Positions 1-64,000 of a stretch of DNA of 64,000 nt are shown in pieces; within the stretch, counting starts at the first letter, position 1; each line of letters begins with the position of its first letter. This DNA comes from Candidatus Woesearchaeota archaeon. GTDB lineage: Archaea; Nanobdellota; Nanobdellia; Pacearchaeales; GW2011-AR1. The DNA lies in contig CAZTVG010000001.1 in the NCBI GenBank assembly GCA_964617015.1, positions 46,584 to 110,583 on the forward strand, read 5' to 3'. Position numbers and translations under genes: made by a program. The notes beneath the pieces are model-generated. The model was not told the DNA's origin. It saw only the letters and a program-made list of their open reading frames with translations, and ran no database searches.

Positions 1-1184
1 CCTTCGCCGGCATATGCTCTTGGCAATTGTCCTTTTCTTGAATAAATTTCAAAATCTTTTGGTTCAATAACAACTTTTACAGGAATATCATACTTTACTG
101 AAAACTCAAAATCACGCTGATCGTGGGCAGGAACAGCCATAACCATTCCGCTTCCATAATCAGCAATAACAAAATTTCCCGCATAAACAGGAACTTTCTC
201 CCCATTTATAGGATTTATAGCATAGCTTCCTGTAAAAACTCCTTCTTTCTCAAGAAGTTCTGAATTTTTTTCGCTGGCAGATTTTATTTTTTTCAGGAAA
301 GTTTCAACTTCTTTCTTTTGCTCTTTTTTTACAAGTTCAGCAAGTCTTGAGTGCTGGGCAGAAATAACCATGAAAGTTACCCCATAAATTGTGTCCGGCC
401 TTGTCGTAAAAACAGACCATTTCTTTCCTTCAACCTCAAAATCAATCTCTGTTCCGCGAGATTTTCCAATCCAGTTCTTTTGCATAACCTTAATTTTATC
501 AGGCCATTTCAAATCATCAACCATGTCCAGAATTTCTTCAACATAATCTGTTGTTTTTATGAACCACTGCTCCAGTTGTTTAATCTTAACTTCTGTATCA
601 GGATGTCTCCAGCATTTTCCTCTGTGAACCTGCTCATTAGCCAGAACAGTATTGCATTCAGGACACCAGTTAACAGGAGCTTTTTTTCTATAGACAAGCC
701 CCTTCTCAAGAAATTTCAAAAAGAAAAACTGATTCCATTTATAATATTCAGGTTTGTGAGTTTCAATAATGCGGGACCAGTCATAACTTAATCCAAACTC
801 TTTCTGCTGTTTTATGAAATGGTTAATAGACTTCTCTGTAAATTTCTTTGGATGAACTTTTTCCTGAATTGCCGCGTTTTCAGCAGGCAATCCAAAACTA
901 TCATAACCCATAGGATACAAAACATTGAAACCTTGCATTCGCTTAAATCTCGCATAAATATCCCCTATAGTATAGTTGAAGGCATGACCCATATGCAAGT
1001 CAGAACCAGAAGGGTAAGGGTACATCTCCAGAACATAAAATTTTTCCTTTTTATTTTCTTTCACCTGAAAAATTTTGGATTTTTCCCATTTTTTCTGCCA
1101 TTTTCGTTCTATTTCTGCAAAATTCAGAGAATTTTGGAGCCTAGAGAATTTTCTGGTTTCTTTGGTTTTAAAATTTCTTTTCAT
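1..1184 (-). CDS. leuS: leucyl-tRNA synthetase, N-terminal part (3' end of gene lies beyond window start)
   Basis: Minus-strand ORF with ATG at 1184-1182. Translation MKRNFKTKE...FYVLEMYPYPSGSDLHMGHAFNYTIGDIYARFKRMQGFNVLYPMGYD carries the class I HIGH motif in the P-Y-P-S-G-x-LHMGH context typical of LeuRS. Plus-strand ORFs 351-791 and 819-1277 are antisense artefacts. Confidence 0.85.
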   Translation of the reverse strand, partial: MKRNFKTKETRKFSRLQNSLNFAEIERKWQKKWEKSKIFQVKENKKEKFYVLEMYPYPSGSDLHMGHAFNYTIGDIYARFKRMQGFNVLYPMGYDSFGLPAENAAIQEKVHPKKFTEKSINHFIKQQKEFGLSYDWSRIIETHKPEYYKWNQFFFLKFLEKGLVYRKKAPVNWCPECNTVLANEQVHRGKCWRHPDTEVKIKQLEQWFIKTTDYVEEILDMVDDLKWPDKIKVMQKNWIGKSRGTEIDFEVEGKKWSVFTTRPDTIYGVTFMVISAQHSRLAELVKKEQKKEVETFLKKIKSASEKNSELLEKEGVFTGSYAINPINGEKVPVYAGNFVIADYGSGMVMAVPAHDQRDFEFSVKYDIPVKVVIEPKDFEIYSRKGQLPRAYAGE

Positions 1185-1245
1185 TTGATTAATACTAATG
1201 AAACTATTCAGCAACTTTTAAATATTATCCTTAACTGTAAAAGAT

Positions 1246-1764
1246 ATGGAGAAAATCATAGCCCATATCGTTGGTGAAAGTGTTTCAAGTAATTCTGCAG
1301 AAGCATTTTCACTTTATAAAAAAAGCGCATTCGGAGAGCCTGTTGGTGAAAAAGTTCAGTATTCTTTGTCAGAAGCACTTTTTCTTGTTGAAAGAGGAAA
1401 GATGGAAATCTTCTTGAGAGGAAAGGAAATTTCCTCAAAAGAATTAATGAAAAAATTCCAGAAAACTGATAAAAAAATATATATTAAGTATCCTGTTTTC
1501 AGAGACTTAAGAGAAAGAGGTTATATTATAAAAACAGCTCTTAAATTCGGAGCAGATTTCAGAGTTTATGAGAAAGGCACTAAACCAGGGGGAAAACATG
1601 CAAAGTGGATAGTTTTTGCTGACCATGAATCTAAAAGTCTGACCTGGCATGAATTCTCTGCAAAAAATCGTGTCGCCCACAGTACAAAAAAGAATTTACT
1701 TTTGGCAGTTGTCGATGAAGAAGAAGATGTAAGTTATTATGAAGTTAAATGGATAAGACCATAG
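1246..1764 (+). CDS. endA: tRNA-splicing endonuclease
   Basis: 172 aa. C-terminal catalytic region GADFRVYEKG...HAKWIVF...K (Tyr/His/Lys triad pattern of archaeal EndA). Consistent with the intron-containing tRNA in the window. Confidence 0.7.
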   Translation: MEKIIAHIVGESVSSNSAEAFSLYKKSAFGEPVGEKVQYSLSEALFLVERGKMEIFLRGKEISSKELMKKFQKTDKKIYIKYPVFRDLRERGYIIKTALKFGADFRVYEKGTKPGGKHAKWIVFADHESKSLTWHEFSAKNRVAHSTKKNLLLAVVDEEEDVSYYEVKWIRP

Positions 1765-1845
1765 GCATTTTTCTTTAAAAAATGACTTCGCCGTTTTGCG
1801 GCGGCGTAAGAGAAAATTTATAATCCTTCAATTTGTCTTTCAAAC

Positions 1846-2691
1846 ATGATTAAAGATACATCAGAAATAAAGGAAAAAATAATTTCTGTTCTAAGGAAAA
1901 ATGGTCCAAGCCTTCCTGTTCACATTGCAAGGGAAATAGAATCAAACATGCTTTTTACATCAGCTTTCCTTTCTGAACTTGCTGCTGAAAAAAGAATAAA
2001 GATAAGTAACATGAAAGTTGGAAATTCTCCCTTATATTTTATTCAAGGACAGGATCCAATGCTTGAAAAATTTTCTCAGTATTTGAAAAGCAGGGAAAAA
2101 GATGCCTTCGCGTCTCTGAAAGAAAGAAAATTTTTGGAAGATAACGAACAAGAACCTGCAATTCGCGTGGCTTTAAGGGAAATAAAAGATTTTGCAGTGC
2201 CTTTCAAAAAAGAAGGAGAAATTATCTGGAGATATTTTACTGTCTCCGAGAAAGAATTTAAAATAAAGGAAAAACCAAAGTTAATAGCAAAGAAAGAAAC
2301 AAAAAAAATAGAACCTGAAAAAGAAAGAACACTTGATATTTTTGACAAGCCAGGAAGAGCAAAAACTTCAAAAAAAATTTCCAGAGAAAAAGAAAACAAA
2401 TTATTCAGTAAAGTAAAAGAATTTTTATCAGAAAAATCAATGGAGATTATAGATATCACAAACTTTAGTAAAAATGAAATATTGCTGCGTATCAGGGATA
2501 ATGGAGAAGAAAAACTTCTTATTGTATACAATAAAAGAAGAATAGGTGAAAATGATCTGATTAAAGCATCAAAAAAAGCTTCAGAATTCAATCTGCCTTA
2601 CATAATTATAGGCTTGGGCGAGCCATTAAAAAAAATGCGCGGGTTAATTGACGCCATAAAAAACCTGTCCTCTATAGAAAAACTAAAATAA
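1846..2691 (+). CDS. winged-helix DNA-binding protein (TFE-like N-terminus), function uncertain
   Basis: 281 aa. N-terminal wH-like segment KIISVLRKNGPSLPVHIAREIESNMLFTSAFLSELAAEKRIKI followed by a lysine-rich linker. No catalytic motif seen. Confidence 0.35.
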   Translation: MIKDTSEIKEKIISVLRKNGPSLPVHIAREIESNMLFTSAFLSELAAEKRIKISNMKVGNSPLYFIQGQDPMLEKFSQYLKSREKDAFASLKERKFLEDNEQEPAIRVALREIKDFAVPFKKEGEIIWRYFTVSEKEFKIKEKPKLIAKKETKKIEPEKERTLDIFDKPGRAKTSKKISREKENKLFSKVKEFLSEKSMEIIDITNFSKNEILLRIRDNGEEKLLIVYNKRRIGENDLIKASKKASEFNLPYIIIGLGEPLKKMRGLIDAIKNLSSIEKLK

Positions 2692-2725
2692 CAACTTTTA
2701 AAAATAAAGACATTTAATCAATAAG

Positions 2726-2905
2726 TATGGGAAAAATAAAGTCAAAACTTGTAAAAAGATCTGCTCATGAATTGATAAAGAGAGGAATCACATTCAGCAA
2801 TGATTTCGAAGAAAACAAAAAAGTTCTCGGAAGAACTATGCCTAGCAAAAAAATAAGAAATCAGATGGCAGGTTACATTGCAAAACTAAAAAAGAAAGAA
2901 AAATA
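2726..2905 (+). CDS. rps17e: ribosomal protein eS17 (S17e)
   Basis: 59 aa, not in ORF track. MGKIKSKLVKRSAHELIKRGITFSNDFEENKKVLGRTMPSKKIRNQMAGYIAKL matches the S17e pattern MGxVRTKxVKRxAxxLIEKY...SKRLRNKIAGY. Confidence 0.75.
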
Positions 2906-2963
2906 ATAACTTTTCTGTTAATATTACCTTAAAGCTTTTAAATTAAGTATTTCTTTTAATTTT

Positions 2964-3035
2964 GGCTGCATAGCTCAGTGGCAGAGCACTAGTCTCATGA
3001 GCTAGGGGTCCTGGGTTCAACTCCCAGTGCAGCCA
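2964..3035 (+). tRNA. tRNA-Met/Ile2 (anticodon CAU)
   Basis: Cloverleaf GGCTGCA-TA-GCTC..GAGC-A-CTAGT-CTCATGA-GCTAG-GGGTC-CTGGG-TTCAACT-CCCAG-TGCAGCC-A; anticodon loop CUCAUGA. Confidence 0.75.
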
Positions 3036-3093
3036 TTTTATTTGTATAGTTATTTGCAATAATCTTTTTTAACCCATAATAAATTAAGAATAA

Positions 3094-3468
3094 ATGATTG
3101 AATGGCTTGAGAAAAATAGATATGCGGCAATAATCTTAACGATGCTGATTGCAGCAGAAATCTTCTATTTTTCTTCAATTCCAGGTGGGTCTCCTAGGAT
3201 GGGGGGAGGAATAAGAATTTCAATTATTTATCATTTTTTGGTATTTTTTTTATTTAGTTTTTTTCTTTTGCTCTCTATAATTGGTAACAAAAAAATAAAA
3301 ATAAGTTATGTGGTAATCACTTTAATAATATCTGTAATATACGCGGTTTTAGATGAATTTCATCAGATGTTTGTGGCTTTTAGAAATCCTTCGATACAGG
3401 ATGTTTTAACAAATACAATTGGAATTTTTTCATCTATAATACTATATTTTTATTATAGAAAAAAATAA
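3094..3468 (+). CDS. small integral membrane protein (VanZ-like?)
   Basis: 124 aa, about 4 predicted TM helices. No assignable motif. Confidence 0.4.
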   Translation: MIEWLEKNRYAAIILTMLIAAEIFYFSSIPGGSPRMGGGIRISIIYHFLVFFLFSFFLLLSIIGNKKIKISYVVITLIISVIYAVLDEFHQMFVAFRNPSIQDVLTNTIGIFSSIILYFYYRKK

Positions 3469-3470
3469 AA

Positions 3471-3818
3471 TTATCCGATAATTTTTAAGCCATCGTTCTT
3501 TTTCCTTGGCACAATATGAAAATGAACATGCTTTATAATCTGCCCTGCTACGTCAAAATTATTACTTATTAGATTAAAACCCTCAGAATTGTTCATTTTT
3601 ATTAGCTTTATAGCTGTCTGTTTAATGCAGTCCAAAAGCTCTTGACCAAGGGTTGAATTAAGATCAAGTATTGTTTTAAAATGTTTTTTGGAAATAATTA
3701 AGCTATGCCCTTTGATTATTGGATTTTTGTCTGGAATAGAATAAAAATTCTCATTTTCATAAATTTTATTTGCTGGTATATTCCCTTCGGCTATCTTACA
3801 AAAAACACACTCTTCCAT
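3471..3818 (-). CDS. HIT family (histidine triad) protein
   Basis: 115 aa. Canonical HIT motif HVHFHIVPR and N-terminal CVFCKI... Confidence 0.8.
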   Translation of the reverse strand: MEECVFCKIAEGNIPANKIYENENFYSIPDKNPIIKGHSLIISKKHFKTILDLNSTLGQELLDCIKQTAIKLIKMNNSEGFNLISNNFDVAGQIIKHVHFHIVPRKKNDGLKIIG

Positions 3819-3903
3819 GAAAGTAAAAGAAAAAAATAGTTTAAAAATATGTTGTAAAGATATTATACAATAAGAAAATGATATAAAAAAATCTCAATCT
3901 TAC

Positions 3904-4026
3904 CTATCTTTTCCTTCTTCTAGGTGCAGCTCTTCTTCTTGAAGAACTTCTCTTAGGTGCTGCTTTTCTTCTTGAAGGCCTTCTTCTAGAAGTTTTTCTT
4001 GCAGCTTTTCTTCTTCTTGCAGCCAT
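3904..4026 (-). CDS. arginine-rich 40-aa microprotein (MAARRRKAARKTSRRRPSRRKAAPKRSSSRRRAAPRRRKR), not in ORF track
   Basis: Intact ATG..TAG ORF between HIT and glyS on the same strand. Built from about three imperfect 33-nt tandem units. Could be a nucleic-acid-binding peptide or a non-coding repeat. Confidence 0.3.
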   Translation of the reverse strand: MAARRRKAARKTSRRRPSRRKAAPKRSSSRRRAAPRRRKR

Positions 4027-4147
4027 ATTTTTTCCTCTTTTTATTTTAATTATTTATATTAAGAATATTTTATTTATAAATCTTTCTTGAATAATTTTTA
4101 ATGTTTTTTGATAGATTAAATTTTACCGTCGGTAAATCTAGAACTTC

Positions 4148-5818
4148 TCAGATTTTTTTTCTCGTGCTTATTATTTTTCCAAAATCAGATAATTTTTTAT
4201 TTTCATAAATAATTTTTCTAAAAATTTCTTTCAAATCTTTTATTTTAATTCTTATCTGATCTGTCGTATCTCTGTCACGGATTGTGGCGTCTTTTTTCTT
4301 TAGACTATCTTGGTCAATTGTTATGCAAAAAGGAGTTCCTATTTCATCATTTCGGGCATATCGTCTTCCTATGCTTCCTGACTTATCATAAATAACATTC
4401 CATTCTCTCCTTAAATCTTCAAAAATTTCCTTAGAAAGTTTTTCATACCTTTCTTTTTTTACAATCGGAAACACTGCTGCTTTTATCGGCGCAAGTTTTG
4501 GCTGCAGTTTTAACACCACATTTCCCCTTTCTTTATCATAAAAATAAGAGTCAAACATAAAAACCAAGAAAGCTCTTTCAACACCAAGGCTTGGCTCACA
4601 AATAACATGGGGGAGAATTTTGCCTTTTGAGATTTCATCAAAAATCTTTAAATCTTTTTTTGAAGATTTCTCATGCTGGCTCAAATCATAGTTTCCGCGG
4701 TCAGCAATTCCTTCAAGTTCTTTCCATCCAAAAGGAAAATTATATTCAATATCCCATGTATCTGTTGAATAATGTGAAAGCTCACTTTTAGGATGCTGTC
4801 TTATTCTGAAATTTTCAGAATTTGCTCCTAAATTAAGAAACCATGATAGTTCTGTCGCAAGCCAATAGGCATGCCAGTATTTTTTTATTATTCCTTTCTT
4901 TAAAGCATCTTTTATTTTCATTTTTACTGGCTCCTGATTTTTTTCCTGAGCTTCTGCAGAGTAAACAAAAATTTTCACATCAGGAATTTTATGAGAATGG
5001 GAACTTTCCTCGGGATTTATAAAATACTCTATTTCCATCTGCTCAAACTCTCTTGAACGAAATAAAAAATCTCTTGGAGCAATTTCATTCCTGAAAGCTT
5101 TTCCTATCTGTGCAATTCCAAAAGGAAGTTTCATTCTGGAGTTTTCATAAACAGATTTAAAGTTAGTAAAAATAAGTTGCGCTGTTTCTGGTCTGAGATA
5201 AGCTTTTCCTGATTCCCCAACGTTTGTTTCAAACATTAACTTAAATTCTTTTGCGGTTTTCTCGTCGTAATCCCCTCCGCAGAATTCACACTTGACTTTA
5301 CCAAGTTCATTTCTGTCAACTTTTCCCGGTTTTCTGCATTTCTTACATACAACAATTAAATCTGAAAAACTGTCTATATGCCCTGATGCTTCCCAGGTCT
5401 GAGGATGAGTTATAATAGAGCCATCAATTCCCACAATATCTTCTCTTCCTGTAACATGAAACTGCCACCACGCTTTCTTGATATTGTTTTTCATCTCAAC
5501 GCCAAGATGCCCGAAATCCCAGAATCCTGCAAAACCTCCGTAAATTTCTCCAGACTGATAAACAAAACCCCTTCTTTTGCAAAAAACTGCCATATCTTCA
5601 ATTGAAATTTTTGTTGGTTTTTCCTGAACAGGTTTCTTTTTTATTGGTTCCTTTTGTTTTGGTTTCTTAAGAATTTCTTTTGCTTTCTTCTCAGCTCCTT
5701 TTTTCGTTTTGCCAAGGTAAGCAATAGTCTTTGTCTTTACTTTACCATTCACTCTCTTATTTTCATTAAGATAGTAATATTCTCTGTCATGAATTTTTTT
5801 CTTAACAATAAATGCCAT
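4148..5818 (-). CDS. glyS: glycyl-tRNA synthetase (archaeal/eukaryotic type) with about 80-aa lysine-rich N-terminal extension
   Basis: Class II motifs, e.g. FGIAQIGKAFRNEIAPRDFLFRSREFEQMEIEYF. RRGFVYQSGEIYGG marks the GlyRS core start after a K-rich extension. Confidence 0.85.
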   Translation of the reverse strand: MAFIVKKKIHDREYYYLNENKRVNGKVKTKTIAYLGKTKKGAEKKAKEILKKPKQKEPIKKKPVQEKPTKISIEDMAVFCKRRGFVYQSGEIYGGFAGFWDFGHLGVEMKNNIKKAWWQFHVTGREDIVGIDGSIITHPQTWEASGHIDSFSDLIVVCKKCRKPGKVDRNELGKVKCEFCGGDYDEKTAKEFKLMFETNVGESGKAYLRPETAQLIFTNFKSVYENSRMKLPFGIAQIGKAFRNEIAPRDFLFRSREFEQMEIEYFINPEESSHSHKIPDVKIFVYSAEAQEKNQEPVKMKIKDALKKGIIKKYWHAYWLATELSWFLNLGANSENFRIRQHPKSELSHYSTDTWDIEYNFPFGWKELEGIADRGNYDLSQHEKSSKKDLKIFDEISKGKILPHVICEPSLGVERAFLVFMFDSYFYDKERGNVVLKLQPKLAPIKAAVFPIVKKERYEKLSKEIFEDLRREWNVIYDKSGSIGRRYARNDEIGTPFCITIDQDSLKKKDATIRDRDTTDQIRIKIKDLKEIFRKIIYENKKLSDFGKIISTRKKI

Positions 5819-5927
5819 GGTAAGACACCTGTCTCTCCAAATTTTTAAGGGTCAACTTCCCTTTAATTTTGTTAAACATGTTATTAGGCACTACAAAGAA
5901 ATATTTAAACCTTTTGGTAGGCACTAC

Positions 5928-7964
5928 TTATTGCCTGAACTTAAATCTAAGAAAGTCCTTTAATGATACCCCTGATTTCCTCATGTATCTGACAATAAAG
6001 AATATTGCCACAAGAACAACAACGACTATCAAGAATATGATGAATCCTCCTGCTCCTCCTTCTCCACCGAAGATTGCGAATCCTGCTGTAGGAGTTCCGC
6101 TTATAACAACTCTCTCCTGTACAGAAGCAGAATAAATCTCAGAGTTCAAATCTGCCACAAGCGTAAGTTCTCCTTCCAAGGCTTCATCTACAGGAACCAC
6201 AGCTAAAAATTCCTCAAGAGCATTTGCTGCAAGCGCCTGACTTGTACTAACTTCTGCCACCTTCTCGATATCTTTTAAAAGCGATAATCCAATTTCAACA
6301 TTTTGGTCTTCACCAGAAAGTTCTTCTAATGAATAAGTTACTTCAACTTCATTTTGTTCTGTTCTTTCAACACTAATTAATCCAAATTCTAATTTCTTTT
6401 CTACAACCTCAACAGTGAAAAGATCGGCTACGTCTGTGCCAGGACAGTCCAAAGATACACCTAAGCCGTAGGACCCTGCCGCAGTTCCCTCAGGAACAAC
6501 TACATCAAAGACAAAAGTGTGTTTTTCTCCTGCATTCAAATCAAGTGTTTCGGTATGACTTATCCATGAAGAAACTTCCCCTACACTTTCAAACAAGCAT
6601 GCTTGTAGCGGAAAAGTCAAAACGCTTTCAACGCTCCATGTAATTTCCCTAGTTTCACCAGGATTCATTGTCAAACTCTGAATGTCTTCTAATATTAACT
6701 TGACTATCTCGGTAACTTCTGTAGTTGTTCCTGTAATATTACTCTCTTCTGAAGTCTTCTCTGGACTGCTGGATGGAGGAGGAGTGTCTACTGAAAATGA
6801 AGATGACTGGTGGTCAGAAGCACCCAATGAGTTATTTGCGTATAGGTTGAATACATAGTTTCCGTCGTCTGAAACATCAAAACTACTGCTACCGCAACCA
6901 GGAAGAGTTGTATTGATTCCATTATTAATATTATACCAACAAGTTAGATTATTTCCTACCTTGGTAAAACTTATGGAGATTCCTGTTTGTGAAGATTTTA
7001 TTCCTGTTGGTTCAGATATATTCAAAGATACAATTCCGAGAGAAGAACCAACGACAACACTTTCTAAATAAGGGCTTAAACTTGAATCAGAGCTAGTGAA
7101 ATCAGCTTGATACTGGAAGTATCTTCCTTCAAGACCAATATTGGTTAAATCAGATACAGTAACAAAACTCTCATTAGCGCAATCCGAAGAAGAGCAAACT
7201 CTAACCTGAAAAGTCAAATCTGCGCCTGTCGGAACCTCTGCAAAAATATAATCAAATTCTTCTGCAGGAGCTACTCCAGAGCCAGCACCCTCTCCAAACC
7301 ACAAAGCATTTGTTGAATTTCCAAGATTCAAAGTTACTTCAATTAATTCTCCTGTATCAGAAGTTACTGTAAAAGTTCCTAAGGCATTATTTCCTGATGT
7401 GTCTGATTGAGCATAAACCCCGACAACTTCGCTTTTATTCATCTTTGCATATATATTCAATATACTTCCAGAAGTCAAGTCACTAGCAAAATCCAAATCA
7501 AAATTACTTGAGTTTGACATGTCTGCCAAATAATAAACATCATCCTGAGAAGCTACTTCGGTAACACTATTCCCGTTGTGGATTGCAGAAGTTAAAAATA
7601 CATTATAGCTTCCTGGAATTCCCCCCTGCCATATTAAACTATCCCACTGCATTGTTGAATTTGCATCAAAAATCTCAGAGGTGTATGTTCCTGTATTTTG
7701 ACCAGAACTTAAAACTACAGCACTGCCATTATATCCTACTCCTGTGTAACTTCCCTTATCAAAGTCACTCCGGTTTTGTTGTTCAAAAACTGCAAATCCT
7801 GTGAAACCCCTGTCGCCAAGAAAAAATAAAGCAAGTAAGACTACTGCAACGATAAGAAGACCTATAAGGATATGATTACCTACCCCTCTTTTCATACCCC
7901 CACCTGCTCCTCTTTTCATACCCTCCTTAGGTTTTTCTGGTTTAAAAAGTTTTTTGAAATCCAA
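5928..7964 (-). CDS. cell-surface protein, N-terminal TM/signal and C-terminal TM anchor
   Basis: 678 aa. N-terminal hydrophobic segment ILIGLLIVAVVLLALFF, Thr/Ser/Asn-rich ectodomain, C-terminal GG-rich plus TM anchor FIIFLIVVVVLVAIFFIV followed by basic tail. Confidence 0.55.
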   Translation of the reverse strand: MDFKKLFKPEKPKEGMKRGAGGGMKRGVGNHILIGLLIVAVVLLALFFLGDRGFTGFAVFEQQNRSDFDKGSYTGVGYNGSAVVLSSGQNTGTYTSEIFDANSTMQWDSLIWQGGIPGSYNVFLTSAIHNGNSVTEVASQDDVYYLADMSNSSNFDLDFASDLTSGSILNIYAKMNKSEVVGVYAQSDTSGNNALGTFTVTSDTGELIEVTLNLGNSTNALWFGEGAGSGVAPAEEFDYIFAEVPTGADLTFQVRVCSSSDCANESFVTVSDLTNIGLEGRYFQYQADFTSSDSSLSPYLESVVVGSSLGIVSLNISEPTGIKSSQTGISISFTKVGNNLTCWYNINNGINTTLPGCGSSSFDVSDDGNYVFNLYANNSLGASDHQSSSFSVDTPPPSSSPEKTSEESNITGTTTEVTEIVKLILEDIQSLTMNPGETREITWSVESVLTFPLQACLFESVGEVSSWISHTETLDLNAGEKHTFVFDVVVPEGTAAGSYGLGVSLDCPGTDVADLFTVEVVEKKLEFGLISVERTEQNEVEVTYSLEELSGEDQNVEIGLSLLKDIEKVAEVSTSQALAANALEEFLAVVPVDEALEGELTLVADLNSEIYSASVQERVVISGTPTAGFAIFGGEGGAGGFIIFLIVVVVLVAIFFIVRYMRKSGVSLKDFLRFKFRQ

Positions 7965-8203
7965 TATATACTATAATTTTTAAAAATAAACTAAGATAAT
8001 GTAAATTATGTTTATATTTATCCTGAATTTGTAATTATTTCCATTTCCTCTTCAATTTTTATCCTAAATGGCCAGTTCAAATTGATATATTTTTCAGAAA
8101 GTTTCTATAACTCCCAGCCATCTGACTTTTAATAATACATACATAATAAGTATTAAAATCATAAATACATATATTTTTAAGTATTAATACATGTATAATA
8201 AGT

Positions 8204-11200
8204 ATGGAAAGGACTCGTTTAGCAAGGACTAGCATAAGCGAGCTTAAAAAAAGAATAATTCTGGCGCAAGAACGAAAATCAAAGATTACGCAATATCTTC
8301 AGGAACTCTGGGAAAAATACCAGACAGGAAAAATTTCCCGTGATTTCTATGTAGAAACAGCTCACAGACATTTCGACGGTAAAACCCTCAAAGAATGGGT
8401 TGAATATTATGACAATTACATAAACGAATGTGAAATATTAATTAAGAAACACAAAAAAGATCTTCTGAAAGGGCATTTTAGAACTTTTGTCTTCTCATTC
8501 ATCCTAATTATTGTTTTGCTTAGCGTGAGTCTATACACACAGCCAAGATTTGTTGGATTTTTAATCCAAGAACCAGTTCCTGTTTCAGAAATTGTAACAG
8601 ATGCAAATGCAACAATTACAACAACGCAACAACAAGCTATTCTCGGTCAGCCAGTAAAATGGACTAAAACTATTTCTTTAGACAAACCAACAAAAACAAA
8701 AATAAGATTACCGATAGAAGCCACAAATATATCTGTAAACAAAATATCATATTCAGAAGAAAATTTGGTGGAGGTTCTTCAAAACCAAACGAGTCCTTTC
8801 CAAGAAGAACCTCTTCCCTCTTCTGAAACAGAAAAACAAGAAGCATTGTTTAGCATAACAGGTCTTGTGACTGCAGAAGATGCAGGAATTCGAGAAGGCC
8901 TTTTATCTAGATTCTTCAGAAATCTAGGAAGAATTACAGGGCGAGCAATCTATGAACCAGAGGAAAAACTTGAAATTGAGATTAATGACACTGCAACAGA
9001 ATATGAAATTGAATATCAGACAGATGCACCATATGCAATTGAAGAACCTTTAACAACAGCCAAAGGCAAAAGAGTAAAAATTATCGGACCTGAAACAATT
9101 CATTATGAAAATGTTTTATCCTTTACAACACTTGATGAAAGTCTTAACATTAAAAATCCAAGAAATGTAAAAATTTTCTGGAGAGAAGAAAATAAATTCA
9201 TTTCTCCTACATCTATTCAAGATACAAACAACAACGGAATTTACGATTACATTGAATGGATTGCGCCTGTATTGTCTGAGCAGACTTTTGATATAATTGT
9301 TATAATAAAAGCAGAGCATCTTGACAGCAATAGAAACTTCGTAAGTGATATTTACGAAGAAGTTAAAGATTTAGATAATATCTGGTCAGAAGAAATTCCT
9401 TCAGAAGATTATGTAAGAGTTGTATTTGAGATTCCTTTGGATAATAAGAGAGATATTACAATTTATCCACGAGTTGTTTCAGGAAATCCAAAAATAGAAG
9501 TTTATGAATTCCAAGGAACAGAAATTATTGCAGAATTCACAAGTTTAAATTCAAATGAGTATAATAAAATCTTTTTAGATGGTTCAAGCGGAGCTGGTTT
9601 GGGAGATAAAATTCAAGACACTTTTGACTTGAAAATTCTCGACGGAAGTGTTGAGATTGACCATATAATTGATCCTTTCGAATCATTAACTGTTATTACA
9701 TGCACCATATCTGGTTGTAGTGTTACAAATTACAATGATAATACAACTTCAATAGGAGCAAGTATTAGTAAAAATAGTGAAGATCAGGTAAATATTTCTG
9801 CTACTTCAGATTTGGGAGGATTAGATACAATAAATAATGTAACTTTAGATTTTAGATGGACAAATGTGGTGAACTTAGATGGTCAATGGGGTATAACACC
9901 TCAATCACAAGATGGATTGACAAATTATTGTACTGCTATAGCAGTACCTCAAACAGACTTAGCTGAAGATGTATATACAGTAATAGATATATTTACAGGT
10001 TGTGTAGATACAAAAGCAGAGTTAGATGATTTAAGATTTAATATAAGGAATTCAGATGCAGGCCAGGGTCAAACTGGTGATGTCCTTTATGTTAATGTAA
10101 CAATAAATTTTACAGTAGTATCAGATACAGAACAACCAAAATGGCAGGAGAATACTACAAACAGCACAGAAGCAGGAACATTGATAAAACACAGTGTGAG
10201 ATGGACAGATGATACTGCCTTGGATGGTTTTATCTTTAGCTTTGACAATGGAACAGGAACTTTCGTCAATGATTCTTTTGTTTCAATGACTGGAACTAAT
10301 AATTATAGTAATGTTACTAAAGTAGTTAATTCAACAGTTGGTTCAACAATACAATGGATAGTCTATGCTAATGATTCTTCAAATAATTTTAACAATACAG
10401 ATACTTTTATTTATACTACGACATCAGCAAACGCAGCCCCAACAATTGATTTTGTCGAAGCAATACCTGGCCTAACCCCTAATGAAAGTTCCACAAATAC
10501 CACATCATTTAACTTCACTGCAACAGATACTGATGGATTTACAGACATAAATGTAAGTTCTGCACAGGGATTTTTCCAGAGAGCAGGGGAGACGACAAGA
10601 AGTGACCTATCCTGTGTTAACTGGAGTCAGTCTGGAAATGACGTTAACTTCACATGTACTATAGGTATGTTTTATTATGATGAAGCAGGCTCGTGGACCA
10701 TAAATGTGACTGTGAGAGACAATGCTGATGAAACTGCTGAAAATTCTTCAACAACATTTACCTATCTCACATTAACTGCAATGGTGATGTCTCCTACAGC
10801 TCTTGGCTGGGATACTATAAATTTGACTGATACAGACACTGGTTCAACCAGTGACCCAATTACTTTGAATAATACAGGTAATGCCGTGAACTTAAACATC
10901 AATATAACAGCATTTAATCTGCAGGGAAATACAACTCTGACAGAATATATTTTTGCAGAAAACTTCACTGTTGAAGATGCTTCAGAAGGCTGTACTGGAA
11001 CAGCTATGGTAAATGCAACTTCCACAAACGTGACTTCATCAATACTACAGAGAGGTAACAATACTTTAAATTATAATAATGCAACTTCGGGACAAGAGCA
11101 AATATTTTTCTGTCTGAAGGGGGTTCCTCAGGACATCAGCGCACAGGAATATTCTTCAATTGCATATGGTGCCTGGGAAATAAGAATCCTGTTGGTTGCA

Positions 11201-11788
11201 ATAATCCCTGCTGCAAGAAGAAAGAAAAAGAAGAAGGAAGAAGACAAGCTAATAGAATCTCTTGATTTGTTAGAATACTTACACATTGTGGATAAATTAA
11301 AAGAACAGTATGGATTCAGCAATGAAGAAATAGTCAAGACAATAATTGAAAAAGCAAGCAAGAAATATAATTTAGATAGAACAAAACTCTTAAGGACAAT
11401 AAAGGCAAGAGAGGGCATAGATATTCCGGTTACAATTTTCTCAAAAAAACTCGGAGCATTGGAGTCAATAGTAAAATACATGAAGGAAAATCTTGGAATG
11501 AATTATCGCGAAATCGCGAAAGAGCTCGGAAGAGATGAAAGAACAATCTGGACATCTTACAAAAAAGCAAATGAAAAACAAAAAGAGCCAATAAAGCCAA
11601 AAGAAACAAAAATAAACATACCATCATCAGTCTTTGAAAATAAAAAATTGACAATGCTTGAATCCATAATAATTTATTTGAAACAAAAAGGATTCAAATT
11701 CAGCGAGATGGAAAAATTGCTTGAAAGAGACCAGAGAAACATAGGAACAATTTATTCAAGAGCCATGAAAAAAATAAAAAACAAATAA
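8204..11788 (+). CDS. large two-pass membrane protein: cytoplasmic helical N-terminus, about 1000-aa sequon-rich ectodomain, C-terminal cytoplasmic tail with two sigma70-region-4-like HTH repeats
   Basis: 1194 aa. TM1 FRTFVFSFILIIVLLSVSLY. Second hydrophobic segment WEIRILLVAIIPAA followed by RRKKKKKEED. Tail repeats LESIVKYMKENLGMNYREIAKELGRDERTIWTSYKKA and LESIIIYLKQKGFKFSEMEKLLERDQRNIGTIYSRAMKKIK resemble sigma-70 r4 / ECF-type HTH. Confidence 0.55.
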   Translation: MERTRLARTSISELKKRIILAQERKSKITQYLQELWEKYQTGKISRDFYVETAHRHFDGKTLKEWVEYYDNYINECEILIKKHKKDLLKGHFRTFVFSFILIIVLLSVSLYTQPRFVGFLIQEPVPVSEIVTDANATITTTQQQAILGQPVKWTKTISLDKPTKTKIRLPIEATNISVNKISYSEENLVEVLQNQTSPFQEEPLPSSETEKQEALFSITGLVTAEDAGIREGLLSRFFRNLGRITGRAIYEPEEKLEIEINDTATEYEIEYQTDAPYAIEEPLTTAKGKRVKIIGPETIHYENVLSFTTLDESLNIKNPRNVKIFWREENKFISPTSIQDTNNNGIYDYIEWIAPVLSEQTFDIIVIIKAEHLDSNRNFVSDIYEEVKDLDNIWSEEIPSEDYVRVVFEIPLDNKRDITIYPRVVSGNPKIEVYEFQGTEIIAEFTSLNSNEYNKIFLDGSSGAGLGDKIQDTFDLKILDGSVEIDHIIDPFESLTVITCTISGCSVTNYNDNTTSIGASISKNSEDQVNISATSDLGGLDTINNVTLDFRWTNVVNLDGQWGITPQSQDGLTNYCTAIAVPQTDLAEDVYTVIDIFTGCVDTKAELDDLRFNIRNSDAGQGQTGDVLYVNVTINFTVVSDTEQPKWQENTTNSTEAGTLIKHSVRWTDDTALDGFIFSFDNGTGTFVNDSFVSMTGTNNYSNVTKVVNSTVGSTIQWIVYANDSSNNFNNTDTFIYTTTSANAAPTIDFVEAIPGLTPNESSTNTTSFNFTATDTDGFTDINVSSAQGFFQRAGETTRSDLSCVNWSQSGNDVNFTCTIGMFYYDEAGSWTINVTVRDNADETAENSSTTFTYLTLTAMVMSPTALGWDTINLTDTDTGSTSDPITLNNTGNAVNLNINITAFNLQGNTTLTEYIFAENFTVEDASEGCTGTAMVNATSTNVTSSILQRGNNTLNYNNATSGQEQIFFCLKGVPQDISAQEYSSIAYGAWEIRILLVAIIPAARRKKKKKEEDKLIESLDLLEYLHIVDKLKEQYGFSNEEIVKTIIEKASKKYNLDRTKLLRTIKAREGIDIPVTIFSKKLGALESIVKYMKENLGMNYREIAKELGRDERTIWTSYKKANEKQKEPIKPKETKINIPSSVFENKKLTMLESIIIYLKQKGFKFSEMEKLLERDQRNIGTIYSRAMKKIKNK

Positions 11789-11895
11789 AAAGTGTTAAAA
11801 ATGGAAAAAGAAGAGCGGAAAAAGTAGAACATAGAGATTGAATATAAATAAAAAAGGAAAGAAATGTTTAAAAATAAAGAAAACGTAATTTTTGA

Positions 11896-12813
11896 ATGGT
11901 GAAAAGAGGTACAAAGGTGATTGTTTTTTTAGGACTCTTGATATTATTAATGGTTCCGTTGGTATCTGCAGGAATCTTTTCAGATTGGTGGGGTAAGATA
12001 ACAGGAAAATTAACCGAGGGCACAACCACGGTAAACATTACAATAGGAAACAATCCTCCTACAATTGACAGGGTTGAACCAATACCTAACATAGCTCCTA
12101 ATGAAGGGGGGTTTAATTCAACTACTTTTAATTTTACTGCGACAGACACTGACGGAGCTTCTAACATCAATTTGAGTAGTGCGCAGGGAAGGTTTCAGCT
12201 AACAGGAGAAACGACAAGAGTAAATTTATCATGCAGTGACTGGGCATCTGCTGGAAACGATGTTAATTTTACATGTACAATTGATATGTATTACTTTGAT
12301 AAAAATGATGCTTCATGGACAATAAATGTGACTGTAAGAGATAATAGCCAGGCAACTGCTGAAAATTCTTCTACATCATTCACTTACAACTTGCTTACAG
12401 CAATGGTTATGGCTCCGACAGCACTTGGCTGGCCTGAGGTAGGATTGACAGCTACAGATACAGGTGCCAATGATAATATTACTATAAATAATACAGGTAA
12501 TGATGTTGATCTAAATATTAATGTAACATCACTCGACCTTCAGGGAAATACAACACTGACACACTATATTTTTGCAGAAAACTTCACTGTTGAAAATACC
12601 TATCCTGGTTGTACTGGAACAGCTATGGTAAATGCAACTTCCACAAACGTGACTTCATCAATACTACAGAGAGGTAACAATACTTTAAATTATAATAATG
12701 CAACTTCAGGACAGGAAGAGATTTCCTTCTGTCTGAAGGGTGTTCCCCAGGATATTAGTTCACAGGAATATTCCTCAATAGCATTGGGTGCATGGACAAT
12801 TACTATTAACTAA
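11896..12813 (+). CDS. secreted paralog of the ectodomain C-terminal region of the 8204-11788 protein
   Basis: 305 aa with signal peptide. About 250 aa align with residues about 745-1000 of the upstream protein, including a roughly 100-nt stretch of perfect nucleotide identity. Confidence 0.6.
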   Translation: MVKRGTKVIVFLGLLILLMVPLVSAGIFSDWWGKITGKLTEGTTTVNITIGNNPPTIDRVEPIPNIAPNEGGFNSTTFNFTATDTDGASNINLSSAQGRFQLTGETTRVNLSCSDWASAGNDVNFTCTIDMYYFDKNDASWTINVTVRDNSQATAENSSTSFTYNLLTAMVMAPTALGWPEVGLTATDTGANDNITINNTGNDVDLNINVTSLDLQGNTTLTHYIFAENFTVENTYPGCTGTAMVNATSTNVTSSILQRGNNTLNYNNATSGQEEISFCLKGVPQDISSQEYSSIALGAWTITIN

Positions 12814-12818
12814 ATAAA

Positions 12819-13379
12819 ATGAGAAAAATGAATAAAAAAATAGGAATGATTGTTGGAGCAGTTGGATTATTGGTGATGATGAGTTTATTTGCAAGTGCAT
12901 TCGGGGTTTCAACTTCTTATTGGGACGAGAATCCACTAAGAATAGCTCCCGGAGAATCAATAACTGTTTCGCTGGGATTACAAAATGGCGGGGGTGGAAC
13001 TGAAGATATAACTCTAAGAGCAGAGCTTACAAATGACGGTGGAGGAATAGCGACACTGGTTGATGAAGATTTAGATTACTTTGTTCCTGTGGGAGGGGGT
13101 GTCGGAGTTCCCATAAGAATAGAACTTTCAGAAGATGCTGAGACAGGCATTACACATCAAATAACTGTTTCATTTACACAGGTTGCTTCTGGAGAAGGTG
13201 GTATGGTGCGTCTTACAGGGGGTGTCGTGAGTAATCTCCCTGTTGAAGTAGTTGGTGAAGAGGAAAGTGAATTATATACCCCTGAAGCTAAAAAAGGCCT
13301 TTCTGGTTTTTGGATGATTGTAATTGCTCTGGCTGTTGCACTGACAATTTTCCTTATTGCAAGAAGTAGAAAAGATTAA
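12819..13379 (+). CDS. small surface protein with signal peptide and C-terminal TM anchor
   Basis: 186 aa. Signal IGMIVGAVGLLVMMSLFASAFG, Gly-rich beta-like core, anchor FWMIVIALAVALTIFLIARSRKD. Confidence 0.5.
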   Translation: MRKMNKKIGMIVGAVGLLVMMSLFASAFGVSTSYWDENPLRIAPGESITVSLGLQNGGGGTEDITLRAELTNDGGGIATLVDEDLDYFVPVGGGVGVPIRIELSEDAETGITHQITVSFTQVASGEGGMVRLTGGVVSNLPVEVVGEEESELYTPEAKKGLSGFWMIVIALAVALTIFLIARSRKD

Positions 13380-13446
13380 GAAACAAATAATCATCAAATT
13401 TAAAATTCCTAATAAACTTTAAATAGATTATTTTATTGTTCTATTA

Positions 13447-15141
13447 ATGAAAAGATTGATATTTATTCTTTTATTAGGCATAGGTTTATTTTTTATATTA
13501 ATATGGGCTATAAATACAGAAACCACGACAGGAGATACAGCTACAGGAGAAGTGGTTACAACAGGGGAGATAACAGAGGCTAGTGTGACTATCACAATAG
13601 CTATTACTGGCGTTCCTTTTTTAACAATTATTAAACCATTAAATCAGACTTATTTTGAAAATGAAAGCCTTAGATTAAAGGTTGATACCAACACAAATGA
13701 TATGTGGTATAATCTGGATAATGGAGCTAATATAACCTTTACAGATGAGGTGCTTTTCAATACATCAGAAGGAGGGCATACAATTTATGTTTTTGCCAAT
13801 AATAGTTTTGGAACAACAACTAAAAACGTTACATTTACTGTCGATGGCAGCCTCTATGAAATTATTCATGAAAATTATAAAGATGCCAATAAAGGCGTCT
13901 CAACAAATTTCAGTGAATTTTCGTTTACAGAAATACAGAATTTAAGTGATATTGTTTTAGAAGATACCATTTATGGAAAGATTATTTTTAATGATGCCAT
14001 TAACGTGACAGATGATGCAAATACAACTTATAGTGAAACAGATTTAGATACCAACACAAATATTTCATTCAATAGGATTGAATTAGATTCCATTGCCTTG
14101 CCCAATTTCAATAAAAATGCCAACCTCTACCTTTACAATCTAACTTTTTCTAACCCAAGAATATTGAAAGATGGAGCGGTTTGCCCTTCTACAGTCTGCA
14201 CGCAGAACAGTTATTCAGGAGGCACTCTGAGTTTTAATGTAACAGGTTTCACTGTTTATTCTGCAGAAGAAACTCCTGAAGATGAACTTGTTCTTCCTCC
14301 ACCACCAGGAGGAGGGGGCGGAGGTCTGATTTTCACTACAAGTGTAGATGAAATAAGCATATCTCTGAAACAAGGGGATGTAAAAACAAAAGAGATAACA
14401 ATCAATAATCTAGGAAACAATAAACTTTCGTTTTCAGTAACTTCTGATATAGGAGAATTTGTAAAAATAAATCAAGAAAACTTCCAAATTGGGCCAAAAG
14501 AGAAGAAAACAATAATTATTGATTTCATAGCCAGAGAAAATACTATTCCGGAATTATATTTAGGAAATTTATTTATTGAAGCATTGGGAGTAAAAAAAAT
14601 AATCCCAATCACAATAGAAGTAGAATCCAAGGTAGCTCTTTTTGACATCTCAATAGAAATACCTGAAAGATTTTTAGATATCTCTCCTGGAGAAGAATTG
14701 CTCGTGAAAATAGATTTGCATAATTTAGTAAGTGAGACAGAAACAAATATAGATTTAGAATACATAATCAAGGATATAAATGGAAATATAATGCTTACTG
14801 AGGGGGAGAGAATTTCTGTAGAGGGAAGAAAAACGTTTGAAAAACTAATAAAAATTCCAGAAGATATCGGATTTGGAAGATATGTTCTATATGTAAGATT
14901 AATTTATGACAACACTGTAGCAAGTTCAAGCGCCTGGTTCAACGTTGAAAAAAAATTTAATTGGTTTGAAACCAGAAAAATAGAAAAAGTTTTATTGATA
15001 ATCTTTACTTTAGTAGTAATATTTATAATAATTTATAAAAACAAAAGAATTCAAAGATTTTTACATAATATGGAAAAATTATTTTTAAGAAAAGCATTTA
15101 TAAAAAAGGAATCACTAACAAAAAAGAGATCATTCCCCTAA
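13447..15141 (+). CDS. secreted/type I membrane surface protein
   Basis: 564 aa. Signal peptide, N-x-S/T-rich domains, [10 protein letters not shown] linker, C-terminal [17 protein letters not shown] plus basic tail. Confidence 0.5.
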
Positions 15142-15546
15142 AACCTTAATTAAGATTCTTTTGTTTCTCTGGCCATCAAACTCTGCATAAAAGATTGCCT
15201 CCCATGGTCCAAAATCCAGATCCCCGCCCTTAATTGCAAGTGTGGTTTCTCTCCCCATTATTGTTCTCCATAGATGGGCATATGCATTGTCTTCTCCTGT
15301 TAAATTGTGTTTATACAAATCTTTATCCATTGGTGCAAGTTTTTCAAGCCATTTCCTGAAATCTTGAAGCAAGCCAGACTCATTATCATTAATAAACACA
15401 CTTGCTGTTATATGCATGGGATTCACAAGAGCAATACCGTCATTAATTCCTGATTCACGAACAGCTTTTCTTACCTGTTCAGTTATGTTCACAAAGTCTA
15501 TTCTTTTCTTTGTGTTTATTGTAAGGTATTTTGTATGAATTTTCAT
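15130..15546 (-). CDS. yjbQ: YjbQ/UPF0047 family protein (secondary thiamine-phosphate synthase-like)
   Basis: Start reassigned to [25 protein letters not shown]... (139 aa). The track's longer ORF to 15660 runs into the tRNA-Cys gene. Confidence 0.6.
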
Positions 15547-15618
15547 TTTAAAAAAATGCTCGTGAAGATACACTTCGCATAAAGGGAAAGTATGCTTGTG
15601 AAGATACACTTCGCATAA

Positions 15619-15691
15619 AGCGGAGGCTGGGATTCGAACCCAGGAATACTCGGGCTGCAACCGAGCGCGTTAACCACTTCGCCACCCCCGC
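15619..15691 (-). tRNA. tRNA-Cys (GCA)
   Basis: Minus-strand cloverleaf GCGGGGG-TG-GCGA..CGCG-CTCGG-TTGCAGC-CCGAG-TATTC-CTGGG-TTCGAAT-CCCAG-CCTCCGC-T. Confidence 0.8.
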
Positions 15692-15712
15692 ATCATTAAT
15701 TCATGTATGGGA

Positions 15713-15787
15713 TGCCCCTGACAGGATTTGAACCTGCGACCTACTGCTTAGAAGGCAGTCACTCTATCCAGACTGAGCTACAGGGGC
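15713..15787 (-). tRNA. tRNA-Arg (UCU)
   Basis: Minus-strand cloverleaf GCCCCTG-TA-GCTC..GAGT-G-ACTGC-CTTCTAA-GCAGT-AGGTC-GCAGG-TTCAAAT-CCTGT-CAGGGGC-A. Confidence 0.8.
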
Positions 15788-15875
15788 TCACTAAAAAATA
15801 AGAAAAAGTTCTATTTAAAATCTTTCCCTTTTTCAATCATATAAAATTTAAAAAGAATAGATTATCTATAAGTTT

Positions 15876-16199
15876 ATGGATTTAAGCAAAAAGAAGTGTG
15901 TTCCATGTGAAAGCGAAACTTCTCCTATGAAAAAAACCTTAATTAAAAAATACCTAAAAAAAATTAAAAGATGGAGATTAAAGAAAGGAAAATTATACAA
16001 AGAATTTAAATTTAAAGATTTTAGAGAAACATTAAAATTTGTCAATAAAGTAGGAAAAATAGCTGAAAAAGAGGGGCATCATCCTGATACTTATTTCACA
16101 TGGGGCAAGTGCAATATTGAATTATACACCCATGCTATAAATGGATTAAGAGAAAATGATTTCATATTAGCTTCTAAAATTGACAAAATATCTTCCTAA
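15876..16199 (+). CDS. pterin-4a-carbinolamine dehydratase
   Basis: 107 aa. Signature EGHHPDTYFTWGKCNIELYTH. Confidence 0.75.
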   Translation: MDLSKKKCVPCESETSPMKKTLIKKYLKKIKRWRLKKGKLYKEFKFKDFRETLKFVNKVGKIAEKEGHHPDTYFTWGKCNIELYTHAINGLRENDFILASKIDKISS

Positions 16200-17098
16200 A
16201 TCTCAATGACCTCTAAATCATGCGCGAGAGAAGAATTCTTAAAGATTTTTTTGGCTTCATTCAGAATTTTTTCTGGTTTTCTGCTGTATCTTTGACTAAC
16301 GTGTGTCAATATAAGTTTCTTGGAATTTGATTTCTTGGCTATTTCTGCAGCCTGTTTTGCCGTCAGATGTTTATATTCCCTGGCCTTATTTTCAAGTTCT
16401 GAACCAAAACTTGCCTCACAAACCAGAATATCAGAATTTTTGACAAAGGGAGCTATTTTTTTGTTTATAGATGTGTCAAGAACAAAGGAAATCTTTTTCT
16501 CTTTTTCCTTAAAAGTTAAATTCTCTGCAAGATATTTTTTTCCCCTATAGGTCACATTCTTTCCTTCTTTCAGTCTTTTAATCAAAGGTCCATGAGGCAA
16601 TCCTGATTTCCTTAATTTTCTCTTGTCAACTCTTATTCGCCCTTTTTTGACAAAAGAGTACGCATTACACGGAACTTTGTGCGTCATTGATTCTGCTTTC
16701 AAATAAAAATCTTTAGTTTCAAAAAACTTTCTGGAAACTTCTTTAATATCCAAATGGAAGTATTTTTTTACTGCAAAAAGTTTCAAAAGCTCTTGCATAA
16801 AAAATTTGGTTTTCCTTGGTCCGTAGACAGAAAGTTTTTTGTTGTAACCACTCAGACCAAGAGTCTTTAAAAGTCCAGGGATTCCAAGTATATGGTCTGC
16901 GTGCCAGTGGGTGATCAAAATCCTTGTCAGCCTGCAGGGATTCAGTCTCGCTTTTCTGAATTGTCTCTGAGTTCCTTCACCACAATCAACAAGAATATTT
17001 TCCCCATTGTAAGTTAATAAAATTGCCGTATGGTTTCTCGTTGAAGTGGGAATTGCATCAGAAGTTCCAAGAAAAGTTAATTTTATCTTTTCTGTCAT
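16196..17098 (-). CDS. rnz: ribonuclease Z (tRNA 3' endonuclease, metallo-beta-lactamase fold)
   Basis: 300 aa. LTFLGTSDAIPT...ILITHWHADHILGIPGLL (HxHxDH motif). Confidence 0.8.
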   Translation of the reverse strand: MTEKIKLTFLGTSDAIPTSTRNHTAILLTYNGENILVDCGEGTQRQFRKARLNPCRLTRILITHWHADHILGIPGLLKTLGLSGYNKKLSVYGPRKTKFFMQELLKLFAVKKYFHLDIKEVSRKFFETKDFYLKAESMTHKVPCNAYSFVKKGRIRVDKRKLRKSGLPHGPLIKRLKEGKNVTYRGKKYLAENLTFKEKEKKISFVLDTSINKKIAPFVKNSDILVCEASFGSELENKAREYKHLTAKQAAEIAKKSNSKKLILTHVSQRYSRKPEKILNEAKKIFKNSSLAHDLEVIEI

Positions 17099-17242
17099 GA
17101 AAAAAAATAGTTAAATTGATTTATATAAGTTGTGAAAAACCTGAATTATTTTTTTCTGTATGGGTATCTTTTCTTTAATCTCCCTCTGTTATATTTCCTT
17201 CCATGAATAATCAAAGAAAGGGTTATTTAAAAATTAAACTCT

Positions 17243-17494
17243 TTATTCTTTTTTCAGAGCTGTTGATGCTGGAGAAATGAATATGATGGTGTCTCCTCTT
17301 AAAAAAGTCAGTCCAAGATTCCTCTTTATCTCATTATTTTCCATTTCCTTAATATTATCCAAAACAAGATTAATGTGGATATCAAAAGCTAGTAAAGTTC
17401 CGACAAATTGCTTATCTCCCTTCAGGTGCACCAAAATTTCCTTTCCCTTCGAGTTATTTAAAAGATCCAAGGGTCTTTCAATTCCATTAACCAT
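17243..17494 (-). CDS. Sm-like archaeal protein (LSm)
   Basis: 83 aa. RPLDLLNNSKGKEILVHLKGDKQFVGTLLAFDIHINLVLDNIKE has the Sm1/Sm2 pattern. Confidence 0.7.
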   Translation of the reverse strand: MVNGIERPLDLLNNSKGKEILVHLKGDKQFVGTLLAFDIHINLVLDNIKEMENNEIKRNLGLTFLRGDTIIFISPASTALKKE

Positions 17495-17642
17495 ATTCTA
17501 TCTTCTGCAGGATTTGTTTATAAAGATTTCGTTAATGCAAAACAGAAAGATATTTAAACAAAAATCAAATTTTTTAGTTTATGAAAAGAAAACACACTTT
17601 AATAAATTAAAATGCGTAAAAAAATATATTTTAATAAGTAAA

Positions 17643-18002
17643 ATGCATAAAGGAAGAAAGGTTTCTGGCGGTAAATATAGAAAAGGAAGAAAGAAAAAAC
17701 TTTATGAGTTAGCAGGACAAAAAAGAACAGTCAGACTCGGAGAAGAGAAAAGAAAGTCAAAAAGAATCAGGGGAGGGAACAAAAAAACTTTCCTGCTTAA
17801 AGCGAAATTCATAAATGTGATTACAAAAGACGGAAATAAAAAAACGGAAATAAAAAACGTTGCTGAGACCCCTTCAAACAGATTCCTGGCAAGACAAAAC
17901 ATAGTTACAAAAGGAACTGTTGTTGAAACAGATCTTGGAAAAGTTCGTGTTACAAACAGACCAAGCCAGGAAGGTGTTGTCAACGGTATTTTGATAGAAT
18001 AA
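17643..18002 (+). CDS. rps8e: ribosomal protein eS8 (S8e)
   Basis: Start reassigned to MHKGRKVSGGKYRKGRKKKLYELAGQ... (119 aa). The upstream part of track ORF 17277-18002 is antisense to the LSm gene. Confidence 0.75.
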   Translation: MHKGRKVSGGKYRKGRKKKLYELAGQKRTVRLGEEKRKSKRIRGGNKKTFLLKAKFINVITKDGNKKTEIKNVAETPSNRFLARQNIVTKGTVVETDLGKVRVTNRPSQEGVVNGILIE

Positions 18003-18052
18003 CTTAAGAATTCTGAAACAAAATTTACTACTCTAATAAACTATAAAAAACA

Positions 18053-18083
18053 AAAGCTTTATAAATACGAAAGCTTTATAAAG
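18053..18083 (+). promoter_or_regulatory. tandem duplicated TATA-like element AAAGCTTTATAAA (x2) upstream of tfb
   Basis: Two copies 17 nt apart, 40-70 nt upstream of the tfb ATG at 18125. TTTATAAA is the archaeal TATA consensus. Confidence 0.4.
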
Positions 18084-18124
18084 ATTACGTTAAGCTGAAA
18101 ATAATATAATTTCTTAATTTTAAA

Positions 18125-19051
18125 ATGGCTTTTATAAAAAAATGTCCTGAATGTGGAAGCATTCATCTTACCTATGACCCTCACTTAGGGGAAATTATCT
18201 GTAATGACTGTGGCCTCGTGGTTGAAGAAAAGATGGTTGATACTGGCATTGATTTACAGGGAAAGTTTGACAAGGGAGAGAAAAAAGGACGTGGAGGAGC
18301 TCCGACAAGCATTCAGAAATTTGACAAAGGACTTACAACCAATGTGGGGGAGATTTCTGATATTTACAGACTTGAACCCAAGCAAACCAGAAAATTCCTT
18401 AGACTCAAAAGGTGGCAGGAAAGGGTCTCCACAAGCATTGAAAGAAATCTAAGACTGGCAATGGCTGAGCTGAGAGTTATTGCTTCTTACTTAAATCTTC
18501 CCAACGTGATAAAAGACGATGCTGCAAGAATTTACAATTATGTCCTGCAGAGAGGTCTTGTTCGTGGCAGAAGCATGGAATCTGTAATTGCCGCCTGCTT
18601 ATATGCTGCCTGTAGATCCTACAACATCCCAAGAACTCTGGATGAAATGGCAACAGCTTCTGATGTTGAGAGAAAGGAAATAGGAAGAACTTATAGATTC
18701 GTAATAAGAAAACTCGGAATCAAAGTTAAACAAAGTTCCCCTAAAGACTATATCTCAAGATTCTCTTCTGTTTTAAAGCTCTCGCCAAAAACACAAAACG
18801 ATGCCCTTAAGGTCTTGAAAAGGGCAGAAGAGGTTGAATTAACCTCTGGAAGAGGTCCTGCAGGGATTGCTGCTGCAGCTTTGTATGTTGCAGCTTTGAT
18901 AAATGATGAAAAGAAAACACAGAGAGAGGTTGCAGATATTGCGGGAATAACAGAAGTCACAATAAGAAACAGGTATAAAGAACTTATAGAAAAGCTTAAT
19001 CTTGAGGATAAAATAAAGCAGAAAGAAAGCGAAACCAAGGCAAAAAGGTAG
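18125..19051 (+). CDS. tfb: transcription initiation factor TFB (TFIIB homolog)
   Basis: 308 aa. N-terminal Zn ribbon CPECGS...CNDCG, B-reader, two cyclin-like repeats. Confidence 0.9.
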   Translation: MAFIKKCPECGSIHLTYDPHLGEIICNDCGLVVEEKMVDTGIDLQGKFDKGEKKGRGGAPTSIQKFDKGLTTNVGEISDIYRLEPKQTRKFLRLKRWQERVSTSIERNLRLAMAELRVIASYLNLPNVIKDDAARIYNYVLQRGLVRGRSMESVIAACLYAACRSYNIPRTLDEMATASDVERKEIGRTYRFVIRKLGIKVKQSSPKDYISRFSSVLKLSPKTQNDALKVLKRAEEVELTSGRGPAGIAAAALYVAALINDEKKTQREVADIAGITEVTIRNRYKELIEKLNLEDKIKQKESETKAKR

Positions 19052-19055
19052 GATT

Positions 19056-19529
19056 CTAAAGATTACTTTCAAACTCCATTAAACGGATAATGGTAGCCCC
19101 TAAAGGTACAACGCATTTCTCTGCCAATGGAAGCGCATAGACAAACCATCTTGGTATAACTAAAGTATCATATCTCACAGGCATTTTACTATCTTCTTGT
19201 TGGCGTTCACACACCAGTCGTTCATATGCCAATGCTAGCTTAAACTCATAAAAATCTTGGTGATTCATATGTTCTGCTACTCTTAAAGCATCATCTGCCA
19301 TTGGGCTTAATTCACACAGACCTTTTAACAAATTCTCTAAAGACCTAACATTATCAAGAAAAAACGTGTAATTACGCATTTCGAAATCATTCATCTCCCA
19401 GGGGTCTCCAAACAAATCAGAAGAGAGAAGCCAAGGATTCTCTCTCAATTTCCGTGCTAATTTAAATCGCTCTTCCGGCGTTATTTTCATTATGTTTAAC
19501 TTTTCTCCACTCATTGCTCGTCTGTACAA
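19056..19529 (-). CDS. hypothetical protein, compositionally atypical (Arg/Trp-rich, Lys-poor)
   Basis: 157 aa, no recognisable motif. Only about 6% Lys versus 12-15% in neighbouring proteins. Confidence 0.4.
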   Translation of the reverse strand: MYRRAMSGEKLNIMKITPEERFKLARKLRENPWLLSSDLFGDPWEMNDFEMRNYTFFLDNVRSLENLLKGLCELSPMADDALRVAEHMNHQDFYEFKLALAYERLVCERQQEDSKMPVRYDTLVIPRWFVYALPLAEKCVVPLGATIIRLMEFESNL

Positions 19530-19620
19530 AAATAGGTTTTTAATAATTATTCTTTACAATAATATACTTCAATTTCAAGATTCTAAAACTTTTTATAGAC
19601 TTATTTAGTGATATTTTTAT

Positions 19621-19704
19621 GTGGGGATGCCGGAGTGGTCAAACGGGCTGCGCTTAGGACGCAGTGGCTTAGTGCCTACGGGGGTTCGAATCCTCCTCTC
19701 CACA
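19621..19704 (+). tRNA. tRNA-Leu (UAG), long variable arm
   Basis: GTGGGGA-TG-CCGGAGTGGTCAAACGGG-CTGCG-CTTAGGA-CGCAG-TGGCTTAGTGCCTAC-GGGGG-TTCGAAT-CCTCC-TCTCCAC-A. Confidence 0.8.
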
Positions 19705-19715
19705 TTAAGACCTGT

Positions 19716-19755
19716 TAGCTTAGTGCGTACCTAGGTTCGAATCCTAGCTTCCGCA
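19716..19755 (+). other. diverged tRNA-Leu 3' half (variable arm + T-arm + acceptor 3' strand); preceding ATTAAGA resembles a UAA anticodon loop
   Basis: TAGCTTAGTGCGTAC-CTAGG-TTCGAAT-CCTAG-CTTCCGC-A aligns to the 3' 40 nt of the adjacent tRNA-Leu at about 75% identity with compensatory T-stem changes. No complementary 5' half (GCGGAAG...) was found in the window. Confidence 0.5.
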
Positions 19756-19773
19756 TTATTCAATAAAGAATTT

Positions 19774-22700
19774 CTATCTGCATTCAAGGAATAAAGAGTA
19801 TATCTCATCCTTAAAACCAATTACATCTTCAACATACCTAATATTTCCTTTACTGCAATCAGTATTCCATCCATTATATCCTCTCAAAGCTCTTGTCCAG
19901 CCACTATAAGTTTTTCCATTGCAAACATACTCCTTAGAAGAAGAAACATGATTATTAATTAATAAATTAATTCCAAAATTCACATTTTCATCAAAATTTA
20001 ATTTTTCTCCATGCACATTTTTATTTATCTGCATAATTCCCAGACTCGTTCCTTCATCTCCCGCAAGGATTTCTGCTTTGTTATTTTCACAATAAAGAGG
20101 GTTATTGTTTTCATATGGACCTTGACAGTGCCTTATTCTGCTTTCAGTGTATGCGACCTGCAATACAAGACATTCAAAAGAGCTTGCTCCTGTATCTGCT
20201 TTGACAGAGGCATCATCAATTCCTCTTTGCTGTTTTATTTCAACTGCAAGCTCAATTATTTTTTTCCCTAAAACCTGCTGGCACTCTGTGGATGTTGAAC
20301 AAGTAAGTTTAATTTCTTCTCTAGACTCTCCAGCCTCAATATATTCTCTAGGACCTTCAAATGTAGAATCTATATCAAAAATAATTTCAGCGCCATCGTA
20401 AAATTGCTTTCCTTCCAAATTTTTAATTAAATCAATAAATTCAGATTCAGGTTTGGTTTTTTCGAAATCTCTTACGCTTTCTGTTTCAGGAACAAGCACC
20501 CAACTTATTATATCAAAAGACCATGTCCATTTTTTTAAATTATCATCAAATTTGAAATACAACTCCTCACCCGTTATAATGTCTTCAGTCACAATAAACA
20601 ATTTCTTATCAGTAAATTTAATCCTTTCTGTATATAATTCAGCATCATCAAAAAAACCACCTTCATCATTGAATCTAGTTCTTTCAATTAACAATCTTAA
20701 ACCGTCAGAATAAGTTTTGTCTTTTAACTGAATCAAAAACTTCTTTTCTTTTTCAGGAGCATTTATATAAGCTTCATCCACATTTAACCACGAATCTAGA
20801 TTATTTTTATTACTAGATACATGCCATTCTGTTCCAGAATAAGTATAGTAGAAATCCTGCCCAAAAACCACTCCATCTTCAAACAAAAATATGGGATAAC
20901 TAAGAAAACCGCTGATTAATCCTGCTTTAATTGCTTCTTCTCCTGTTATGCTTCCTTCTTGAAGTTTCTCTGCCAATGTTTTTTCTCCTTCTTCAATTTT
21001 ATCAATTTCTGGTTTGAGTTTTTCAAATGCAATAATAGCAAGGTCTGCATAAACATCTCCTCTCAAAAGTGTCAAATAACCCTTCTGACTGCCAAAGAAA
21101 ACCCTATCAATATTATCACTAATCAAATTTATTTTATTGAAGTTATCATCTTCAGAATCAATTTCCTCCAAAAGACTCTCGAAGTCTTCAACAAAACCAC
21201 CTTCTTTTTGAAGTGTTTCAATGTAATTAGGTGCAACTTTTCCAAGCACTTCGTTTTCAAGATTTGTATTTCTTAGAGTACTTTTTACACTGTCTGTGTC
21301 AAGCCAGCACTGAATCTTTGTGTTTCCGCAATTTCCAACAGGTTGCCATCTTCCCTTTTCTGTATTCGCAAGTACATCTGTTCCCAAACCTGGATTGGCT
21401 GTTGCACATATTCTTGTGATTCCGCGATTGTAAATAGCAGGATTTGTGACTTCTGTTACTCCAGCCTGCAAGTTAGGAGAAAGTAAACTGTAAATACTTG
21501 GAGTCCCTGAAACACATGCTGTTTCAGAAGTTATATCTTTCTGAGCAGCCTGAGAAGCGACATATTGTTCTGTGATATAATTTACTCCAAAAGATGTTGT
21601 AACTTGCTTAAAGCCACACTCTTCCTGACCATTGACGATTATACACATCTCCCGATAACCAGAAGGAGCTGTAATATCTCTTGTTTCAGTGAAAAAGTCT
21701 CCTGCCTTGATAAACCCTTGAGCAATTATTCTTCTTACACCAGTATCCTGGTAGAAAGAACCTCCTGTTCCTCTAAGATAAACTTGGTAATACGCTGGGA
21801 AATCTTTTCCTGCATAGATGTGGTAAAATACCTTGTATTGTGAGACAGGTGGAACAGTGGCTGTGGTGAAGGGAATCTCGTCAAATCTTCCATAAAATTG
21901 TGCAGGAGAATCAGGGGTTGTAAGAGCGTCAAAGAAATTTCCTCCAGAAGGCCCTGCAATAGAAACAAAATTCTTGCAGACAGCTGTTCCTACATCTTCT
22001 ACAGACCTTGCCTTGAATGCCCGGAAAGAGTTTGCAGCATAATACTGTGTAAAGTATCCTGTGGATTGTGAGGCAGTATCCCATGCATTTGCAACTCCAA
22101 GATACTCTCCTCCTCCACGAACATTTTGTCCAAGCACTGTTCCAAGTCCTTTGGTAAGCGCTATTTTTGCCAGTGGAATAGACTGTCTCCAGAAGAAATC
22201 ACACATGTATATGCTATTAATTTCATCACAAATTCCAGTTGTTTGCCCTGTATCTAAACTTGCCTGCAAACACTGCTGATAAGAATCAAAAACAGTCAAC
22301 AAGCCATCTATGCCTGCGTGAACTCCTGAAAGGCAGATAGGAATTTTTACCTCTGGAAAGTTTGGTAGGCACAAGGCCAAACTGCCTGCTATTCCAGACT
22401 GTATAACATCTTTAACAGGATATGCTCCGCCTAAATCACATCTTGAACTTGGGCATACAACAGGATCACAAACATTAAACAATAAATTACAATCTGTGGG
22501 AGACATAAAATCCTGGCATTGTATGTCTGGAATACCTATTGCAGGTTCTCCCACTTGAATTGACCGGCCAAGTATTTGTACTTTCCTAACTCCATCATGA
22601 TATCCTCTTTCAGCATCTGAAATTGCCCTTACTGCCTTAATTGCCAATGAAGATGATTTGCTTTTATCTAATCCTGGAAACTGATTGTAAGGTTGATTTG

Positions 22701-25700
22701 TCCCTGGATTTATCATTTCACAAGTATCATCACCTATTCCAGAATCAAACTCTGCTCTTCCATTTCTTCCCACATTGCAAAGCCAGAAACTTCGAACTAC
22801 TCCTGAAGCATCATAAGCTCTTATTGCCCCACCTATTGGTGTAGTTGGTTTAACATAAGCATACCAACCTTCTTTAACATTAAATGGAACAATTGCGGGA
22901 AATCCTGCGTAAATGCCTACCTCATAATATCTTACTCTTGGATTTACAAATTGATTTTGATAAGTTGTTGAATCATATCTTCTTAAAGCAAGTCCTAGAG
23001 GATTTATGTTATCTTCTTCTACAGGAGTCAAACTACCATCATTATTTATCCTGTAAGTTTGAGTTATTATGAAATTATTATTTAAAGTTAAAAGATATTC
23101 TTTTCCATCAGATTCGTCAAAAAATTTCTGGACAAATTCTTTATCTTCTATAGAATCACTCTTATAATTATTCCTTGCCCTTACTTCCTCAAATGTTTTA
23201 ACTTCAGTAATTGCATATTCCTTTAGTTTTTTAGTAGAGCCTATTATAACTGGACCACCATATTCACCTTCAAGAGTTTGTCTTTTGACATCTCTCTGTG
23301 TATTAACATAAATATCTGCAAGTTCTTTTTTGACTTCTGCCCGGGCAATTGCCCTTATTCTTTCATTTTCAGAATTCACAAGTCTTGAATTCAGCTGAAG
23401 ATTTCTTGCCTGTGTTAAAAATGAAGTGTCTGAATTTATTCTGGCAATTGCATCTGAAACAAGAACATCCTGATTTCCTATTTTAATTTTATCATTTTCA
23501 AAAACCCCTTTCAAATTATCACTTAATTCCTTGTTGAAATCACTATCAACATATTCTTTCAATACTTTTTCTGTATCTTCTCCAGCTTTCCCTAATTTTT
23601 CACGAATAGTTTTGAATTCCTGGTTTTGTTTTTCCATTCCTCCAAAGATAATGTCAATATCTGCATCTATTGCATCTGAATTATCAAGAAGACATGAATC
23701 CACGCTTCCATATGTTGCCATGGACTCTTTTTTATTGCAGAATTCAAACCACCCAGAGTCACCCCTCATGACATTCTGCCTTGCAATCCCCTTTCCTCCA
23801 AGATTTGAAAAGAAATTCTTTATAGTCAACGTGGTTCCGACCCCAAGACATGCAGCCTTTAGACTACTGACAACTGTTCCGAGCTTCCCATTTATATCCT
23901 GCCATTTTTCTAAAGTTTTATTTAAAGATTCAATTCTTTCTCTTGTTTTTTCAGGGGATAACTGAATTCCTCTTTTTTCAATTCCTATCTTAAATCTAAA
24001 TGGAACACTTGTTCTTGCGTAATTTATTTTTGGATTTATTGAGACTTTTGCCAGTTTCTTTAGGTTAACTTCAAGAAGTGTAAATTTATATTTGCTTCCA
24101 AAACTTTCCGGGAAGTTTTTGTTTAATCTTTTAGTAGAAGTTCCCAGAATAAAAGCTTTTGTAGCTTCTGTTGTGCTTCTTTCTATCTGAAGATTAACTC
24201 TTACTGTAGCTGTTGCCTCCCTGTCTAAATCATCTCTGCGCAAATCCAAAAGCTGGATGAATTCGTCTTTGCTTAAATGATTAATGCTATTCTTCCTAAG
24301 AGTTATTTTATAAGGGCTTCCTTCCGGAGGACTGACTAATATTTCTGCCGAAAACTCGTCAAGAGATGGCTCTCTTATTCTGTCAAAAACAATTCTGTAG
24401 GTTCGTCCATCAATCAAAACGTCTCTGACTGCACTTTCAGTGCTTGAAAGCTTGTAAGCATTTCTACAAATATCAGTCACAACAGAATCAGGATAACTAT
24501 CCCTGAATTCATCACATAACTCAATAGCTGTTCTTTTTTGTCCTGTTAACCACGCAAGTTCTATTTTTGAAAATAAAGCCGCTTCACCAAGAGTTTCTGT
24601 TAGTTCCCCAAAAGATTCTTCCTGGGGAAAACTTGCAATAACAGTATCATAATCTCTTTCTGCTTTCCCATAAAAATTACTGACATCTGCTGACAAGGAT
24701 GAAATGTCTGAATCCTGTGCTTCTGCAAAACCAACAATAGCAAGAGTTTTTCCAAAAACCTTTTCTGACTCTCTGAAAGAAACAGATTCAAATGATTGTC
24801 CTGAAAGAAATCTGAGCCCTTTTTCTACACTTGAAAAAGCACCCTTAAACCCTTCCTTGATTAACTGATTCAAGTTGTCTATGTTTGAAGAAGGGAATCT
24901 GTTTACAAATCCACCAATAGAATTTAATACATTTTCTGTTAAAGCTTCTCCCTGGCCAGGCATGGAAACAGTAACAATAAATAAATTTTGTTCAGCTGTG
25001 CCAATGCCTTCTGTTCCAACATATGCGAGATAAACTGATTTCTCAGTTTCCTTACCTTTTTCAATCTCCTGGTAAAGTCTGTCCCCAACACTAACTTCAA
25101 TTGGTTTTCCTTCTATTTTCAGGTTTATTTTCGGATTGATTGTCATATCAAAAACACCCCTTCTCACATCTTCCCTGCAGCTAATCCTGACTCCCTCATT
25201 TACACCGTTTTTAATTATTCTTGTTACCTGACACTTGTTTTCAAGGAATCTTTCTCCTTCCTTGACCTCGACAACATCTTCATTTATTCTTAATTTTGCC
25301 CTTGTGTTTGGATTTTCCAAACCATTTAGCCTAACCTGCATTGACCCAAGACAATAATTAAAGCCAGGCATGAAAATTTCCCTTGATGTTTCGCCTACAT
25401 TAAGATTCACAGTCTGAAGTTTTCTTTTTACACCTGAAGTCCCAGAGCCATAGGTCTCTCTGTCAGAATAAATTGAAATTGATGCACCTAGATTATCAAT
25501 TGAATCTGCTCTCAGATACCCCTTACCTCTCCAAAAGCCATACTGACGGAAATTTTCCTCCCACTGCTCATCACTTAATTCAGGAAGGTAAAAATTAGCT
25601 CTTCCCACACCAAAAGCATTTTTTACATCATACCTTATTGTTGCTGTTAAATTTCCCAGAATAAATTCAGGCATTGCAGATTCATTTGCCTGCCTTCTCA

Positions 25701-26184
25701 GGACTATGACCGCATAACCTATGTTATTCAAAACAGGCTGGTTAAGCTGGGCACCATATCTCCCCAAGGCAGCTCTTGCAGGCACATAAGTCACTCCAAC
25801 AACTTCTTTAGGTTTTGGTCCTGCAAAAGAAAAAATAATATTATTAATGGCTTCAATTTTTATCAAAGGATTTAATTGTGTTGCAACTATTGGACAAAAA
25901 ACAGGAACGTTCTGATCTTCAAGGAGGTCGCTTCTTACAACAGATGGCTCACAACCCAAAGGGTTAACCTGAAGAATAAAATCCTGTCCTGCTTCACACA
26001 TGCTTCTGTCAAATAAAGGAAACTGCAAATCTCCCTGGAAAGGAACAAAAGTCGGGTAATAAGCAACATTGGAACGTGAGTAAGTATTGCTAGCACCACT
26101 GAAAATTTGCGATGAAATTAAAGATAATGCAAATACAATTCCAATTAATAATAAAATTCCGATTACTATTTGTTTTTTCTTCAT
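19774..26184 (-). CDS. giant secreted protein (2136 aa) with N-terminal signal/TM, central Cys-rich region and C-terminal lytic transglycosylase (SLT/lysozyme-like) domain
   Basis: N-terminus MKKKQIVIGILLLIGIVFALSLI. C-terminal 130 aa carry SLT family motifs AYTES (catalytic Glu-Ser), GIMQIN (GLMQ motif) and ALRGYNGW (AYNxG motif). Confidence 0.7.
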   Translation of the reverse strand: MKKKQIVIGILLLIGIVFALSLISSQIFSGASNTYSRSNVAYYPTFVPFQGDLQFPLFDRSMCEAGQDFILQVNPLGCEPSVVRSDLLEDQNVPVFCPIVATQLNPLIKIEAINNIIFSFAGPKPKEVVGVTYVPARAALGRYGAQLNQPVLNNIGYAVIVLRRQANESAMPEFILGNLTATIRYDVKNAFGVGRANFYLPELSDEQWEENFRQYGFWRGKGYLRADSIDNLGASISIYSDRETYGSGTSGVKRKLQTVNLNVGETSREIFMPGFNYCLGSMQVRLNGLENPNTRAKLRINEDVVEVKEGERFLENKCQVTRIIKNGVNEGVRISCREDVRRGVFDMTINPKINLKIEGKPIEVSVGDRLYQEIEKGKETEKSVYLAYVGTEGIGTAEQNLFIVTVSMPGQGEALTENVLNSIGGFVNRFPSSNIDNLNQLIKEGFKGAFSSVEKGLRFLSGQSFESVSFRESEKVFGKTLAIVGFAEAQDSDISSLSADVSNFYGKAERDYDTVIASFPQEESFGELTETLGEAALFSKIELAWLTGQKRTAIELCDEFRDSYPDSVVTDICRNAYKLSSTESAVRDVLIDGRTYRIVFDRIREPSLDEFSAEILVSPPEGSPYKITLRKNSINHLSKDEFIQLLDLRRDDLDREATATVRVNLQIERSTTEATKAFILGTSTKRLNKNFPESFGSKYKFTLLEVNLKKLAKVSINPKINYARTSVPFRFKIGIEKRGIQLSPEKTRERIESLNKTLEKWQDINGKLGTVVSSLKAACLGVGTTLTIKNFFSNLGGKGIARQNVMRGDSGWFEFCNKKESMATYGSVDSCLLDNSDAIDADIDIIFGGMEKQNQEFKTIREKLGKAGEDTEKVLKEYVDSDFNKELSDNLKGVFENDKIKIGNQDVLVSDAIARINSDTSFLTQARNLQLNSRLVNSENERIRAIARAEVKKELADIYVNTQRDVKRQTLEGEYGGPVIIGSTKKLKEYAITEVKTFEEVRARNNYKSDSIEDKEFVQKFFDESDGKEYLLTLNNNFIITQTYRINNDGSLTPVEEDNINPLGLALRRYDSTTYQNQFVNPRVRYYEVGIYAGFPAIVPFNVKEGWYAYVKPTTPIGGAIRAYDASGVVRSFWLCNVGRNGRAEFDSGIGDDTCEMINPGTNQPYNQFPGLDKSKSSSLAIKAVRAISDAERGYHDGVRKVQILGRSIQVGEPAIGIPDIQCQDFMSPTDCNLLFNVCDPVVCPSSRCDLGGAYPVKDVIQSGIAGSLALCLPNFPEVKIPICLSGVHAGIDGLLTVFDSYQQCLQASLDTGQTTGICDEINSIYMCDFFWRQSIPLAKIALTKGLGTVLGQNVRGGGEYLGVANAWDTASQSTGYFTQYYAANSFRAFKARSVEDVGTAVCKNFVSIAGPSGGNFFDALTTPDSPAQFYGRFDEIPFTTATVPPVSQYKVFYHIYAGKDFPAYYQVYLRGTGGSFYQDTGVRRIIAQGFIKAGDFFTETRDITAPSGYREMCIIVNGQEECGFKQVTTSFGVNYITEQYVASQAAQKDITSETACVSGTPSIYSLLSPNLQAGVTEVTNPAIYNRGITRICATANPGLGTDVLANTEKGRWQPVGNCGNTKIQCWLDTDSVKSTLRNTNLENEVLGKVAPNYIETLQKEGGFVEDFESLLEEIDSEDDNFNKINLISDNIDRVFFGSQKGYLTLLRGDVYADLAIIAFEKLKPEIDKIEEGEKTLAEKLQEGSITGEEAIKAGLISGFLSYPIFLFEDGVVFGQDFYYTYSGTEWHVSSNKNNLDSWLNVDEAYINAPEKEKKFLIQLKDKTYSDGLRLLIERTRFNDEGGFFDDAELYTERIKFTDKKLFIVTEDIITGEELYFKFDDNLKKWTWSFDIISWVLVPETESVRDFEKTKPESEFIDLIKNLEGKQFYDGAEIIFDIDSTFEGPREYIEAGESREEIKLTCSTSTECQQVLGKKIIELAVEIKQQRGIDDASVKADTGASSFECLVLQVAYTESRIRHCQGPYENNNPLYCENNKAEILAGDEGTSLGIMQINKNVHGEKLNFDENVNFGINLLINNHVSSSKEYVCNGKTYSGWTRALRGYNGWNTDCSKGNIRYVEDVIGFKDEIYSLFLECR

Positions 26185-26185
26185 C

Positions 26186-26338
26186 TTATTTCTTTTTTGA
26201 TTTTTTTATTTCTTCCTTTGCTTCTGGAAAAATGCTTCCAGTGTATCCGCATTTCCTGCATTCCATCATTCCTATATTTCCTCCTGCAACTAAATCCAGT
26301 TCCCTGCCCTTGCATCTCGGACAAAATTTTATTTTCAT
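26186..26338 (-). CDS. 50-aa zinc-ribbon protein (MKIKFCPRCKGRELDLVAGGNIGMMECRKCGYTGSIFPEAKEEIKKSKKK), not in ORF track
   Basis: Two CxxC pairs (CPRC, CRKC). Stop lies 2 nt before the giant gene ATG, between the 607-aa gene and the giant gene on the same strand. Confidence 0.5.
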   Translation of the reverse strand: MKIKFCPRCKGRELDLVAGGNIGMMECRKCGYTGSIFPEAKEEIKKSKKK

Positions 26339-26461
26339 TTTTAATTTAAACCAATTGCATTTTGCTTAATTTTAATCTCAAATTATTATCTGTTAATTCT
26401 TTTTTATCGGCTATTAACTTCATCTTGTGTAGCCCATATACATTAATATTTTTCATCATTA

Positions 26462-28285
26462 TCATCTAAAATTTATATCAAGTCCTTTAGTTTCAAACAA
26501 TAAGTAGTTGGTTTCAAGTTTTTCAAGAGTGTCTGGTTTAGAAAGACTTTCTGCATTTATTTCAATAGTGCCGGAGTTTATCAATTCAGACTCTAAAATG
26601 AAATAATTTTGTTTTCCGCCTCCTGCTAAAGCATTTGAAATTAACTGCTCTGGGACTTCAATATCAAAACACCTCTCCTTTGTCACGCCAAACACCCCAA
26701 GGATTCCTGATTTTGGAACTTTTACGCACTGCTCTGTTGTTGTCGCTCCTATATTTATTGAGGAACTCCTGTAAATATAAACCTGAATCTCATACTGATC
26801 TTCGCCCAATTCAACTGTTCTTTGTTCAGGATAAGCAATTGTTTTTGTTGAATCCGATGAAATAAAATGAATTATTGAATTTCCGCTGTAACTTGCTCCA
26901 TCAAGTTTCAAATCAATATTTTTCGTGTAAAGCTTGTCAAGAATAATATCTATGTTTCCAGAAGAAACAGTAGAAAATAAATATCTTGCATCTTTAAATC
27001 CGTCGGCTCTCGCATGGACATAACCATTCACACATTGCGGAAAATTTTCTCTGAGTGCTCCAAAACTTGTCTCTCCTATATTGCATTTATTTCCTAAACA
27101 TTCATAAGAAATTTCTGCATCAACAGATCTTCCTTGTCTGTCTCTTGTGTTCACCTGAATTTCTGCATTTTTATATAAGCAAAGCTCTGGAACAACATTT
27201 TCAATCGCAGTTGCATTCAAAGACTCACGTGGATTATTATTTTGTAAAACAACAGCCATCGGAAACTGGAAAATCTCATCTCCATCAGAAACCTGTACTA
27301 AAACAGGATATTTTATACTGTAAACAAAATGATAAGGAACATAACAAAATCCAATAATTCCCAAACCAGGCTGGTTTCCCACAGGATTTGAAATCAAAAT
27401 GATTCCTTCAGAAGGCGAAACTTCAAAACTATTCGGCCAGTTTCGAGAATTCAGGAACCTTACTTCTTCTTCCACAGGCAAATCAACCTTAAAGTAATCA
27501 TCACTATCTACTCCTGTTTCAATTGCCAGTGTATTTGCCTCAATAGCTTCCTGAAGCTCATCAAAAACCTTATTGGCATTCCAGACTAAAGGACTGCATG
27601 TAAGTTCAACGCCGTCAACAGGAGCATATGATCTCAGTGTATCAACAGCATATTCTTCAAGAAACAGAGTTTCCTGTTCATGTTCATAAACTTTTACTGC
27701 AGAATCATATAAATTTCCTAGCTTTGATTTGACCACAATCTTATGATTTTTTACAGTGGCAGATTCATTGCCAAAAACTATATTCAAATTCATACTCAAA
27801 TCAATCTCAACCTCATCATCTTTAATATTAGAGCTTGCCTCGGGTTCTGCCAGAGAAATTTCAAATCCCTGTTCATAATAATCATTAAAATTGCAGTCAT
27901 TAATCCTTTCTTCAATGAACTCTTCAAGCTGAGTTTCCATCTCCTTTTTAGTGGGAACCTGTTCTTTTTGGATGTTGTTTCCAGAAACATAATACCAGTA
28001 AGGAATAGGATTTCCCAAAAAATTCAGTTGAGAGGAAAAAGGCATATATTGGGAACCTGGTTCAAATTCCGGCAGAAAAATATAACCTCCCTGGGATTCC
28101 AGAATGCCTGCCCCCACAGATGTATCTTCTTCAAGACAAGCCAAGAAAGCTGTATAAACAGGTTCAATATTTGCAGGTAAATCAATACTTATTAAAGAAC
28201 CTCTTAAAATAAAATAAGAAAGAACTCCTGCGAGAATAAGTATGGCAATTATAATAAATATGGTCACCTGCCCTTTATTTTTCAT
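26462..28285 (-). CDS. 607-aa exported protein with type IV pilin-like (class III) signal peptide
   Basis: N-terminus MKNKGQVTIFIIIAILILAGVLSYF (K-G-Q then hydrophobic helix, as in archaeal prepilins). Large Cys-containing extracellular domain. Confidence 0.55.
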   Translation of the reverse strand: MKNKGQVTIFIIIAILILAGVLSYFILRGSLISIDLPANIEPVYTAFLACLEEDTSVGAGILESQGGYIFLPEFEPGSQYMPFSSQLNFLGNPIPYWYYVSGNNIQKEQVPTKKEMETQLEEFIEERINDCNFNDYYEQGFEISLAEPEASSNIKDDEVEIDLSMNLNIVFGNESATVKNHKIVVKSKLGNLYDSAVKVYEHEQETLFLEEYAVDTLRSYAPVDGVELTCSPLVWNANKVFDELQEAIEANTLAIETGVDSDDYFKVDLPVEEEVRFLNSRNWPNSFEVSPSEGIILISNPVGNQPGLGIIGFCYVPYHFVYSIKYPVLVQVSDGDEIFQFPMAVVLQNNNPRESLNATAIENVVPELCLYKNAEIQVNTRDRQGRSVDAEISYECLGNKCNIGETSFGALRENFPQCVNGYVHARADGFKDARYLFSTVSSGNIDIILDKLYTKNIDLKLDGASYSGNSIIHFISSDSTKTIAYPEQRTVELGEDQYEIQVYIYRSSSINIGATTTEQCVKVPKSGILGVFGVTKERCFDIEVPEQLISNALAGGGKQNYFILESELINSGTIEINAESLSKPDTLEKLETNYLLFETKGLDINFR

Positions 28286-28531
28286 TTTTCTTCACCCCAC
28301 TGATTTTTTTCTTTATCAGTTCTATTATTTCAGTATTAATATCTTTTATTATACTATATTTGAATTTCTCCCAGAGCTTTTCATCTTCTATAAGAAGCAA
28401 ATATTTTTTCATGATACCCCTTAATCTTAATCTAAAAAAAATCTAATATATAAATGTTCCTTAATAACTTATTTACTAAGTAACTTAGTAAGCATAAAAC
28501 AATAAATGATAAGCACTAAATAAAATTAAAT

Positions 28532-28726
28532 TTAATATCTGTATCTTCCTGCCCTGAAGTAATTAATTCCTCCAAAAAGAATCAAGATTCCCCCGATAAA
28601 AATTATCCAGGGGTCTAAGCTGGACATTACTTCTGGGAGAGTAAAAATACTAAAAGGATAATTTAGAAAATACAATCCAAAAATTAGATACAGCAACAAA
28701 ACGATTAACCTAAATCTACCCCTCAT
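28532..28726 (-). CDS. small 2-TM membrane protein
   Basis: 64 aa, two hydrophobic helices. Confidence 0.3.
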   Translation of the reverse strand: MRGRFRLIVLLLYLIFGLYFLNYPFSIFTLPEVMSSLDPWIIFIGGILILFGGINYFRAGRYRY

Positions 28727-28857
28727 ATGTAAAATTAAGAAGCATCATATTTAAATATTTCTAAAGAGTTGATTTTTAAATGAGGGATTAGGGACCTATA
28801 GACTAAGTTTGATATCTAAATAGAAAGATTTATTAAGTATTGGCTCTTTAATTTTTA

Positions 28858-29898
28858 ATGCGCGAAGATAGACGAATTAAATTGAAAAAATGGCAACAAA
28901 GAGGATTAATTTTAAACGCTGCAAAAAAAACTAGTTCCATTAAGCAACTTAGTATTAAAATCAAAGTTCCTTATTCAACCTTAAAAAAATATGCTCAAGA
29001 AGTTTTCTTACTGCCAGAAAATGTATTCAAAAAACTTATAGGTTTATCCTCTATTAAAGAAGAAGAATTAGAAATTACTTACCTATCAAACAATTGGGGA
29101 AAGATAATTGGAGGAAAAAAAGGTATGGAAACTATTCAAAAAAAATATCCTGAAAAAATTTTAGAATGGAGAAAAAAAGCAATTAGAAAATCTCATTTAA
29201 ATAATGCAAAGAAAATTAAAATACCCCCTCTTAATGAAAAATTGGCTGAATTAGTTGGAGTTTATTTAGGAGATGGGACACTAACAAAATATTTTATTAG
29301 AATATCTGGAGATTGTAGATATGACATTCCCTACTTCAAGTACTTATCAGAAGTCATATATGAGCTCTTTAGCATAAACCCCTCAATTAGAAAGGAAAAA
29401 AATAGAAATACATTGTACTTAACAATACTCTCTAAAAATGTTTGTTCTTTTTTAAATAAAAATTTTGGTTTAAGATATGGTCATAAAATAAAGAATAAAA
29501 CATGCATACCAAAAAAAATTTTAGAAGATGAAAAATTATCAATTGCTTGTTTTAGAGGACTCATTGATACAGATGGTTCCATATCCAGAAGAGGTAGAAG
29601 GGGGGGCCAGTTTTGTATTCAGTTTACATCCCATAACAAAGAACTACTAAAACAAGTTCATGAGATAGGAAAAAAAATAGAAGTATTTACTTTCGGAGAT
29701 AAAACAGGATCTGGAACGAACAAACAAGAAAATATACTCAAATTCTTTAAAATTGTGGGAAGTTCTAACTTAAGGCATATTGTAAGATTCCATCAAAGAT
29801 TTTACAAGAATAAAACACTTTATCAAAGAGATGTATTAAAGCATTATGAAAAACCTTTTTATATTAATCTAACCCTTCCATTTAAGGTGGCCTTGTAA
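28858..29898 (+). CDS. free-standing LAGLIDADG-family endonuclease-like protein with N-terminal HTH
   Basis: 346 aa. Two LAGLIDADG motifs, LAELVGVYLGDGTL and FRGLIDTDGSI. Very AT-rich gene. Stop codon overlaps the 5' end of a tRNA-Val-like element. Confidence 0.6.
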   Translation: MREDRRIKLKKWQQRGLILNAAKKTSSIKQLSIKIKVPYSTLKKYAQEVFLLPENVFKKLIGLSSIKEEELEITYLSNNWGKIIGGKKGMETIQKKYPEKILEWRKKAIRKSHLNNAKKIKIPPLNEKLAELVGVYLGDGTLTKYFIRISGDCRYDIPYFKYLSEVIYELFSINPSIRKEKNRNTLYLTILSKNVCSFLNKNFGLRYGHKIKNKTCIPKKILEDEKLSIACFRGLIDTDGSISRRGRRGGQFCIQFTSHNKELLKQVHEIGKKIEVFTFGDKTGSGTNKQENILKFFKIVGSSNLRHIVRFHQRFYKNKTLYQRDVLKHYEKPFYINLTLPFKVAL

Positions 29899-29961
29899 GC
29901 TAGTGGTAAACTGTATCCTTGACGTGGATGAATCCCCAGTTCGATTCTGGGCGGGGCCATT
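29889..29961 (+). tRNA. tRNA-Val (GAC)-like; 3' two-thirds canonical, 5'/D-arm non-canonical
   Basis: Anticodon arm TATCC-TTGACGT-GGATG, T-arm CCCAG-TTCGATT-CTGGG, acceptor 3' CGGGGCC-A. The 5' strand GGCCTTG pairs with two GU, and the D-arm cannot be folded canonically. Confidence 0.45.
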
Positions 29962-30022
29962 TTATCAACAACCTTTAAAGTTAACGTCACCTAAAGAATA
30001 GATTTTTAAGATAAATTGCTTT

Positions 30023-30976
30023 TTGTTAGGCATGGCATGTATTACAGGAAGAGGAATAAAATCAATTAATAATTCTGTTTTTGAAGCATCTTCTTTCCTA
30101 AAACTTTACAATGAAATGAACAATAAATTTTTTGGTATCATAAACAAGGAGATTAATATTGCAAAAAGAAAAACTCCGAATAGATTAGAAAATCTAATAA
30201 AAATTAAAAAATCGTTGGGAAAAACAAGCAAAGAAGAAATTTTCAAGATTCAAAAGAAAATTAATTGGATTACAGAGATAATAAAATCAGAAATGGACGT
30301 TCCAATACAGTTTTTCCTGTCCGGTTCAATTATAAAAGGTACTTATGTTCATGGTTTAAGTGATATTGATATTTTGATTTTCTTGAATAAAAAAGATTTG
30401 TCTAATGCAAAACCAAAAATAATTCAAAATAGGATATTAAATATTCTAAAAAAGTATTTTTCTAAACAAAATATGAAAAAAGATAAAGAAGCGGTTAATG
30501 TTTTTATTAATAAAAACCATGTTAAAGTACAAATAGTTCCAGCAGTATTTAAGAACGAAAAAATATTTTTTCCCACAATAGGTGGAGAAAGATGGAAAAG
30601 AATAAATCCAGATATATTCTCTAATTTATTGAAAGAACAAGATAAGAAACTCAAAAGGAAACTTACCCTTTCTATAAGGATAGCTAAAATTATTATGTCA
30701 AATTTTTCAAAGAATTATTGTTTAACTAGCCATCACCTAGAAGTTTTATCTTATTTATCCTCTAAAAACTCAAAAAATAAAAGTATTCTGGATTTACTTT
30801 CAAATATTTTTTCATATTCTTCAAACAGAATTATGGGACCTGTAAAAGATAGTTCAAGGCAAGTTAAATCTATTGATGAATATTTGGGTCCTAAAGGAAA
30901 TCTAAAAAGAAAAAGAATATCTAATAAATTAAAAGAAATTTCAGAAAAGATAAACAAAGAGGAAATAAATATATGA
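30023..30976 (+). CDS. Pol-beta superfamily nucleotidyltransferase (cGAS/DncV-like or archaeal CCA-like fold) with Gln at third catalytic position
   Basis: 317 aa. GS..G..hSDhDh signature FFLSGSIIKGTYVHGLSDIDILIF. A beta-strand HVKVQIVPAVF about 60 aa later corresponds to the hDhhPA strand, but Q replaces the acidic residue. Confidence 0.5.
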   Translation: MLGMACITGRGIKSINNSVFEASSFLKLYNEMNNKFFGIINKEINIAKRKTPNRLENLIKIKKSLGKTSKEEIFKIQKKINWITEIIKSEMDVPIQFFLSGSIIKGTYVHGLSDIDILIFLNKKDLSNAKPKIIQNRILNILKKYFSKQNMKKDKEAVNVFINKNHVKVQIVPAVFKNEKIFFPTIGGERWKRINPDIFSNLLKEQDKKLKRKLTLSIRIAKIIMSNFSKNYCLTSHHLEVLSYLSSKNSKNKSILDLLSNIFSYSSNRIMGPVKDSSRQVKSIDEYLGPKGNLKRKRISNKLKEISEKINKEEINI

Positions 30977-32328
30977 AAAAAGAGATAAATCCTTGGTTGC
31001 CTTGGAAAGATACAATCAGACTTCCTGCTTCTACAGACAAAGGAAACATATTAGTAATTATCCCAACTGCCGGAAATGATATAGAAATGCTTAGAAAATG
31101 TTTAGATTCGCTTAAATTTGCTGCGAGTGGAAAAGGCATCCATGTTGTAATTGTTTTATCACCAACAGCGTTAAAAAAGAAAGAAAAGCTAGAAAAGTTA
31201 TTTGGGAAAGATGCCGAAATAATTTCACTAAGAGGGTCTTTCAATTATTGTCGTAGCATTAATACTGGATTGTCTTTTAGAAATAAAAAAGACAGATATG
31301 CTTTATTTTTGAATGATGATGTAACTTTTACAAAAAAAGGAGACTTGCATGAACTCAAAAAAACTTTAAGAAAACAAAGATGGGCATGTGTGGGTCCTTT
31401 CATAAATTACAATCCAAACCGCTATGATCCTACATGGCCTAAAGAAAAATCTAGTTTAGGTGTAGTACCAAGGACATCTGGAGCAATTAGAACCAACCTA
31501 CCTCTAAGTGGGTCTTGTTCATTATGGGACCTAGAATGGTTAGATAAGATTGGTAAACTTGACGAGGAATTTGGAAGGGGTTGGGGAATGGATGAAGCTG
31601 ATTTATGTATCCGAGTATTAAGACTTGGAGCAAGATATGGGCGTCAAGATACAGTAACAATTAATCATATTATGCACGCTACACTTGGAGAGAAATTTAC
31701 AAGATATACTGGACCTGTTCACATGCGAAGCTTAAACTATTTCAAAAAGAAATATGGAAAAGAAATTGAAGAATGGGGTAAAAGCTATCATTGGTTTCCC
31801 CTCCCGGGAATACAGGTCATAATGTTTCCATGCAAAAATCAAAGAAAATTTAGAGATTGCTTGAATAAAATTGAGCGGGATTTAGAGGGTTTTCGATGGA
31901 TTTTGTTAGTAGGAGACAATACTAATAAAGAAATAATATACAACACAGCCAAAAAACATTGCCAAAAAAACTCCAGCGCAGATAAATGCATAATAAGAAA
32001 ATTTGATAACAAAAAGTTATATAGTAAAGATATTTTTAAGAAGATAGTAATTATTAAATCTCCTATAGGAGAACAATATCCTGTAATATATCTAGTTGAT
32101 GCAAATAAAAAAATACCTGGAAGCTATGTAAAGGAGTTACTTTGGCAAATTAGAGATAAAGGGATTTTAGCAGGAAAAATTGGAAAAGAGAAAACTATTT
32201 CTGAAGAGATCTTTCCAAATATAAAATTTGTGAAATTTAAAACTAAACATAAAAAATATAATCATGTGAGTGGTTCAATATTTCACATTAAAACCATAAT
32301 AAAAAATTCAAATGAAAAGATACATTAA
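30973..32328 (+). CDS. glycosyltransferase family 2 (GT-A) with C-terminal extra domain
   Basis: 451 aa. ILVIIPTAGN...FLNDDVTF (DxD). Start overlaps the NTase stop (ATGA). Confidence 0.65.
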   Translation: MKKEINPWLPWKDTIRLPASTDKGNILVIIPTAGNDIEMLRKCLDSLKFAASGKGIHVVIVLSPTALKKKEKLEKLFGKDAEIISLRGSFNYCRSINTGLSFRNKKDRYALFLNDDVTFTKKGDLHELKKTLRKQRWACVGPFINYNPNRYDPTWPKEKSSLGVVPRTSGAIRTNLPLSGSCSLWDLEWLDKIGKLDEEFGRGWGMDEADLCIRVLRLGARYGRQDTVTINHIMHATLGEKFTRYTGPVHMRSLNYFKKKYGKEIEEWGKSYHWFPLPGIQVIMFPCKNQRKFRDCLNKIERDLEGFRWILLVGDNTNKEIIYNTAKKHCQKNSSADKCIIRKFDNKKLYSKDIFKKIVIIKSPIGEQYPVIYLVDANKKIPGSYVKELLWQIRDKGILAGKIGKEKTISEEIFPNIKFVKFKTKHKKYNHVSGSIFHIKTIIKNSNEKIH

Positions 32329-33136
32329 ATCAAACAAATCATTGTGGGATGAATTAACATCAATACATAAAGAGGAGAATAATCTTTATTCAATTCGGGA
32401 TTTTAAATCTGGAAAAACAACATTATCAAAAACAGAGGTTAAAGAGTTAGGAGATATTTCTGGAAAAACAATATTACATTTGCAATGCCATTTTGGATTA
32501 GACACATTATCCTTGACTAGAATGGGAGCAAAAGTTACAGGGATTGATTTTTCAAAGAAATCAATTGAATTGGCAAGATCTTTGAGTGAAGAATTAGGAA
32601 TTAATGCAAAATTTATATGCGCAGATGTATATGGCTTGCCCAAAATTTTAAAAGAAAAGTTTGATGTAGTCTTTACTTCTTATGGAGTTTTGTTATGGTT
32701 ACCAGATTTAAAAAAGTGGGCAAAAATAATTTCACATTTTTTGAAACCTAAAGGGGCTTTTTATATTATTGAAGGTCATCCTTTTAGTATGGTTTTAAAA
32801 AATGTTGGGAAGGAGATTAATTTATCAGTCAAGAAATCCTATTTTCATTCTTCAAGACCCCTAGAAGGAAAAAAAGAGAAAGATTATACAAACAAAAGAA
32901 AACAATTAAAAAATATCGCTTACACATGGACTCATAGTATTAGTGATGTAATTAATTCATTAATCTCGGCAGGTTTAAGAATTGATTATTTGCATGAATT
33001 TCCTTACTCCCGTGAAGTTAATTATCCGAATATGGAATTAAAAAAAGATGGTTGGTGGTTTAAAGGCAAAAAGAAAATTATCCCCTTAATGTTCTCAATT
33101 CATGCAACAAAAGAGGTTGAGAAAAGTAAAAAATGA
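32312..33136 (+). CDS. class I SAM-dependent methyltransferase
   Basis: 274 aa. Motif I region KTILHLQCHFGLDTLSLTRMGAKVTGIDFS. Confidence 0.6.
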   Translation: MKRYIKSNKSLWDELTSIHKEENNLYSIRDFKSGKTTLSKTEVKELGDISGKTILHLQCHFGLDTLSLTRMGAKVTGIDFSKKSIELARSLSEELGINAKFICADVYGLPKILKEKFDVVFTSYGVLLWLPDLKKWAKIISHFLKPKGAFYIIEGHPFSMVLKNVGKEINLSVKKSYFHSSRPLEGKKEKDYTNKRKQLKNIAYTWTHSISDVINSLISAGLRIDYLHEFPYSREVNYPNMELKKDGWWFKGKKKIIPLMFSIHATKEVEKSKK

Positions 33137-33684
33137 AAAAAGTAACAATAATAATTCAGGCAATACCTTTTTGTTTTGGTCCCGGAGCACAAACATTGGC
33201 AATAGGGAACCAATTGCGATCAATTCTTGGTAAAAAATTGAATCTTATTGCATTGGGGACAGGTACAACCTATGAATTTCTCAAAAAATCAAAAACCTTT
33301 GATAAGATATATGAATATTCCTCAGAAGAAAAAACTATTCCCAATAAAATAAAATCTCTTTTATTGTCATCAGATAAGATAGTTTGTATAGGAGATTTTG
33401 AATTCATAAATAAAGTTAATACACTTGGAAAGGGAGTTGAATTTGTTGACCCTTTATTTTGGATGTGGAATAAATTTCCATCAAACATAAATTATTGCAA
33501 CAAATACTATGCCGTTGATTTTCCAGGAGTAAAAAAACGCGTAAAAGAATATATAAAAAGATTTCCTAAAAGTTTAAAACCAACTATTGTAAATCAAATA
33601 TGTGAATATTCTAAAAGAAAAAAGAGAAAGCATTATGATACAATCATTGTACAATTTGGCGGATACAAAATCCTAGGGGGATAA
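33133..33684 (+). CDS. GT-B glycosyltransferase N-terminal (Alg14/MurG-N-like) half
   Basis: 183 aa. MKKVTIIIQAIPFCFGPGAQTLAIGNQL glycine-rich loop. Confidence 0.45.
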   Translation: MKKVTIIIQAIPFCFGPGAQTLAIGNQLRSILGKKLNLIALGTGTTYEFLKKSKTFDKIYEYSSEEKTIPNKIKSLLLSSDKIVCIGDFEFINKVNTLGKGVEFVDPLFWMWNKFPSNINYCNKYYAVDFPGVKKRVKEYIKRFPKSLKPTIVNQICEYSKRKKRKHYDTIIVQFGGYKILGG

Positions 33685-33782
33685 ACATAGATTTAATTAT
33701 TGCGACGGTTGAAGAAATATCGAATAGTATAAAGAACATTCCAGAATTAAAGAAAGTATTTGTTCGTGGAGGATCTAAAGTT

Positions 33783-34328
33783 ATGAAAATTGTTCGAAAA
33801 AAGGCAAGAGATCTAGATCCCAGAATAGAAATTGGAACATCCTACCATAAAGATTTTCTTAAAGAACTATCTTCATGTAAAGCGTTATTAACAGTTCCCG
33901 GAATGTCTATTGTTTATGAAGCTTTTGCGGGTAAAATTCCATTAATGTTTATCTTACCTTTAAATTATACCCAACATAGACAATTGATTGCCTATAAAAA
34001 AATCTTCAAAAATTTTGAATATGTTTCATGGGAAAATTTCGAGGGATATAGAACTCTTCCAGAAAAAATTCCAGAAGAAATGGCTATTAGTGAAGCGATA
34101 AACATGGGAAAATGTTTTTTTAGTGATGCTAAAACACGAATTAAATTTAGAAAAGAAATAATTAATTTCTTAACCAAGCAAAAATATGAAGTCTTAACGG
34201 TGAAAAAGCATAATAATAGAAATCAAAAGATTAAGATAGATGGAGCAAAAGAGATTGCAGAAGATTTGGTTAAAGAAATTTTGCGTGCTAAGACTTATAA
34301 AAAACATATCAAAAAGGTTATAAAGTGA
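33783..34328 (+). CDS. GT-B glycosyltransferase C-terminal (Alg13/MurG-C-like) half
   Basis: 181 aa. ALLTVPGMSIVYEAFAGKIPLMFILPLNYTQHRQL matches the glyco_tran_28_C pattern. Confidence 0.5.
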   Translation: MKIVRKKARDLDPRIEIGTSYHKDFLKELSSCKALLTVPGMSIVYEAFAGKIPLMFILPLNYTQHRQLIAYKKIFKNFEYVSWENFEGYRTLPEKIPEEMAISEAINMGKCFFSDAKTRIKFRKEIINFLTKQKYEVLTVKKHNNRNQKIKIDGAKEIAEDLVKEILRAKTYKKHIKKVIK

Positions 34329-34345
34329 TTCTTCAGTTTAATTTC

Positions 34346-34660
34346 ATGAAAATTCCAAAAATAACTAATAGATACTGTCCATACTGTAACAAAAAAACAA
34401 AACAAAAAATAAAATTAGTTGGTACAGGATTCAAAAGAGGTACACTAACACGTGGAAGTAAATCAAGAGCAAGATTAAGAGGACAGAGTAGGGGGATGGG
34501 AAATCAGGGGAAGTACTCCAAACCCGCAGTATCAAAATTCAAGAGAAAATCCAAGACAACTAAAAAAACAAATTTTCTTTATATCTGCGAAGTTTGTGGG
34601 AAGGGAAAATATCGCGCAGGTCACAGAAATAAAAGAACAGGGAAGGTAATACAAGAATAA
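34346..34660 (+). CDS. rpl44e: ribosomal protein eL42 (L44e)
   Basis: MKIPKITNRYCPYCNKKTKQK...YICEVCGKGKYRAGHRNKR (two CxxC pairs, L44e pattern). Start moved to the internal Met. Confidence 0.75.
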   Translation: MKIPKITNRYCPYCNKKTKQKIKLVGTGFKRGTLTRGSKSRARLRGQSRGMGNQGKYSKPAVSKFKRKSKTTKKTNFLYICEVCGKGKYRAGHRNKRTGKVIQE

Positions 34661-34783
34661 AAAGAAAATGTTAAATAAAAATAAGATAAATGTAAGTATA
34701 AATTCAGCAAAGCTTGACATAATGGATTTTTACCTTAACAAAAATAAATCAAACTCTGCGAAGCAGGCAATTTCAAATTAAAA

Positions 34784-35341
34784 ATGGCACAAGCAAAAAA
34801 AAGACAGAAATTTTTTGATGTGAGTATTCCCATCTTAGAAAAAGAAACCCAGTTATATGGATATGGCCTTAAGGACCTAGAAGGAAGATACATAAAATAT
34901 GACTTAACAAGGCTATTAAGAGGTAAAAGCATACTTCTTCAGTTAAAAGTCAAGATTCAGGAAGACAAAGCAGTTGCAGAACCCAGAGAACTGAGAGTTA
35001 TGCCTTACTTTATCAGAAGAATGATGAGAAAGGGAACAAATTATGTTGAAGATTCTTTTTCTGCAGAGTGCAAAGACGCCCAGGTAAGAATAAAACCTTT
35101 TTTTATAACAAGAAAAAAAGTTTCAAGGGCTGTCAGAAAAGCTCTCAGAGAGAGAGCAAAAGAAGAACTAATAAACTATGTAAAAAACAAAAGTGTAAAC
35201 GTGCTTTTTGAGGAAATTATGAAAAACAAAATTCAAAAACCCCTGAGTCTAAAACTGAAAAAAATTTATCCCCTCTCATTGTGTGAAATAAGGGTTTTCA
35301 AAGTTGAAAGATATTTAGAAAGTAAGGAAAAAGAGAAATAA
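34784..35341 (+). CDS. rps3ae: ribosomal protein eS1 (S3Ae)
   Basis: 185 aa. MAQAKKRQKFFDVSIPILEKETQLYGYG...RVMPYF pattern of S3Ae. Confidence 0.65.
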   Translation: MAQAKKRQKFFDVSIPILEKETQLYGYGLKDLEGRYIKYDLTRLLRGKSILLQLKVKIQEDKAVAEPRELRVMPYFIRRMMRKGTNYVEDSFSAECKDAQVRIKPFFITRKKVSRAVRKALRERAKEELINYVKNKSVNVLFEEIMKNKIQKPLSLKLKKIYPLSLCEIRVFKVERYLESKEKEK

Positions 35342-35947
35342 TTATTTCACGAAAGAGTTTATTATAGGAACCTTTAGATTGTAATCAAGATTATTTTTCA
35401 ATAAAAGATAATCACTTCTGATCATGTTCTTTCTGTTTTCTTCTAAATCATAATATTTAATATCTTCCCTCGTGGAAACCGAAACAAGCATCAAAAGAAA
35501 ACTGTATATTATTTTTCCCTTCTTCCTTATTTGTTCCAGAGATATACTCTTGATGCCCTTAAATGAAGAATTGATTCCAAACTTATCCTTCATGATTCTC
35601 ATTGTAGCCTTTTTTATATTTTCTCCGACAAAAATTCTTCCTCCAGGCAGAGACAAAAAATTATTGTAGGGTCTTTTCTTACGGTGATGCAAAAAATATT
35701 TTCCTTTTTTCTCTGCAACAATTAACAAAACCGGCAAAATCGCCTGTTTTTCCGTGATATATGGGATAAGGTGTTCATAGTTTTCAGAGAGCATGTAATT
35801 TTCTCCGTTCTTAACAACAATTCCTTTAGAAATTAATTTCTTCAGATGATAAGCCAGCTTATTTGATCTTGATTCTGTCTTATCTTCAATCTCACTGAAT
35901 CTAAGTTTGTTCTTGTAAAGAAAAACATTCAATATATCTTTTTCCAT
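35342..35947 (-). CDS. wHTH transcription regulator fused to degenerate Nudix domain (NrtR-like)
   Basis: 201 aa. N-terminal wHTH LRFSEIEDKTESRSNKLAYHLKKLISKGIV. Nudix-like box SLPGGRIFVGENIKKATMRIMKDKFGI with degenerate REx2EE. Confidence 0.5.
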   Translation of the reverse strand: MEKDILNVFLYKNKLRFSEIEDKTESRSNKLAYHLKKLISKGIVVKNGENYMLSENYEHLIPYITEKQAILPVLLIVAEKKGKYFLHHRKKRPYNNFLSLPGGRIFVGENIKKATMRIMKDKFGINSSFKGIKSISLEQIRKKGKIIYSFLLMLVSVSTREDIKYYDLEENRKNMIRSDYLLLKNNLDYNLKVPIINSFVK

Positions 35948-36001
35948 TTTAGTCAGATTTTTTGAGGAAACGTTTAAATAAAAAAACTATTGTCCTGCAA
36001 T

Positions 36002-36490
36002 ATGTATGATAAAAATCAGGCACATTATGTTGTTGTCACAGGAGTTTTAGTCAAAGATGGAAAATTCCTGATAACGAAAAGGGCTGAATGGGAAAAAGCT
36101 TTTCCTGGAAAATGGACTGTCCCGGGTGGAAAATTGGAAGTTCTTGATTATGTATTGCGAGAAAAAGACACTTCCCACCACTGGTATAATGTATTCGAAG
36201 ATTTGTTGAGGAGAGAGATAAAAGAAGAGGTCGGATTAGAAATTAAAAATATTGGATATATAACAAGCATGGTTTATATCAGGTCGGATAAAATCCCCAC
36301 CATCATTGTAAGTTTATTTGCAGAACCAACAACAGAAAACATAATGCTATGTCCTGCACTAACAGAGTATGCTTGGATTACATTAGAAGAGGCAAAAAAT
36401 TATGATTTGATAGAAGGAATTTGTGAAGAGTTAGAAATACTAGACAGACACCTTAAAGGACAAAAATTAGAAGAATGGGAAAAAGCTTAA
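36002..36490 (+). CDS. Nudix hydrolase
   Basis: Nudix box VPGGKLEVLDYVLREKDTSHHWYNVFEDLLRREIKEEVGL. Start taken at the Met of MYDKNQ. Confidence 0.7.
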   Translation: MYDKNQAHYVVVTGVLVKDGKFLITKRAEWEKAFPGKWTVPGGKLEVLDYVLREKDTSHHWYNVFEDLLRREIKEEVGLEIKNIGYITSMVYIRSDKIPTIIVSLFAEPTTENIMLCPALTEYAWITLEEAKNYDLIEGICEELEILDRHLKGQKLEEWEKA

Positions 36491-36589
36491 AACAAGAAAT
36501 CTTTTAAATCAATTAATTCTTTTAAAATTATGCCTGTGTAGCTCTTTCCTGAATTGATGAGGAAACGAGTGAAAAGGTGAACAACATGG

Positions 36590-36661
36590 GCCTGTGTAGC
36601 TCAGTGTTAGAGCAACGCACCTGTAATGCGTAGGTCATGGGTTAGAGTCCCATCACAGGCT
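36590..36661 (+). tRNA. tRNA-Thr (UGU), apparent C33
   Basis: GCCTGTG-TA-GCTC..GAGC-A-ACGCA-CCTGTAA-TGCGT-AGGTC-ATGGG-TTAGAGT-CCCAT-CACAGGC-T. Confidence 0.65.
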
Positions 36662-36701
36662 TTTTAAGAAAACGGGGAAATGCAAACTAATTTAAAAATA
36701 A

Positions 36702-37265
36702 TCACTTCTCAATCACTTCCGCCTTGTCGTCATCAATAAGGATTTTGGCAATTTCCCTAGAAATATTTGCAATCTGACCTTTTTCAAAAGGACCAATTTT
36801 TTCTCCTTCCAAATCCAAGAATTCTCCAACATCCTTCTTAAAAATAACCAACTCATTTTTTGAGTTTCCTTCTTTCTTCCCGCTTAAAAGTTCATTAAGT
36901 TTTTTGTCAGAACTTTCCATGTTTTTCATCAGGGCTTCAAACAAAGATTTTTCAAAAGAAAGCATATTATCAAAATCCTGCTTTGAAATTCCTGTTTCTG
37001 CAGCAATTAAAACAAGATTCAGGATTTTCTTCCTCCTCCTTGTCATTAGCTCCCTGAAGAGAGTCACAGCGTTTTCCAGTTGTTTTTTTGTCTTGGCAAT
37101 CATGTCTGAGAAAATATTATCCTCTTTTGAAGCCATCTCTCTTTTTTCCTTGAGATATCCTGCAACTTCTGTAATAAAATTCTTTAGTAAAGGCTGTAAC
37201 TGATCAGAATATCTCTCTTTTCTTGTTGCCTCATAAAGATCACTATAAGTTATCATAAAAAACAT
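36702..37265 (-). CDS. GINS subunit (Gins51/Gins15-like)
   Basis: 187 aa. SDLYEATRKERYSDQLQPL resembles the GINS A-domain hallmark. Confidence 0.4.
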   Translation of the reverse strand: MFFMITYSDLYEATRKERYSDQLQPLLKNFITEVAGYLKEKREMASKEDNIFSDMIAKTKKQLENAVTLFRELMTRRRKKILNLVLIAAETGISKQDFDNMLSFEKSLFEALMKNMESSDKKLNELLSGKKEGNSKNELVIFKKDVGEFLDLEGEKIGPFEKGQIANISREIAKILIDDDKAEVIEK

Positions 37266-37310
37266 AAATAGGGAAGATTTTTAATAATTGCTATAGTCTG
37301 ATTTAACAAA

Positions 37311-38633
37311 TCACCTTGTAAACCCAACTTTATCTAGTAATTCCTTACCCATAATCATTCCCAGAGTTCCTCTTCTCGCGTTTTTCTCACAAAACTTTTC
37401 TCCTTTTTCTTCAGAATTTTTTCTTGGGTAAAAAGGAATCTTCTGATTTGCGTATTCCAAAAATGAAGTAAAGCTGAACCTTCTTTTTGGAGAGGCATCA
37501 TTGTAAAATAGAACAGGAACAGGGTCTGAAGAATGTGTTTTAAGCTTGCATGGGGTTGAATGGTCTGCAGTAACAACAACCTTAATTTTGTTTGGAGGAG
37601 CAAATTTTCTCAAGAACTTGAAAAGAGTTTTATCCACGTACTCCAGCATTAATTTTTTTTCAACAGGCTTGTTGTCGTGTCCAGGCAGATCTGTTTCCTT
37701 TATATGGATGTAAGCATAATCAGTATTTTTATGGTTTTTTTTCAGAACTTTAATTGAAAAATTGCAAGCTTTTTCCAGACCTTCTCGAAGGTTTTCGTAT
37801 GAATCATGACTTTTCAATCTTGGATAATCAAAAGAAAAAACCTTCATTCCGCAGGCTCTTGAAAAGCCAATTTCAAGAGGCATATAAGCTACAGAAAGCC
37901 ATCTTTTGTAAAATTTTAACTTAGGGGCTTCAATTCCTGCCCCCCTCATAAGGAGACAGTTTGCAGGCAACAATCCTTTTTTTCTTCTCACTTCATTAAT
38001 TGGATGCTTGTCGAGAACATCAAAAGCTTTACTAACAAATTCTTTAAGAATATTTACTGTGTATTGTGTGTTTTCATCATCATCCAGAGCCTTAAAATTA
38101 CCTATCTTGTCTGCTCCCTTAGATTCTCCTTTTAAATATGCAAAATCATTTCCAGTAATATTGTCTGAAAATCCCCCCCTTAAAACCAAAACTGCACGAT
38201 GCTGGATTGTTGGCTTGAAAACAAATTTACACGGGATTTTTATTTTATTTAAAGCCTTGGCAAGAATTTCTGCTTCTGATGTTGTAAGAGTTCTTCCAGC
38301 TCTTCTGTCAAGGATTTTTTCCTTGTTCTGGGAATCTATGGTTGCAAAATTAACTCTTAATGCTAAATCCCCTCTCGTGAGTTTTATGTCTGTTCCTCTT
38401 GCCTCCAGTTGACCGCGCGTACTGTTAATTAAGTCATTCCCGAAAATAGAAACAATTGCCTCATCTGATCCTGGAACAAATCCCGGTCTTACAGGATACA
38501 TATATCCCATTTTTCCTCTTGTAGCCAAAAAATCCAGGTTAGGCATTTCGGCTGCTCCCAGAGGTGTTTTGTCTTGAAGTTGCCTCAATGGCAAATCAGC
38601 CATCCCGTCAAGAATCACAAGTATTCCTTTCAT
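37311..38633 (-). CDS. apgM: 2,3-bisphosphoglycerate-independent phosphoglycerate mutase, archaeal type
   Basis: MKGILVILDGMADLP...VTADHSTP. The alkaline-phosphatase superfamily apgM N-terminus is diagnostic. Start moved to the Met of MKGILVILDG. Confidence 0.8.
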   Translation of the reverse strand: MKGILVILDGMADLPLRQLQDKTPLGAAEMPNLDFLATRGKMGYMYPVRPGFVPGSDEAIVSIFGNDLINSTRGQLEARGTDIKLTRGDLALRVNFATIDSQNKEKILDRRAGRTLTTSEAEILAKALNKIKIPCKFVFKPTIQHRAVLVLRGGFSDNITGNDFAYLKGESKGADKIGNFKALDDDENTQYTVNILKEFVSKAFDVLDKHPINEVRRKKGLLPANCLLMRGAGIEAPKLKFYKRWLSVAYMPLEIGFSRACGMKVFSFDYPRLKSHDSYENLREGLEKACNFSIKVLKKNHKNTDYAYIHIKETDLPGHDNKPVEKKLMLEYVDKTLFKFLRKFAPPNKIKVVVTADHSTPCKLKTHSSDPVPVLFYNDASPKRRFSFTSFLEYANQKIPFYPRKNSEEKGEKFCEKNARRGTLGMIMGKELLDKVGFTR

Positions 38634-38774
38634 TTGGATTCCTCCCGAAGACGAATGAATAAAAATCTTTGATTTGATTTCATTGAAACTAAGAAATATC
38701 CTTTCTTTATAAAAATTTATGTTCAATAACAAAAGATTAGTTAAGATTATAAATATCCTGCAATTTGGTAGGGT

Positions 38775-39797
38775 ATGTTCAAATTTTTAAAGGAAAAACT
38801 GGGAAGCTGGGTAAAAAAAATTTCTAGAGAAAAAGAAAAAGCTGAAAAAACAAAGTTAAAGGAAGTTAAAAAAATAATTATAAAACCTGAAAAAGAAAAA
38901 GGATTGGGAAAAGGAATTTTCAGAAGAATAAGTGAAAAGATAAGTAAAATAAAAATCTCCGAGAAAGAATTTGAAGTCTATAAAGAGGAATTAGGAATGC
39001 TTCTTCTGGAGAATAATGTGGCTTTTGAAGTTTCAGAGAAAATAATCAAGGAACTTGAAGAAAAAATTGTCGGGAAAGAACTTTTAAAGAAAGAAATAGA
39101 ATCAGAGATAAAAGAAGCTCTTAAGGAAATAATTGAAAATATCCTGATAAAGCCTTTTGATTTGGCTGAAAAAATAAAGGAAAAATCTCGAGATCAATCA
39201 AAAGAACCTTATGTTATTCTTTTTGTGGGAATAAACGGAACAGGAAAAACAACAACAGTAGCCAAAATTGCAGATTTTCTTAAAAAGAAAAAACTTCTGT
39301 GCGTAATTGCTGCTGCAGACACTTTTCGTGCTGCCAGTATAGAACAAATAAAAAAACACGGAGAAAGAATCAATGTGAAAGTTATTTCACAGCAGTATGG
39401 CTCAGACCCTGCGGCAGTAGGTTTTGATGCCATAAAATATGCCAAAAAAAATTTCATAAACTGTGTTTTAATTGACACAGCAGGTCGCATGCACACTTCA
39501 AAAAACCTTCTCAAAGAAATAGAAAAGATATCAAGAGTTTGCAGGCCTGATACAAAGATTTTTGTAGGGGAATCAATAACAGGAAATGACTCTGTGGAGC
39601 AGGCAAAAAGTTTTGACTGGTCAATCGGGATTGACGGCATTGTCTTAACAAAAGCCGATGTTGATGAAAGAGGCGGCACAGCTCTCTCTCTTGGTTATGT
39701 GACAAAAAAGCCGATTCTCTTCCTGGGAACAGGTCAGGAATATGACGATATTGAGGTTTTTGATAAAAAGAAATTTGTCAAGGAATTAGGGTTATAA
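38775..39797 (+). CDS. ftsY: signal recognition particle receptor FtsY
   Basis: 340 aa. GINGTGKTTT, DTAGR, TKADVDERGG SRP-GTPase motifs, shorter N-terminus than SRP54. Confidence 0.85.
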   Translation: MFKFLKEKLGSWVKKISREKEKAEKTKLKEVKKIIIKPEKEKGLGKGIFRRISEKISKIKISEKEFEVYKEELGMLLLENNVAFEVSEKIIKELEEKIVGKELLKKEIESEIKEALKEIIENILIKPFDLAEKIKEKSRDQSKEPYVILFVGINGTGKTTTVAKIADFLKKKKLLCVIAAADTFRAASIEQIKKHGERINVKVISQQYGSDPAAVGFDAIKYAKKNFINCVLIDTAGRMHTSKNLLKEIEKISRVCRPDTKIFVGESITGNDSVEQAKSFDWSIGIDGIVLTKADVDERGGTALSLGYVTKKPILFLGTGQEYDDIEVFDKKKFVKELGL

Positions 39798-39808
39798 GTT
39801 ACTTCTCA

Positions 39809-40423
39809 TCATTCTCCCCAAGTTTCCTTAAGAAAATCCTCTCTGCCGGAGCCTTTCCTATAAGCCTTGTAATCCAGAATTCTTTTTTTGTAATAGTCTT
39901 GATGATATTCTTCTGCTTCATAAAAAGCTGAAACAGGAATAATCTCTGTGACTATTGGCCTATCAAATTTCCCTGAATCTCCTAACTGCTTCTTTGATTT
40001 TTCCGCAGTTTTTCTTTGATTTTCATCATGATAGAAAATTGCTGTCAGATATTGTGCACCACGGTCTGCAAACTGTCCCCCTGAATCAGTCGGGTCAATC
40101 TGCCTCCAGAAAACCTCAACAAGTTCTTCATAGGAAATTTTTGAAGGATTGTAAATTACCCTCACTGTTTCCAGATGCCCTGTCTTGCCGGAAGAAACTT
40201 CTTCATAAGTCGGATTTTCTTCTTCCCCTCCAGAATAACCTGAAACAACACTAATCACACCGTCAAGTTCTTGGTAAGCAGCCTCCATACACCAAAAGCA
40301 ACCACCTGCAAAAGTCGCTTCTTTCAATTCTTCATCCAAATGCATGTCTGCTTTTGTCACCTTTGTGTAAACTCCAAAAACAGCCAGTAATAAAAAAATT
40401 CCAATTATAAAATATTTCATCAT
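39809..40423 (-). CDS. msrA: peptide methionine sulfoxide reductase MsrA with N-terminal signal/TM
   Basis: 204 aa. ATFAGGCFWCMEAAYQ active-site motif. Confidence 0.85.
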   Translation of the reverse strand: MMKYFIIGIFLLLAVFGVYTKVTKADMHLDEELKEATFAGGCFWCMEAAYQELDGVISVVSGYSGGEEENPTYEEVSSGKTGHLETVRVIYNPSKISYEELVEVFWRQIDPTDSGGQFADRGAQYLTAIFYHDENQRKTAEKSKKQLGDSGKFDRPIVTEIIPVSAFYEAEEYHQDYYKKRILDYKAYRKGSGREDFLKETWGE

Positions 40424-40556
40424 CCAACCAAGAATTATGCATTTAAATTATTTCCGAACCACAACTTTATTAACTATTATTATATTTCTAAAAATAGGTT
40501 TTAGTTCTCGCAATGTGGGTGTTTAGAGACTTCGTTGCGGGGGAGTAATCACAAAA

Positions 40557-41924
40557 ATGCTTGAAAAACTTTCCGAGATTTTAAGAAAAGCCACTGATAA
40601 AATAGCAAATGCCATATTTCTTGATAAAAATCTCGTGGACTCAATAATAAAGGATTTGCAGAGGGCGTTAATAGAAGCCGATGTAAATATTCTTATGGTC
40701 AAAGAATTAAGTGACAGGATAAGAAAATCTGCTCTTGATGAAAGAATAAAGGGTCTGAAAAAGAAAGAGCATATCATAAAGCTGTTACATGATGAAATTT
40801 CAGGAATCTTGGGAGAACACAGGCAATTAAAATTGCAGAAAAAGCAAAATAGAATCATGTTTATTGGTTTATATGGTGCAGGAAAAACAACAACAGTAGC
40901 AAAACTGGGAAATTACTTCTCCAAAAGAGGAAATAAGGTGGCCCTTGTTGGTTTGGATACACACAGACTTGCTGCACCAGAGCAGTTAAAACAACTTGCA
41001 GAAAAACACAAGCTGTCTTACTTTGTAGAAATTGATGGAAAAAACCCCTTGAAAATCTGGAAAAAATACGGAAAAAAACTCAAGGATTTCAACGTTGTTC
41101 TCATAGACACCGCAGGACGCCACACCCTGGACAAAGAGCTTATCAGTGAAATAAAAGACTTAAACAAGGAAATTAAGCCAACAGAAATAATTCTCGTAAT
41201 GCCTGCAGACATCGGTCAGGCTGCAAAAAAGCAAACCAAGGAATTCAAAGAAGCTGTTGACATTTCAGGGGTCATAATCACCAGGATGGATTCCACTGCA
41301 AGGGGTGGCGGAGCTTTAACAGCTTGCGCAGAAACAAAAGCAGGCGTGTATTTCATAACAACAGGGGAAAAAATTAATGACATAGAAGAATTCAATCCAA
41401 AGTCCTTTTTGTCAAGACTCCTTGGAATGGGTGACCTTGAAACCCTCATGGAAAAAATAAGGTCTGTAACAAATCAGGATGAGCAGGAAAAAGTTAAGAA
41501 AAGAATTGAAGAAGGAAAACTCTCCCTGGAAGACGTGATTGAACAGGTAAAGTCGATGAATTCCCTGGGTGGGTTTGAAAAAATAAAGTCAATGATTCCA
41601 GGTCTTGGAAAAGCGAAAATTCCTGAAAATCTTCTCGAAAGCCAGGAAGCAAAAATCTCCAAATGGGAGCATATTGTAAAATCCATGACTCCTGAAGAAA
41701 GGGAAAATCCCGAACTGCTTGAAAAACAAACCTCCAGAATATCAAGAACTGCAAAAGGGGCAGGAGTTCATAACAGTGATATTCGTGCGTTACTGAAACA
41801 GTACAAGCTCTTAAATGAAATGCTCAAGTCAGGCAAAGACATGGATATCTCAGGAGGTTTAAGCCAGAAACAACTCCAGAAACTTGCCAAGAAATTCGGA
41901 AAAGTAAAAAAAATCAGGTTTTAG
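40557..41924 (+). CDS. srp54: signal recognition particle protein SRP54
   Basis: 455 aa. N-domain, GLYGAGKTTT, DTAGRH, TRMDSTARGGGALT and a Met-rich M-domain. Confidence 0.9.
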   Translation: MLEKLSEILRKATDKIANAIFLDKNLVDSIIKDLQRALIEADVNILMVKELSDRIRKSALDERIKGLKKKEHIIKLLHDEISGILGEHRQLKLQKKQNRIMFIGLYGAGKTTTVAKLGNYFSKRGNKVALVGLDTHRLAAPEQLKQLAEKHKLSYFVEIDGKNPLKIWKKYGKKLKDFNVVLIDTAGRHTLDKELISEIKDLNKEIKPTEIILVMPADIGQAAKKQTKEFKEAVDISGVIITRMDSTARGGGALTACAETKAGVYFITTGEKINDIEEFNPKSFLSRLLGMGDLETLMEKIRSVTNQDEQEKVKKRIEEGKLSLEDVIEQVKSMNSLGGFEKIKSMIPGLGKAKIPENLLESQEAKISKWEHIVKSMTPEERENPELLEKQTSRISRTAKGAGVHNSDIRALLKQYKLLNEMLKSGKDMDISGGLSQKQLQKLAKKFGKVKKIRF

Positions 41925-41929
41925 TTAAA

Positions 41930-42517
41930 ATGGTGCCACAAATAGAATTTAGATATTCTAACATTTATGATGAACGTTTCAAGAAACACAGAAAATCTAA
42001 AATGGCTTCTAAAAGGAAGTTTACAGAAAAAACCATTAAAATTTATATAAAAAATCTAGAAAAAGAATGGGGCAAGAATGGTGATAGAATATTACTAGAA
42101 TTAGAGAAACTTACAAGGTTAAGGTGGCATGAGCAAAAGATTATATGTTATGTTGTGGAAAACACAATACCATTTTCAGATCCGTTAACTATACCATTTT
42201 ATGACAAAGTTGATTTTGCAATTGACATGTTAACTCATGAATTAATTCATCAGATTTACACACAAGGAAATAATCTTAAAAAATGTAAAAAGGCATGGAA
42301 TCATTTATTTAAAAAATATAAAAAAGATACCTGGAATACGGTAATCCACATTCCCCTACATGCAGTTCATTCATCAGTTTACCTTAAATTCTTTGGAAAA
42401 AATAGGCTAGAAAGAAACATTAAACTATTCAAAGATTTGCCTGATTACGCTCGTTCCTGGAAAATAGTACAAAAAGAAGGTTATAAAAATATAATAAATG
42501 AATTTAAAAAAGAGTAA
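41930..42517 (+). CDS. hypothetical protein with HExxH motif (possible SprT/Wss1-like metalloprotease)
   Basis: 195 aa. DMLTHELIHQIY is the only recognisable motif. Confidence 0.3.
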   Translation: MVPQIEFRYSNIYDERFKKHRKSKMASKRKFTEKTIKIYIKNLEKEWGKNGDRILLELEKLTRLRWHEQKIICYVVENTIPFSDPLTIPFYDKVDFAIDMLTHELIHQIYTQGNNLKKCKKAWNHLFKKYKKDTWNTVIHIPLHAVHSSVYLKFFGKNRLERNIKLFKDLPDYARSWKIVQKEGYKNIINEFKKE

Positions 42518-42518
42518 A

Positions 42519-43070
42519 ATGAAAAAGGTTTTCTTAATTCACGGGTGGGGTGGCAGTTCTTCAAGTGAGCCATGGCTTGATTGGCTTAAAGAAGAGCTGA
42601 GAAGAAAAGGTTTTGAGGTTACTGCTTTTGATATGCCGAATACAGACGAACCAAAAATAGAGGAATGGGTCGGATATTTAAGAAAGAACGTCGGGAGAGT
42701 TGATGAAAAAACTTATTTTGTTGGGCATAGTATAGGGTGCCAAACGATTCTAAGATATCTAGAGAAATTACATAAAAATAAAAAAATTGCTGGTTGTGTT
42801 TTTATTGCGCCATGGCTTGATCTGATTAATCAAGAACCAGAGGAACTTGAGATTGCCCATCCTTGGATAAACACAAAAATTGACTTTGGAAGAATTTTAA
42901 GCCATTGTGACAATTTCTTGGCCATTTTTTCAAGCGACGATCCTTGTGTGCATCTAAATGAATCTGAAAAATTCAGAAAAAACCTGGGGGCAAAAATAAT
43001 CATAAAAAAGAACGAGGAGCACTTTAATGATACGGAAAAAATTTATGAAATTTTAGAATTCATAAAATGA
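42519..43070 (+). CDS. alpha/beta serine hydrolase (YdeN/RBBP9-like)
   Basis: MKKVFLIHGWGGSS...YFVGHSIGCQTIL (GxSxG nucleophile elbow). Confidence 0.6.
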   Translation: MKKVFLIHGWGGSSSSEPWLDWLKEELRRKGFEVTAFDMPNTDEPKIEEWVGYLRKNVGRVDEKTYFVGHSIGCQTILRYLEKLHKNKKIAGCVFIAPWLDLINQEPEELEIAHPWINTKIDFGRILSHCDNFLAIFSSDDPCVHLNESEKFRKNLGAKIIIKKNEEHFNDTEKIYEILEFIK

Positions 43071-43459
43071 AATACAAAATTCTTTTGATATTATTTTTAA
43101 TTGCATTGGGAAGTTCTTTGATTCTTTCATTGATTCCTTTGTCCCAGATTTGTGATCCTGGAAAAGGGTGTGATGTTGTTCAGCACTCCAAGTATAATTA
43201 CACTTTCGGAATAAAAAACAGCTATTTTGGAGTTGCAATATTCGCTCTGGGTGTATTTTTAATCTTCTCCCATATTCATCATCCAACAAAAATTAAAAAA
43301 AATCTCATACATCTTGCTGTGATAACAGGGGTGATTATTGCCTTATACTTTATTTATTTGCAAAGTTTTGTTTTAAATGCCTATTGTAAATACTGCATGG
43401 TTGTTGACTTAAGTTTGCTGGCTGCTCTTATTTTAATAATTTTTAAATGGAAAGAGTGA
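43067..43459 (+). CDS. VKOR-like thiol-disulfide membrane oxidoreductase
   Basis: 130 aa, 4 TM. Loop Cys pair CDPGKGCD and TM CxxC (CKYCMV). Confidence 0.4.
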   Translation: MKYKILLILFLIALGSSLILSLIPLSQICDPGKGCDVVQHSKYNYTFGIKNSYFGVAIFALGVFLIFSHIHHPTKIKKNLIHLAVITGVIIALYFIYLQSFVLNAYCKYCMVVDLSLLAALILIIFKWKE

Positions 43460-43460
43460 A

Positions 43461-44102
43461 ATGAAACAAAAAATTCTTCAGATAGGGGCTGAGGCAGTAA
43501 TCTTGAAAAAAAATAAGGATGTAATAAAAAGACGTGTCAAAAAATCCTACAGGTTTAAAGAACTTGATGACAAAATAAGAAAGCGAAGGACGCGTTCAGA
43601 AGCAAAACTTCTTGACAAAGCTTCAAAATTTATACCTATCCCCAAAATAAAAAAAGTTGATGATGAATCCAAAGAAATCATCATGGAATTTATTCAAGGC
43701 AAAAAGCTTTCAGAGCATCTCGAGATTTTTTCTCTGGAAAAGCAAAAGGAAATCTGCAGACAAATAGGTAAAAATATCTCAAGGATTCACAATAATGAGA
43801 TAATTCACGGTGACCTGACAACATCAAATATGATTTTAGTTGACGGTAAAAAATCAAAGGACAAAGACAAATTCAAAATCTATTTCATAGATTTTGGGCT
43901 GGGTTTCATAAGCTATAGGACTGAGGACAAAGCAGTGGATTTGCATTTGTTAAGACAGGCTCTTGAAGCAAGGCATTTCAAAAACTGGAATGCTCTTTTT
44001 GCAGAAGTCCTTAAAGGATATTCAAATTCAAAAGATTATGAAGCTGTTCTTGAGAGGCTTAAAAAAGTTGAAAAAAGAGGACGTTATAAAGAAAAATACT
44101 AA
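43461..44102 (+). CDS. bud32: KEOPS complex kinase Bud32
   Basis: 213 aa. GAEAVILKK..., IIHGDLTTSNMIL, DFGLG in the small atypical RIO-like kinase format. Confidence 0.75.
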   Translation: MKQKILQIGAEAVILKKNKDVIKRRVKKSYRFKELDDKIRKRRTRSEAKLLDKASKFIPIPKIKKVDDESKEIIMEFIQGKKLSEHLEIFSLEKQKEICRQIGKNISRIHNNEIIHGDLTTSNMILVDGKKSKDKDKFKIYFIDFGLGFISYRTEDKAVDLHLLRQALEARHFKNWNALFAEVLKGYSNSKDYEAVLERLKKVEKRGRYKEKY

Positions 44103-44204
44103 AACGTCCTATGTTTCCTTCACAAGTTTAGCAAAAAAGGAGATACAATGAGGTATTAGTATCAATGAAAACCCTTATAAATCATATCCAGTTTTTCTGA
44201 ACAA

Positions 44205-44277
44205 AGCCCTGTAGTACAGCGGTCAAGTATACGGCCCCTTGGAGGCTGGGACCCAGGTTCGAATCCTGGCAGGGCTA
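44205..44277 (+). tRNA. tRNA-Gln (UUG), apparent C33
   Basis: AGCCCTG-TA-GTAC..GTAT-A-CGGCC-CCTTGGA-GGCTG-GGAC-CCAGG-TTCGAAT-CCTGG-CAGGGCT-A. Confidence 0.6.
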
Positions 44278-44288
44278 TTTTTAGTAAA

Positions 44289-44840
44289 ATGCTACATAAA
44301 AAACAAAGCTATGTTTCAGAAATTGCTGAAGAACTGGAAATTGAACTAAAAATACTTTATCATCAAAGACCAACAATTTCATGTGGGGAAAAACTAGGGC
44401 TTCTTAGGGAAAATTCACAATTCAAAGATTGGACACTTGATAGAATAGTAAAAGCTTTGTATTTTCACAGAAACAATCAGTCTTATATAGGGTTCATAAC
44501 TCCAGAATTTGGGGGAAATGTCGAACCTAAAGAAATATTTCCTGAAGTTCTTAAAATTTCCCGTAGTGGTGCAGAAAGATATTGGATTAATCCAAGTCAT
44601 GTTCCCATGGGAATGAGCTGGGGAACGTGCACTCCTTTTCCTTTGCCCTTTAGTGTTGGAGGAGAGATTAGGGATATAATAATTCTAGATTATCCTCAGA
44701 TAAATGATAAATTAGTAGATATTTCAATCGGTGGAACAGGGATAGAATCTTTTAAAACTTCTATGCATTTGCCTTACAAATCAATATATGAAATTTTAAG
44801 TAGAAAGTTTGGAGATAGAATTCACCTTTATCAGTGTTAA
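44289..44840 (+). CDS. hypothetical protein (possible YbaK/ProX-like fold)
   Basis: 183 aa, no firm motif. Confidence 0.3.
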   Translation: MLHKKQSYVSEIAEELEIELKILYHQRPTISCGEKLGLLRENSQFKDWTLDRIVKALYFHRNNQSYIGFITPEFGGNVEPKEIFPEVLKISRSGAERYWINPSHVPMGMSWGTCTPFPLPFSVGGEIRDIIILDYPQINDKLVDISIGGTGIESFKTSMHLPYKSIYEILSRKFGDRIHLYQC

Positions 44841-45283
44841 TTTGGTTCAGTAAGAATATTAACTATATCTTGTGGGGAATCTACTAATTGTAAAAGAGAT
44901 TTACCATGAGGATTAGACAAATCTTTTATTTGTAAATTACCATTAACCCCAGCATACCCTCTTGCAAAAGTTTGTGCTAATTTTAAAATCTTGATAGAGG
45001 CATTTTCTACATTTGATCTAACAGTTTTATTATCTTGGTCAGATCTTCTACCATAATCACACACACCTAAAACAGAATTCTCTATTCCATCCATCAAAAC
45101 AAAATGATCATCAATAATCAAAGCATGAAATTCATATACTCTTTCTCCATCATGGAGTATTTCATAAGAATTCACGAAATTTCTATCTGCAATTCTTCTT
45201 ATCTCTACGCCTTCAGTTTTTTTATCCATTTTAACCATAGAAGGAAGATTAAGGTTTAAAAATTTTCTGGTGATGTCTTGCAC
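44837..45283 (-). CDS. hypothetical protein co-transcribed with MinD-like ATPase
   Basis: 148 aa. Start 6 nt downstream of the MinD-like stop. Confidence 0.35.
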   Translation of the reverse strand: MQDITRKFLNLNLPSMVKMDKKTEGVEIRRIADRNFVNSYEILHDGERVYEFHALIIDDHFVLMDGIENSVLGVCDYGRRSDQDNKTVRSNVENASIKILKLAQTFARGYAGVNGNLQIKDLSNPHGKSLLQLVDSPQDIVNILTEPN

Positions 45284-45288
45284 AAAAA

Positions 45289-46083
45289 CTACTTAAAAAC
45301 CCTGTCATAAAAAATCACTCTGTTGATTTCCTGTTTTTTTGGAATAAACATTCGAAAGAAATTTCCGAGTTTTGTCTGTTTATATTTTTGTCCTATCATT
45401 GCTGCGGCAAGTTTCTTAAATTCCTCGCTCCCTTCAGATTTTGGTTTATGCATTGTAAGGGGTTCCATAATTGAAAGAGCCTTGAGAACATTCACGTCAT
45501 AAGGAATAACCGCAAGAACAGGCACTTCAAGGGTTTCTTCAATATCCTCCAGAGGAATCTCAAAATTTTTATTATGTACCTTATTGAGGATAATCCCTGT
45601 TACAGGGGTTCCTCTTTGTTTTGACAGTTTTACAGCCTTCATTGTTGCGCTTAGCGTTGGATGGTCTGGCGTTGTAACAACAAAAACTTCATCAGAAGCA
45701 AGTATAACGGCAAGGGTTTCTACATCAAGAGAAGGTGAAGAATCAATAAGAATGATGTCATAAATTCTCTTTAGTCCTTTGATTTTATCTTTAAGTTTCA
45801 GTGGACTGGATTCCAGTTTTTCAAAAATAGATGCAGGCATTACATGAAATCCTTCATATTCATAAATCGCATCTTTTGCATGCGCTGTCCTGTTTAAAAC
45901 ATGATGAAGGGTTTTTTCAGGATCCATAATGTTCAGATGCAGACCGAGTGACGGAGAAAAAATATTTCCGTCAATTAAAAGCACTTTGATTCCAAACTCA
46001 GAAAGTGCAGCACCAAGAGAAACAACAATAGTGGTTTTTCCCACACCCCCTTTTAAGCTTATTATGCCTATGGTTTTCCCCAT
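45289..46083 (-). CDS. MinD/ParA/Mrp-family P-loop ATPase
   Basis: 264 aa. Deviant Walker A ISLKGGVGKTT. Confidence 0.75.
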   Translation of the reverse strand: MGKTIGIISLKGGVGKTTIVVSLGAALSEFGIKVLLIDGNIFSPSLGLHLNIMDPEKTLHHVLNRTAHAKDAIYEYEGFHVMPASIFEKLESSPLKLKDKIKGLKRIYDIILIDSSPSLDVETLAVILASDEVFVVTTPDHPTLSATMKAVKLSKQRGTPVTGIILNKVHNKNFEIPLEDIEETLEVPVLAVIPYDVNVLKALSIMEPLTMHKPKSEGSEEFKKLAAAMIGQKYKQTKLGNFFRMFIPKKQEINRVIFYDRVFK

Positions 46084-46167
46084 AAAGATAATAAAATTTT
46101 AACATTTAAATATCTTTTACATTTAATGCATACAAAAATTTAAAAACAAACTCCTTCATTTAATAAA

Positions 46168-46515
46168 ATGCCAAAAAAATCAGAAAGCAGAAAAGAAGAT
46201 GTATACAAAAAATTATCTCAGGCAGAATTTGAAAAAAAAGTTCTTGAATTGGAAAATAAAGGATTAACAAGTGAAAAAATCGGGGAGGAACTAAGAAAGC
46301 AGGGAATTCATCCTAAAGAATACGGTAAAAAAATATCCAGAATACTTAAAGAAAAAGGAAAATATATTGTTCCTGACATAAAAAATGTTGAAATAAAGCT
46401 CAAGAAAGTGGGAGAGCATTATGAAAAGCACAAACAAGACAAAAGATCGATAAGGGAAAAAACCAGGATATTTGCGAAATTGAGAAAACTTAAAAAATAT
46501 CATAAGATAGGTTGA
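46168..46515 (+). CDS. rps15: ribosomal protein uS15 (S13e/S15P)
   Basis: 115 aa. C-terminal HYEKHKQDKRSIREKTRIFAKLRKLKKY matches the uS15 H..H.kD..SrRgL...RRrLL.Y pattern. Confidence 0.55.
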   Translation: MPKKSESRKEDVYKKLSQAEFEKKVLELENKGLTSEKIGEELRKQGIHPKEYGKKISRILKEKGKYIVPDIKNVEIKLKKVGEHYEKHKQDKRSIREKTRIFAKLRKLKKYHKIG

Positions 46516-46546
46516 CTTAATTTAAATTAAGAAGAGAGGTAAGTCT

Positions 46547-47863
46547 TTGGAAAAAGAAATAAAATTAATAGTAAATAAATTCCTTGAAAAATCAAAAAAT
46601 AAGGAAACGTTAATAATCAGTCACTTTGACACAGATGGAATAACTTCTGCTGCGGTGATGATTCAGTCCTTAAAGGGGCTGGATAGAAAGTTCTCTGTAA
46701 AAATTGTAAAGTCTCTTGAAGAAAAGTTCATATATGAACTCCAAAAAGATAAGGTCATTCTCTTCCTTGACCTAGCCTCAGGAAGTCTGAATCATATAAA
46801 AAAGGCTGGCCTGAAAGATGTGTTTATTATAGATCATCATGAAGTTGTCCAGGAAATTCCTGAATGTGTCACAATATTAAATCCTATGCTTAATACTAAG
46901 GAAAGCATAAACAGCTCTAGCCTGACATATCTTTTTTGCAAGGAAATGAATCCGGAAAACAAAAAATTCGCAAAGCTTGCTGTTTTGGGGATGATAGGAG
47001 ACTGGCTTGAAAAATCAATAGACAAACTAAACAACAGCATCCTTGAGGAGGGAGGGATAATAAAAAAAAGAGGATTGCTTCTTTACCCTTCAACAAGACC
47101 CCTAAACCGCACTCTTGAATACTCTTCACAGCCGTATATCCAGGGTGTTACAGGTAATTCCCAGGGAGTTCTGGAATTGTTAAGGGAAGCTGAAATAGGC
47201 TATGTAAACAAAAAATACAAAAGCCTGATAGAACTAGATGAAGAAGAAATGAAAAAACTAGTGACTTCTATCATGCTGAGAAACCCAAAAACAAAAATCA
47301 AGAACATCATCGGAGACATATTCCTCTTGAAATTTTTCAATAAACTCGAAGATGCAAGAGAACTGTGCGCCTTAATAAATGGGTGCTCAAGGCTTGGAAA
47401 AAGCGACACGGCACTGAAATTCTGCATGGAAATATCCGACGCAAAAAAAGAAGCTGAATCTATTTACGTAAAATACAAGCAGCATTTAATCTCAGCACTT
47501 GATTTCGTATCAAAGGCAGAAAAAATTCAGGACAGGGGTTTTGTAATTATTAACGCAGGAGATAATATAACAGACACAATAATAGGAACTATAACAAGTA
47601 TCCTGGCAAATTCCTCTATTTACGAAGATGGCACAATCATAATATCAATGGCTTACTATGGAGACAAAATCAAGGTATCAGCCAGAAATGTCGGAAGAAT
47701 TGGAAGAAATGTCAGAGAAATTCTGGATAGGGTAATAAAAGAAGTGGGAGGAGAGGTGGGGGGGCATGAATTTGCCGCCGGATGTAACATAGATAAGAGC
47801 CAAGAGAAAAAATTTATTGACACCCTGAGAAAAAATCTTGAAGTTGAATTGGTAAAGATTTAA
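46547..47863 (+). CDS. DHH/DHHA1 phosphoesterase (archaeal RecJ/Cdc45-like, GAN-type)
   Basis: 438 aa. SHFDTDGITSAAV, FIIDHHE, C-terminal GGEVGGHEFAAG (DHHA1 GGGH). Confidence 0.65.
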   Translation: MEKEIKLIVNKFLEKSKNKETLIISHFDTDGITSAAVMIQSLKGLDRKFSVKIVKSLEEKFIYELQKDKVILFLDLASGSLNHIKKAGLKDVFIIDHHEVVQEIPECVTILNPMLNTKESINSSSLTYLFCKEMNPENKKFAKLAVLGMIGDWLEKSIDKLNNSILEEGGIIKKRGLLLYPSTRPLNRTLEYSSQPYIQGVTGNSQGVLELLREAEIGYVNKKYKSLIELDEEEMKKLVTSIMLRNPKTKIKNIIGDIFLLKFFNKLEDARELCALINGCSRLGKSDTALKFCMEISDAKKEAESIYVKYKQHLISALDFVSKAEKIQDRGFVIINAGDNITDTIIGTITSILANSSIYEDGTIIISMAYYGDKIKVSARNVGRIGRNVREILDRVIKEVGGEVGGHEFAAGCNIDKSQEKKFIDTLRKNLEVELVKI

Positions 47864-47887
47864 AACCCTTATTTTTCTTCCTAAATT

Positions 47888-48592
47888 ATGAAAATTGAAG
47901 TTGGGGATATTGTTTTATGCACTGTGGACAGGGTAATAGGAATCAATGTATTTGTAAAAATAGAAGATAATGGCGAAGGATGCATTGTTATGAGTGAAAT
48001 TGCCCCCGGAAGAATAAGAAATATAAGAGATTACGTTGTTCCAAAGAAAAAGATAGCCTGCAAAGTTTTGAGAATATCTGGGGACAGGATTGATCTTTCT
48101 TTAAGAAGGGTAACTCAGAAAGAGCAGAAAGAACTCAAGGAAAGATACAAACAAGAGAAAAGCTATGAAAATATACTTAAAAGTGTTTTGGGAGAAAAAG
48201 CAGAAGAAGTAGTTGATGCAATATCAAGAACAGAGAAAACCTATGATTTCTTGCAGAAAGCAAAAGAAAATCCAAAGCAACTTGAAAAACTCGTGGGAAA
48301 AGAAGACTCAAAAAGGATTCTGGATATTTTGAAAATTCAGAGGCAAAAAAAATCAATTCTGAAGAAAGAGTTGTCTCTAACAACTCTAGAGCCTAATGGG
48401 CTTGAACTGATAAAAAATCTGTTAAAAAAGATAAAAGGAGCTGAAATAAAGTATGTTTCCGCAGGCAGGTATTCTTTGAAAACAGAATCAGAAGATATAA
48501 AAAAAGCTGACCATGAGCTCAGGAATAACCTTGATGAACTGGAAAAAGAGGCAAAAAAGAAAGCCATGGAATTTATTATTCTTAAGAAGTAA
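47888..48592 (+). CDS. translation initiation factor aIF2 alpha subunit
   Basis: 234 aa. N-terminal S1 fold VGDIVLCTVDRV...GCIVMSEIAPGRIRNIRDYVVPKKKIACKVLRI...IDLSLRRVTQKE. Confidence 0.65.
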   Translation: MKIEVGDIVLCTVDRVIGINVFVKIEDNGEGCIVMSEIAPGRIRNIRDYVVPKKKIACKVLRISGDRIDLSLRRVTQKEQKELKERYKQEKSYENILKSVLGEKAEEVVDAISRTEKTYDFLQKAKENPKQLEKLVGKEDSKRILDILKIQRQKKSILKKELSLTTLEPNGLELIKNLLKKIKGAEIKYVSAGRYSLKTESEDIKKADHELRNNLDELEKEAKKKAMEFIILKK

Positions 48593-48669
48593 ATAACATA
48601 GTTTATCACTTCTCATCAGGGAAAAAGATGTAACGAAACCTTTAAATATACAGTAAAAGATAAAATTTC

Positions 48670-49083
48670 ATGGCAGAACTAAAGGAATTCAAAGTTATTT
48701 TATTGGCAATAGTTTTTGATCCAAAAACAAAAAAAATCTTGATTGGAAAGAGAGAAAAAGACCCAGATATCCCTAAATTGACTTGGGCTTTTCCCGGTAG
48801 AGGAAAGGTTAATTATGACGAAGAAATAGAAGAAACACTAAAGAAAGGGATAAAAGAAAAAACAGGTTTAGAGGTTGAAAGCTTAGGGGCTGTATTTGCA
48901 AAAACTTACCCAGAGAAAAAAGAATTTTTATCTATATATTATTTATGCGAAGTCACAGGAGGAGAAGAAAAAGTAGGAGAAAAATTTGTAGAGTTAAAAT
49001 GGGTTAGCCCAGATGAGTTAGAGAAACATTTCACAACCTCGTTCCACCCTCATTTGAAAGAATACATCATGAATCTTAAATAA
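48670..49083 (+). CDS. Nudix hydrolase
   Basis: 137 aa. Nudix box GRGKVNYDEEIEETLKKGIKEKTGL. Confidence 0.65.
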   Translation: MAELKEFKVILLAIVFDPKTKKILIGKREKDPDIPKLTWAFPGRGKVNYDEEIEETLKKGIKEKTGLEVESLGAVFAKTYPEKKEFLSIYYLCEVTGGEEKVGEKFVELKWVSPDELEKHFTTSFHPHLKEYIMNLK

Positions 49084-49218
49084 ATTAATCCCTCTTCCAT
49101 TAGTCATGTCCCGATACTACTGCAATATATTTTTTCTGGATAGATATAACTTTAAATTAGCCTGTCGCGAATTTGTATGCAAGCAAATTTATATATGCTA
49201 AATTATTTTATCGACAAC

Positions 49219-49341
49219 ATGAAATTAAAAAAATGTAAATCCTGTAAAAATTATACCTTAAAAGACAATTGTCCTGAATGCAACAAGAAAACTTCTGATG
49301 CTCATTACAAATTTATTAAAAGAGAACAGGCTAAAAAATAA
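49219..49341 (+). CDS. nop10: H/ACA ribonucleoprotein subunit Nop10
   Basis: 40 aa, MKLKKCKSCKNYTLKDNCPECNKKTSDAHYKFIKREQAKK, not in ORF track. Zn-ribbon plus YTL...CP.C...AH pattern of Nop10; typically encoded next to aIF2-alpha in archaea. Confidence 0.6.
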   Translation: MKLKKCKSCKNYTLKDNCPECNKKTSDAHYKFIKREQAKK

Positions 49342-49376
49342 ATTTGCAATCCCTATGAGTTTGTCAAAGTAAAAAC

Positions 49377-50597
49377 TTAAGATAAAGTTGCCTGTTTCTC
49401 ACCAAGCAAGGCTCTTCCGTATTCGCCGTCATAACCTGGAGCAATCTTTATTTTTTCTTCACGATTTTTTAAAATCAAGTCCGCAAGCTTTTCATCAAAG
49501 CTTTTTCCAAGTTTTTCTCCGGGAGTATTCAAAAGAATTTCAAACTCATTTCTGAATTCTTCTATTAACTTGTTGTACATCTTCCACGCTCCCTGACTAT
49601 TCATGCTAATTCCAAAAGCAAGAGCAATTACTTCGTGAAGAGGCAAAAGTTTATGAAAGGGTTTTGCATTTCCAGGCTTAAATCCCTCGGGATGCTTTGC
49701 AATTTGTTCCACCCTGTTTTCCACCCCTATAATTAATGGCTTTCTGCAAACAGGACAGATTTCTTTCAGCTTTTTTGTTTTCTCTGGATCACACGAGAAC
49801 TTGCATAATCTGTGGCCATCCCAGTGATATTTCCCGTATTCAGGTGGTGTTTCTATTGTTGATTTCAGACCCTGGCCTGTTCTTATTGCTTTTATTATCA
49901 AATCATAGGATAATTCAGGAATATCAAAAATCGTGGCTTCACGGCCTATGCGCCAGGGCCAGAAACTATGGGCATCTGAAAAGCTGACAACACTGACTCC
50001 TCTAGAGATTTCATCAAATCTCCACAACATAGAGGGGTCAGCACTCATCCCAGACTCAACAGCATAGATTTTCCTTACCTGGTCCTGAAAACATTCCTTT
50101 AAGCTATCAAATCCAGATTTGCTTCCAAATAAACCAAACCAAGGGGTCATGCAATGAGCAGGAATTATTTCAATTTTATCATCAATCTTTTTTAATTCTC
50201 CGACAAGCTCTGGAGAAGTCATTCCAAATATAGGTCTTCCATCATAATCAAGCCTGCCTTTACTTTTCAAAAAATCTGTCACCTGATCGGCTATCTCTGT
50301 GTTGGGAGCAAAAATAAGGTGGTGAATAGCCCTCCTCTTACCATCCTGACTATACATCAGGCTTACTTCTGTCTGCCATAAAAAAGGAAAGCCATTTGCA
50401 GTTCTTAAAATTCCTTTGTCATCTTCTGTGAGTTTTTCATCAATCTCTTTCCTTCTTAAGGGATGCTGGAAATCCCCGACACCAAGCAAATCCAGTCCTT
50501 TGATTCTCGCGTATTTCTCTAAATTTTCTATAGAAAGATTCCTGCTTGTTGCTCTGGCGTATTTAGAATGAATCTGCAAATCGGCAATCACTTCCAT
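49377..50597 (-). CDS. PHP-domain protein, endonuclease Q-like, with C-terminal zinc finger
   Basis: 406 aa. N-terminal ADLQIHSKYARATS...KGLDLLGVGDFQHP, C-terminal CKFSC...CPVCRK. Confidence 0.5.
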   Translation of the reverse strand: MEVIADLQIHSKYARATSRNLSIENLEKYARIKGLDLLGVGDFQHPLRRKEIDEKLTEDDKGILRTANGFPFLWQTEVSLMYSQDGKRRAIHHLIFAPNTEIADQVTDFLKSKGRLDYDGRPIFGMTSPELVGELKKIDDKIEIIPAHCMTPWFGLFGSKSGFDSLKECFQDQVRKIYAVESGMSADPSMLWRFDEISRGVSVVSFSDAHSFWPWRIGREATIFDIPELSYDLIIKAIRTGQGLKSTIETPPEYGKYHWDGHRLCKFSCDPEKTKKLKEICPVCRKPLIIGVENRVEQIAKHPEGFKPGNAKPFHKLLPLHEVIALAFGISMNSQGAWKMYNKLIEEFRNEFEILLNTPGEKLGKSFDEKLADLILKNREEKIKIAPGYDGEYGRALLGEKQATLS

Positions 50598-50756
50598 TTT
50601 TTAACAAATAGACTGTTATTTTTAAGGATTTGGATATTGCTGGAATCGCTCAAAAAGCTGTAAGAAATTAATCAATAATAAATATCTTTAATAATTAACT
50701 GATTTGATTCTTGCTAACTTACCATGCTCTTATAAAATCAAAAATAATAAGACTTG

Positions 50757-52268
50757 CTATCTTCGTGCTCTGATTCTCCAGCCAAGCCCGACCAATACAA
50801 CAACTGCAATTAAAACCCACAGCCATGCCAAGCTTCTTTTTTCTTTTTCACCAGGAGGCACAACCCCATCTACTTCTTCACCATCTTCTGTTGTAACACT
50901 TTTCTCTGAAATTGCAAAGAAACTAAAGCTTGTTAACTCAACCTCATAAATCTCATCATCTCCTTCTGAACCTGTATATGTAGTAGGAAGCTCATTCCAC
51001 TGCCCAGCAGAGTCATCAAACCTGAATAAAGCTACGTTCTCTACACCGAGACCATTACTCGAAAGCCATGACTTTCCAACTTGAATTGTTATTGTTCCTT
51101 TCTCTAATTTATCTGCAAGATTGGTTGTTTCTATCTGCAGATATTTGTAAACTTTTCCTGTTTTTACTACAGAAACAGCTGCAGGTTGTCCTGGAAGCTT
51201 TGTAACAGTTATCTTAATGTTTTGTGCTGAATTATTTACTTCTATCTTAATTTCCTTAATTCCCATCTCAGGATCAAAATTTTTCATTATTGTTGCAACT
51301 CCAGGAGTCATTTTTGACCACGACTGAATTTTCTTTGGGGGTGGAGTGGTCGTAGTTCCACCACTGCTACATCCTGTAGTTGAAAAAGAAGTTGCTGAAG
51401 AAGATCCAACATTGCCTGCACTATCAGTACAAGTTACTGTATAAGTATAAGACCCACCACAACTTAATCCTGTCTCTGTTAAGGTACTTCCGGAAATAGT
51501 TGCTCCGCTCCTGTCCACAGTGCATGTACCATCTACACCTGAAATGGCTATTTCCAAAGAAGTCTGTCCTGAAGTTGTTTTAGTCAAACTCACAGAAGGT
51601 GCTGTTGTATCTAAAGTTATTGTCCTGCTAGAAGTTGAATTTGAATTTCCAACAGTATCATTTACTGTAACGTTATAAGTATATGTTCCTTCAATTAATC
51701 CTGTAAAATTACTAAGGAATGGAGATGTTGATGAAGTATTTTGTTGGACTAAACCAGAAGAATTATACAAAAATATAGTTATTATATCTAAACTCGTTGT
51801 AGCATCTGAGGCAGTAACATTAACAAAAATCCAGGTTCGTGATTTACTTACTGAATCTGCTTCTGTTGGAGATACATAAGATGTCAATGGAGCTGTATTA
51901 TCTACTGTTACATCTGCACTTAAGTCAGTAACAGTTGTTGTATCATTTTGTGCTTTTGCCTCAAAATAATATGTACCATCTGGTAAATTTGCAGTGTTAT
52001 TTACACATGTAAATGGACCTGCACCAGAAGTAGTATTAACACAAAACTGAACAAAACTTCCAGATTCATTGTGAGAAAAAGTAACATTATCTGCAGAAGT
52101 CCCTGTAATTGTTGCATCAAAAGTATAATTACCTGTTATATTATCATTAGCTGCAGGTGTAACTAAAGTTACAGTTGTAAGAGCTGCCATCACAAAATAT
52201 AAGGATAAAATTACTGCTACTAATACTGCAAATATTCCAAAAAACCTCAAATTAATATTATCTGCCAT
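50757..52268 (-). CDS. sequon-rich surface glycoprotein (S-layer-like) with N-terminal signal/TM and C-terminal TM anchor
   Basis: 503 aa. Many N-x-S/T sequons, Thr-rich linker GGTTTTPPP, C-terminal WLWVLIAVVVLVGLGW plus RIRARR. Confidence 0.5.
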   Translation of the reverse strand: MADNINLRFFGIFAVLVAVILSLYFVMAALTTVTLVTPAANDNITGNYTFDATITGTSADNVTFSHNESGSFVQFCVNTTSGAGPFTCVNNTANLPDGTYYFEAKAQNDTTTVTDLSADVTVDNTAPLTSYVSPTEADSVSKSRTWIFVNVTASDATTSLDIITIFLYNSSGLVQQNTSSTSPFLSNFTGLIEGTYTYNVTVNDTVGNSNSTSSRTITLDTTAPSVSLTKTTSGQTSLEIAISGVDGTCTVDRSGATISGSTLTETGLSCGGSYTYTVTCTDSAGNVGSSSATSFSTTGCSSGGTTTTPPPKKIQSWSKMTPGVATIMKNFDPEMGIKEIKIEVNNSAQNIKITVTKLPGQPAAVSVVKTGKVYKYLQIETTNLADKLEKGTITIQVGKSWLSSNGLGVENVALFRFDDSAGQWNELPTTYTGSEGDDEIYEVELTSFSFFAISEKSVTTEDGEEVDGVVPPGEKEKRSLAWLWVLIAVVVLVGLGWRIRARR

Positions 52269-52369
52269 CCTCTCTTATCAAATAGTCAGGAATTAAAGTT
52301 TATAAATGTTTTTTTTTCAAATGCCCTAGAATGATTACGCTTAAGCATTCTTCATTCAGCTTTGCTGAA

Positions 52370-52490
52370 TGCCCTTACGAGGATTTGAACCCCGGTCTCA
52401 AGCTATTCGCGAGCTCATTCATTACTGATTCAAATTCTCACAAAACAACTCACCGCAAGCTTGTGTTCTGTCCGGCTGAACTACAAGGGC
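52370..52490 (-). tRNA. tRNA-Arg (GCG) with 48-nt intron after position 37
   Basis: Minus strand GCCCTTG-TA-GTTC..GAAC-A-CAAGC-TTGCGG-[48 nt]-A-GCTTG-AGAC-CGGGG-TTCAAAT-CCTCG-TAAGGGC-A. The intron contains CGCG that can pair with the anticodon region. Confidence 0.65.
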
Positions 52491-52785
52491 CTTAATATTT
52501 TAAGAATAAAGATTCTTATTAATCTTATCTATTTTTATACGCAGTCCGGAAAATATTAATATGTCCGAAGAATTTAGCAATTATCCGAAAATAATATCCA
52601 AGTCCAAGCCACTGGGAAAATTTAACTGGTTGAAATTGTTAAAAATCTGACTTGCTAAAATAGTAGTTGCTGAAGCTAAGACAAGATTATGTTTCTTTTG
52701 ATACCACATCATACGCGCAAACCAGTGAGGGTTAATAGCTTCTCAATAATTATTTCAACATTACCTTAATTAAAAAAATTTCCTA

Positions 52786-55278
52786 TCAAGCCTCATCAAC
52801 TATTCCTGCCTCTGTCACAAAAAAGATTGTTTCATTGTCTGGCAGATTAGGACTGTCAATTAATTTAGCTACTCTTGAATCTTTCTTGCCTCTTCTCAGA
52901 TAGAGCCTGTAGGTCGAATTATGAACCACAAAACCATTAGCAATATAATTTTCATGTGAAGGAACAGAAAAATCATAAAATACTTCCTTTTTTTTATTCT
53001 CTGTAATATTAATCTCTCTTATTTTCTCAAATCTTAAATCAGACTTCAATAGATTAAAAATAAAATCTATTTTCTGTTTTATCTGCCTATCTTTTATTCT
53101 AGTATTCATTAAATCATTGAATGCTTTCTTTAACTCTCTTCTGCCAATCCATTTATAACTCTTATCTCTTGATTTAATAATCAAAGAAGGATTTAATCCT
53201 GCTGATTTTAATAAGCTCCGAATTTCTTCTCTATTTATAGGCATCATCTCCTTAGAATATGTTTTTTGAATCTTTTCGATAGATTCAATTAATCGCTTTT
53301 GTTTGTCTCCTGCTGTAAATCCAATCTGCAAATAGTTCCGAACATCCCTATTGGCAATTCTCAAAATAGTCATATTTTTTTTGCCTATATCAAATTTTAT
53401 TGTGGACCTTATCCCAAATCTCAATAAAAACAATTGAATGTATCTTATTATCTGCTTTCTCTTTTGAGCAATAGTAATCATTACTCTTTTTTTGTCTATA
53501 TGTCCTTCAGCATCGACAAATCCTTTAATAAAGCCCCTAACCACATCATTTTTACTCTTACTAATATAATCAAAAATATTTAACATAATGGGCTGAAATA
53601 AATCTCTAATTTCTTTTGAATTTATAGAGAGAGTATAGCAGTTTTTGTTTTTCATCTTAGTTATCTTTCCATCAACATTAAAAATCTCTTTAAACAAAAG
53701 ATTATAATTTTGCAAAACTTCAAATCTTTCATCTCTAAATCTTAATCCTCCTACTTCAAAATTACCATCACCTAAGAAATAACCACAAATCTGTCCAAGT
53801 TGAGGCGTCATTAAAGAGGATAAAACTAAATCTCTGTGTTTATGTGTCTGAACAGGAATCATTTGTAACTGTAATCTCCCTGAAAAATAGTTTTTAAGTT
53901 TATCAAACACTTCGGTATTTGTAGGGTATGACTGATTCAAAACTCTTCTAAAATGTCTCGGAGTTATTCCAATCTTTTCACAGATTTCTTTTCTTGTTAT
54001 ATTATCCTTCTTTAATTCTTCTGAAATAATTCTACTGTCTTTCTCAGATAACTTACCTATTTTTTTAACATTTACAAAAGGTAATCTTTGCTCTTGTCCT
54101 TCGATATTAATTTTTCCTGCTTGAACAATGAATTCACCTTCCTTCAAATCTTTAGCTTCTTTCTCAACAACTGAAAAACCATCCAATGTAAAAAATCTAT
54201 GCAAACCAGAACAATTTATCTGATTATTTGTCTTAATATTGTATTTTTTATCTATTTCTGGATTTGCAAAAACCATTTCAGAATTTGCATTTTCTAAATT
54301 CATATTTCTAAAATTTCCAGAAATTACTTTCTCCTGCTTCATATCCCTAATCTCTTTTATGCTTCCGTCTGCCAATTGGATTAAGCTATCTTCTGTCAGA
54401 CAAGCATGCCCTACAATATGTCCTCCTATTGCTGTTGTAGGGTCTCCAAAAAGCTGTGCAGGATTTGCCATAACCTGGTTTGTTACATAAACCGCAAGAT
54501 TGTATGTTTCCGCAAGTTTCATAAGGTGATGGATATATCTGTTGAGTCTTTGCTGCCTGTCTGCCAGTTGACCACGACCTGCAAATTCGGCACGAAAATG
54601 AGCTGTCAGGGAATCAACAATAAGAAGCTTGATTGGCTCTCCTTGTTTAATCATTTCTGAAATCTTGTCAAGAAGAAGAATCTGGTGGTCAGAATTAAAG
54701 GCTCTCGCAACAAATATATTTTTAAGGACTTTTTCAGGATTTGCGTTGAGTTTTTCTGCAATCTGCTTTATCCTCGAAGGCCTGAATGTTCCTTCAGTAT
54801 CAATAAAAACACACTTTCCATTGGTTCCTCCCTTATCCAATGGAAACTGAACATTCACTGCAAGAGTCAATCCTAACTGAGTTTTTCCAGAGCCATAAGC
54901 TCCAAAAGCCTCTGTAATTGCCCTTGATTCAATGCCTCTCCCACCCAAGAGTGAATCAAAATTTTTGCTTCCTGTTGTAATATTGTGAATGCTTTCTCTT
55001 TTCTTTGCATACTCTGTTCCATCAACAAAACCAAGGTCAAGCATCTTCCTTGCAGCCTGGATAGCTTTTCTTGCAATAGCTGTGCTTACCCCTGAAGTTC
55101 CTGAAAGATCTGAAGGAGTCATAACCGCAACAGACATAAGATCGTAAATTCCTGCAGACTCAAGTTTCGAAGACACTGCAGGACCTATTCCTGGGAGGTC
55201 GGTAAGCTTTAACTCTTTGTTTTCTTCCTTTTCAGAAACAGCTTCCTTAATCTGTTTAGCATCGTCTTTGACAGCCAT
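52786..55278 (-). CDS. radA: DNA repair and recombination protein RadA containing a 495-aa intein
   Basis: 830 aa. N-terminal HhH, Walker A GAYGSGKTQ, Walker B LLIVDS. Extein resumes STYRLYLRRGKKDSRVAKLIDSPNLP. Extein total 335 aa. Confidence 0.9.
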   Translation of the reverse strand: MAVKDDAKQIKEAVSEKEENKELKLTDLPGIGPAVSSKLESAGIYDLMSVAVMTPSDLSGTSGVSTAIARKAIQAARKMLDLGFVDGTEYAKKRESIHNITTGSKNFDSLLGGRGIESRAITEAFGAYGSGKTQLGLTLAVNVQFPLDKGGTNGKCVFIDTEGTFRPSRIKQIAEKLNANPEKVLKNIFVARAFNSDHQILLLDKISEMIKQGEPIKLLIVDSLTAHFRAEFAGRGQLADRQQRLNRYIHHLMKLAETYNLAVYVTNQVMANPAQLFGDPTTAIGGHIVGHACLTEDSLIQLADGSIKEIRDMKQEKVISGNFRNMNLENANSEMVFANPEIDKKYNIKTNNQINCSGLHRFFTLDGFSVVEKEAKDLKEGEFIVQAGKINIEGQEQRLPFVNVKKIGKLSEKDSRIISEELKKDNITRKEICEKIGITPRHFRRVLNQSYPTNTEVFDKLKNYFSGRLQLQMIPVQTHKHRDLVLSSLMTPQLGQICGYFLGDGNFEVGGLRFRDERFEVLQNYNLLFKEIFNVDGKITKMKNKNCYTLSINSKEIRDLFQPIMLNIFDYISKSKNDVVRGFIKGFVDAEGHIDKKRVMITIAQKRKQIIRYIQLFLLRFGIRSTIKFDIGKKNMTILRIANRDVRNYLQIGFTAGDKQKRLIESIEKIQKTYSKEMMPINREEIRSLLKSAGLNPSLIIKSRDKSYKWIGRRELKKAFNDLMNTRIKDRQIKQKIDFIFNLLKSDLRFEKIREINITENKKKEVFYDFSVPSHENYIANGFVVHNSTYRLYLRRGKKDSRVAKLIDSPNLPDNETIFFVTEAGIVDEA
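52918..54402 (-). mobile_element. intein (Hint domain plus LAGLIDADG homing-endonuclease domain) inside radA
   Basis: Starts CLTEDSLIQLADGS (block A), ends GFVVHN followed by +1 Ser. Internal LAGLIDADG motifs GYFLGDGNF and GFVDAEGHI. Inserted between GGHIVGHA and STYRLYLRRGK. Confidence 0.85.
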
Positions 55279-55298
55279 AAATCTTCAAGATAAAGCCC

Positions 55299-55308
55299 GT
55301 TTATAAAG
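55299..55308 (-). promoter_or_regulatory. TATA box (TTTATAAA) about 26 nt upstream of radA start
   Basis: Minus-strand CTTTATAAACGGG immediately upstream of the radA ATG. Confidence 0.4.
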
Positions 55309-55472
55309 ATTATTTAACTTCTAGATATATCTTGGAAAACCATTTTAAAAGCATAAAAATTTGAAGTAAATAAAAGAGTCTTAGACAGTTAAATAGATAC
55401 TTTAATTTAAACCGATACAATAAATTAGACTATATTAAAAATCTTCTCTGTAAATATAAAAATATCAATATT

Positions 55473-56417
55473 TTATTTCTCCAGTCTGCTTATGACTTCA
55501 TCAAGATTAACCTCTCTTACACTTTCTATTATAAGTTCAGGAGTATTAAAAAAAGCATTATTTCTGACATTTCCTGAGAAAATCATTTCTTTTCCCAGGA
55601 CAACTTCTTTTTGTGCGGTGAGTTTTTCAGAATCCTCCAGCTCTGTAAGACCAAGTTCAGAGATAGATTCATGAAACAAAACTGTCCTTATTGTCTCTGT
55701 TCCGTCATCAAGAACAATATTTGCAACAGCCCTTTTTTCAGGGATAACTTTGCCATGTTCTTTGCATAAAAAAACTTCTCCTTCTTGATTAACTTTCCTT
55801 TTGCATTCATTGCATACGTGAAAAAATCTTGGCTCAAAAATCTGGACAACAAAAGCCCTTACAGAAGCATTTTCTCCTTTCTTAAAATCAATTATGTTTT
55901 TTTCCCTGAAGGATTTTTCCGTGATAACTTCCCCCAATACTTCGTCACTTGGCTTTATTTCGGAAAAACTCCCCAAGTGCAATTCACTGTCTCTCATTGT
56001 TGCGTTGGAAATTTCAATGACTTTTCCTTCTGCAATCTCTCCTTTTTCAATTAATCCGATATGGTGCGTATCCCACAGAACAACCTTGATGTTTGATGAC
56101 TCATCTGCTATCCAAAAATTCACAACCTTGCTCTCTTCTCCCTTTTTTGTTTTAAATGTCCTTACAGGAAAAATCTCTAAAACCCTGCCAACAAGATTCA
56201 CTTTTCTCATTCCCGGAAGAAGTTCATCTATCTTCAGCCTTTCATTTTCAAAAGAAATTCCGAGCTCTGCAGCAATCACCTGCGCAGCACCCTCTTTGCT
56301 GATTAATCCGGAAAGTTTTGACCTTTTGGCTTCCACTCTTCTTTCCACTTCCTCTTTTTCAAGACCGGCAGAGCTTGCAATCTTCTCAAGAACCCTTTCA
56401 TAATTTCCCTGAACCAT
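55473..56417 (-). CDS. replication protein A-like ssDNA-binding protein (OB fold plus Zn ribbon)
   Basis: 314 aa. OB-fold region VNLVGRVLEIFPVRTFK...VVNFWIADESSNIKVVLWD, Zn ribbon CNECKRK...CKEHGK. Confidence 0.55.
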   Translation of the reverse strand: MVQGNYERVLEKIASSAGLEKEEVERRVEAKRSKLSGLISKEGAAQVIAAELGISFENERLKIDELLPGMRKVNLVGRVLEIFPVRTFKTKKGEESKVVNFWIADESSNIKVVLWDTHHIGLIEKGEIAEGKVIEISNATMRDSELHLGSFSEIKPSDEVLGEVITEKSFREKNIIDFKKGENASVRAFVVQIFEPRFFHVCNECKRKVNQEGEVFLCKEHGKVIPEKRAVANIVLDDGTETIRTVLFHESISELGLTELEDSEKLTAQKEVVLGKEMIFSGNVRNNAFFNTPELIIESVREVNLDEVISRLEK

Positions 56418-56499
56418 TTATGAAGAAAAAATCATTTCTTTTTAAGTATTGTTATTCTCTTTTAAATAAGTTTATAAATCTCTCCATTTAAACTAAAAT

Positions 56500-56772
56500 A
56501 TGGGAGTAGCAGCAGTCAAGATAAAATTAATGCCTGTATCTCCTGAAACAGACCTGAAAAAGATTGAGGAAAAAACGAAAGAAGTTCTGGCGAAAAACAA
56601 TGTTAAAAATCCTCAGTTTGAAGTTCAAAAAATAGCTTTTGGTCTTAAAGCGCTCATAGTTCTATTTGGTTGGCCAGAGGAAAAATCTCTGGAAGAATTA
56701 GAAGAAAATCTGAAGAAAATCAGGGAAGTAAATTCTGTGGAAGTTATTGATATAAGGAGGGCAATAGGATAG
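56500..56772 (+). CDS. elongation factor 1-beta (aEF-1beta)
   Basis: 90 aa. MGVAAVKIKLMPVSPETDLKKIEEK is typical of the aEF-1beta N-terminus. Confidence 0.7.
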   Translation: MGVAAVKIKLMPVSPETDLKKIEEKTKEVLAKNNVKNPQFEVQKIAFGLKALIVLFGWPEEKSLEELEENLKKIREVNSVEVIDIRRAIG

Positions 56773-56773
56773 T

Positions 56774-57397
56774 ATGTTAACTCCCCAGCAAACAGAAAAC
56801 ATCAGGAGACAAATAATTCAGCAAATAGAAAAATCTTTTCCTGAAGACAAAAAAGAATTTGCCAAGAGCCAGATAGAAGCCATGAATTCTGAACAGCTTG
56901 AAGGATTTTTAAATCAGAATAAACTCATGAAAACTCCCCAGATGTCTCAGGAATGTGTTTTTTGCTCTATCATCTCCGGAAATATCTCTTCTTATAAAAT
57001 ATCTGAAAACTCTAAAGCAGTGGCTGTTCTGGAAATAAATCCTGTTTCAAGAGGCCATTCTATTATAATTCCAAAAGAGCATATTTCAACTTCAGAAAAA
57101 GTTCATCAAAGCGTTTTTTCTCTGGCAAAAAAAGTTTCAAAGATGCTAAAAGAAAAATTAAAACCAAAAAATGTAACAACTGCTTCCCCAGATTTATTTG
57201 GGCATGAAATAATAAATGTTATTCCTGTATATGAAAACGAAAATCACGTTTCAGAAAGAAAGCCTGCAACACAGGAAGAACTCACGGAATTGCAAAAAAT
57301 TCTTGCAAAAACAGCCAGAAAAACACAGGGAAAAACAAAAAAAGTCAAAGTAGTGAATTCTGGGGGGAAAATCTGGCTACCAAAGAGAATTCCATAA
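56774..57397 (+). CDS. HIT-like domain protein with degenerate histidine triad
   Basis: 207 aa. CVFCSIISGNI...GHSIIIPKEHI HIT-like core, but the triad position reads GHEIINVIP (only the first His retained). Confidence 0.4.
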   Translation: MLTPQQTENIRRQIIQQIEKSFPEDKKEFAKSQIEAMNSEQLEGFLNQNKLMKTPQMSQECVFCSIISGNISSYKISENSKAVAVLEINPVSRGHSIIIPKEHISTSEKVHQSVFSLAKKVSKMLKEKLKPKNVTTASPDLFGHEIINVIPVYENENHVSERKPATQEELTELQKILAKTARKTQGKTKKVKVVNSGGKIWLPKRIP

Positions 57398-58219
57398 TCC
57401 TGTTTTCCATGAATAAAGCAAAATTAAAAAGCTAATTAAAAATACAGGAGAAAAAGGAATTCCGTGTCTTATCAAAACAGTTTTGTATTTTTTTCTTAAA
57501 GCGTTGATTTCTTCTTTCTTCAGTCCATCCCACCCTGCCTTTATATTTTTCCTCCCTACCTTGATGTCTTTGTAAAGCCAGTCTCCTTCTGTAAGCTGGC
57601 TGGTTTTTATTTTTTTTATCATGCAGGATTCATCAACTGCTTTTGCATAAAGATGCAAGTATGGAAGAATAAATATAATTATCCCGAAGTAAATCAGTAT
57701 AGCATTACTGAAAATACCGATTATCACCAAAATAATTGCCAAAAACAGAATGAGATTATAGATATTCTTGTTTTCTTTCAGTTGTTTTCCGAACTCTTTT
57801 CTGAATTTCCTGAAATTATTCAGACTAAAAGCCAGACTTACAGCCAAGCTGTAAACCGCGCCAACAAAAAGAAATATGAAAAGAAAACTCCCTAAAAGTT
57901 TCAGGTTCGCCGAAAAAGTTTCAGAAAAAGGCAAAACCGCTCCTAAAGCAATCATTAGTTTTGCGTCTCCTCCTGCAAACAATCTTCCGTAATAAAGAAG
58001 ATTTCCCAGGATGAAAAATATCAGCAAACCAATTAGGCCCTGATAAAAAAATCCAAAATTTCCTGAATGAAATAAAGAATAAAAAAACCTGAAACCGAGA
58101 GCAAAAATTACGAGGGAAAAATTAAGCCAGTTTGCAATTTCTCTCTTCTTCAAATCCTGAACAGTCGCAAAAACTATCCATATTAGTGCAAGAACTGATA
58201 AAAAAACAATTTCATACAT
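57377..58219 (-). CDS. prepilin/preflagellin peptidase (A24 family, PibD/FlaK-like)
   Basis: 280 aa polytopic membrane protein. DLKKREIAN and AGGDAKLMIALG (GxGDxKL) motifs. Confidence 0.55.
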   Translation of the reverse strand: MYEIVFLSVLALIWIVFATVQDLKKREIANWLNFSLVIFALGFRFFYSLFHSGNFGFFYQGLIGLLIFFILGNLLYYGRLFAGGDAKLMIALGAVLPFSETFSANLKLLGSFLFIFLFVGAVYSLAVSLAFSLNNFRKFRKEFGKQLKENKNIYNLILFLAIILVIIGIFSNAILIYFGIIIFILPYLHLYAKAVDESCMIKKIKTSQLTEGDWLYKDIKVGRKNIKAGWDGLKKEEINALRKKYKTVLIRHGIPFSPVFLISFLILLYSWKTGLWNSLW

Positions 58220-58497
58220 GATTAAAAAAGTATTTTTTTATTTATAAAATGTAGCAATCTAAATTGCTAGAAATGACAAATTGCAATTAACCAGGAGAGT
58301 GATTGGCAAGCTGAGAGGAAAACAAAAACTATTTCTTATTTTTTACTTGAATTTCTGCTTCTGTGGCCTCCTCCTTTCTTGTAAGGAAATCTTTTCTTTT
58401 CTCTTTTTTTATCACTTTTCTTTTTCCTTTTCTGGGGAAAAGCATAATCAGACATAAGAAGGTAAGAAAAAGATTCTTTAAATAAATTTTGAATTAA

Positions 58498-58836
58498 TTA
58501 CTGTGTGGGGCAAGTTATTGACGGGCATGCCTTTATATCATAATTTCTTGAGGCATATTCATCACTATTTGCCAGATTATAACAGGTCTCACTAAATTTA
58601 TCATTTGTCCCATCTTTAACTTCTCTTTCAACAGAACAATAATCAAAAGCACTTGAAGTAGAACAGGCAATACCGCAAGAAGTTTTAATGGTATCTATAT
58701 TATTTGTGGATACAAAAGGCAGAAGCCTGGCCCATCCTACTGTGAAACCCACTATAAGGACAACCAGAACAACCACCCCAAGAATTATCAAGATAATAGC
58801 ATTGGTGCTTAATCCCTGACCTCTTTTATCTTTCAT
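58498..58836 (-). CDS. pilin-like protein (class III signal peptide)
   Basis: MKDKRGQGLSTNAIILIILGVVVLVVLIVGF: basic N-terminus, RGQ, hydrophobic helix. Confidence 0.5.
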   Translation of the reverse strand: MKDKRGQGLSTNAIILIILGVVVLVVLIVGFTVGWARLLPFVSTNNIDTIKTSCGIACSTSSAFDYCSVEREVKDGTNDKFSETCYNLANSDEYASRNYDIKACPSITCPTQ

Positions 58837-58874
58837 ATCAAATTCAAGGTTATTTTGTTTAAAAATGTTTTTGT

Positions 58875-59192
58875 TTAAGGCAGTTTATATCTTATTTTTA
58901 AGTCATTTTTTTCCAGATAAAGATATCCTTCTTCAATATCCAGTGCTTTATTTATCTGTTCCACAGAAATGCCCCTACTCTTATAAAAATTGTATTCATT
59001 TATTTTTACACTGAACTCTTCCAGTACAGATACACTTGTAGAAAATTTTTTGAAACTGAAACTAGAAGAAAAAAAGCTTATTAGGGCTAGTGTGCAAATC
59101 ATAGCAACTCCCAGCACTAAAATTGTCACCGGAATATCTGCTTTACGATTTCTCATGAAGGAAGCGTTGCTAAAATATCTCTTGTTTTTCAT
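58875..59192 (-). CDS. pilin-like protein with conserved FSNASFMRNRKA leader
   Basis: MKNKRYFSNASFMRNRKADIPVTILVLGVAMICTLALISFF. Confidence 0.45.
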   Translation of the reverse strand: MKNKRYFSNASFMRNRKADIPVTILVLGVAMICTLALISFFSSSFSFKKFSTSVSVLEEFSVKINEYNFYKSRGISVEQINKALDIEEGYLYLEKNDLKIRYKLP

Positions 59193-59533
59193 CCTAACAC
59201 ACCCCTCATTTCATCAAGCTTAGCATCCAAGTCTGCATGAAATTCTTGTTGTTCCAGTCTGTTAAGAATAATGTTCTTCTTTGTATCATCTGCTAAAAAA
59301 TAAGCAAATAAGGATTTTTCCATTAACAAATCATCTTCTCTTTCAGTCTCAACAAATATTTTTTTTCTTGTCTGTGCTAATAAAAATGATGCATATACTG
59401 AAATAATTAAAATAACAATTATGATTATGGTGGCAACTACCCAGGTCATTGTTTCTCCTACCTGAGCCTTACGATTTCTCATGAAGGAAGCGTTGCTAAA
59501 AAATTGCTGAGTTTTTTGTCTTTTACTACGCAT
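59189..59533 (-). CDS. pilin-like protein with conserved FSNASFMRNRKA leader
   Basis: MRSKRQKTQQFFSNASFMRNRKAQVGETMTWVVATIIIIVILII. Overlaps its neighbours by 4-8 nt. Confidence 0.45.
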   Translation of the reverse strand: MRSKRQKTQQFFSNASFMRNRKAQVGETMTWVVATIIIIVILIISVYASFLLAQTRKKIFVETEREDDLLMEKSLFAYFLADDTKKNIILNRLEQQEFHADLDAKLDEMRGVLG

Positions 59534-60032
59534 TTTTTTCGGTTTTTCTTACAATCGATAAAATTTTAATTGAATAAATATCCCCTCCAGAAGTTAAAGA
59601 ATAAAATTCCCTTTCAATGCACTTTGCTAAATTCTCGTCCTCAATTTCTTTTTCAATCCCGCAACTTGAAATTAGATTTTTATTTCCTTCTGAAATATCA
59701 AAAACAAGGCTTTCTTCTTTGATAAATTCAATATTTAAATAAAACTGGCCTTGTTTATTCCACCCATAAACATCCTCGGTATTAAAATTTAAATTGCATT
59801 CTTCTAAAAAATTTTCCCTGGACTCTTCATTTAAAAATTCTTCTTTGAGGAATCCTGTAGCAAGTACCAAACAATCTGCAACATGATTCGTTAAAGCGTT
59901 GGCTTCTAATTCTCTTACATCATAAGGCTCACCATAAAAAATAGATACCATATAAACAATAGCTGCAGCCACTATGAACAAGATTGTAAACCAGTATACA
60001 GAGATTATCCTATCTGTCGCCTTTTTGTTCAT
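59526..60032 (-). CDS. pilin-like/minor pilin protein with N-terminal TM
   Basis: 168 aa, N-terminal MNKKATDRIISVYWFTILFIVAAAIVYMV. Confidence 0.4.
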   Translation of the reverse strand: MNKKATDRIISVYWFTILFIVAAAIVYMVSIFYGEPYDVRELEANALTNHVADCLVLATGFLKEEFLNEESRENFLEECNLNFNTEDVYGWNKQGQFYLNIEFIKEESLVFDISEGNKNLISSCGIEKEIEDENLAKCIEREFYSLTSGGDIYSIKILSIVRKTEKNA

Positions 60033-60421
60033 TTTTTATTTATCACAAAAAAATATTCCTCCTTGTTTGTTGTGTCCAAATTTGCATCAACCCTGACATC
60101 ATTAAAAAAGGAATATGAATAACCTCCTTTTTCCCTTAATTGAACAGTGATGATGTTATCACGAATCAGAACAACCTCCTTAAGATTCCTGCCTTCATCC
60201 AGCGCAGTTTCAATCGCATCTTCCATATTTAAGTGGATTATCATTCCAGGCTTTGCAGAATCGACAATTAATGCTATTTGCTTGGCATATTTTTCTTCCA
60301 AAACAGCAGAGCTTCCCATTTTTGTAAACAAGAACAAAACAAGTATTGAAAGAAAAACTAAATTTAAAACAATAAAAATTATGTTTTCTGTCAGAATATT
60401 TCCTTTCTTATTTTTTTTCAT
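60029..60421 (-). CDS. pilin-like protein
   Basis: MKKNKKGNILTENIIFIVLNLVFLSILVLFLF: G then hydrophobic stretch with Glu at +5. Confidence 0.45.
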   Translation of the reverse strand: MKKNKKGNILTENIIFIVLNLVFLSILVLFLFTKMGSSAVLEEKYAKQIALIVDSAKPGMIIHLNMEDAIETALDEGRNLKEVVLIRDNIITVQLREKGGYSYSFFNDVRVDANLDTTNKEEYFFVINKK

Positions 60422-60422
60422 T

Positions 60423-61343
60423 TTAAGACAAAGTAGTTATTGAGCTACACCCAAGTGTTCTAAACTCTTCTGAATTAACCTCAATTATCGAGGGCGAAAG
60501 ATATTCATTCCCGGATAAACCTTCAACAAGAATTCCTACAAAATATCCTCCAGCTCCTCCTCCTGCTCCTGCTATTGCTGCCACCCCAAGACTAATTCCC
60601 CATGCACCTCCTATGACAGGTGTAAAAACTATTGCTGCCACAGTTCCAACCCCGATTGCTGCCCATGTCAATTTACTAATTTCGCTTGTGATTCCCATCA
60701 TAACATAATACTGTTTATTCAAGTCCAAAGAACCAAACTCTACGCCTTGGCTACTAAATCGCTCTTTTAGACCATTTAAATCATTTGTGCCATATAAATA
60801 ATTGAGATAGGTTTCATCTTTTCCAATCACTTGATTGTCCTGCATATAAATATAAAGTCCTTCCTTATCAAGCGTGCCATCTGTTAACACTTCATTCACA
60901 CTGTCATCAAAAGCCACCTGTGCGCAGATTGAACAATAAAGGTTTTCTTTCAAATCACTGCCAACATAATTAATTTTTCCTTCCCCAAACATCCACCAAC
61001 AGGTAGCCAGCTCTTCTGCCAAGACACCATAAATCTCATCCTTGGTTTTTGCTTTTTCTATCACTGGCTTAGTCAAAACTTCACAACTACCATCATTTGT
61101 CAAGCACAGATAAGTACGTTGGCATTTTAATGGAACAGAGCCTGTTGGTAAAATAGAACTTCCTCTTGTAACAACAGAATTATGGCAGATTTCCTTATCT
61201 GTGATTTCTCCAAGATTAAGCCTGAAAAAAATAAATAAAACAATTACGAAGCTCACTATAAGAATTATCATAGTAACAATTTGGGTTGTTGTTAATTCTC
61301 CTTTGCGATTTTTCTTGAAAAATTGTTCTCTTTTGCTTTTCAT
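60423..61343 (-). CDS. pilin-like protein (306 aa) with Gly-rich C-terminal hydrophobic segment
   Basis: MKSKREQFFKKNRKGELTTTQIVTMIILIVSFVIVLFIFF. Confidence 0.45.
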   Translation of the reverse strand: MKSKREQFFKKNRKGELTTTQIVTMIILIVSFVIVLFIFFRLNLGEITDKEICHNSVVTRGSSILPTGSVPLKCQRTYLCLTNDGSCEVLTKPVIEKAKTKDEIYGVLAEELATCWWMFGEGKINYVGSDLKENLYCSICAQVAFDDSVNEVLTDGTLDKEGLYIYMQDNQVIGKDETYLNYLYGTNDLNGLKERFSSQGVEFGSLDLNKQYYVMMGITSEISKLTWAAIGVGTVAAIVFTPVIGGAWGISLGVAAIAGAGGGAGGYFVGILVEGLSGNEYLSPSIIEVNSEEFRTLGCSSITTLS

Positions 61344-61440
61344 CCTACAATTCCTATTTTTCTTAGCATGAAATAAATTCCCGCGAAAGCTAATCCAAAA
61401 AAAACAATCCAGGTTAAATATTTTATGAAACTTTCAAGGC

Positions 61441-61914
61441 TCATTTTTCTCTGATAATTATTTTACTTTCCGATTTTAATACTTCAACCGAGACAGAGGG
61501 GCTTTCTATTTTAATCTCTCCGAAATCCTCCAACTCTGGAACAATCTCACAGATACCTTTTCCATCACACTCTTTTATTTGTCTGTCAGTTACAAACAAT
61601 ATGGTATCAATAACATCATCACATATGCATAAACAATTTTCCCCAGAACAGGAGTTAGGTTTTTTTTCTCCAACAAAACTAAACAAATTCCATCCGGCAG
61701 GAGTTATGTCTGAAACCACCTCTTTGGATACTTCTTCATTCATTATGACATCTTTAAGCCTTTCCAAAGAAGATTCAGCCTTTATTCTGTTCTGGTTATC
61801 CACAGAATTAAAATAAAGAGATGTAAGAAAAAACGCCAAAAAGCCTATGGCAATTACTGCAAGTATCATTTTTAAGGTTTCTTCAGCAAGCAAAAATCCC
61901 TTTTTTTTCATCAT
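61441..61914 (-). CDS. type IV pilin-like protein (G-F..E+5 signature)
   Basis: MMKKKGFLLAEETLKMILAVIAIGFLAFFL resembles the bacterial/archaeal prepilin cleavage motif G|FxxxE. Confidence 0.5.
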   Translation of the reverse strand: MMKKKGFLLAEETLKMILAVIAIGFLAFFLTSLYFNSVDNQNRIKAESSLERLKDVIMNEEVSKEVVSDITPAGWNLFSFVGEKKPNSCSGENCLCICDDVIDTILFVTDRQIKECDGKGICEIVPELEDFGEIKIESPSVSVEVLKSESKIIIREK

Positions 61915-62075
61915 TTTAATAAAAACAAAATCACTTCTGAAGTTTCATTTCCCCCAAGATTTTGAAAAAAATCAATGACAGTATCCCTAAAAAAGAAGTA
62001 AATTCCAATAACCACAATTACAAAAACAAATACTCCAATAATTAGTTTTATGAGCTGGCCTATGGTTAATTCCAT
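61911..62075 (-). CDS. 54-aa single-TM protein (minor pilin candidate), not in ORF track
   Basis: MELTIGQLIKLIIGVFVFVIVVIGIYFFF... Stop overlaps the start of the downstream pilin gene (ATGA). Confidence 0.35.
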   Translation of the reverse strand: MELTIGQLIKLIIGVFVFVIVVIGIYFFFRDTVIDFFQNLGGNETSEVILFLLK

Positions 62076-62076
62076 T

Positions 62077-62250
62077 TTATCTTAACAAATTTTTTACCTG
62101 ATCAACTAAGGAAATTCCTTTTTCTTTAAGCAGAAAAATTGTAATCATGAGAATTACAAGAACTGCAACAGCTATTAAAATCCATGGAAGATAGTCAGAA
62201 ATAATGCCTCTACGAAATTTTGGAAAGACCTTATTGCCCCTTTTGTCCAT
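62077..62250 (-). CDS. 57-aa single-TM protein (minor pilin candidate), not in ORF track
   Basis: MDKRGNKVFPKFRRGIISDYLPWILIAVAVLVILMITIFLL... Confidence 0.35.
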   Translation of the reverse strand: MDKRGNKVFPKFRRGIISDYLPWILIAVAVLVILMITIFLLKEKGISLVDQVKNLLR

Positions 62251-62288
62251 GACTGAAAAAATAAAACTGATTTAATAAATTTAACTAA

Positions 62289-64000
62289 TTAAACAAGATT
62301 TCCCATAACGACAAAAGTCAAAATGAACAAGGCTATCGTGGTTAACAAAGCAGTAAAGAAGAAAAGCATTATTCCTTTCATAAGATTTTTTCCTGTTTCA
62401 CTTGTTCTCTGGAGTTTGTCTTCTCCTGAATCTACAGTTACAAGAGTTCTTGTTAGAATGAAAATTATTTGAATAAGGTAAATTCCTATTATTATCTGCA
62501 AAAAGTAAGGAGGAATCATTTTAGTAACTTCAAAGATATTCAGGATTGCTCCAAGATTTGCCACACCTTCTCCCTGAATCTCAGATATTCTCAGTCTGCT
62601 CAGAATTGTCGTTATCATTGCCGCTAGACCCACAACAACTCCTGAAAGAAGAGGGGCAAGGAAAGACATGGTGCTTTTCATGTCAGAAATGACCTCTGCA
62701 AGCATATCCTTCAGCCTCGAAGTGATTTTATGTATATTTTTGACATACTCTGAAATACTCATCATGCTGATTGCTGCAATTTTCAGGCCTTTCTTGGAAG
62801 ACTCTATGAGAATTTTCATGCTTGTGGCAATAAGGTCAGAGGGATAAGATATGATTGCTCCTCTTCTTGAATCAAAAATAGCTCTCTCAACGCTCATCCC
62901 CATCTGTTTTATGTTGTAATTAACTCTCCTGAAGAATTCTTCTGTTCTAAGTCCCCTGGAAGTCTCTGCAACTTTTCCAAATACAAGTTCAGGAGGGACT
63001 CCATTACCTATTCTGTTTCCAAGCTGGAACAAAGAGTTGTTAAATTCAAGTTCAAGCTGTTTTGTCTTTTTCCTTTCAATTATCAGTTCTTTGGTTCTTG
63101 CCTTAAAAGATATTGCAAAAAACAAAGCGAGGCCGAGAGGAATAAACATGCTTAAAATCAGGGCCCCTACTCCAAAAGGACCCTTAACTCCTGCTCCCGA
63201 ATCAGCAAAACCAAAAACATTTTCATCACCAAAAAAGCCCAATCCAATTTCAGAAAAAGTGAAATCTTTTTGCAGGCCAAGAAGTTCAGGCAGGGGTGTA
63301 TACTGGAAAATAAAAGGCAAAAACCCTATTATGAAAAAAGGAAGAACTATAAGAAATGCGGTGAAATAGGGTGCCTTACTTTTGTATTTGGGATAGAGGG
63401 GATTTCTTTCCAGTAAAGATGTTTCACCATAGCCTCCCGGCCTCAGAAAAATAATTTTATCCGTAAGATAAAAAACAAAGAAAGGAATTATCAGATTAAA
63501 AAACACAAAAATATGAATCCATGTAAGTAAGCCTCCGAGCATTGCAGTAGCCAGAGGAAGCAAGGCGAGGCCGAGAGTTGGCAATACAATTCCAAGCATG
63601 TAAACATTTGTTAAAGGACTTTTCACCGTATGAGTAAATTTAAGCATATTATCATAAACTCCGTCAAGAACTACTCTCAGGGATTTTTCAAGAGTAATTA
63701 TTCTTCTTGAATTATCAGGCTCATACAGACTGCTTTCAATGAGGTGGAAGGCTTCAATAAATTCCACAGAATAGTCCCTCCATATTTCGAGATAATTGTC
63801 AAGACTTTCTTTAATTGTTGAAAACTTTCCGACCTGGACATCATAAAAAACTTTCTTGAGGTCCAGTGCGAGAGGATACTGGAGATGCTCTGAAGCAAAA
63901 GCAATTGCTCTCTCAAAATTAGGGGTATGCCTCATGTAAACCACGACGTACAGAATTGCGGGAACCATCTGGCTACTGGCCTTAAGCCGCCATTTGTTTG
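62289..64000 (-). CDS. TadC/FlaJ-like (T2SS-F family) polytopic membrane platform protein; 5' end probably beyond window
   Basis: At least 559 aa. Alternating cytoplasmic helical domains and TM bundles. The reading frame is open upstream of the first Met to the window edge. Confidence 0.5.
   Translation of the reverse strand, partial: NKWRLKASSQMVPAILYVVVYMRHTPNFERAIAFASEHLQYPLALDLKKVFYDVQVGKFSTIKESLDNYLEIWRDYSVEFIEAFHLIESSLYEPDNSRRIITLEKSLRVVLDGVYDNMLKFTHTVKSPLTNVYMLGIVLPTLGLALLPLATAMLGGLLTWIHIFVFFNLIIPFFVFYLTDKIIFLRPGGYGETSLLERNPLYPKYKSKAPYFTAFLIVLPFFIIGFLPFIFQYTPLPELLGLQKDFTFSEIGLGFFGDENVFGFADSGAGVKGPFGVGALILSMFIPLGLALFFAISFKARTKELIIERKKTKQLELEFNNSLFQLGNRIGNGVPPELVFGKVAETSRGLRTEEFFRRVNYNIKQMGMSVERAIFDSRRGAIISYPSDLIATSMKILIESSKKGLKIAAISMMSISEYVKNIHKITSRLKDMLAEVISDMKSTMSFLAPLLSGVVVGLAAMITTILSRLRISEIQGEGVANLGAILNIFEVTKMIPPYFLQIIIGIYLIQIIFILTRTLVTVDSGEDKLQRTSETGKNLMKGIMLFFFTALLTTIALFILTFVVMGNLV

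Follow-up and report, generated by a model that had tools for sequence, protein, structure and literature searches.

Prokaryotic CD-NTases known so far are generally encoded beside an effector that brings about cell death or arrest. Canonical members of the superfamily (DncV, CdnC, CdnE, PaCdnD, and cGAS/OAS) have known products and carry an Asp at the third catalytic site, whereas the type IV CBASS enzymes carry a Gln there, and a product has been reported for no Q-type enzyme. In a different setting, c-di-GMP controls GT2 polysaccharide synthases. In type IV CBASS, the Gly-rich N-terminal tail of the CD-NTase is a substrate for deazaguanylation by Cap9 and is held by Cap10; the paper describing its structure (bioRxiv 10.1101/2025.04.06.647259) presents the M(G/S)G(G/S)GG motif as the site of NDG conjugation.

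We analyzed a 64-kb stretch of DNA (hereafter, the window) from a DPANN archaeon. An ORF at positions 30023-30976 of its plus strand was confirmed and codes for a CD-NTase, the first cistron of an operon whose features are compiled in Table 1. We are highly confident both that this protein has the CD-NTase fold and belongs to the type IV CBASS lineage and that the operon is conserved. The TTG at 30023 is merely the earliest possible start and gives 317 aa; the true start is likely the ATG at 30032 (314 aa; P0001), which is favored because gene callers and the N-termini of orthologs agree on it. CD-NTase residue numbers refer to the 317-aa version.

Table 1. Features of the CD-NTase, its operon, and the flanking region (window coordinates)
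Feature	Positions	Strand	Basis
Putative two-TM protein, 64 aa, two hydrophobic stretches; operon membership uncertain	28532-28726	-	tblastn conservation
tRNA-Val(GAC), landmark immediately upstream of the operon	29888-29960	+	ARAGORN and Rfam
CD-NTase G101-S102, Pol-beta G-S motif	30323-30328	+	Read from sequence
CD-NTase D114-I-D116, two metal-binding aspartates	30362-30364 and 30368-30370	+	Read from sequence
CD-NTase Q170 (CAA), third catalytic carboxylate position, in HVKVQIVPAVF	30530-30532	+	Alignment to catalytic Asp
Two-domain GT-A (GT2) glycosyltransferase	30973-32328	+	Pfam Glycos_transf_2, 1.7e-7
Class I SAM-dependent methyltransferase	32312-33136	+	Pfam Methyltransf_25/31/11, 1e-13 to 1e-14
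GT-B-like fourth gene (GT1)	33133-34328	+	TIGR04467 CGA synthase, sole family match

Family assignment and fold

The protein matched the Pfam SMODS family (PF18144) with 37.8 bits against a gathering cutoff of 26.5 (E = 3e-9). The NCBIfam model of type IV CBASS CD-NTases (NF041117) gave 3e-45 and 154.9 bits, a score below its 200-bit equivalog cutoff; for comparison, the DPANN orthologs scored 89-158 bits and a canonical member (P0004) 254.8. The PADLOC Cyclase model PDLC00790 and an HMM that we built from the family matched at 7e-46 and 1.6e-53, respectively, and together with NF041117 they put the identity far beyond chance. Word-indexed protein searches with the CD-NTase, in which the patterns were of low complexity, returned just 3-6 relatives.

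Among PDB sequences, the top match was 9ntn, the CdnD of Rhizobiales (3.4e-21). A Foldseek search of the PDB with the AF2 model (pLDDT 67) also placed 9ntn and 9nto first (9ntn_G, 2.4e-12), with TM-scores of up to 0.62 (PaCdnD); all 32 top-ranked matches were CD-NTases, and the non-CD-NTases remaining in the top 50 were human MiD51 only. Sequence and fold searches thus agree with the preliminary description of this DNA, which had taken the protein for a Pol-beta nucleotidyltransferase of the CD-NTase/SMODS kind. The helical C-terminal region that it had pointed out is seen in the model as well, where an alpha/beta core is followed by helices (residues 196-311).

The best match in both sequence and fold, the type IV CBASS CdnD of Rhizobiales sp. 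(9ntn/9nto), has in common with the window protein the G-S, D-x-D, and Gln site, the C-lobe HxE, the C-terminal D..Q..(I/V)DEYLG, and a similar size (~310 aa). Identity to type IV CdnD is, however, just ~22-31%, and the window protein falls below the equivalog cutoff and is without the Gly-rich N-terminus. With the canonical CD-NTases it shares the fold, G-S, D-x-D, and helical C-lobe, and the strand bearing the third site aligns residue for residue.

Glutamine at the third catalytic site

Among ungapped family representatives, the first column of the G-S motif is always G (153/153) and the second nearly always S (149/153), and the D114 and D116 columns are invariant (153/153 representatives and 79/79 loci). 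The equivalents of these aspartates in Rhizobiales CdnD, D94 and D96, are needed for phage defense according to the structural paper (bioRxiv 10.1101/2025.04.06.647259). The third acidic residue of the h-D-h-h-P strand is absent from the window protein, which has Gln170 instead. As the preliminary description had proposed, this Gln occupies the third catalytic position, given that its aligned counterpart in two CD-NTases of known structure is the third catalytic Asp, i.e., in E. coli CdnC (window VKVQIVP aligned to LDVDIVP) and P. aeruginosa CdnD (profile consensus veiqllPav aligned to VSVDAVPAF).

A Gln at this site is found in 154/155 representatives, 79/79 genomic loci, and 4/5 DPANN orthologs, and both exceptions among the ~240 members examined (one representative and the ortholog in locus L091) have Glu. 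This near-invariance across type IV CBASS CD-NTases overturns the earlier view of the residue as an oddity that might mark an inactivated enzyme, and a one-off inactivating substitution at Q170 is ruled out, Gln being the family norm. Because the entire type IV subfamily shares it, the missing third acid is no bar to membership in the CD-NTase superfamily. The near-invariant family residues are all kept in the window protein (K105, K222, H238, E240, D276, Q280, and D285), and the type IV-specific set is present (third-site Gln, K222, H238-x-E240, and D276..Q280..D285-E-Y-L-G, each at least 94% conserved in 155 sequences). These alignments establish, at the level of sequence, that G-S, D-x-D, and Gln form the standard active-site configuration of the type IV CBASS CD-NTase family.

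We found no discussion of Gln or Glu in place of the third carboxylate in the available text of the structural paper (bioRxiv 10.1101/2025.04.06.647259). The two-carboxylate-plus-Gln site may mean that the chemistry or the product of the type IV family differs from that of canonical CD-NTases.

Glycine tail and type IV partner genes

The window protein begins MACITGRGIKS and has no M(G/S)G(G/S)GG tail, and a Gly-rich N-terminus is also absent from the DPANN orthologs (starts MVKKVSF, MEKSPKK, and MTPNTKR). A Cap9 (QueC-like) HMM of 58 family-linked proteins gave no match with E <1 when all frames of the window and of L008, a related locus, were searched, and the best window match to a Cap10 (TGT-like) HMM of 64 proteins had an E of 1.3; the identity of the Cap10 set was checked with a representative, which matches PADLOC TGT at 2e-127. 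No HMM for Cap9, Cap10, Cap11, 2TM, Cap17-like, or DprA-like proteins had a match with E <0.1 in the 64-kb window or L008, and PADLOC detected no effector among the CD-NTase neighbors. Where type IV CBASS has Cap9, Cap10, Cap11 (OGG-like), 2TM, and Cap17-like genes, the window locus has a glycosyltransferase/methyltransferase operon instead. Canonical type IV CBASS is ruled out by the missing Gly tail and the absence of a conserved partner by HMM in 64 kb, and the defense role suggested in the preliminary description does not hold in its standard form, the window having no effector, sensor, or Cap gene.

The Q-type cyclases of the 79 family loci sit with Cap or effector genes (2TM in 43/79 and Cap17-like in 21/79), which argues that Q-type enzymes make signals. 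The Gly motif is lost together with Cap9 and Cap10, both in 14/14 full-flank loci without the two genes and in 5/5 DPANN orthologs. On this sequence evidence, the DPANN (Pacearchaeota-like Nanoarchaeota) lineage has lost the Gly tail, Cap9, Cap10, Cap11, and the usual effectors.

The Q-type CD-NTases of Dehalococcoidia (279 aa; L046, L053, L071, and others) likewise have the Gln and neither Gly tail nor Cap9/Cap10, which shows that deazaguanylation is not indispensable to the family. Unlike the window, their loci retain a CBASS-type neighbor (a Cap17-like ATP nucleosidase or a DprA/SLOG-like protein). Since they fall in a separate clade, the loss in DPANN is independent, and the repeated joint loss of tail, Cap9, and Cap10 in these two groups supports the idea that the tail exists only for regulation by deazaguanylation.

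A conserved operon with glycosyltransferases and a methyltransferase

The operon comprises, in order, the CD-NTase, the two-domain GT-A, the SAM methyltransferase, and the GT-B-like protein, with overlapping junctions. We found no description of a CD-NTase-glycosyltransferase operon in the literature. The first two genes overlap by 4 nt (ATGA, 30973-30976); the coupling noted before is real, and this arrangement is conserved in evolution, which lends weight to the link with glycan chemistry that the preliminary description had drawn. In each of L083, L084/L085, and L087, the CD-NTase is immediately followed by a GT2 ortholog (54-75% identity). Chance adjacency, suggested by the GT2-less L008, was rejected when all long-contig GT2 orthologs were found to have a CD-NTase upstream. 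Bacterial GT2 homologs occur without any of the operon partners.

The AF2 model of GT2 is of low confidence (pLDDT 61), and its best fold matches, both with low TM scores, are K4CP and PmHS2, which are dual GT-A polymerases. A nucleotide-sensor domain at the GT2 C-terminus was considered and dismissed, as this region has no Pfam match and the fold search with the weak model suggests a second GT-A-like domain. The methyltransferase, whose start overlaps GT2 by 17 nt, is conserved at 52-82% identity in 5/5 operons, and its nearest PDB relatives are ToxA-like small-molecule methyltransferases (5jdz, 8.6e-12). GT1 is 379-386 aa long and unbroken in relatives; the intact L087 protein matched TIGR04467 at 3e-7, and the two window halves at 5e-3 and 6e-5. 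Reading the DNA against L087 revealed a single 1-nt frameshift near 33665-33672 that breaks window GT1 into ORFs 33133-33684 and 33783-34328, and the identical split occurs in the L001 and L002 assemblies. PDB sequence searches with GT2 and GT1 gave no match, and no nucleotide-sensor domain (SAVED, STING, PilZ, CARF, or similar) was recognized in GT2, the methyltransferase, or GT1.

A 64-aa ORF divergent to the operon has counterparts at the equivalent position in L083 (72% identity) and L084 (51%) by tblastn and is missing in L008, where the operon is destroyed. It matched neither the PADLOC effector models nor the type IV 2TM effector HMM.

Origin, selection, and lesions

The operon recurs on five independent contigs of low GC, and DPANN MAGs account for at least two of these. 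Gene order and overlapping or abutting junctions are conserved in the window, L083, L084/L085, L087, and L091, across which identity falls to 31-32% for the CD-NTase and 39% for GT2. The CD-NTases of these operons form one clade (NJ bootstrap 100/100 and 60/60), which implies a single origin, and a canonical Asgard type IV member was its sister in 37/60 NJ bootstraps. Omega was 0.17-0.42 for the CD-NTase and 0.11-0.27 for GT2 and the methyltransferase, rough values given that dS is near saturation; by this codon-level measure, the operon CD-NTase clade is under purifying selection. Its evolutionary rate is two to three times that of the operon partners.

Several copies are damaged. L008 has an IS-associated deletion, a truncated CD-NTase, and no GT2, GT2 of L091 is interrupted by a nonsense codon, and the N-terminus of the L083 CD-NTase is replaced by an L44e fragment. 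The recurrent lesions (the L008 deletion, the GT1 frameshift in the window, and the L091 nonsense codon) indicate that the operon is dispensable, and it may be decaying in the window genome. An alternative genetic code in L091 was rejected, the in-frame stop being TAA and the ORF content unchanged under tables 4 and 25. The same locus has a radical SAM gene that overlaps the start of the CD-NTase and whose weak best matches include viperin-like proteins, QueE, and MoaA.

Proposed role and alternatives

Most likely, the CD-NTase is an active nucleotide-signal synthase with an output tied to the glycan-building module, and we lean slightly toward the complete reading in which a catalytically competent enzyme of the CBASS lineage has its signal output tied to the glycan-building operon. 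The enzyme would bind NTPs and produce a nucleotide derivative; as with other CD-NTases, this would most probably be a small oligonucleotide, either linear or cyclic. This product would act on the glycosyl- and methyltransferase module, following the universal CBASS rule that the responder to a cyclase is encoded next to it, and synthesis of a methylated glycan or glycoconjugate would thereby be switched on or tuned. The output might serve virus defense, for instance through remodeling of the surface, or else the ordinary physiology of host attachment. The analogy with c-di-GMP-regulated GT2 synthases (e.g., BcsA-PilZ) is functional only: a messenger would again control a surface-polymer GT2, but the synthase fold is GGDEF there and CD-NTase here, no PilZ or known sensor was detected, and the regulation is hypothetical. 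We put forward this signal-to-glycosyltransferase mechanism tentatively and with less than even confidence. It is weakened by the lack of a recognized sensor domain in GT2, the methyltransferase, and GT1, and by the three-enzyme module resembling a biosynthetic pathway more than a CBASS effector. According to the structural paper (bioRxiv 10.1101/2025.04.06.647259), the complex of Cap10 and CdnD showed no activity in vitro after purification, which also counts against signaling. The known operon instances number only five, and this we count against the main reading, along with the recurrent lesions in the operon and the roughness of the omega values.

The association of a monophyletic, selectively maintained CD-NTase clade with a methyltransferase and two glycosyltransferases suggests another kind of output for cGAS-like signaling, in DPANN archaea, whose biology depends on contact with the host cell surface. 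We consider it possible, albeit somewhat unlikely, that the lineage left antiviral CBASS and was domesticated in DPANN as the nucleotide-signal synthase or nucleotide donor of a surface-glycan/glycoconjugate pathway. If so, this would be the first CD-NTase pathway with glycosylation rather than cell death as its output, or else a new type of CBASS whose effectors are glycosyltransferases.

Four overlapping transferase genes also resemble a pathway, and the four enzymes might build one molecule. An (oligo)nucleotide made by the NTase could serve as acceptor for GT-A, GT-B, and the methyltransferase, the final metabolite being a nucleotide or resembling a nucleoside and bearing sugar and methyl groups. 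Alternatively, the NTase could nucleotidylate a sugar, sugar-phosphate, glycan, or lipid intermediate, the preliminary description having suggested this for a glycan or lipid. The sole family match of the GT-B-like protein is to a nucleobase-glycosylating GT (CGA synthase, 3e-7), the closest solved relatives of the methyltransferase are small-molecule N-methyltransferases such as ToxA, the L091 radical SAM gene weakly matches nucleotide-transforming enzymes, and a non-hydroxyl nucleophile, which would need metal A less, would fit the Gln. We nevertheless judge such coupling unlikely: these suggestive matches are all far below family cutoffs, the Gln is common to the defense family rather than specific to the operon, and a CD-NTase that outpaces its partners in evolution would be unusual for one pathway step. 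To our knowledge, moreover, no CD-NTase-fold enzyme acts in small-molecule or glycan biosynthesis. That faster evolution would suit a new CBASS-like antiviral system, in which a Cap9/Cap10-independent cyclase senses infection. Its effector would be the module of glycosyltransferases and methyltransferase, to which the small putative membrane protein might be added, and this effector might deplete pools of nucleotide sugars or lipid carriers or remodel the virus receptor. The ancestry of the CD-NTase in a defense family, the precedent of Dehalococcoidia Cap9/Cap10-less Q-type cyclases paired with effectors, the patchy retention and repeated lesions or loss typical of defense genes, and the plasticity of the region (the LAGLIDADG insertion in the window and IS200-like gene in L008) are in line with such a system. 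We nonetheless consider it improbable, as the operon occupies a fixed syntenic chromosomal site beside ribosomal-protein genes in four genomes rather than a variable defense island, no PADLOC effector model matches GT2 or GT1, no relatives were found on viral contigs, and no further defense genes lie nearby.

A non-functional relic is very improbable, whether a decaying type IV CBASS remnant hitch-hiking before an unrelated glycosylation operon or a non-catalytic scaffold. In its favor, all partners of the CD-NTase are lost, as is the N-terminal tail, which is essential; no other ORF in the window is as low in GC or as high in K+N+I; the protein scores below the NF041117 cutoff and is damaged in L008 and L083; and the window operon already contains a frameshift. 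Against these observations stand the retention of all near-invariant catalytic and family residues in orthologs just 31-58% identical, an omega well below 1, gene order and overlapping junctions preserved across deep divergence, and unbroken ORFs in five lineages. The housekeeping tRNA CCA-adding or poly(A)-polymerase-like enzyme that the preliminary description offered as an alternative is effectively refuted. The adjoining tRNA-Val gene and a weak TIGR03671 match limited to the NTase core (residues 70-175; 3.6e-8, 32.6 bits) are outweighed by the 281.3-bit cutoff of that model, by top fold matches that include no CCA enzyme, by a C-terminal domain with family-specific type IV motifs, and by the truncation in L008, which indicates that the gene is dispensable.

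Genomic setting and composition

The operon lies between the tRNA-Val gene and the L44e/S3Ae genes, and tRNA-Val(GAC) also precedes the CD-NTase in L008, L083, and L084. An integrated element at this tRNA was rejected, the repeats being just A-rich, low-complexity ones and none of them att-like tRNA fragments, and a riboswitch or structured leader was dismissed in view of an Rfam scan that shows two tRNAs and nothing else. The CD-NTase gene was described earlier as the most AT-rich (~24% GC); its 24.6% GC is indeed the lowest among the 60 window ORFs of at least 90 aa, and its K+N+I content is the highest. Recent horizontal acquisition, which such a low GC might suggest, was rejected, as every CD-NTase ortholog has 23-28% GC and 33-40% K+N+I, so that low GC characterizes this gene lineage wherever it is carried, and the locus is syntenic. 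A virus-borne operon was likewise set aside, with no CD-NTase relative on IMG/VR contigs; one distant GT2 match, without partners, was found on an IMG/VR contig of 68% GC. A LAGLIDADG insertion is present in the window region, and L008 contains an IS200-like gene.

Identification of an archaeal CD-NTase related to type IV CBASS cyclases

Reading of the DNA confirmed the ORF described in the preliminary description. Its earliest possible start is a TTG (30023), and the true start is probably the ATG at 30032 (314 aa, P0001), a choice backed by the gene calls of four public sources and by ortholog N-termini; residue numbers here follow the 317-aa reading from the TTG. With 24.6% GC, the lowest value among 60 ORFs of at least 90 aa, it is indeed the most AT-rich gene in the window, and a stop/start overlap (ATGA) confirms its translational coupling to the GT2 gene. 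Since the window encodes TFB, S8e, S3Ae, L44e, GINS, and SRP54/FtsY, the host is archaeal, and related contigs carry the labels Nanoarchaeota or Candidatus Pacearchaeota.

The proposed kinship with CD-NTase or SMODS enzymes was supported. The protein matches Pfam SMODS above threshold, the PADLOC Cyclase model PDLC00790 (7e-46), and the NCBIfam model NF041117 "CBASS oligonucleotide cyclase" (3e-45; 154.9 bits, under the 200-bit equivalog cutoff). Its closest solved relative by sequence is the CdnD in 9ntn/9nto (3.4e-21), which also ranked first in Foldseek (2.4e-12), followed by CD-NTases only (PaCdnD, CdnE, CdnC, CdnG, and DncV). In the AlphaFold2 model (mean pLDDT 67), the alpha/beta core gives way, as anticipated, to a helical C-terminal region (residues 196-311). 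We regard this classification as solid.

Positions of the features at the locus and in related loci (L008, a syntenic Nanoarchaeota MAG; L083 and L091, other operon-bearing contigs)
Feature	Locus	Position	Strand	Remarks
CD-NTase ORF	window	30023-30976	+	
G101-S102 and D114-x-D116	window		+	within FFLSGSIIKGTYVHGLSDIDILIF; read from the target sequence
Q170	window	30530-30532	+	in HVKVQIVPAVF, 54 residues past the FFLSGSIIKGTYVHGLSDIDILIF motif stretch
GT-B-like fourth gene	window	33133-34328	+	split by a single 1-nt frameshift near 33665-33672, at the interdomain linker
LAGLIDADG homing endonuclease-like ORF	window	28858-29898	+	free-standing; Pfam LAGLIDADG_3 2.4e-10, PADLOC HEase; 3' end overlaps tRNA-Val by 11 nt
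Winged-HTH and NUDIX fusion	window	35342-35947	-	between S3Ae and tRNA-Thr
Separate NUDIX hydrolase	window	35990-36490	+	between S3Ae and tRNA-Thr; PADLOC candidate PDC-S07, 1.7e-13
2136-aa ORF	window	19774-26184	-	immediately upstream of locus; hydrophobic N-terminus
607-aa ORF	window	26462-28285	-	immediately upstream of locus; hydrophobic N-terminus
CD-NTase homolog	L008	10369-10819		stops after D-x-D, by an opposite-strand IS200-like transposase ORF (by eye)
L44e copy	L083	1688-1897		in frame, L44e residues 2-70 (80% identity), fused upstream of CD-NTase
Cyclase and radical SAM gene	L091	6188-7985		radical SAM gene overlaps cyclase start
GT2 TAA	L091	8505-8507		at an invariant Thr

Gln is the normal third catalytic residue of the family

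HMMER aligns the target's VKVQIVP with LDVDIVP of E. coli CdnC, and a profile alignment pairs the family consensus veiqllPav with VSVDAVPAF of P. aeruginosa CdnD. In two solved CD-NTases, therefore, the residue matching the Gln is the catalytic Asp of the third position, as had been proposed. With a threshold of E≤1e-30, an exhaustive profile search yielded 288 cluster representatives. When the best 154 were aligned with the target, the G, D114, and D116 proved invariant across all ungapped sequences, and the third position held Gln in 154 sequences and Glu in one; all 79 genomic loci that we retrieved from species genomes in GTDB also have Gln there. Because Gln is the normal state of the family, a one-off inactivating substitution is rejected, and the Gln lends no support to the earlier suggestion of an inactivated enzyme. 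Because CAA to GAA is a single change, this retention suggests that Gln is kept by selection rather than merely tolerated. The target also retains other near-invariant residues (K105, K222, H238, E240, D276, Q280, and D285).

The target stands apart from type IV partner genes

The CD-NTase solved in 9ntn/9nto belongs to a type IV CBASS from Rhizobiales. There, the QueC-like Cap9 attaches 7-amido-7-deazaguanine to Gly2 at the cyclase N-terminus, and the TGT-like Cap10 binds the modified tail (bioRxiv 10.1101/2025.04.06.647259). The same preprint states that the M(G/S)G(G/S)GG tail motif occurs in all type IV operons and is essential to defence, that D94A/D96A in CdnD abolishes defence, and that no nucleotide product has so far been obtained in vitro; in the parts consulted, we found no discussion of the family-wide Gln.

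At the 79 loci, clustering of all ORFs lying up to 6 kb from the cyclase brought out the expected partners. Cap10 was present in 62 (PADLOC TGT, 2e-127), Cap9 in 58 (Pfam QueC, 2.6e-28), the 2TM effector (PADLOC 2TM) and the OGG-like Cap11 (PADLOC OGG) in 43 each, and a Cap17-like protein in 21 (Pfam Cap17-like_N). The HMMs of these clusters gave nothing with E<0.1 in any frame of the 64-kb window or of L008, while the cyclase HMM matches the target at 1.6e-53. Of the 61 loci whose flanks reach 2.5 kb or more on each side, 14 have neither Cap9 nor Cap10, and the Gly tail is absent in all 14; the target, with its MACITGRG N-terminus and neither gene, is in line with this rule. Most of the 14 come from Dehalococcoidia, are 279 aa long, and still have a Cap17-like or DprA/SLOG-like gene beside them, whereas the target has no recognisable effector. 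Nine Dehalococcoidia loci (L046, L053, L055, L061, L071, L073, L076, L078, and L080) form a separate clade of such Q-type CD-NTases, in effect a type I-like CBASS on the type IV cyclase family. The target has its origin among the CD-NTases of type IV CBASS and works as they do, but it lacks the defining membership features, namely the equivalog score, Gly tail, Cap9, Cap10, and effector.

A conserved operon whose cyclase was probably recruited once

The syntenic locus L008 has only cyclase residues 1-125 (64% identity), broken beside an IS200-like ORF. GT2, the methyltransferase, and the front half of the fourth gene are gone from this locus, which retains tRNA-Val, L44e, S3Ae, and tRNA-Thr. 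The replacement segment holds three ORFs: one of 356 aa whose N-terminus is hydrophobic, one of 414 aa bearing a Fic-like HPFxxGNxR motif, and one of 286 aa that is very hydrophobic. The accidental CD-NTase-GT2 adjacency suggested by this GT2-less locus was overturned by 54-75%-identical GT2 orthologs on other contigs. The operon-bearing contigs L083, L084/L085, and L087 share the order CD-NTase, GT2, methyltransferase, and 379-386-aa protein, and neighbouring genes overlap or abut; this order also holds in L091, where identity is 31-32% for the CD-NTase and 39% for GT2. tRNA-Val(GAC) precedes and L44e/S3Ae follow the operon in the window, L008, L083, and L084, and all of these except L008 have, upstream, a 64-aa ORF containing two hydrophobic stretches. 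No operon partners were found beside GT2 homologs of high-GC bacteria, no cyclase relatives on viral contigs, and no structured RNA or att-like repeat at the locus.

The five operon cyclases form one clade (NJ bootstraps 100/100 and 60/60). Its nearest neighbour, sister in 37/60 replicates, is a canonical type IV member from a Promethearchaeota MAG with an MGGTGG start, Cap9, and Cap10, which indicates a single recruitment. The orthologs are 31-58% identical and all retain G-S, D-x-D, HHLE, and D..Q..IDEYLG; the third site is Gln in four and Glu in L091. Their GC of 23-28% and K+N+I content of 33-40% recur in every ortholog and are therefore a lineage trait. Pairwise omega, with dS near saturation and hence rough, is 0.17-0.42 for the four closer CD-NTases, 0.37-0.68 for pairs with L091, and 0.11-0.27 for GT2 and the methyltransferase. 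Lesions recur (the IS-associated deletion in L008, the fourth-gene frameshift of the window in three assemblies, and the GT2 TAA of L091), and the module is maintained yet dispensable. In L083, the L44e copy replaces the first ~20 CD-NTase residues, and the genuine L44e follows the operon; the copy arose by duplication or recombination, or else is an artefact of assembly.

The 451-aa GT2 combines a GT-A domain carrying an NDDV (DXD-type) motif with a second Rossmann-like domain (residues 278-446). We saw no nucleotide-sensor fold or Pfam domain of a known kind in it. The best matches to the weak GT2 model (pLDDT 61) are two dual GT-A polymerases, K4CP and PmHS2, with low TM scores. The methyltransferase is a generic class I enzyme closest to small-molecule methyltransferases such as ToxA, and the fourth gene matches only CGA synthase, a GT-B enzyme (3e-7, far under cutoff). 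The fourth gene is whole in relatives (379-386 aa), its split is also called in the L001 and L002 assemblies, and L008 keeps just its C-terminal half (75% identity); either each half may still work on its own, or inactivation of the gene may be recent. In L091, the most divergent copy, a secreted NAGPA-like phosphodiester glycosidase lies upstream.

Proposed function

The target is a CD-NTase-fold enzyme with the family's active-site configuration intact. Selection maintains it at the head of a conserved transferase operon, as the first cistron, with no type IV accessory or effector gene. We found no description of a CD-NTase-glycosyltransferase operon and no report of CD-NTases in DPANN archaea in the searchable literature, where one review mentions type IV CBASS in only a few euryarchaea.

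In CBASS, the responder is encoded beside the cyclase. For this reason we tentatively favour, by analogy and from five operon instances, a nucleotide signal that would control the glycosyl- and methyl-transferase module. The enzyme is presumably active on NTPs, because Q-type cyclases elsewhere adjoin classical signal-activated effectors and because the Q-type D-x-D is needed for defence (bioRxiv 10.1101/2025.04.06.647259). Next in rank is a biosynthetic route that would decorate the nucleotide product or nucleotidylate a glycan, which we consider rather unlikely; a new defence system with glycosyltransferase effectors is more doubtful still, and a relic or scaffold is quite improbable. CCA or poly(A)-type housekeeping, also raised in the preliminary description, can hardly apply, as the target reaches 32.6 bits with the archaeal CCA-enzyme model, whose cutoff is 281.

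Neighbouring genes

The LAGLIDADG-like ORF has no tblastn homolog in L008, L083, or L084 and so looks like a lineage-specific insertion. Both NUDIX genes likewise lack tblastn homologs in these three loci; annotated genes in the corresponding interval of L083 and L084 include NDK, and L083 also has a weak MazG match. The 607-aa ORF has no Pfam match. Together with the 2136-aa ORF, it is kept at 41-70% identity in syntenic loci, and both may be surface proteins, which makes them candidates for modification by the glycosylation module.
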